Shown piece by piece: positions 1-15,216 of a stretch of DNA of 15,216 nt (positions within the stretch are counted from its first letter, which is position 1; each line of letters starts with the position of its first letter). Where the stretch lies: the NCBI GenBank assembly GCA_964592405.1, contig CAZQBY010000002.1, positions 1 to 15,216 on the forward strand, written 5' to 3'. The DNA is from an uncultured archaeon (GTDB lineage Archaea; Altiarchaeota; Altiarchaeia; JAFGQM01). The position numbers were made by a program, and so were the translations under genes. The notes below the pieces were generated by a model, which ran no database searches, was not told where the DNA came from, and saw only the letters and a list, made by a program, of their open reading frames with translations.

Positions 1-35
1 ATGATTTTTCTCCCCCCTGGATATAATATCCAACC

Positions 36-743
36 ATGAGGGAATTCTTCTACAAGTACAAGGACACTCGCTTCCACAATCTTGGCGCGGGGACCAAGTC
101 TGTGGCGGTCGCGGCGATAGTGGCCATGTCCCTGCTCCTTGATGAGCCTCCCGCCCTGCTGGCTATCTTCGCCCTGACTGCCGCGATAGTCCTGGAGGCC
201 CGAATCGCGCGCGGGTGGCTGTTCTACATGAGGGTGGCTGCATGGATAGGTGGGATGATATTCCTGCTGAACCTCCTGCTTAACCAGGGCGGAGAGACTG
301 TTCTCTTCCGCGCGCATCTGGGGCTCCCCCTCTTCCAGAGCCTGCGGATAACCCTGGAGTCGGTCCTTTTCGGGCTGGTCATGGCCCTGCGGATGGCGGC
401 GGTGATGTCGGCCTTTGCCATATTCTCGCTCACCGTCTCGCCAGACCAGCTCATGCAGCTCATGAGGAGGCTCAGGGTGCCCGAAAAGTCCGTTTTTCTG
501 ACATCCCTCGCGACGCGCTTTGTGCCATCTCTGCTGGAGGATATGGAGACGCTCAGCCAGGTGCAGAGGGCGCGCGGCGCAAAGCTCAGAGGCATAAGGG
601 GCAAGGGGCCGATAATCATTCCCCTGCTTTCCAACTCGCTGGAGCGGAGCGTGAGCGTGGCCGAGGCCATGGAGGCGCGCGGGTTCGGCTCGGGAAGCGG
701 CGCTGGATTGGGAAATGAGCGAAACTGTGGGGACAGAGAATGA
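36..743 (+). CDS. ecfT: ECF transporter transmembrane component T (CbiQ/EcfT family)
   Basis: Hydrophobic N-terminal helices, then RFVP and the two conserved X-Arg-Gly motifs (QRARG, AMEARG); ATGA overlap with the downstream ABC ATPase. Confidence 0.93.
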   Translation: MREFFYKYKDTRFHNLGAGTKSVAVAAIVAMSLLLDEPPALLAIFALTAAIVLEARIARGWLFYMRVAAWIGGMIFLLNLLLNQGGETVLFRAHLGLPLFQSLRITLESVLFGLVMALRMAAVMSAFAIFSLTVSPDQLMQLMRRLRVPEKSVFLTSLATRFVPSLLEDMETLSQVQRARGAKLRGIRGKGPIIIPLLSNSLERSVSVAEAMEARGFGSGSGAGLGNERNCGDRE

Positions 744-2056
744 TAAAAATAAGGAATCTGAGCTTCACCTACGCCGGCGGGCAAAAGGCGCTGGACGGCA
801 TAGACCTGGACATCAAGAGCGGCGAGTTTGTCCTGCTGACCGGCCCCTCCGGCTCCGGAAAGAGCACTCTGGTCCGGTGCCTGAATGGTCTTATCCCAAG
901 CTTCCATGGTGGAAGGCTGGAGGGCTCAGTCATGGTGGGAGGCAGGAACGCCCTGAGCACACCGCCCAAGGACATGGCGCGCCTCGTTGGCATGCTCTTC
1001 CAGAACCCCGAGGACATGTTCGTCACCGAGACCGTGGAGAGCGAGATAGCCTTCACGCCTTTAACACTCGGATATCAGAGTGTTGGTGAAATGGTCAAAA
1101 GCATAATGGCTGAGTTGGGCATAGAGCGCCTCGTCGGAAGGAGCCTTCGCGAGCTGTCCGGCGGCGAGAAGCAGCTGGTGGCCCTGGCATCGGTGATGGC
1201 GACCGGGCCGGAGGTTCTGGTCCTGGACGAGCCGCTGTCGGAGGTGGACCACTCATCGGCCGGGAGGCTGATGGGCCTGCTCAGGAAGCTAAACGAAGGC
1301 GGCAGGACAATAATCCTCATAGAGCAGCGGACGGAGAAGGTACACGCCCACGCCACAAGGGAAATCTCATTGGAGGGCGGCAAAATCGCATACGATGGCA
1401 AACCGAGAAAGAACGGCGAGCCGGTCAGGAGTGAGAGGATAGAGACAGGCCAAGTGCTAGTTGACCTGGAGAGCGTCTCTTTCTCTTATGAAAACAACCG
1501 CGTCTTCAAATCCTTCTCCCAGAGCTTCCGCGAGGGCGAGCTGGTAGTCGTGGAGGGCCCCAACGGCTCGGGAAAGACCACACTCCTGAAACTCATAATG
1601 GGCCTGCTGCGCGCGGATGAAGGCAAAATCAACGTGGGCGGGCTGGAGAATCCCTCCGTGGAGCAAACCGCGGGAGCGGTGGGTTATGTATTCCAGAACC
1701 CAGACAATCATCTCTTCGCGGAAACGGTCAAGGAGGAAATCGAATTCATATTAAAAAATACAAACAGGGAGGGCGATGTTGACAAAATCCTAGACGACTT
1801 CGGGATTTTGCACTGCAAAAAAGCCTATCCGCGCTATCTTTCTGGCGGCGAGAAGCAGAGGGTGGCCCTAGCCTCAATATTGGTCGCCGAGCCGAAGGTC
1901 CTCCTGCTGGATGAGCCGACGAGGGGGATGGATCACGCGCTGAAGAAGAAGCTGGCCGAATACCTGTTACATTACATCAGGAAAGGCAACCTTGTTATAA
2001 TGGCGACGCACGACGACTACATGGCGAAGTGCGCCACGAGGAGGCTCAGGCTATGA
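740..2056 (+). CDS. ECF transporter ATP-binding protein with two fused ABC domains (EcfA-A')
   Basis: Two Walker A motifs (GPSGSGKS, GPNGSGKT), two FQNP Q-loops typical of EcfA/CbiO, two LSGGEKQ signatures, two LDEP Walker B motifs. Confidence 0.95.
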   Translation: MIKIRNLSFTYAGGQKALDGIDLDIKSGEFVLLTGPSGSGKSTLVRCLNGLIPSFHGGRLEGSVMVGGRNALSTPPKDMARLVGMLFQNPEDMFVTETVESEIAFTPLTLGYQSVGEMVKSIMAELGIERLVGRSLRELSGGEKQLVALASVMATGPEVLVLDEPLSEVDHSSAGRLMGLLRKLNEGGRTIILIEQRTEKVHAHATREISLEGGKIAYDGKPRKNGEPVRSERIETGQVLVDLESVSFSYENNRVFKSFSQSFREGELVVVEGPNGSGKTTLLKLIMGLLRADEGKINVGGLENPSVEQTAGAVGYVFQNPDNHLFAETVKEEIEFILKNTNREGDVDKILDDFGILHCKKAYPRYLSGGEKQRVALASILVAEPKVLLLDEPTRGMDHALKKKLAEYLLHYIRKGNLVIMATHDDYMAKCATRRLRL

Positions 2057-2814
2057 GATGGGGGCTTTTGATAATCGGGCTCCTGCTGCTCTCCATGCCG
2101 CCCATAGCTGCTGCCCCGTGGCTGATGCCACACTGGGGCCTCCTCTCGCTGGCCTTCGCAGGCATGGTAAGCCTAGCGATGTTCCTGGAGTTCGGGCAAA
2201 GGGCAGGCTCTTCCAGGGAGATCTCCCTGACGGCGATGCTGGGGGCGATATCGGCCGTGACACGAATCCCATTCGGCGCTTTCCCCAGCCTGCAGCCCTC
2301 GACATTCATAGTGGCGGTCAGCGGCTACGCCTTTGGCCCGGTCTCCGGCTTCATGGTCGGCGCGCTGACCGCGCTCATCTCCAATTTTTTCCTTGGCATG
2401 GGGCCCTGGACGCTCTACCAGATGCTCGCATGGGGATCGGTCGGCGCCTTCTTTTCGGCCCTGGCATGGCTCGGTCGGTGCATCTCCAATCTTCGGTTCT
2501 CAGCTTCCGGTCTCCGGTCTCAGGCTCCCCCCCAGAGGACCAAAGACCGAGGACTCAAGACAGGAAGGCTCACCATAGCCATCCTGGCTTTCTTCGGCTT
2601 CCTCTGGGGCTATGTGTTCGGCTTCATAATGAACCTCTGGTATCTGACCGCATTCGGCTTCCCGCTTACGCTCCAGTCTGTTGTAGCGCTCCAGGCGGTT
2701 AGCTTCTGGATGGACACGCTGCATGGCTTGGGCAATGCGGCCTTCTTCCTGATATTCGGGGGACGGATGATAAGGGTTCTGGAGAGGTTCAGGCGCAGGT
2801 TCAGGCGCTTTTAG
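2053..2814 (+). CDS. ECF transporter S component, CbrT (cobalamin)-like
   Basis: Start moved to ATG 2053 (ATGA overlap with the ATPase stop). Multi-TM protein with P-x-x-QP, ISNFFLGMGPWTLYQM and D-x-x-H-x-x-GN motifs that I recall from CbrT-type S components; substrate is inferred. Confidence 0.8.
   Translation: MRWGLLIIGLLLLSMPPIAAAPWLMPHWGLLSLAFAGMVSLAMFLEFGQRAGSSREISLTAMLGAISAVTRIPFGAFPSLQPSTFIVAVSGYAFGPVSGFMVGALTALISNFFLGMGPWTLYQMLAWGSVGAFFSALAWLGRCISNLRFSASGLRSQAPPQRTKDRGLKTGRLTIAILAFFGFLWGYVFGFIMNLWYLTAFGFPLTLQSVVALQAVSFWMDTLHGLGNAAFFLIFGGRMIRVLERFRRRFRRF
2483..2567. repeat. Inverted arrays of degenerate 7-nt repeats inside the S-component CDS
   Basis: Left arm TCTCCAA TCTTCGG TTCTCAG CTTCCGG TCTCCGG TCTCAGG (2483-2524); C-rich spacer; right arm CAGAGGA CCAAAGA CCGAGGA CTCAAGA CAGGAAG (2533-2567), approximately reverse complementary units. 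Confidence 0.75.
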
Positions 2815-2837
2815 TTCTTTTACTATCAATATAACCA

Positions 2838-3596
2838 ATGGCAGGGAAAAGGAAAAAGCCTCCAAAACACCCGGCTTCGGTCATGGAGCGGAAGACGGCC
2901 CGCGCCCTTGGCAGGGGTGAGAGGCACCCCCGGCTCGTGGAGAACGGCGTCCGGCCCAGATACAGGCGCATGCGCGACAGGCAGCTCAGGGGGATGATAC
3001 CTGATAAAAGAGCGAGGAACGAAGTCATCAGCCGCGAGATAGGCCTGCTTATGGAGAAAAGAAGGGAGCAGAGGGCCCTTGGGGAGGCGCGGGCGATAGA
3101 CCCGCTCACCGGGCTGCACACCCGCTCCCATTTCATGGACGAGTTGAGGAGGTACAAAAGAATCGCCTTGGAGGCCAGCAAGACAAGGGAGCGAAGGGAG
3201 AAGCGTCCGGCCAGACCCTTCGGCGTGATTTACCTAGACCTGAACAGATTCAAGGAGCTGAACGACGAAAAGGGCCACGCCGCCGGAGACAAGGCCCTTC
3301 AGGATGCCGCCGAGGCGATAAGGGGCAACGTCAGGGCCGACGACTTGGCTGGCAGGCTAGGGGGAGACGAGTTCGCCCTGCTGGTGCCCGGGGATGTCGA
3401 TGAGATGAAAAGGGTCGCCCGGAGGATACATAGTGCCCTGGCCGACAGGGGGCTCAGCGCCAGCGTGGGGATAGCGCAGTTTGATCCCAAAAGATGCAGA
3501 GACCCGCTCAAGGCCGCTGACAGGGCGATGTACAAGGCCAAGGCATGGTACAGGGAGGGCGCGGTCATGCCCACAGCCATCCACGGCAGAAAATAG
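2838..3596 (+). CDS. GGDEF-domain protein (putative diguanylate cyclase) with Arg/Lys-rich N-terminus
   Basis: DPLTGL, YLDLNRFKELNDEKGHAAGD, RADD I-site five residues before RLGGDEF, SASVGIA, ADRAMYKAK. Confidence 0.95.
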   Translation: MAGKRKKPPKHPASVMERKTARALGRGERHPRLVENGVRPRYRRMRDRQLRGMIPDKRARNEVISREIGLLMEKRREQRALGEARAIDPLTGLHTRSHFMDELRRYKRIALEASKTRERREKRPARPFGVIYLDLNRFKELNDEKGHAAGDKALQDAAEAIRGNVRADDLAGRLGGDEFALLVPGDVDEMKRVARRIHSALADRGLSASVGIAQFDPKRCRDPLKAADRAMYKAKAWYREGAVMPTAIHGRK

Positions 3597-3609
3597 CCTT
3601 TTTTCCTGC
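3586..3609 (+). terminator. Possible terminator after the GGDEF gene
   Basis: T6 tract at 3599-3604 just after the TAG stop; weak hairpin GCAGAAAA/TTTT(C)CTGC. Confidence 0.35.
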
Positions 3610-3631
3610 GAATCTCAAAATAACCCCTACT

Positions 3632-4339
3632 ATGGATTTAGCCAAGAAAGCTGCTGCTGAAAAGGCCTGTGAACTGGTAGAGGATGGCATGATTATTGGT
3701 CTGGGAACAGGTTCTACTGCAGAGTATGCCATCAGAAGGCTGGGACAGATGGTCAGGGACGGATTGCGCATAAAGGGAGTGCCCACATCTAGGCATACAC
3801 AGAGGCTTGCAGAGATTGTCAAGATACCAATCATACCCTATGAAGAGTTCCTTGCCAAGGAGTGGGATAAGGATTCGGGTGCATCAATAGACATAGACAT
3901 AGATGGTGCAGACTGTGTAGATCCGGAGTTCCGCCTGATAAAGGGGGGCGGGGGAGCACATACTAGGGAGAAGAATATAGCCACTGCCTCCAGACTCTTC
4001 TGCTGTATTGTTGACAACTCAAAGATTGTGCCAAAACTGGTAGGAAGCTTCCCGATACCGGTGGAGGTCATACCTGAATACTACCGTGAGGTCATGGCAA
4101 GACTGAAGAAATTTGGTGAGGTCAAGCTGCGTGAAACTGGAGGAAAGGTTTTTATAACTGATAATTCTAACTACGTGGTTGATGTTTCTCCGACCGTCGG
4201 CGAGCCGGACAGGCTTGAAGTCGACATCAATGAAATCCCAGGTGTTGTAGACAACGGGTTTTTCACCAAAAGAAGGCCTGAAATGGTCTTTGTCGGTTAC
4301 CCGGACGGTTCGGTGAAGGTCCTAGAACGTGGCGAGTAG
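3632..4339 (+). CDS. rpiA: Ribose-5-phosphate isomerase A
   Basis: GLGTGSTA, DGAD, LIKGGGGAHTREK motifs; start placed at ATG 3632 (MDLAKKAAA), which removes the overlap with the GGDEF gene. Confidence 0.96.
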   Translation: MDLAKKAAAEKACELVEDGMIIGLGTGSTAEYAIRRLGQMVRDGLRIKGVPTSRHTQRLAEIVKIPIIPYEEFLAKEWDKDSGASIDIDIDGADCVDPEFRLIKGGGGAHTREKNIATASRLFCCIVDNSKIVPKLVGSFPIPVEVIPEYYREVMARLKKFGEVKLRETGGKVFITDNSNYVVDVSPTVGEPDRLEVDINEIPGVVDNGFFTKRRPEMVFVGYPDGSVKVLERGE

Positions 4340-4349
4340 CTGATCTGCA

Positions 4350-4862
4350 ATGGCAGAAAAATCCAGTAAGAAGCCGGAGGATACAAAGGTAGAGAGTAAG
4401 AAGAAGAGCATACATAAGGTTAGAATACTTGCGACTGATATAGACAGTTCCAAGAAGCTTATAACCGGTATTTCATGTGTGAAGGGAGTGGGTCACAATA
4501 TGGCCAATGTCCTGGTGGTGCGGCTTGGTTTGGACCGCAGAAAGAGGCTGGTGGACCTATCTGAGGAGGAGATTGAAAGGATTGAAAATGCAATCTCTGA
4601 TCCGGCGGCCCTTGGGATACCCGGCTGGATGTTTAACAGAAGAAGGGATCATGACACTGGCAGGGACATCCATCTTAACACTTCTGATCTGACATTTGCC
4701 GTGAGGGAGGATATCAACCGCATGGGTGAAATAAAGTCCTACAAGGGTCTGCGACATACAAAAGGCCTGAAGGTCCGCGGCCAGAGGACCGCTTCAACAG
4801 GCAGGGGTAGCAGAGTGGTTGGTGTCCAGAGAAAGAAGCAACAACCAGGCAAGTCTAAGTAA
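4350..4862 (+). CDS. rps13: 30S ribosomal protein uS13 (archaeal S13)
   Basis: KGVG, IPGWMFNRRRD, YKGLRH..GLKVRGQRT motifs; first gene of the archaeal alpha-like operon. Confidence 0.97.
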   Translation: MAEKSSKKPEDTKVESKKKSIHKVRILATDIDSSKKLITGISCVKGVGHNMANVLVVRLGLDRRKRLVDLSEEEIERIENAISDPAALGIPGWMFNRRRDHDTGRDIHLNTSDLTFAVREDINRMGEIKSYKGLRHTKGLKVRGQRTASTGRGSRVVGVQRKKQQPGKSK

Positions 4863-4863
4863 G

Positions 4864-5505
4864 ATGGGTCAACCAAAAAAACAGCGAAGGAGATACAGTA
4901 CTCCAAAACACATGTTTAAAGGCAGGGAGGGGGAGGCTGAACTTATCAAGGCTTATGGTCTCAAGAACGCAAGGGAGCTCTGGAAGGCCAAGAGCGAGGT
5001 TGCACGCATAAGGGCTCTTGCCAGAAAGCTGCTTGCAAAGCCGGATGAGGCAGTCATCTCTGATCTCATGGGCCGGCTGAAGAGACTGGGGCTCCTTAAG
5101 AAGGACGCAAAACTTGAAGATGTTCTGGCGATAACCCTTGAGGACATACTGGACCGGAGATTGCAGACCGTAGTCTACAAGAGGGGCCTAACAACAACCA
5201 TCAAGCAGGCAAGGCAGGAGATAGTTCATGGGCATATCTCGGTTGGTGGAGGTCGTATGACATCTCCGGGTCATCTGACAACACTGGAAGAGGGCGAGAC
5301 TGTGGATTTCTATGCCGGCTCGCCACTTCGGAATCCGGAGCATCCGGTAAGAAGAATTGAGAAGAAGGCCTCTTCGGAGAAAGCCGATAAGAAGATAAAT
5401 ACTGAGGATATCAAAACATCCAATAGCGGAGCAGACACCTCTGGTGAAGAGGCGGAACCGGGTAAGAGTGTTCTGAGGGAAGTTTCTGAAACCAATAATG
5501 ACTAA
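4864..5505 (+). CDS. rps4: 30S ribosomal protein uS4 (archaeal S4) with C-terminal extension
   Basis: Start ATG 4864 (MGQPKKQRRRYSTP), YGLKN.RELWK, RRLQT, ARQ.IVHGHI. Confidence 0.97.
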   Translation: MGQPKKQRRRYSTPKHMFKGREGEAELIKAYGLKNARELWKAKSEVARIRALARKLLAKPDEAVISDLMGRLKRLGLLKKDAKLEDVLAITLEDILDRRLQTVVYKRGLTTTIKQARQEIVHGHISVGGGRMTSPGHLTTLEEGETVDFYAGSPLRNPEHPVRRIEKKASSEKADKKINTEDIKTSNSGADTSGEEAEPGKSVLREVSETNND

Positions 5506-6178
5506 AAAAACCAAGGAAAGGAGCAAAGAGGAAAAAAAGGTGGAAGAGAGTGAAAAGTCTGGAAAAAAAGAGGTTTCTGAAGGCTCCAACAAAAAAACCT
5601 CCAAGAAGGTAAGTGGAGTTAAAGAGAAGACCGGAGAAAAGAAACCGGCCAGAGAGGAAGCTCCAGAACAGACAGCCCCGGGTATCACAAAAGAGGATAA
5701 GAAAGACAATATAAGCAGGAAGCTTGTAGAGGAGGTCAAAAAGGGAATAATTGAGGAAAAGAAGCCATCGCTTCAGGCTACTCCAAAGAAATCCGAATTT
5801 GTTGCAGTAGTCCATGTACATGCCTCTAAGAACAATACCATAGTTACAGTAACTGATCTCTCTGGATCAGAGACTCTGGGAAGAGCCAGTGGGGGTATGG
5901 TGTCCAAGACCGGCAGGGAGGAGAAATCCCCATTTGCCGGGGGACAGATAGCAAAGAGGCTGGCAACCATACTGAAGGATAACGGCGTGCAGAAGGTAGA
6001 TGTCCTTTTGAGGGGAAAGGGAGGACACAGCGGACAAAAAAGTCCGGGGAGGGCTGCATCGACAGTCATAAAGATACTCGCCCGGTCCGGAATCAGGATC
6101 AGGCGGATAGAAGATGTAACTCCAATAGCCCATGGTGGATGTAAGCCACCAGGCGGAAAGAGGGGAAGGAGGGTATGA
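5498..6178 (+). CDS. rps11: 30S ribosomal protein uS11 (archaeal S11) with ~100-aa N-terminal K/E-rich extension
   Basis: HASKNNTIVTVTDLSGSET, SGGMV, IEDVTP, GGKRGRRV C-terminus; 8-nt overlap with rps4. Confidence 0.96.
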   Translation: MTKKTKERSKEEKKVEESEKSGKKEVSEGSNKKTSKKVSGVKEKTGEKKPAREEAPEQTAPGITKEDKKDNISRKLVEEVKKGIIEEKKPSLQATPKKSEFVAVVHVHASKNNTIVTVTDLSGSETLGRASGGMVSKTGREEKSPFAGGQIAKRLATILKDNGVQKVDVLLRGKGGHSGQKSPGRAASTVIKILARSGIRIRRIEDVTPIAHGGCKPPGGKRGRRV

Positions 6179-6213
6179 GAGTATAACTTATTTGTATCGG
6201 GTCATACTGCAAA

Positions 6214-6912
6214 ATGAACATCAGATACCTAAAGAGGGGGGACAACAAGGCGACCTTTATCGCCAGTGGCATTGACTTTGCTAGAGCGAATGCCTTAAGG
6301 AGGGCGCTAATGACCTATGTTCCATCTATGGCCGTTGAGCGAATAACTGTTTATGAGAATACTTCTCCCCTGTATGATGAGATACTTGCTCATCGAATAG
6401 GGCTGATACCGCTCACCACGGATCTTAAGACATACAATATGAGGACAGAGTGTAAATGTGGTGGAAAGGGATGCGCACGCTGTGAGACCGCTCTGATACT
6501 TGAAAAGAGCGGACCAAGTGTTGTTTATTCCGGTGACATAAAACCCCGGGATCCAAAGATAAAACCAGTTCACGACAGGATGATCATTGTGAAACTTGGT
6601 GAGGGACAGAAAATAAAGATGGAGATGACTGCCCGTCTGGGCTTTATGACTGAGCATGCCAAGTATCAGGGAGTCCTTGCTTCATGTGGACAACTCAGGG
6701 GTGATGATGAATTTAGATTCGTTGTTGAGTCGTATAACAATCTGACAATAGAGGAGATAATCGAGACGGCCATATCAGCCCTCAATAAGAGGCTCAGTGA
6801 ACTTGAAAATGCCTTTTTTGGTGAGGGGAAGTCGCACAAGGCTGCCTCAAAGGCCAAAAAGGCAACAAAAAAGGCAACAAAGACCAAAAAGAAGAAAAGC
6901 AGGAAGGAGTAG
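6214..6912 (+). CDS. rpoD: DNA-directed RNA polymerase subunit Rpo3 (D)
   Basis: ANALRR, ENTSPLYDEILAHRIGLIPL, CKCGGKGCARC Cys cluster, EHAKY; conserved position after rps11. Confidence 0.96.
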   Translation: MNIRYLKRGDNKATFIASGIDFARANALRRALMTYVPSMAVERITVYENTSPLYDEILAHRIGLIPLTTDLKTYNMRTECKCGGKGCARCETALILEKSGPSVVYSGDIKPRDPKIKPVHDRMIIVKLGEGQKIKMEMTARLGFMTEHAKYQGVLASCGQLRGDDEFRFVVESYNNLTIEEIIETAISALNKRLSELENAFFGEGKSHKAASKAKKATKKATKTKKKKSRKE

Positions 6913-6917
6913 GTCTG

Positions 6918-6945
6918 CCGTAAACTGTAAGCCGGAAACGGTAAA
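6918..6945 (+). repeat. Four degenerate 7-nt tandem repeats before tRNA-Leu
   Basis: CCGTAAA CTGTAAG CCGGAAA CGGTAAA; includes a GCCG-GAAA-CGGT GNRA-type mini hairpin. Confidence 0.55.
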
Positions 6946-6952
6946 CCAATTT

Positions 6953-7040
6953 GCGGGGGTGCCGGAGTCTGGTCAAACGGGCACGGTTGAGGGCCGTGTG
7001 GCTTAGGCCTGCGCGCGTTCGAATCGCGTCCCCCGCACCA
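6953..7040 (+). tRNA. tRNA-Leu(GAG), intronless, CCA encoded
   Basis: Acceptor GCGGGGG/CCCCCGC, anticodon arm CACGG-TTGAGGG-CCGTG, long variable arm, T arm GCGCG-TTCGAAT-CGCGT, ends ACCA; usual position between rpo3 and rpl18e. Confidence 0.97.
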
Positions 7041-7081
7041 GAACAGACAGGATAATCGACTTGGACTTCATCAGCTTACAA

Positions 7082-7438
7082 ATGGAAGGAAAGGGATATG
7101 AAGATCCAAACCGGTTGGATCTTATAGAATACCTCAGAAGAGAGGGTAGGGGACAGCCCCTGTGGATCTGCCTAGCGGAAGATCTGGGCAAAAGCAGAAA
7201 GAACCGCGCTCAGGTCAATTTGGAAAAGATAAACAGACTGACTAGGCCCAGAGACACTGTTGTAGTTGCAGGAAAGGTGCTGGGCGATGGAATCCTGGAC
7301 CATGAGGTTACCATAGCCTGCTTCAGGATCTCGGAACAGGCAAGGAAGAAAGTGGAACAAGCAAACGGCAGTATAATAACAATAAAAGACCTTCTTGAAA
7401 AGAACCCAAAGGGCACAAAGGTCAAAATATTAAGATGA
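7082..7438 (+). CDS. rpl18e: 50S ribosomal protein eL18
   Basis: VNLEKINR, VVVAGKVLGDG, KNPKG motifs; ATG 7082 preferred over TTG 7061. Confidence 0.95.
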   Translation: MEGKGYEDPNRLDLIEYLRREGRGQPLWICLAEDLGKSRKNRAQVNLEKINRLTRPRDTVVVAGKVLGDGILDHEVTIACFRISEQARKKVEQANGSIITIKDLLEKNPKGTKVKILR

Positions 7439-7896
7439 CTGAAAGGAAGATAGTGGATGCCGAAGGATGTACTATGGGAAGATTGGCAGCTTATGCCGCC
7501 AAGGAGGCCCTTAAGGGTAATAGAATCATCATAATCAACGCAGAAAAAGCCGTTATCTCAGGCAGAAAAGACCACATATTCCGGGATTACAAAAAGAGAT
7601 ATGATGCCAAGAGCAAAACAAATCCAAAACGATATGGACCCAAGAGACCAAAAAATCCGGATCGGTTCCTGCGACGTGTCATAAGGGGTATGTTGCCATG
7701 GGACAAACCAGGGGGAAGAAAGGCCTTCAGGCATGTTTTGGTTTATATGGGAAGACCTGAGAAAGAAATCATTAGGAGGGAGGGAATAGAGCTTTCCAAG
7801 ATGCAGCTAGTGGACAATTCAGAGCTGAAAAGGCATTATGATTATTTTATAACTCTGGGAGAATTATGCGCCTATCTGGGGGGAAGAAATGAATAA
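7435..7896 (+). CDS. rpl13: 50S ribosomal protein uL13
   Basis: VDAEG..MGRLAA, INAEKAVISG, GPKRP..PD, IRGMLP; ATGA overlap with rpl18e. Confidence 0.97.
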   Translation: MTERKIVDAEGCTMGRLAAYAAKEALKGNRIIIINAEKAVISGRKDHIFRDYKKRYDAKSKTNPKRYGPKRPKNPDRFLRRVIRGMLPWDKPGGRKAFRHVLVYMGRPEKEIIRREGIELSKMQLVDNSELKRHYDYFITLGELCAYLGGRNE

Positions 7897-8320
7897 GAAA
7901 TCAGTAATACATGAGGCCGGAAAAAGGAAGAGGGCATTTGCCAGAACGACTATAAGGGAGGGCAAAGGCACAATCAGGATAAATTCTGTGCCACTAGAGT
8001 TATATGGCGAATCACTGGCACAACTTAGGCTCAGGGAACCGCTGATTCTTGCAAAGAAGGTTCTGGACTTGGACAAACTGGATGTAAGAATAGATGTCAA
8101 GGGGGGTGGATTTAGCGGCCAGATAGATGCTATAAGGACCAGTCTTTCAAGGGCTTTGATTTCATATGCCAAAACCCTCAAGAAGGATTCCGAGCTGAGA
8201 GAGCTGTTGGTATCATATGACCGCTCGTTGGTGAGTGGTGATTCAAGGAGAACCGAACCACATAAACCTTCAAAGAGCTCCAGAGGGCCAAGGGCAAAGA
8301 GACAGAAATCTTACAGGTAA
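7889..8320 (+). CDS. rps9: 30S ribosomal protein uS9
   Basis: GKRKRA.AR, G.G.IRIN, VKGGG..GQ, YDRSL..GD.RRTE, R.KRQKSYR C-terminus. Confidence 0.97.
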   Translation: MNKKSVIHEAGKRKRAFARTTIREGKGTIRINSVPLELYGESLAQLRLREPLILAKKVLDLDKLDVRIDVKGGGFSGQIDAIRTSLSRALISYAKTLKKDSELRELLVSYDRSLVSGDSRRTEPHKPSKSSRGPRAKRQKSYR

Positions 8321-8321
8321 T

Positions 8322-8329
8322 CTTATAGA
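8322..8329 (+). promoter_or_regulatory. Possible internal TATA box for a leaderless rpoN transcript
   Basis: CTTATAGA begins 27 nt upstream of the rpoN ATG and no Shine-Dalgarno motif is present in the spacer. Confidence 0.35.
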
Positions 8330-8348
8330 TAAAAACGCAATATAGACG

Positions 8349-8543
8349 ATGATAATACCTATCAGGTGTTTCACCTGCGGAAAACCCATAGCTCATCTAT
8401 GGGAGGAGTATGAAGAGAGAGTAGGAAAGGGCGAGGACCCCGGGAAAGTCATGGATTCCCTTGGTCTGAAGAGATACTGCTGTCGGCGCATGTTGCTGAC
8501 ACACGCAGATCTCATCGATAATCTCCTGCTCTACACAAGATAA
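8349..8543 (+). CDS. rpoN: DNA-directed RNA polymerase subunit Rpo10 (N)
   Basis: [12 protein letters not shown] and [11 protein letters not shown] zinc-binding motifs. Confidence 0.98.
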
Positions 8544-8550
8544 TAGAATA

Positions 8551-8626
8551 AGGGTGACCAGAGCTGGGAACTCGGGCCTATTGGCCTAGGGACGTGAGAC
8601 GCCAGTATATGCGACTCACTGACCTA
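8551..8626 (+). ncRNA. Candidate structured RNA element between rpoN and tRNA-Pro
   Basis: About 59% GC spacer; closing stem GGGT/ACCT, hairpins GGGCC-TATT-GGCCT and GTGAG-A-CGC...GCG-A-CTCAC; terminal CTGA. No family recognised. Confidence 0.35.
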
Positions 8627-8629
8627 TGC

Positions 8630-8704
8630 GGGACCGTGGGGTAGCCAGGACGATCCTCTCGGCTTGGGGTGCCGGTGACCCGAGTTCAAATCTCGGCGGT
8701 CCCA
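8630..8704 (+). tRNA. tRNA-Pro(GGG), intronless, CCA not encoded
   Basis: Acceptor GGGACCG/CGGTCCC, anticodon arm TCGGC-TTGGGGT-GCCGG, T arm CCGAG-TTCAAAT-CTCGG, discriminator A followed by TCA; usual position between rpoN and rpoK. Confidence 0.96.
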
Positions 8705-8742
8705 TCAATCCAAACAGGTCTCTCTTGGAGAGGTAATTGAAG

Positions 8743-8928
8743 ATGGAAAAACTCACCAAATATGAGAAGGCAAGAATCATTGGGGCTAGGGCACTCCAGA
8801 TTTCGCTAGGGGCTCCGGTATTGCTAAAAATTCCGAAAAATATTATAGATCCTCTCGAAATAGCTAGGATGGAGCTGGAACAGGATGTTATACCCATAGT
8901 TGTAAAGAGAGAGCAAGATGGTCAATAA
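8743..8928 (+). CDS. rpoK: DNA-directed RNA polymerase subunit Rpo6 (K)
   Basis: [28 protein letters not shown]; SD-like GAGAGGT about 8 nt before ATG 8743. Confidence 0.97.
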
Positions 8929-9820
8929 AGAGAAAAAAGTGGAGACAGAAGGAGCAGCAGAAACGTCCCCGGACGTTGTAGCGCAAGAAACAGTGCCAGA
9001 GGGACCTGTATTGGAGACTGAGGAAGAGGATACAGGACTGGCAGAGAGTAAGGACTTGGATGAACCAGCAGAAGAACGGGGGGAGGAGCTAAGGGAAGAA
9101 GCAAAAGAAAAATCCGGGGAAGATGGAATGACTGAGACCGAGGATTATATATCTTCGGCTGAGGGAAAAGAGCTTTTGGTGGATCCAGAAACCTATTTGA
9201 AGAATGGAACCCACATAGGTCTGACCTATCGGACAGGCAATATGCGAAAATTCATTTATAAGGTCAGAAGTGATCGTCTAAGTATATTCAGCCTCAATGC
9301 AATAGATGAACGAATACGCCTAGCGGCAAAGATGCTGGCCAAGTTTGAGAAAGACGATGTCTTGGTTATAGGTTCAAGGGCATATGCCAGAAGACCTGTT
9401 AGAAAGTTTGCAGAGAACACGGGCGTAAAATATGTTTCCGGCCGGTTCAGACCCGGTTCTTTCACAAATCCGCAAGAGAAGAACTTTAGAGAGCCCAAGA
9501 TTATTTTGGTTGCTGATCCAATAGCTGACAAACAGGCAGTAAGAGAGGCTGCCAAGGTCGGTATACCAGTTATAGGAGTGTGTGACTCCAATGCACTGAC
9601 TCGTAATATAGACCTTATTATCCCTCTAAACAACAAGGGAAAACAGTCCATAGCCTTGATGTTCTGGTTACTTACAAAACAGTATCTTGTTGAACGCGGT
9701 GAGATGAAACCAAAGGACAAACTTAAGGATTCACTAGAGGATTACATCTCACAGATACAGCCAACAAAGCGTATTGAGGCCCTTATCAAATCCAAACGCA
9801 AGGAAAGATTCAAAGGATGA
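8918..9820 (+). CDS. rps2: 30S ribosomal protein uS2 with acidic N-terminal extension
   Basis: [33 protein letters not shown]; alternative start at Met71 (9128) cannot be excluded. Confidence 0.96.
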
Positions 9821-10656
9821 AAACAAGAAGCCCGGCTGTGGCTGGAGCATTCTATCCATTCTCAAAAGAGGCGGTTGTTGCCCAGCTTAGAGAGCTTTTT
9901 TCCTACTGGAATATAGACCTTGATAGTCTTCACAGGAGGAAGAGAGTGGGTTGCAGAGGGATAGTGGTTCCACATGCCGGATGGGCCTATTCGGGTTATG
10001 TTGCTGCAAGGGTTTTTGCTGATGTGCCAAAGAGCAAGACCATAATCATTATGGGACCAAATCACTCCGGCATGGGTCCGGATTTCTCGATTTCAAGTGA
10101 TGATGCCTGGGAAACCCCGCTTGGAGAGGTGAAGGTGGACACAGGGCTGGCCCAGAAGCTTGCAGACACCTCCATAGCAGAGCTGGACGATATGGCCCAC
10201 ATAAGAGAGCACTCCATAGAGGTACAGCTGCCGTTTTTGCAGATGGTCTTGGATGATTTCAGGATAGTTCCCCTGTCAATAAAGCACTATGCACCAGATG
10301 CCCAGTTCCTCAATGCCTGCAGAGAATTGGGTAGAAACATTGCTGATCTAGTCGCTCGGAAGGATTCCCTCTTGGTGGCATCTACTGATTTCACACACTA
10401 TGAACCACAGGAGATGGCAAATGCAAAGGATTACAGGGCTATGGAAGCAATTGAGAGGCTGGATGAGGCAGGTTTATTTGAGGTAATATTGGAAGACATG
10501 ATATCAATGTGCGGATATGCAGGTGTTGCAGCCACAATTGTTGCTTGCAAACAGCTCGGAGCCAGAAAAGGTGAGAAAGTAGCCTATATGACATCTGGAA
10601 ATACCACCGGGGACATGTCAGCTGTAGTAGGGTATGGTGGATTGAGGATTTTATAA
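9817..10656 (+). CDS. amrB: MEMO1-family protein (AmmeMemoRadiSam system protein B)
   Basis: PAVAGAFYP, VPHAGW.YSG, GPNH, WETPLG, EHSIEVQLPFLQ, STDFTHY, SMCG, VVGY; usual position after rps2. Confidence 0.95.
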   Translation: MKTRSPAVAGAFYPFSKEAVVAQLRELFSYWNIDLDSLHRRKRVGCRGIVVPHAGWAYSGYVAARVFADVPKSKTIIIMGPNHSGMGPDFSISSDDAWETPLGEVKVDTGLAQKLADTSIAELDDMAHIREHSIEVQLPFLQMVLDDFRIVPLSIKHYAPDAQFLNACRELGRNIADLVARKDSLLVASTDFTHYEPQEMANAKDYRAMEAIERLDEAGLFEVILEDMISMCGYAGVAATIVACKQLGARKGEKVAYMTSGNTTGDMSAVVGYGGLRIL

Positions 10657-10657
10657 C

Positions 10658-10816
10658 CATAGATTTATACATAGACAAATTTAATAACATAGACAAATAA
10701 CATAGACAACATACATATCATAGTTATATGTGTGGTATGTATTGTTATATGAGTTATATTTTAGTTGTATCAAATAACAAACATTGTATCAAACAACAAA
10801 CCAAAAACAAACCAAA
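10658..10816. repeat. AT-rich intergenic region with several direct-repeat families
   Basis: ACATAGACAA x3 (10669, 10687, 10700); GTTATAT x3 (10723, 10744, 10753); TTGTATCAAAYAACAAAC x2 (10765, 10784); AACAAACCAAA x2 (10795, 10806). Confidence 0.85.
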
Positions 10817-10837
10817 TTCAGAAAAAGGGGGATAAAA

Positions 10838-11236
10838 ATGGGCATTACAGGATACAAAATAGATAAAATAGAAGGAAAAGTGGAAAAACGGGATATAGAA
10901 AATGTAGATGTGAAAGAGGGTTTCTCCATTGGCGACGTCAAGAAGAAGAACGCCCAGATGTTGGAAGTCTCATGGACCTTCAACACAGACTACAAGAATA
11001 TTGGAAAGCTTGCCCTTGAAGGCACACTGACCTATTTTACCGATAACCTTGCCGATAAGGTTGAGGAAAAGGAGATAAAGGGTAAGAAGGGTCTTGTTCT
11101 AAAGGGGGATGCGCTTAGAGAAGTTTCCAACTTTGTCCTCCGCAGGGGCATAATAGAGTCCATTATACTTGCAAAGACTCTTCAGCTGCCGGCACCAATA
11201 CAGCTTCCCTCGGTAAAGATTAAGAGCGAGAAGTAA
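10838..11236 (+). CDS. Conserved archaeal hypothetical protein, probable SecB-like fold
   Basis: SD GGGGGAT precedes ATG 10838; alternating beta-strand patterns, then helices and C-terminal LQLPAPIQLP reminiscent of SecB-like proteins. CDS is well supported, fold is inferred. Confidence 0.7.
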   Translation: MGITGYKIDKIEGKVEKRDIENVDVKEGFSIGDVKKKNAQMLEVSWTFNTDYKNIGKLALEGTLTYFTDNLADKVEEKEIKGKKGLVLKGDALREVSNFVLRRGIIESIILAKTLQLPAPIQLPSVKIKSEK

Positions 11237-11272
11237 CCCTGCTTTTGAAGTTTATTTTTGGGTTTATGAGGG

Positions 11273-13171
11273 ATGAAAATACTGTTTAATCATGCGGAGT
11301 CGTTTGAGTTTGAGGTCACGCGAAGGGCCCTCAAGAGTGCCAAGGAGCCCGGGGAGGAAGAAAGATGTGCTCGGGCGGAGAATGCCCTTGTGGCATTCAT
11401 AGCCGTGGAGAAAACAGATGAGGGAAGGGAACAGGCTGTCGCTGAGAGGGCCGTTATCGAGGCTGAGGATATCCTCGGAAAGGTAAAGGCAGATGTTGTG
11501 GTTGTTTACCCCTACGCCCACCTTTCATCCAATCTGTCATCTCCTGCCACAGCGGAGAAGATTCTGCACCTCATATATGAAAAACTCAAGTCCAGGGGAT
11601 ATAAAACAATAAAAGCCCCGTTTGGCTGGTATAAGGCCTTCCGTATAAGCGGCAAGGGTCATCCAATGTCGGAGCTGAGCAGGGAGATTATCATTGAGGA
11701 AGTGAAAAAGGGGGAAGAGGTGTCCGAAGCCCTAAAGGCCGAAGAGAAGATTAAATCCTCATGGGCAATCCTGACCCCTGAAGGAAAAATGCATCCTATT
11801 TCATATGAGAAGGGAGAAATAAAAGGCTTTGATTTCTCACAATATCCTGAACTGGAAAAGTTCGCCAGATATGAGCTGGCAAAGAGTCGGGTGGTTGACA
11901 GGGAGCCGCCGCACGTGGAGCTTATGAAGAAGCTGGAATTGGTGGACTATGAACCCGGAAGCGACCCGGGGAACCTTCGCTATTATCCCAAGGGGAGGCT
12001 TATCAAGGGACTTTTGGAGGATTATGTTACAAAAGAGGTGAAGAACTACGGCGCCATGGAGATTGAGGCGCCAATCATGTATGATTTTGAGCATCCAAGC
12101 CTGAAGAAATATCTCAACCGCTTCCCTGCACGCCAGTATACGATCGATACGCCAAATAAGAGGGTATTTTTGAGGTTTGCTGCCTGTTTTGGCCAGTTTC
12201 TGATGGCCCACGATGCCACAATATCCTATAGAAACCTTCCGATGCGGCTGTATGAAATGACACGCTACAGCTTTCGGGTAGAGAAACGGGGTGAGCTTAC
12301 CGGACTGAGAAGGCTGCGCTCTTTCACGATGCCTGACTGCCATGCCTTTGTTGCCGATTTTGATATGGCCAAGGAGGAGATGCTACGGCGCTTTGAGCTT
12401 GCTGACCGGATACTAAGAAATTCTGGTGTCGATGTCAGCAGGCTGGCAATGGGGCTCAGGATAGTCAAAGACTTCTATGAAGAACACAGGGATTTCATTC
12501 ATGCTCTTGTCCGGAAGTGGGGCAGGCCGGTTTTGGTTGAGATGTGGGATTCCCGGTTCTTCTATTTTGTCATGAAATACGAGTGGAACTTCATCGATTA
12601 TCTGGAAAAGGCATCGGCTCTCACAACAGACCAGATAGATGTGGAAAACGCCAAGACATATGGAATAACATATGTGGACAAAGATGGAGCTGAAAAGCAT
12701 CCGCTTATTATGCATCTTTCGCCCAGTGGTGCCATAGAGAGGATAATATACGCCTTACTGGAGACCGCCTATATGGAGCAGGAAGGTGGGGGCGTCTCCA
12801 TGTTGCCGTTGTGGCTTTCACCCACGCAGGTCAGGATCATCCCGATAGCAGAGGATAATATAAAATATGCACGAGACATCATGAATAAACTGACCGGCAA
12901 CAGTATCCGGGCAGACATCGACGACCGTGAGCTGACTTTGGGCAAGAGGATAAGGGATGCTGAACAGGAGTGGATACCATATGTTATTGTAATAGGTGAA
13001 AAAGAAGAGAAATCAAAAAAGCTGGCTGTGAGAATAAGGGCTGAAAAGAAACAGAGGGTTATGGAAATCGGGGAACTTGTGGATATAATAAGAAAGAAAA
13101 CCAGTGGAATGCCCTTCAGCAGCCTGCCTCTTGCTCCGGAGCTTTCCAAGCGTCCGAAGTTTGTAGGATGA
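11273..13171 (+). CDS. thrS: Threonine--tRNA ligase, archaeal type with N-terminal DTD-like editing domain
   Basis: YPYAHLS, APFGWYKAF, KGHPMSELSR editing domain; LRFAACFG, SFRVE, FTMPDCH, GAIER catalytic motifs; LPLWLSPTQVR anticodon-binding domain. Confidence 0.98.
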   Translation: MKILFNHAESFEFEVTRRALKSAKEPGEEERCARAENALVAFIAVEKTDEGREQAVAERAVIEAEDILGKVKADVVVVYPYAHLSSNLSSPATAEKILHLIYEKLKSRGYKTIKAPFGWYKAFRISGKGHPMSELSREIIIEEVKKGEEVSEALKAEEKIKSSWAILTPEGKMHPISYEKGEIKGFDFSQYPELEKFARYELAKSRVVDREPPHVELMKKLELVDYEPGSDPGNLRYYPKGRLIKGLLEDYVTKEVKNYGAMEIEAPIMYDFEHPSLKKYLNRFPARQYTIDTPNKRVFLRFAACFGQFLMAHDATISYRNLPMRLYEMTRYSFRVEKRGELTGLRRLRSFTMPDCHAFVADFDMAKEEMLRRFELADRILRNSGVDVSRLAMGLRIVKDFYEEHRDFIHALVRKWGRPVLVEMWDSRFFYFVMKYEWNFIDYLEKASALTTDQIDVENAKTYGITYVDKDGAEKHPLIMHLSPSGAIERIIYALLETAYMEQEGGGVSMLPLWLSPTQVRIIPIAEDNIKYARDIMNKLTGNSIRADIDDRELTLGKRIRDAEQEWIPYVIVIGEKEEKSKKLAVRIRAEKKQRVMEIGELVDIIRKKTSGMPFSSLPLAPELSKRPKFVG

Positions 13172-14094
13172 TAACTGCTTCTGCCCCCGCAAAAGCCATA
13201 ATACTGGGAGAGCATACAGCCCTCTATGGAAACCCTGTCTTGGTCATGGCCCTTGACCTGCGCGCATATGTTAGCGTTTCCGCGCGCAGGGACCAAAAAA
13301 CAAGTATAACTTCAGAAGACCTTGGCCTGAGAAATGCACCTCTAAAGAGGAACCAGAGAGGGACGCAGCTGGTCAGAAAGGCAATTGAACTGGTTGGGCA
13401 TAAGACGGGTTTTGATATAAGGATAAAATCGGACATACCAATAGCATCCGGTCTTGGATCCTCAGCTGCTATTGCATCGGCCCTCCTGATGGCATTAAAA
13501 GCGGAGACTGGACAGGATTTGAATATCCAAAGACTGGCTCATGATGCCCTGGAATGCGAACATATGGTGCACAAAAGAAGCAGTGGGGTGGACACCTTTG
13601 CTGTTGTCTATGGGGGACTCTGCCTTTACCAAAAACTGAGGGCAGAGAGGCTTGAAGCAGATGAATACCCTCCCTTCATTATTGCCCACTCAGGAATATC
13701 CAGCGATACAGGAGACATTGTCAGTGATGTGGACAGGGTCAGGAAAAAGGAGCCAAAAAGATTCAGAGCCTTTTTGGAGGAATCAAAAAGGATAGTCCTG
13801 AGCGGCAGGGATGCTATCAGGGAAGGGGATTGGGCCACACTGGGAGAACTTATGAACAAAAATCACTTGCTGTTGAGAGATATGGGAGTTTCATGTGCGC
13901 GGCTGGACGATTTGGTAACTAGGGCGTGTAGGGTGGGGGCATATGGGGCCAAGCTCTCAGGAGCAGGAAGGGGCGGTGTTGTTATCGCCTTGGTGGATGA
14001 GAACCTGAGAGAGAAGGTCACAACGGCTTTAAGTAGTATGGATAGCAAAATAATAAGCACCAGATTTTCACAAGAAGGAGTTCGTTTGGAATGA
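13168..14094 (+). CDS. mvk: Mevalonate kinase (GHMP kinase)
   Basis: SAPAKAIILGEH..LYG, PIASGLGSSAA, SGVD, AKLSGAGRGG; adjacent to fni. Confidence 0.92.
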   Translation: MITASAPAKAIILGEHTALYGNPVLVMALDLRAYVSVSARRDQKTSITSEDLGLRNAPLKRNQRGTQLVRKAIELVGHKTGFDIRIKSDIPIASGLGSSAAIASALLMALKAETGQDLNIQRLAHDALECEHMVHKRSSGVDTFAVVYGGLCLYQKLRAERLEADEYPPFIIAHSGISSDTGDIVSDVDRVRKKEPKRFRAFLEESKRIVLSGRDAIREGDWATLGELMNKNHLLLRDMGVSCARLDDLVTRACRVGAYGAKLSGAGRGGVVIALVDENLREKVTTALSSMDSKIISTRFSQEGVRLE

Positions 14095-15119
14095 AGGACA
14101 GAAAAGCAGATCACATCAAGATCTCTCTTGAGAGGGAGGTTGAGGTCGGAAGCAATGGATTTGAGAATATTGAACTAATCCATACGGCCCTGCCGGAGCT
14201 CAACCTTGATGAGATAGACCTGGGGGCGGAGTTCCTTGGCAAAAAACTGAAATATCCCATACTCATAGAGGCCATGACTGGTGGGACTGAGGAGGCCATG
14301 TACATAAATGAGGCTCTGGCCAATGTTGCAGAAGAGTTGGGAATAGGAATTGAGGTGGGTAGTCAAAGACCGGCAATAGAGGACAAGAAACTGGAAGAAA
14401 CCTATGGTATTGTCAGTAAGGCAGCCAAGAACACTCTAAGGATAGCCAATTTGGGGGCCGTACAGCTGAACTACACCTATGGGATAACCGAATGTCAGAT
14501 GGCTGTTGATATGATAAATGCGGATGCCCTAGCGTTGCACCTGAACCCCCTTCAGGAGGTTGTACAGCCGGAGGGAAATGTCAACTTTGCTGATCTCTTG
14601 CCCAAAATAGAAGAGATATGCTCAAAGCTTTCCGTCCCCGTCATTGTCAAGGAAGTCGGCTGTGGAATCTCAAAGAAGGTTGCCGAGAAACTTGTAACGG
14701 CCGGTGTTGAATGCATAGATATCAGTGGTTTTGGAGGGACCTCCTGGAACAAGATTGAGGGTTATAGAGCTGAGGGTGAAAAAAGAGAAATATCTGAGAT
14801 ATTTGAGCACTGGGGAATACCAACTGCAATTTCTCTTTTAGAGCTCAGAGAGCTGGACTGCCGCAAAATAGCCAGCGGTGGCATACGTCATGGTATAGAA
14901 GCCGCAAAGGCTATTGCTATGGGGGCTGATATTATCGGCATGGCACTTCCACTGCTGAGGGCATTGGATGATAATGGGGAGGACGGCGTCATTGACTATA
15001 TCCATCAGGTTGTGGATGAGCTTAGGGTGGCAATGTTCCTCACCGGTGCACGGGACCTGAAAAGCCTGCAGAGGAAAGAGTACAAGGTTCTGGGCAGGGC
15101 CAGAGACTGGATTTCCTGA
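14091..15119 (+). CDS. fni: Type 2 isopentenyl-diphosphate delta-isomerase (FMN-dependent)
   Basis: RKADHI, AMTGG, GSQR, HLNPLQEVVQPEG, KEVGCG, GGTSW, ASGGIR. Confidence 0.97.
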   Translation: MKDRKADHIKISLEREVEVGSNGFENIELIHTALPELNLDEIDLGAEFLGKKLKYPILIEAMTGGTEEAMYINEALANVAEELGIGIEVGSQRPAIEDKKLEETYGIVSKAAKNTLRIANLGAVQLNYTYGITECQMAVDMINADALALHLNPLQEVVQPEGNVNFADLLPKIEEICSKLSVPVIVKEVGCGISKKVAEKLVTAGVECIDISGFGGTSWNKIEGYRAEGEKREISEIFEHWGIPTAISLLELRELDCRKIASGGIRHGIEAAKAIAMGADIIGMALPLLRALDDNGEDGVIDYIHQVVDELRVAMFLTGARDLKSLQRKEYKVLGRARDWIS

Positions 15120-15216
15120 TTGTTGTTCAAAAACAAACAGGGTAAAGCAAAAGAGACAAAAAGAATATGGAAATTGGAAGGAATTACAACAATGAAATTA
15201 GGTCTAGCAAGGGAAA

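Follow-up and report, generated by a model that had tools for sequence, protein, structure and literature searches.

We analyzed a window of 15,216 nucleotides (the whole stretch of DNA considered here) from the genome of an uncultured archaeon of the Altiarchaeota from hydrothermal vents (genome G000; 1.13 Mb, 87.5% complete). A gene for a stand-alone GGDEF protein lies on the forward strand of this window, between three genes of an ECF transporter and rpiA, which is the first gene of an archaeal housekeeping cluster that continues with S13, S4, S11, RpoD, and onward (Table 1). The ECF genes (positions 36 to 2814) form the context of the locus and share a block of high GC3 with the GGDEF gene. 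As a further observation on the host, pheT is not split, as its B3_4 and core domains lie in one open frame of 539 amino acids in G000 and in 8/8 genomes of the family; a split pheT was called characteristic of Altiarchaeales by Bird et al. 2016 (PMC4975002). For ThrRS, the search returned a single named relative at 67% identity ("Candidatus Altiarchaeota archaeon"), followed by proteins of Woesearchaeota and Aenigmarchaeota at 56 to 59%.

TABLE 1 Features of the GGDEF locus, numbered from the first nucleotide of the window
Feature	Position	Strand	Basis or remark
EcfT	36-743	+	Pfam CbiQ; NCBIfam
Fused EcfAA'	740-2056	+	Pfam ABC_tran x2; NCBIfam
ECF S component	2029 or 2053-2814	+	Pfam ECF_trnsprt; NCBIfam
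Stand-alone GGDEF protein CDS, putative diguanylate cyclase	2838-3596	+	ATG start, TAG stop, 252 aa
Residues 1-38, basic (Lys/Arg-rich) lineage-specific extension	2838-2951	+	pLDDT 50-58, low model confidence
Residues 39-84, two helices before the GGDEF domain	2952-3089	+	AF2: helices 39-50 and 57-84, pLDDT 84-96
GGDEF catalytic domain, residues 86-236	3093-3545	+	Pfam, NCBIfam, AF2, Foldseek
Asp151, base-specificity position, in GHAAGD	3288-3290	+	Sequence, alignment
R166-A-D-D169, RxxD I-site motif (allosteric inhibition)	3333-3344	+	Read from sequence
G175-G-D-E-F179, active-site loop	3360-3374	+	Read from sequence
GGDEF/rpiA spacer	3597-3631	+	35 nt; T6 run and motif CTCAAAATAACCCC; nearly invariant in three g1 species (alignment)
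rpiA, ribose-5-phosphate isomerase A	3632-4339	+	Pfam Rib_5-P_isom_A, E 7.9e-49; start codon conserved in g1

The GGDEF open reading frame is intact, every motif named in the original prediction is found where it had been placed, and the distance to the rpiA ATG is the one reported there. A Pfam search returned this frame as the sole GGDEF match of the genome. Two database gene callers chose a start at Met16, giving a protein of 237 amino acids; we prefer the upstream ATG because residues 1 to 15 are kept as protein in three species, with an in-frame indel in the alignment. A motif similar to that of the downstream spacer, TCAATATAACC, stands immediately 5' of this ATG. The gene is under purifying selection, with a dN/dS of 0.177 (dN 0.124, dS 0.70) relative to its ortholog in genome G002 and of 0.203 relative to that in G001.

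The catalytic domain was matched by Pfam GGDEF (PF00990; E 1.3e-29, 103.4 bits versus a cutoff of 23.8), the profile by which the original prediction was to be checked, and by NCBIfam TIGR00254 (104.8 bits versus a cutoff of 37.4). It carries DPLTGL at residues 88 to 93 (nucleotides 3099 to 3116), Asp134 within YLDL (3237 to 3239), and Lys139 and Asn142 within FKELND; the RxxD motif ends five residues before GGDEF, with Arg173 in between. Following the PleD literature, we take Asp134, on strand beta-1, to be metal binding, and Lys139 and Arg173 to act on the phosphates or the transition state. RxxD is an established site of allosteric inhibition. An alignment of 74 sequences that includes the nearest database relatives shows D134, K139, N142, R173, G176, E178, F179, and K235 to be invariant and D151, R166, D169, G175, and D177 to be conserved in 90% or more. 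The base-specificity position holds Asp in canonical, GTP-specific enzymes, whereas the promiscuous Hypr enzymes have Ser or Thr there, with GGDE[F/Y], as described in the text of PMC6456294. With Asp151 in place of the Ser or Thr of the cGAMP-making Hypr enzymes, together with GGDEF, the window protein reads as canonical.

The AF2 model has a mean pLDDT of 87.2, with most of the GGDEF domain at 95 to 98. A Foldseek search gave 111 PDB matches at E ≤ 0.001; among the matches listed, all are GGDEF-domain proteins and nearly all are diguanylate cyclases. Model and matches agree with the GGDEF fold, a palm-like core of order beta-alpha-alpha-beta-beta-alpha-beta. Target-normalized TM scores of 0.76 to 0.83 were obtained with isolated GGDEF domains (4urs, 5euh, and 3i5b, among others), and a sequence comparison with the PDB ranked active cyclases first (5m3c, SadC, TpbB, WspR, and PleD). 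Taken together, the profile matches, motifs, conservation, AF2 model, and Foldseek results bear out the original reading that all the sequence features of an active, I-site-bearing diguanylate cyclase are present.

The two helices ahead of this domain are presumed, on the AF2 model, to form a stalk or dimerization element; the second of them (residues 57 to 84) and the likeness of the protein to SiaD and a GCN4-WspR fusion in Foldseek would fit a homodimer. A homodimer prediction for two copies of residues 40 to 252, run without controls, scored 0.07 against a mark of 0.42, which speaks neither for nor against pairing. All three g1 species conserve the basic extension, which is also recognizable in the ortholog of genome G003 and in P0004. 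It matched no Pfam family, and in an exhaustive profile search just 3 representative clusters matched from profile position 16 or earlier; an Atlas feature search with these 38 residues gave scores of 0.77 to 0.78, which lie under chance level.

The gene order EcfT-EcfAA'-EcfS-GGDEF-rpiA(-S13-S4-S11-RpoD) also occurs in three archaeal metagenome-assembled genomes (MAGs) of the same family (G001, G002, and G003). It is found mid-contig in G002 and in G003 (another genus), and the contig of G001 ends 47 codons into rpiA. Elsewhere in the family the ECF genes lead directly to rpiA: the gap is 25 nt and contains no GGDEF gene in G004, and it is 457 nt in G007, where it holds an unrelated small membrane open reading frame and no GGDEF remnant detectable by tblastn at E ≤ 10. 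The GGDEF gene was probably inserted between the ECF genes and rpiA in part of the family. In a midpoint-rooted tree of 6 neighboring proteins from 7 genomes, with G005 left out as its rpiA lies elsewhere, G007 groups with G003 and G006 (support 96/95); the contig of G006 ends at rpiA. At least two events of gain or loss are needed for the GGDEF gene at this locus.

The three g1 species and P0004 retain the full set of catalytic residues, and RxxD is kept in G001, G002, and P0004 and lost in G003. The G003 ortholog, which is 30 to 34% identical, combines Thr at the specificity position with GGEEF; under the "Goldilocks" model, such a combination is expected to be inactive (PMC6456294). The state of this ortholog indicates that catalysis may not be what the whole family conserves.

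Searches for partners of c-di-GMP signaling returned no EAL and no HD_5/HD-GYP domain in G000, an 87.5% complete genome in which absence is no proof, and likewise no PilZ, MshEN, or DAC domain and no c-di-GMP-II riboswitch (RF01786). EAL or HD_5 was found in 0/8 family genomes, and PilZ and EAL were found in 0/61 genomes of the phylum. The search for the c-di-GMP-I riboswitch (RF01051) matched no control genome either and is silent on G000, and so is a search for a SiaC-family protein, which found none and likewise matched no control genome. With no EAL, HD-GYP, PilZ, MshEN, or type II riboswitch, the full signaling circuit cannot be drawn. Receptor types that are still unrecognized are common for c-di-GMP, with ComFB as a recent example.

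Based on motifs, fold, and context, we conclude that this chromosomal archaeal gene probably encodes a stand-alone, active, product-inhibited diguanylate cyclase, built from a basic N-terminal extension, a helical stalk, and a canonical GGDEF domain. By analogy with the family, the stalk would pair two chains and so bring two GTP-loaded GGDEF domains face to face. Mg2+ would be held by Asp134 and acidic residues of the GGDEF loop, the guanine would be read by Asn142 and Asp151, and the phosphates would be handled by Lys139 and Arg173. The predicted product is 3',5'-cyclic di-GMP, which may rebind at R166xxD169 and thereby limit its own synthesis, as the original prediction had also proposed. 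The protein has no sensor domain, so control would come from expression, from the I-site, and perhaps from a partner bound to the N-terminal part. GGDEF domains that stand alone can show little activity until a partner activates them, as in the cases of SiaD with SiaC and of WspR.

The strongest competing explanation, which we nonetheless regard as unlikely, is that the protein has the GGDEF fold and is not a c-di-GMP synthase in vivo, acting instead as a nucleotide-binding regulator or scaffold through its basic N terminus, or making another product such as cGAMP, c-di-AMP, or a linear dinucleotide. Such a role would fit the genome and family, in which we found no known c-di-GMP effector or phosphodiesterase. 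It would also fit the first 38 residues, a strongly basic stretch that is conserved in the family, has no relatives outside it, and could serve to bind nucleic acid or a partner. The ortholog in G003 also points this way, since it keeps an open frame despite having lost the I-site and specificity residues, and Sidorov et al. describe catalysis-independent phenotypes of archaeal GGDEF proteins (PMC13725321). However, the intact catalytic residues in the three g1 species and P0004, at a dN/dS of about 0.2, are hard to explain if catalysis is dispensable. Other products are disfavored by the pairing of Asp151 with GGDEF, which is the GTP-specific combination, Ser or Thr being the mark of promiscuous enzymes (PMC6456294). 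No defense-system model was matched either (0 PADLOC families), and we rejected a role in defense.

Still less probable is that the enzyme is active and its nucleotide is exported or acts on another cell (a host, partner, or competitor) rather than serving as an internal second messenger. The original prediction had offered an influence on a partner cell as a possible role, next to surface attachment of the archaeon itself. The small genome (1.13 Mb at 87% completeness), the failure to find domains of an internal receptor or phosphodiesterase in it, and the position of the GGDEF gene directly behind a membrane transporter operon are all compatible with this idea. ECF transporters, however, are importers, and the presence of the ECF genes at this locus without a GGDEF gene in G004 and G007 implies that their adjacency need not be functional. 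The frequency of unrecognized c-di-GMP receptors also argues against export.

Finally, we considered whether the block from positions 1 to 3600 stems from bacterial contamination or from chimeric joining at the contig start, such that the GGDEF gene would not be archaeal. The window does begin at contig position 1, and there is a real step in composition exactly at the GGDEF/rpiA boundary, where GC falls from about 0.60 to about 0.47; the four genes of the block have GC3 values of 0.74 to 0.78, above the genome's 95th percentile of 0.716, compared with 0.42 to 0.55 for the neighbors. Additionally, once four close homologues are set aside, the named proteins most closely related to the GGDEF domain come from bacteria. 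Against this, the GGDEF/rpiA junction recurs in the separate assemblies G001, G002, and G003, and Logan contigs from two vent metagenome runs span it with 0 mismatches and no branch (X2 record 12 covers positions 1532 to 3992 and X1 record 5 covers 3413 to 3868, with depth alike on both sides). Throughout the family, genomes of even GC included, orthologs of the block's ECF genes keep their synteny with rpiA, so the step spans native genes too and is no mark of a bacterial insert. High GC is also common to 19/681 long open reading frames of the genome, which lie on 10 contigs, and in G001 and G002 GC3 is high over the whole locus, ribosomal genes included (0.70 to 0.94). With contamination of the genome estimated at 0.35%, the shared order in three MAGs, and the contigs of two runs, the explanation by which the original prediction would have fallen is contradicted and very improbable, and the gene belongs to an archaeal chromosome.

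The gene is not the only one of its kind in the phylum, as a GGDEF match was found in 11/61 species genomes, with HD-GYP in 4/61. Some of these are GGDEF-HD-GYP fusion proteins in genomes of family f5 of the phylum, G019 (L002:1240-2628) and G055 (L014:1237-2565), in which a short helical N terminus is followed by GGEEF with RxxD. Unlike the window protein, the fusions carry their own HD-GYP phosphodiesterase domain. They share 27 to 37% identity with the window protein (60 to 73 bits) and rank 122 to 124 of 126 by similarity, further away than many bacterial or metagenomic proteins. Based on this low similarity and their different place in the domain tree, we conclude that they are a separate GGDEF lineage. 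The domain tree used 124/128 rows, four degenerate f5 rows being left out, and is weak at depth, with 51/121 inner branches open; the midpoint root separates the five rows of the family from all others (SH-aLRT, 79%), and no bacterial donor can be named from this tree. A common origin with the other GGDEF genes of the phylum is not supported by the similarity ranks or the domain tree. We also rejected joint transfer of the ECF transporter and the GGDEF gene from Bacteria, since the ECF genes adjoin rpiA without a GGDEF gene in G004 and G007. The counts for GGDEF (11/61), HD-GYP (4/61), and EAL and PilZ (0/61), together with the two unrelated lineages, favor repeated gain or loss over inheritance of a single ancient set.

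The original prediction held this locus to be a candidate for an undescribed system, a claim that has been overtaken, as archaeal GGDEF cyclases active in vivo were published in September 2026 (Sidorov, Li, Dadvar, Ahmad, Spring, Overmann, and Romling, Mol Microbiol; PMC13725321). The locus is therefore a further member of a class of archaeal genes that entered the literature in 2026, rather than the first of its class. What is new here is the synteny in four species, the dN/dS values, the presence and absence of the gene at one locus, and the phylum-wide count of GGDEF, HD-GYP, EAL, and PilZ. The use of c-di-GMP by Archaea was open until 2026, and the next questions posed in that study include the co-occurrence of cyclases and phosphodiesterases, the receptors, and inheritance versus transfer (PMC13725321). 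By itself this locus leaves the picture unchanged, and it offers a clean natural case for these questions, in which a single gene, retained by purifying selection, occupies a constant position next to housekeeping genes in no fewer than four species of the family. The genome is tiny, and known downstream parts were not found in it. The locus is a good candidate for a receptor hunt and for the reporter assays that already exist for archaeal GGDEF proteins. More speculatively, the family might run a minimal c-di-GMP circuit of new design, a possibility to which we assign rather low odds: a sensor-less, self-limiting cyclase whose basic arm would tie it to a partner or nucleic acid, with receptors outside the known classes (PilZ, MshEN, degenerate GGDEF/EAL, and riboswitches) and turnover without EAL or HD-GYP. 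If so, the family would offer a manageable 1.1-Mb system in which to search for archaeal c-di-GMP effectors.

Among characterized bacterial enzymes, PleD, WspR, SadC, and TpbB/YfiN have the same domain, catalytic residues, and RxxD spacing as the window protein (sequence E values of 3e-11 to 3e-17; domain TM scores of 0.7 to 0.8). In contrast to PleD, WspR, SadC, and TpbB, the window protein lacks any receiver, PAS, GAF, or membrane sensor module, and relative to bacterial cyclases it has an Arg/Lys-rich insert of 8 to 10 residues before strand beta-1 (residues ∼113 to 126). It further differs from bacterial I-site cyclases in its archaeal host and in that known pathway partners were not found.

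The best full-length structural match is SiaD of Pseudomonas aeruginosa, a SiaC-activated diguanylate cyclase composed of a stalk and a GGDEF domain (PDB 7e6g; Foldseek E 1.2e-14, 259 columns, TM 0.59). The sequence match takes in part of the N-terminal helices (query residues 23 to 201), aligned identity is 25%, the 276-residue PDB chain is of similar size to the 252-residue window protein, and a sensor domain is absent from both. SiaD has no counterpart of the basic residues 1 to 38. Based on its score of 99 bits against the NCBIfam SiaD equivalog NF038266 (cutoff, 290), the window protein is not a SiaD ortholog.

The closest parallels are the archaeal proteins of Sidorov et al., who found that GGDEF proteins from archaeal MAGs, short ones included, raised c-di-GMP reporters in Escherichia coli and Salmonella, and that GGAAF mutants did not (PMC13725321). 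The role of RxxD was also tested there on an archaeal protein, and some of the archaeal GGDEF proteins gave no phenotype (PMC13725321). That study covers 20 MAG proteins, and its main text names no Altiarchaeota; in RJQ22058.1, a short protein with activity, the catalytic Asp lies at position 256 rather than 177, so that this is a different protein (PMC13725321). As far as they are described in that article, its proteins and ours are alike in being encoded once per genome, on contigs whose neighboring genes are unambiguously archaeal, in conserving the catalytic and RxxD motifs with no Ser at the cGAMP position, and in the short "GGDEF-only" form with a short N-terminal stretch, a form that many archaeal MAGs encode and that is rare among Bacteria (PMC13725321).

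The observation of a GGDEF gene is confirmed. The ORF is open through 252 codons, and residues 86 to 236 of its product match the Pfam GGDEF family (E = 1.3e-29; 103 bits versus a cut-off of 23.8), in agreement with NCBIfam TIGR00254. All motifs named in the original prediction were found in the protein at the stated positions. Aligned with 73 relatives, these positions show no variation or a conservation of at least 90%, and the stated spacer to rpiA is indeed 35 nt. Two database gene calls place the start at Met16; we retained the ATG at 2838 because residues 1 to 15 are conserved at the protein level in three species. The dN/dS ratios of 0.18 and 0.20 versus two congeners indicate that the gene has been kept by selection.

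Features of the GGDEF gene, its locus, and related loci (window coordinates unless a locus L of another genome or a contig C of the source genome, G000, is named)
Feature	Location	Remark
GGDEF ORF	2838-3596 (+)	
DPLTGL	residues 88-93	
Asp134	residue 134	within YLDL
Lys139, Asn142	residues 139, 142	within FKELND
Asp151	residue 151	within GHAAGD
RxxD	R166-A-D-D169	
Arg173	residue 173	
Loop	G175-GDEF-179	
TCAAnATAACC	2826-2837; 3615-3628	directly 5' of GGDEF and rpiA ATG
TCAAnATAACC, G004	L024 about 3160-3180	directly 5' of rpiA ATG
Contig from run X2	1532-3992	2,461 bases
Contig from run X1	3413-3868	456 bases
S4	4864-5505	acidic, Lys-rich C-terminal tail
S11	5498-6178	Lys/Glu-rich N-terminal extension, roughly 95 residues
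tRNA-Leu(GAG)	6953-7040	
tRNA-Pro(GGG)	8630-8704	
S2	8918-9820	Lys/Glu-rich N-terminal extension, roughly 80 residues
150-aa ORF	10784-11236	between Memo-like gene and ThrRS
GGDEF copy, G003	L011:10130-11011	
Spacer at GGDEF's place, G007	L022:1461-1918	457 nt
~280-aa paralogs, G001	L009:1018-1881, 7043-7879	
~280-aa paralogs, G003	L011:2091-2927, 4163-5002, 4933-5835	
GGDEF-HD-GYP fusion, G019	L002:1240-2628	RxxD present
GGDEF-HD-GYP fusion, G055	L014:1237-2565	RxxD present
Other f5 GGDEF proteins	L006, L007, L008, L016	
pheT	C4:8164-9426	matching places in G001-G007
GC3 mosaic	C1, C3, C4, C7, C10, C12, C13, C18	besides the window (1-3596 versus 3597-15216)

The window opens contig C2 of the source bin (1.13 Mb, 22 contigs), which is 87.5% complete with 0.35% contamination. 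The ECF-GGDEF block adjoins the end of the contig, and exactly at the GGDEF/rpiA boundary GC drops from ∼0.60 to ∼0.47, a serious warning sign of a non-archaeal block. The GC3 of EcfT, EcfAA', EcfS, and GGDEF is 0.74 to 0.78 versus 0.42 to 0.55 in the next 13 genes (genome mean, 0.561; standard deviation, 0.078; 95th percentile, 0.716). Bacterial contamination or misassembly of the first 3,600 bases, which would have refuted the original prediction, was nevertheless ruled out by three lines of evidence that together remove the doubt. First, three further species-level genomes of the family have the gene at this very place, with EcfS before it and rpiA after it: congener G002, where the locus is mid-contig and followed by S13, S4, S11, and RpoD; congener G001, whose contig stops 47 codons into rpiA; and G003, from another genus. 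Second, contigs from two single public metagenome runs, made with a different assembler, cross the boundary with zero differing letters and a depth of ∼4 to 6 on either side; because the bin itself may derive from one of the runs, these contigs check the join and are not an independent occurrence. Third, the ECF genes, which have the high GC too, belong natively to this family: G004 and G007 have rpiA next after EcfS with no GGDEF gene between them, and GC is even there. The genes downstream (rpiA, S13, S4, S11, RpoD, L18e, L13, S9, S2, Memo, ThrRS, mevalonate kinase, and type 2 IPP isomerase) clearly have archaeal housekeeping functions, with Pfam families backing rpiA, Memo, mevalonate kinase, and IDI-2 and domains backing an archaeal-type ThrRS. 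We conclude that this is a genuine archaeal GGDEF gene, intact and maintained by selection.

The GC step does not touch this conclusion. In both congeners, GC3 is 0.70 to 0.94 over the whole locus, ribosomal genes included; in the source genome, high GC3 at this locus is confined to the ECF-GGDEF block. Values of dS versus the two congeners are 0.40 to 1.15 within the block and range from 1.4 to saturated in rpiA, S13, S4, S11, and RpoD. High GC (≥0.57) is common to 19 of 681 long ORFs, scattered over 10 contigs. Based on these patterns, the source lineage may be lower in GC than its congeners, with the block imported by recombination from a high-GC congener.

The window occurs in hydrothermal vent metagenomes (three runs, with 0.76 to 0.97 of its words) and in one marine metagenome. 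Among named ThrRS relatives, the best (67% identity) is labeled Candidatus Altiarchaeota. This label is doubtful because pheT forms one uninterrupted frame of ∼540 aa in all eight family genomes, and a split pheT is described as characteristic of Altiarchaeales in the accessible text of Bird et al. 2016 (PMC4975002).

Several other features of the locus were observed. An extension similar to that of S11 occurs in the S11 of G002, and both tRNA genes lie inside the ribosomal-protein cluster. At the tRNA-Leu gene (place 6968), summed contig depth is 27 to 41 with loose ends, a pattern expected when other organisms carry the sequence too. The 150-aa ORF had no Pfam or NCBIfam match; its listed TTG start is doubtful, with an internal Met 18 residues in. 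In G001 and G003, the stretch upstream of the ECF genes encodes several paralogous proteins with a common N terminus (...LAEPTVRKLYDSKLRLAILDAL...) that, by eye, look like putative winged-helix regulators.

The gene is present at the locus in all three genomes of the source genus and in G003, and absent in G004 and G007, which represent two further genera; the G006 contig ends at rpiA, and rpiA lies elsewhere in G005. A tree of six neighboring proteins groups G007 with G003 and G006 (support, 96/95), which requires at least two gains or losses. No GGDEF remnant was found in the G007 spacer, which holds an unrelated ORF of ∼108 aa with a hydrophobic start. The G003 copy shares only 30 to 34% identity versus 49 to 73% for its neighbors, has lost RxxD (GDDG), and carries a GGEEF loop and, where the guanine-specificity Asp would stand, a Thr (GHDAGT). 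According to the available portion of PMC6456294, natural Ser/Thr enzymes always have GGDE[F/Y], and Ser/GGEEF, a pairing akin to Thr/GGEEF, is inactive and is predicted to be so by the Goldilocks model; the G003 copy may thus be inactive or changed in function.

Among 5.8 billion proteins searched from word seeds, four were close matches: the protein itself, those of the two congeners, and a 257-aa protein on a 1.7-kb contig (45% identity). Beyond these were bacterially labeled or unlabeled GGDEF proteins matching over the domain only (E ∼1e-21). When 1.84 billion representatives were scanned exhaustively with a profile, 524,082 GGDEF matches were obtained; among the matches listed, only three (P0002, P0004, and P0241, the last being the G003 form) start at or before profile position 16 and end at or after 248, and the other 147 start at position 21 or later, mostly at 55 to 90. 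Defined by its N-terminal part, the family is thus very small. In the AF2 model (mean pLDDT, 87.2), a basic, poorly defined segment (residues 1 to 38) is followed by helices at 39 to 50 and 57 to 84 and by a confident GGDEF domain; Foldseek matches were all GGDEF-domain proteins, nearly all diguanylate cyclases.

The protein is probably an active, product-inhibited diguanylate cyclase. By analogy with the family, the stalk would pair two chains, each GGDEF domain would bind GTP-Mg, the two GTPs would condense to c-di-GMP, and the product would bind RxxD, capping output. Because there is no sensor domain, regulation would come from expression, the I-site, or a binder of the basic N-terminal arm. 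Just downstream of the stop codon is a T6 run, and the spacer to rpiA is nearly invariant across three species despite differing synonymous sites. Of 81 genome-wide TCAAnATAACC matches, 8 lie no more than 15 nt before an ATG that starts an ORF of 60 codons or more; the run and the motif are only suggestive as intergenic signals.

No EAL, HD_5 (HD-GYP), PilZ, or MshEN domain, class II c-di-GMP riboswitch, or DAC (c-di-AMP synthase) was found in the 87.5%-complete source genome. The DAC control matched in three of four archaeal genomes (M. jannaschii, H. volcanii, and M. acetivorans); controls for the class I c-di-GMP riboswitch and SiaC searches had no match. GGDEF is the sole cyclic-dinucleotide synthase domain seen there, of the two searched (GGDEF and DAC). 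Across the phylum, GGDEF matches occur in 11 of 61 species genomes: 4/8 in this family (source genome included), 7/21 in another family (f5), and 0/32 in the other seven. HD_5 occurs in 4 of the 61, all in f5, and PilZ and EAL in none. The f5 genes encode GGDEF-HD-GYP fusions, a GAF-GGDEF protein, and degenerate forms, including 434- to 548-aa proteins whose degenerate GGDEF domains bear large inserts; their similarity to the window protein does not exceed that of bacterial proteins. Because this probable cyclase is an orphan and its genome is very small, the question of archaeal c-di-GMP receptors becomes testable.

The accessible text of reviews up to 2023 describes c-di-GMP and its enzymes as not known in Archaea (PMC10249747, PMC10086821). 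The system was originally put forward as the best candidate for an undescribed one; that novelty does not hold, given the archaeal GGDEF cyclases published in September 2026. In the available portion of that paper, Sidorov et al. (PMC13725321) describe 20 MAG proteins, most of them from DPANN and cluster II, besides GGDEF proteins of three isolates of Archaea, and report in vivo cyclase activity for several. Our literature search found no paper joining Altiarchaeota and GGDEF, and "Altiarchae" is absent from the accessible main text of PMC13725321. The general finding is thus in print; as far as these searches show, the family described here is unpublished, as are its synteny and the counts across the phylum.

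The best full-length Foldseek match is SiaD, a stalk-plus-GGDEF enzyme, although orthology was ruled out (99 bits versus a cut-off of 290). Unlike cGAMP-making Hypr enzymes, which carry Ser/Thr at the specificity position (PMC6456294, available portion), the protein combines Asp151 with GGDEF, the canonical GTP-specific pair. Lacking a sensor domain, it resembles the short GGDEF-only forms that are common among the archaeal proteins in the accessible text of Sidorov et al. (PMC13725321), and it belongs to this recently described kind of archaeal enzyme.
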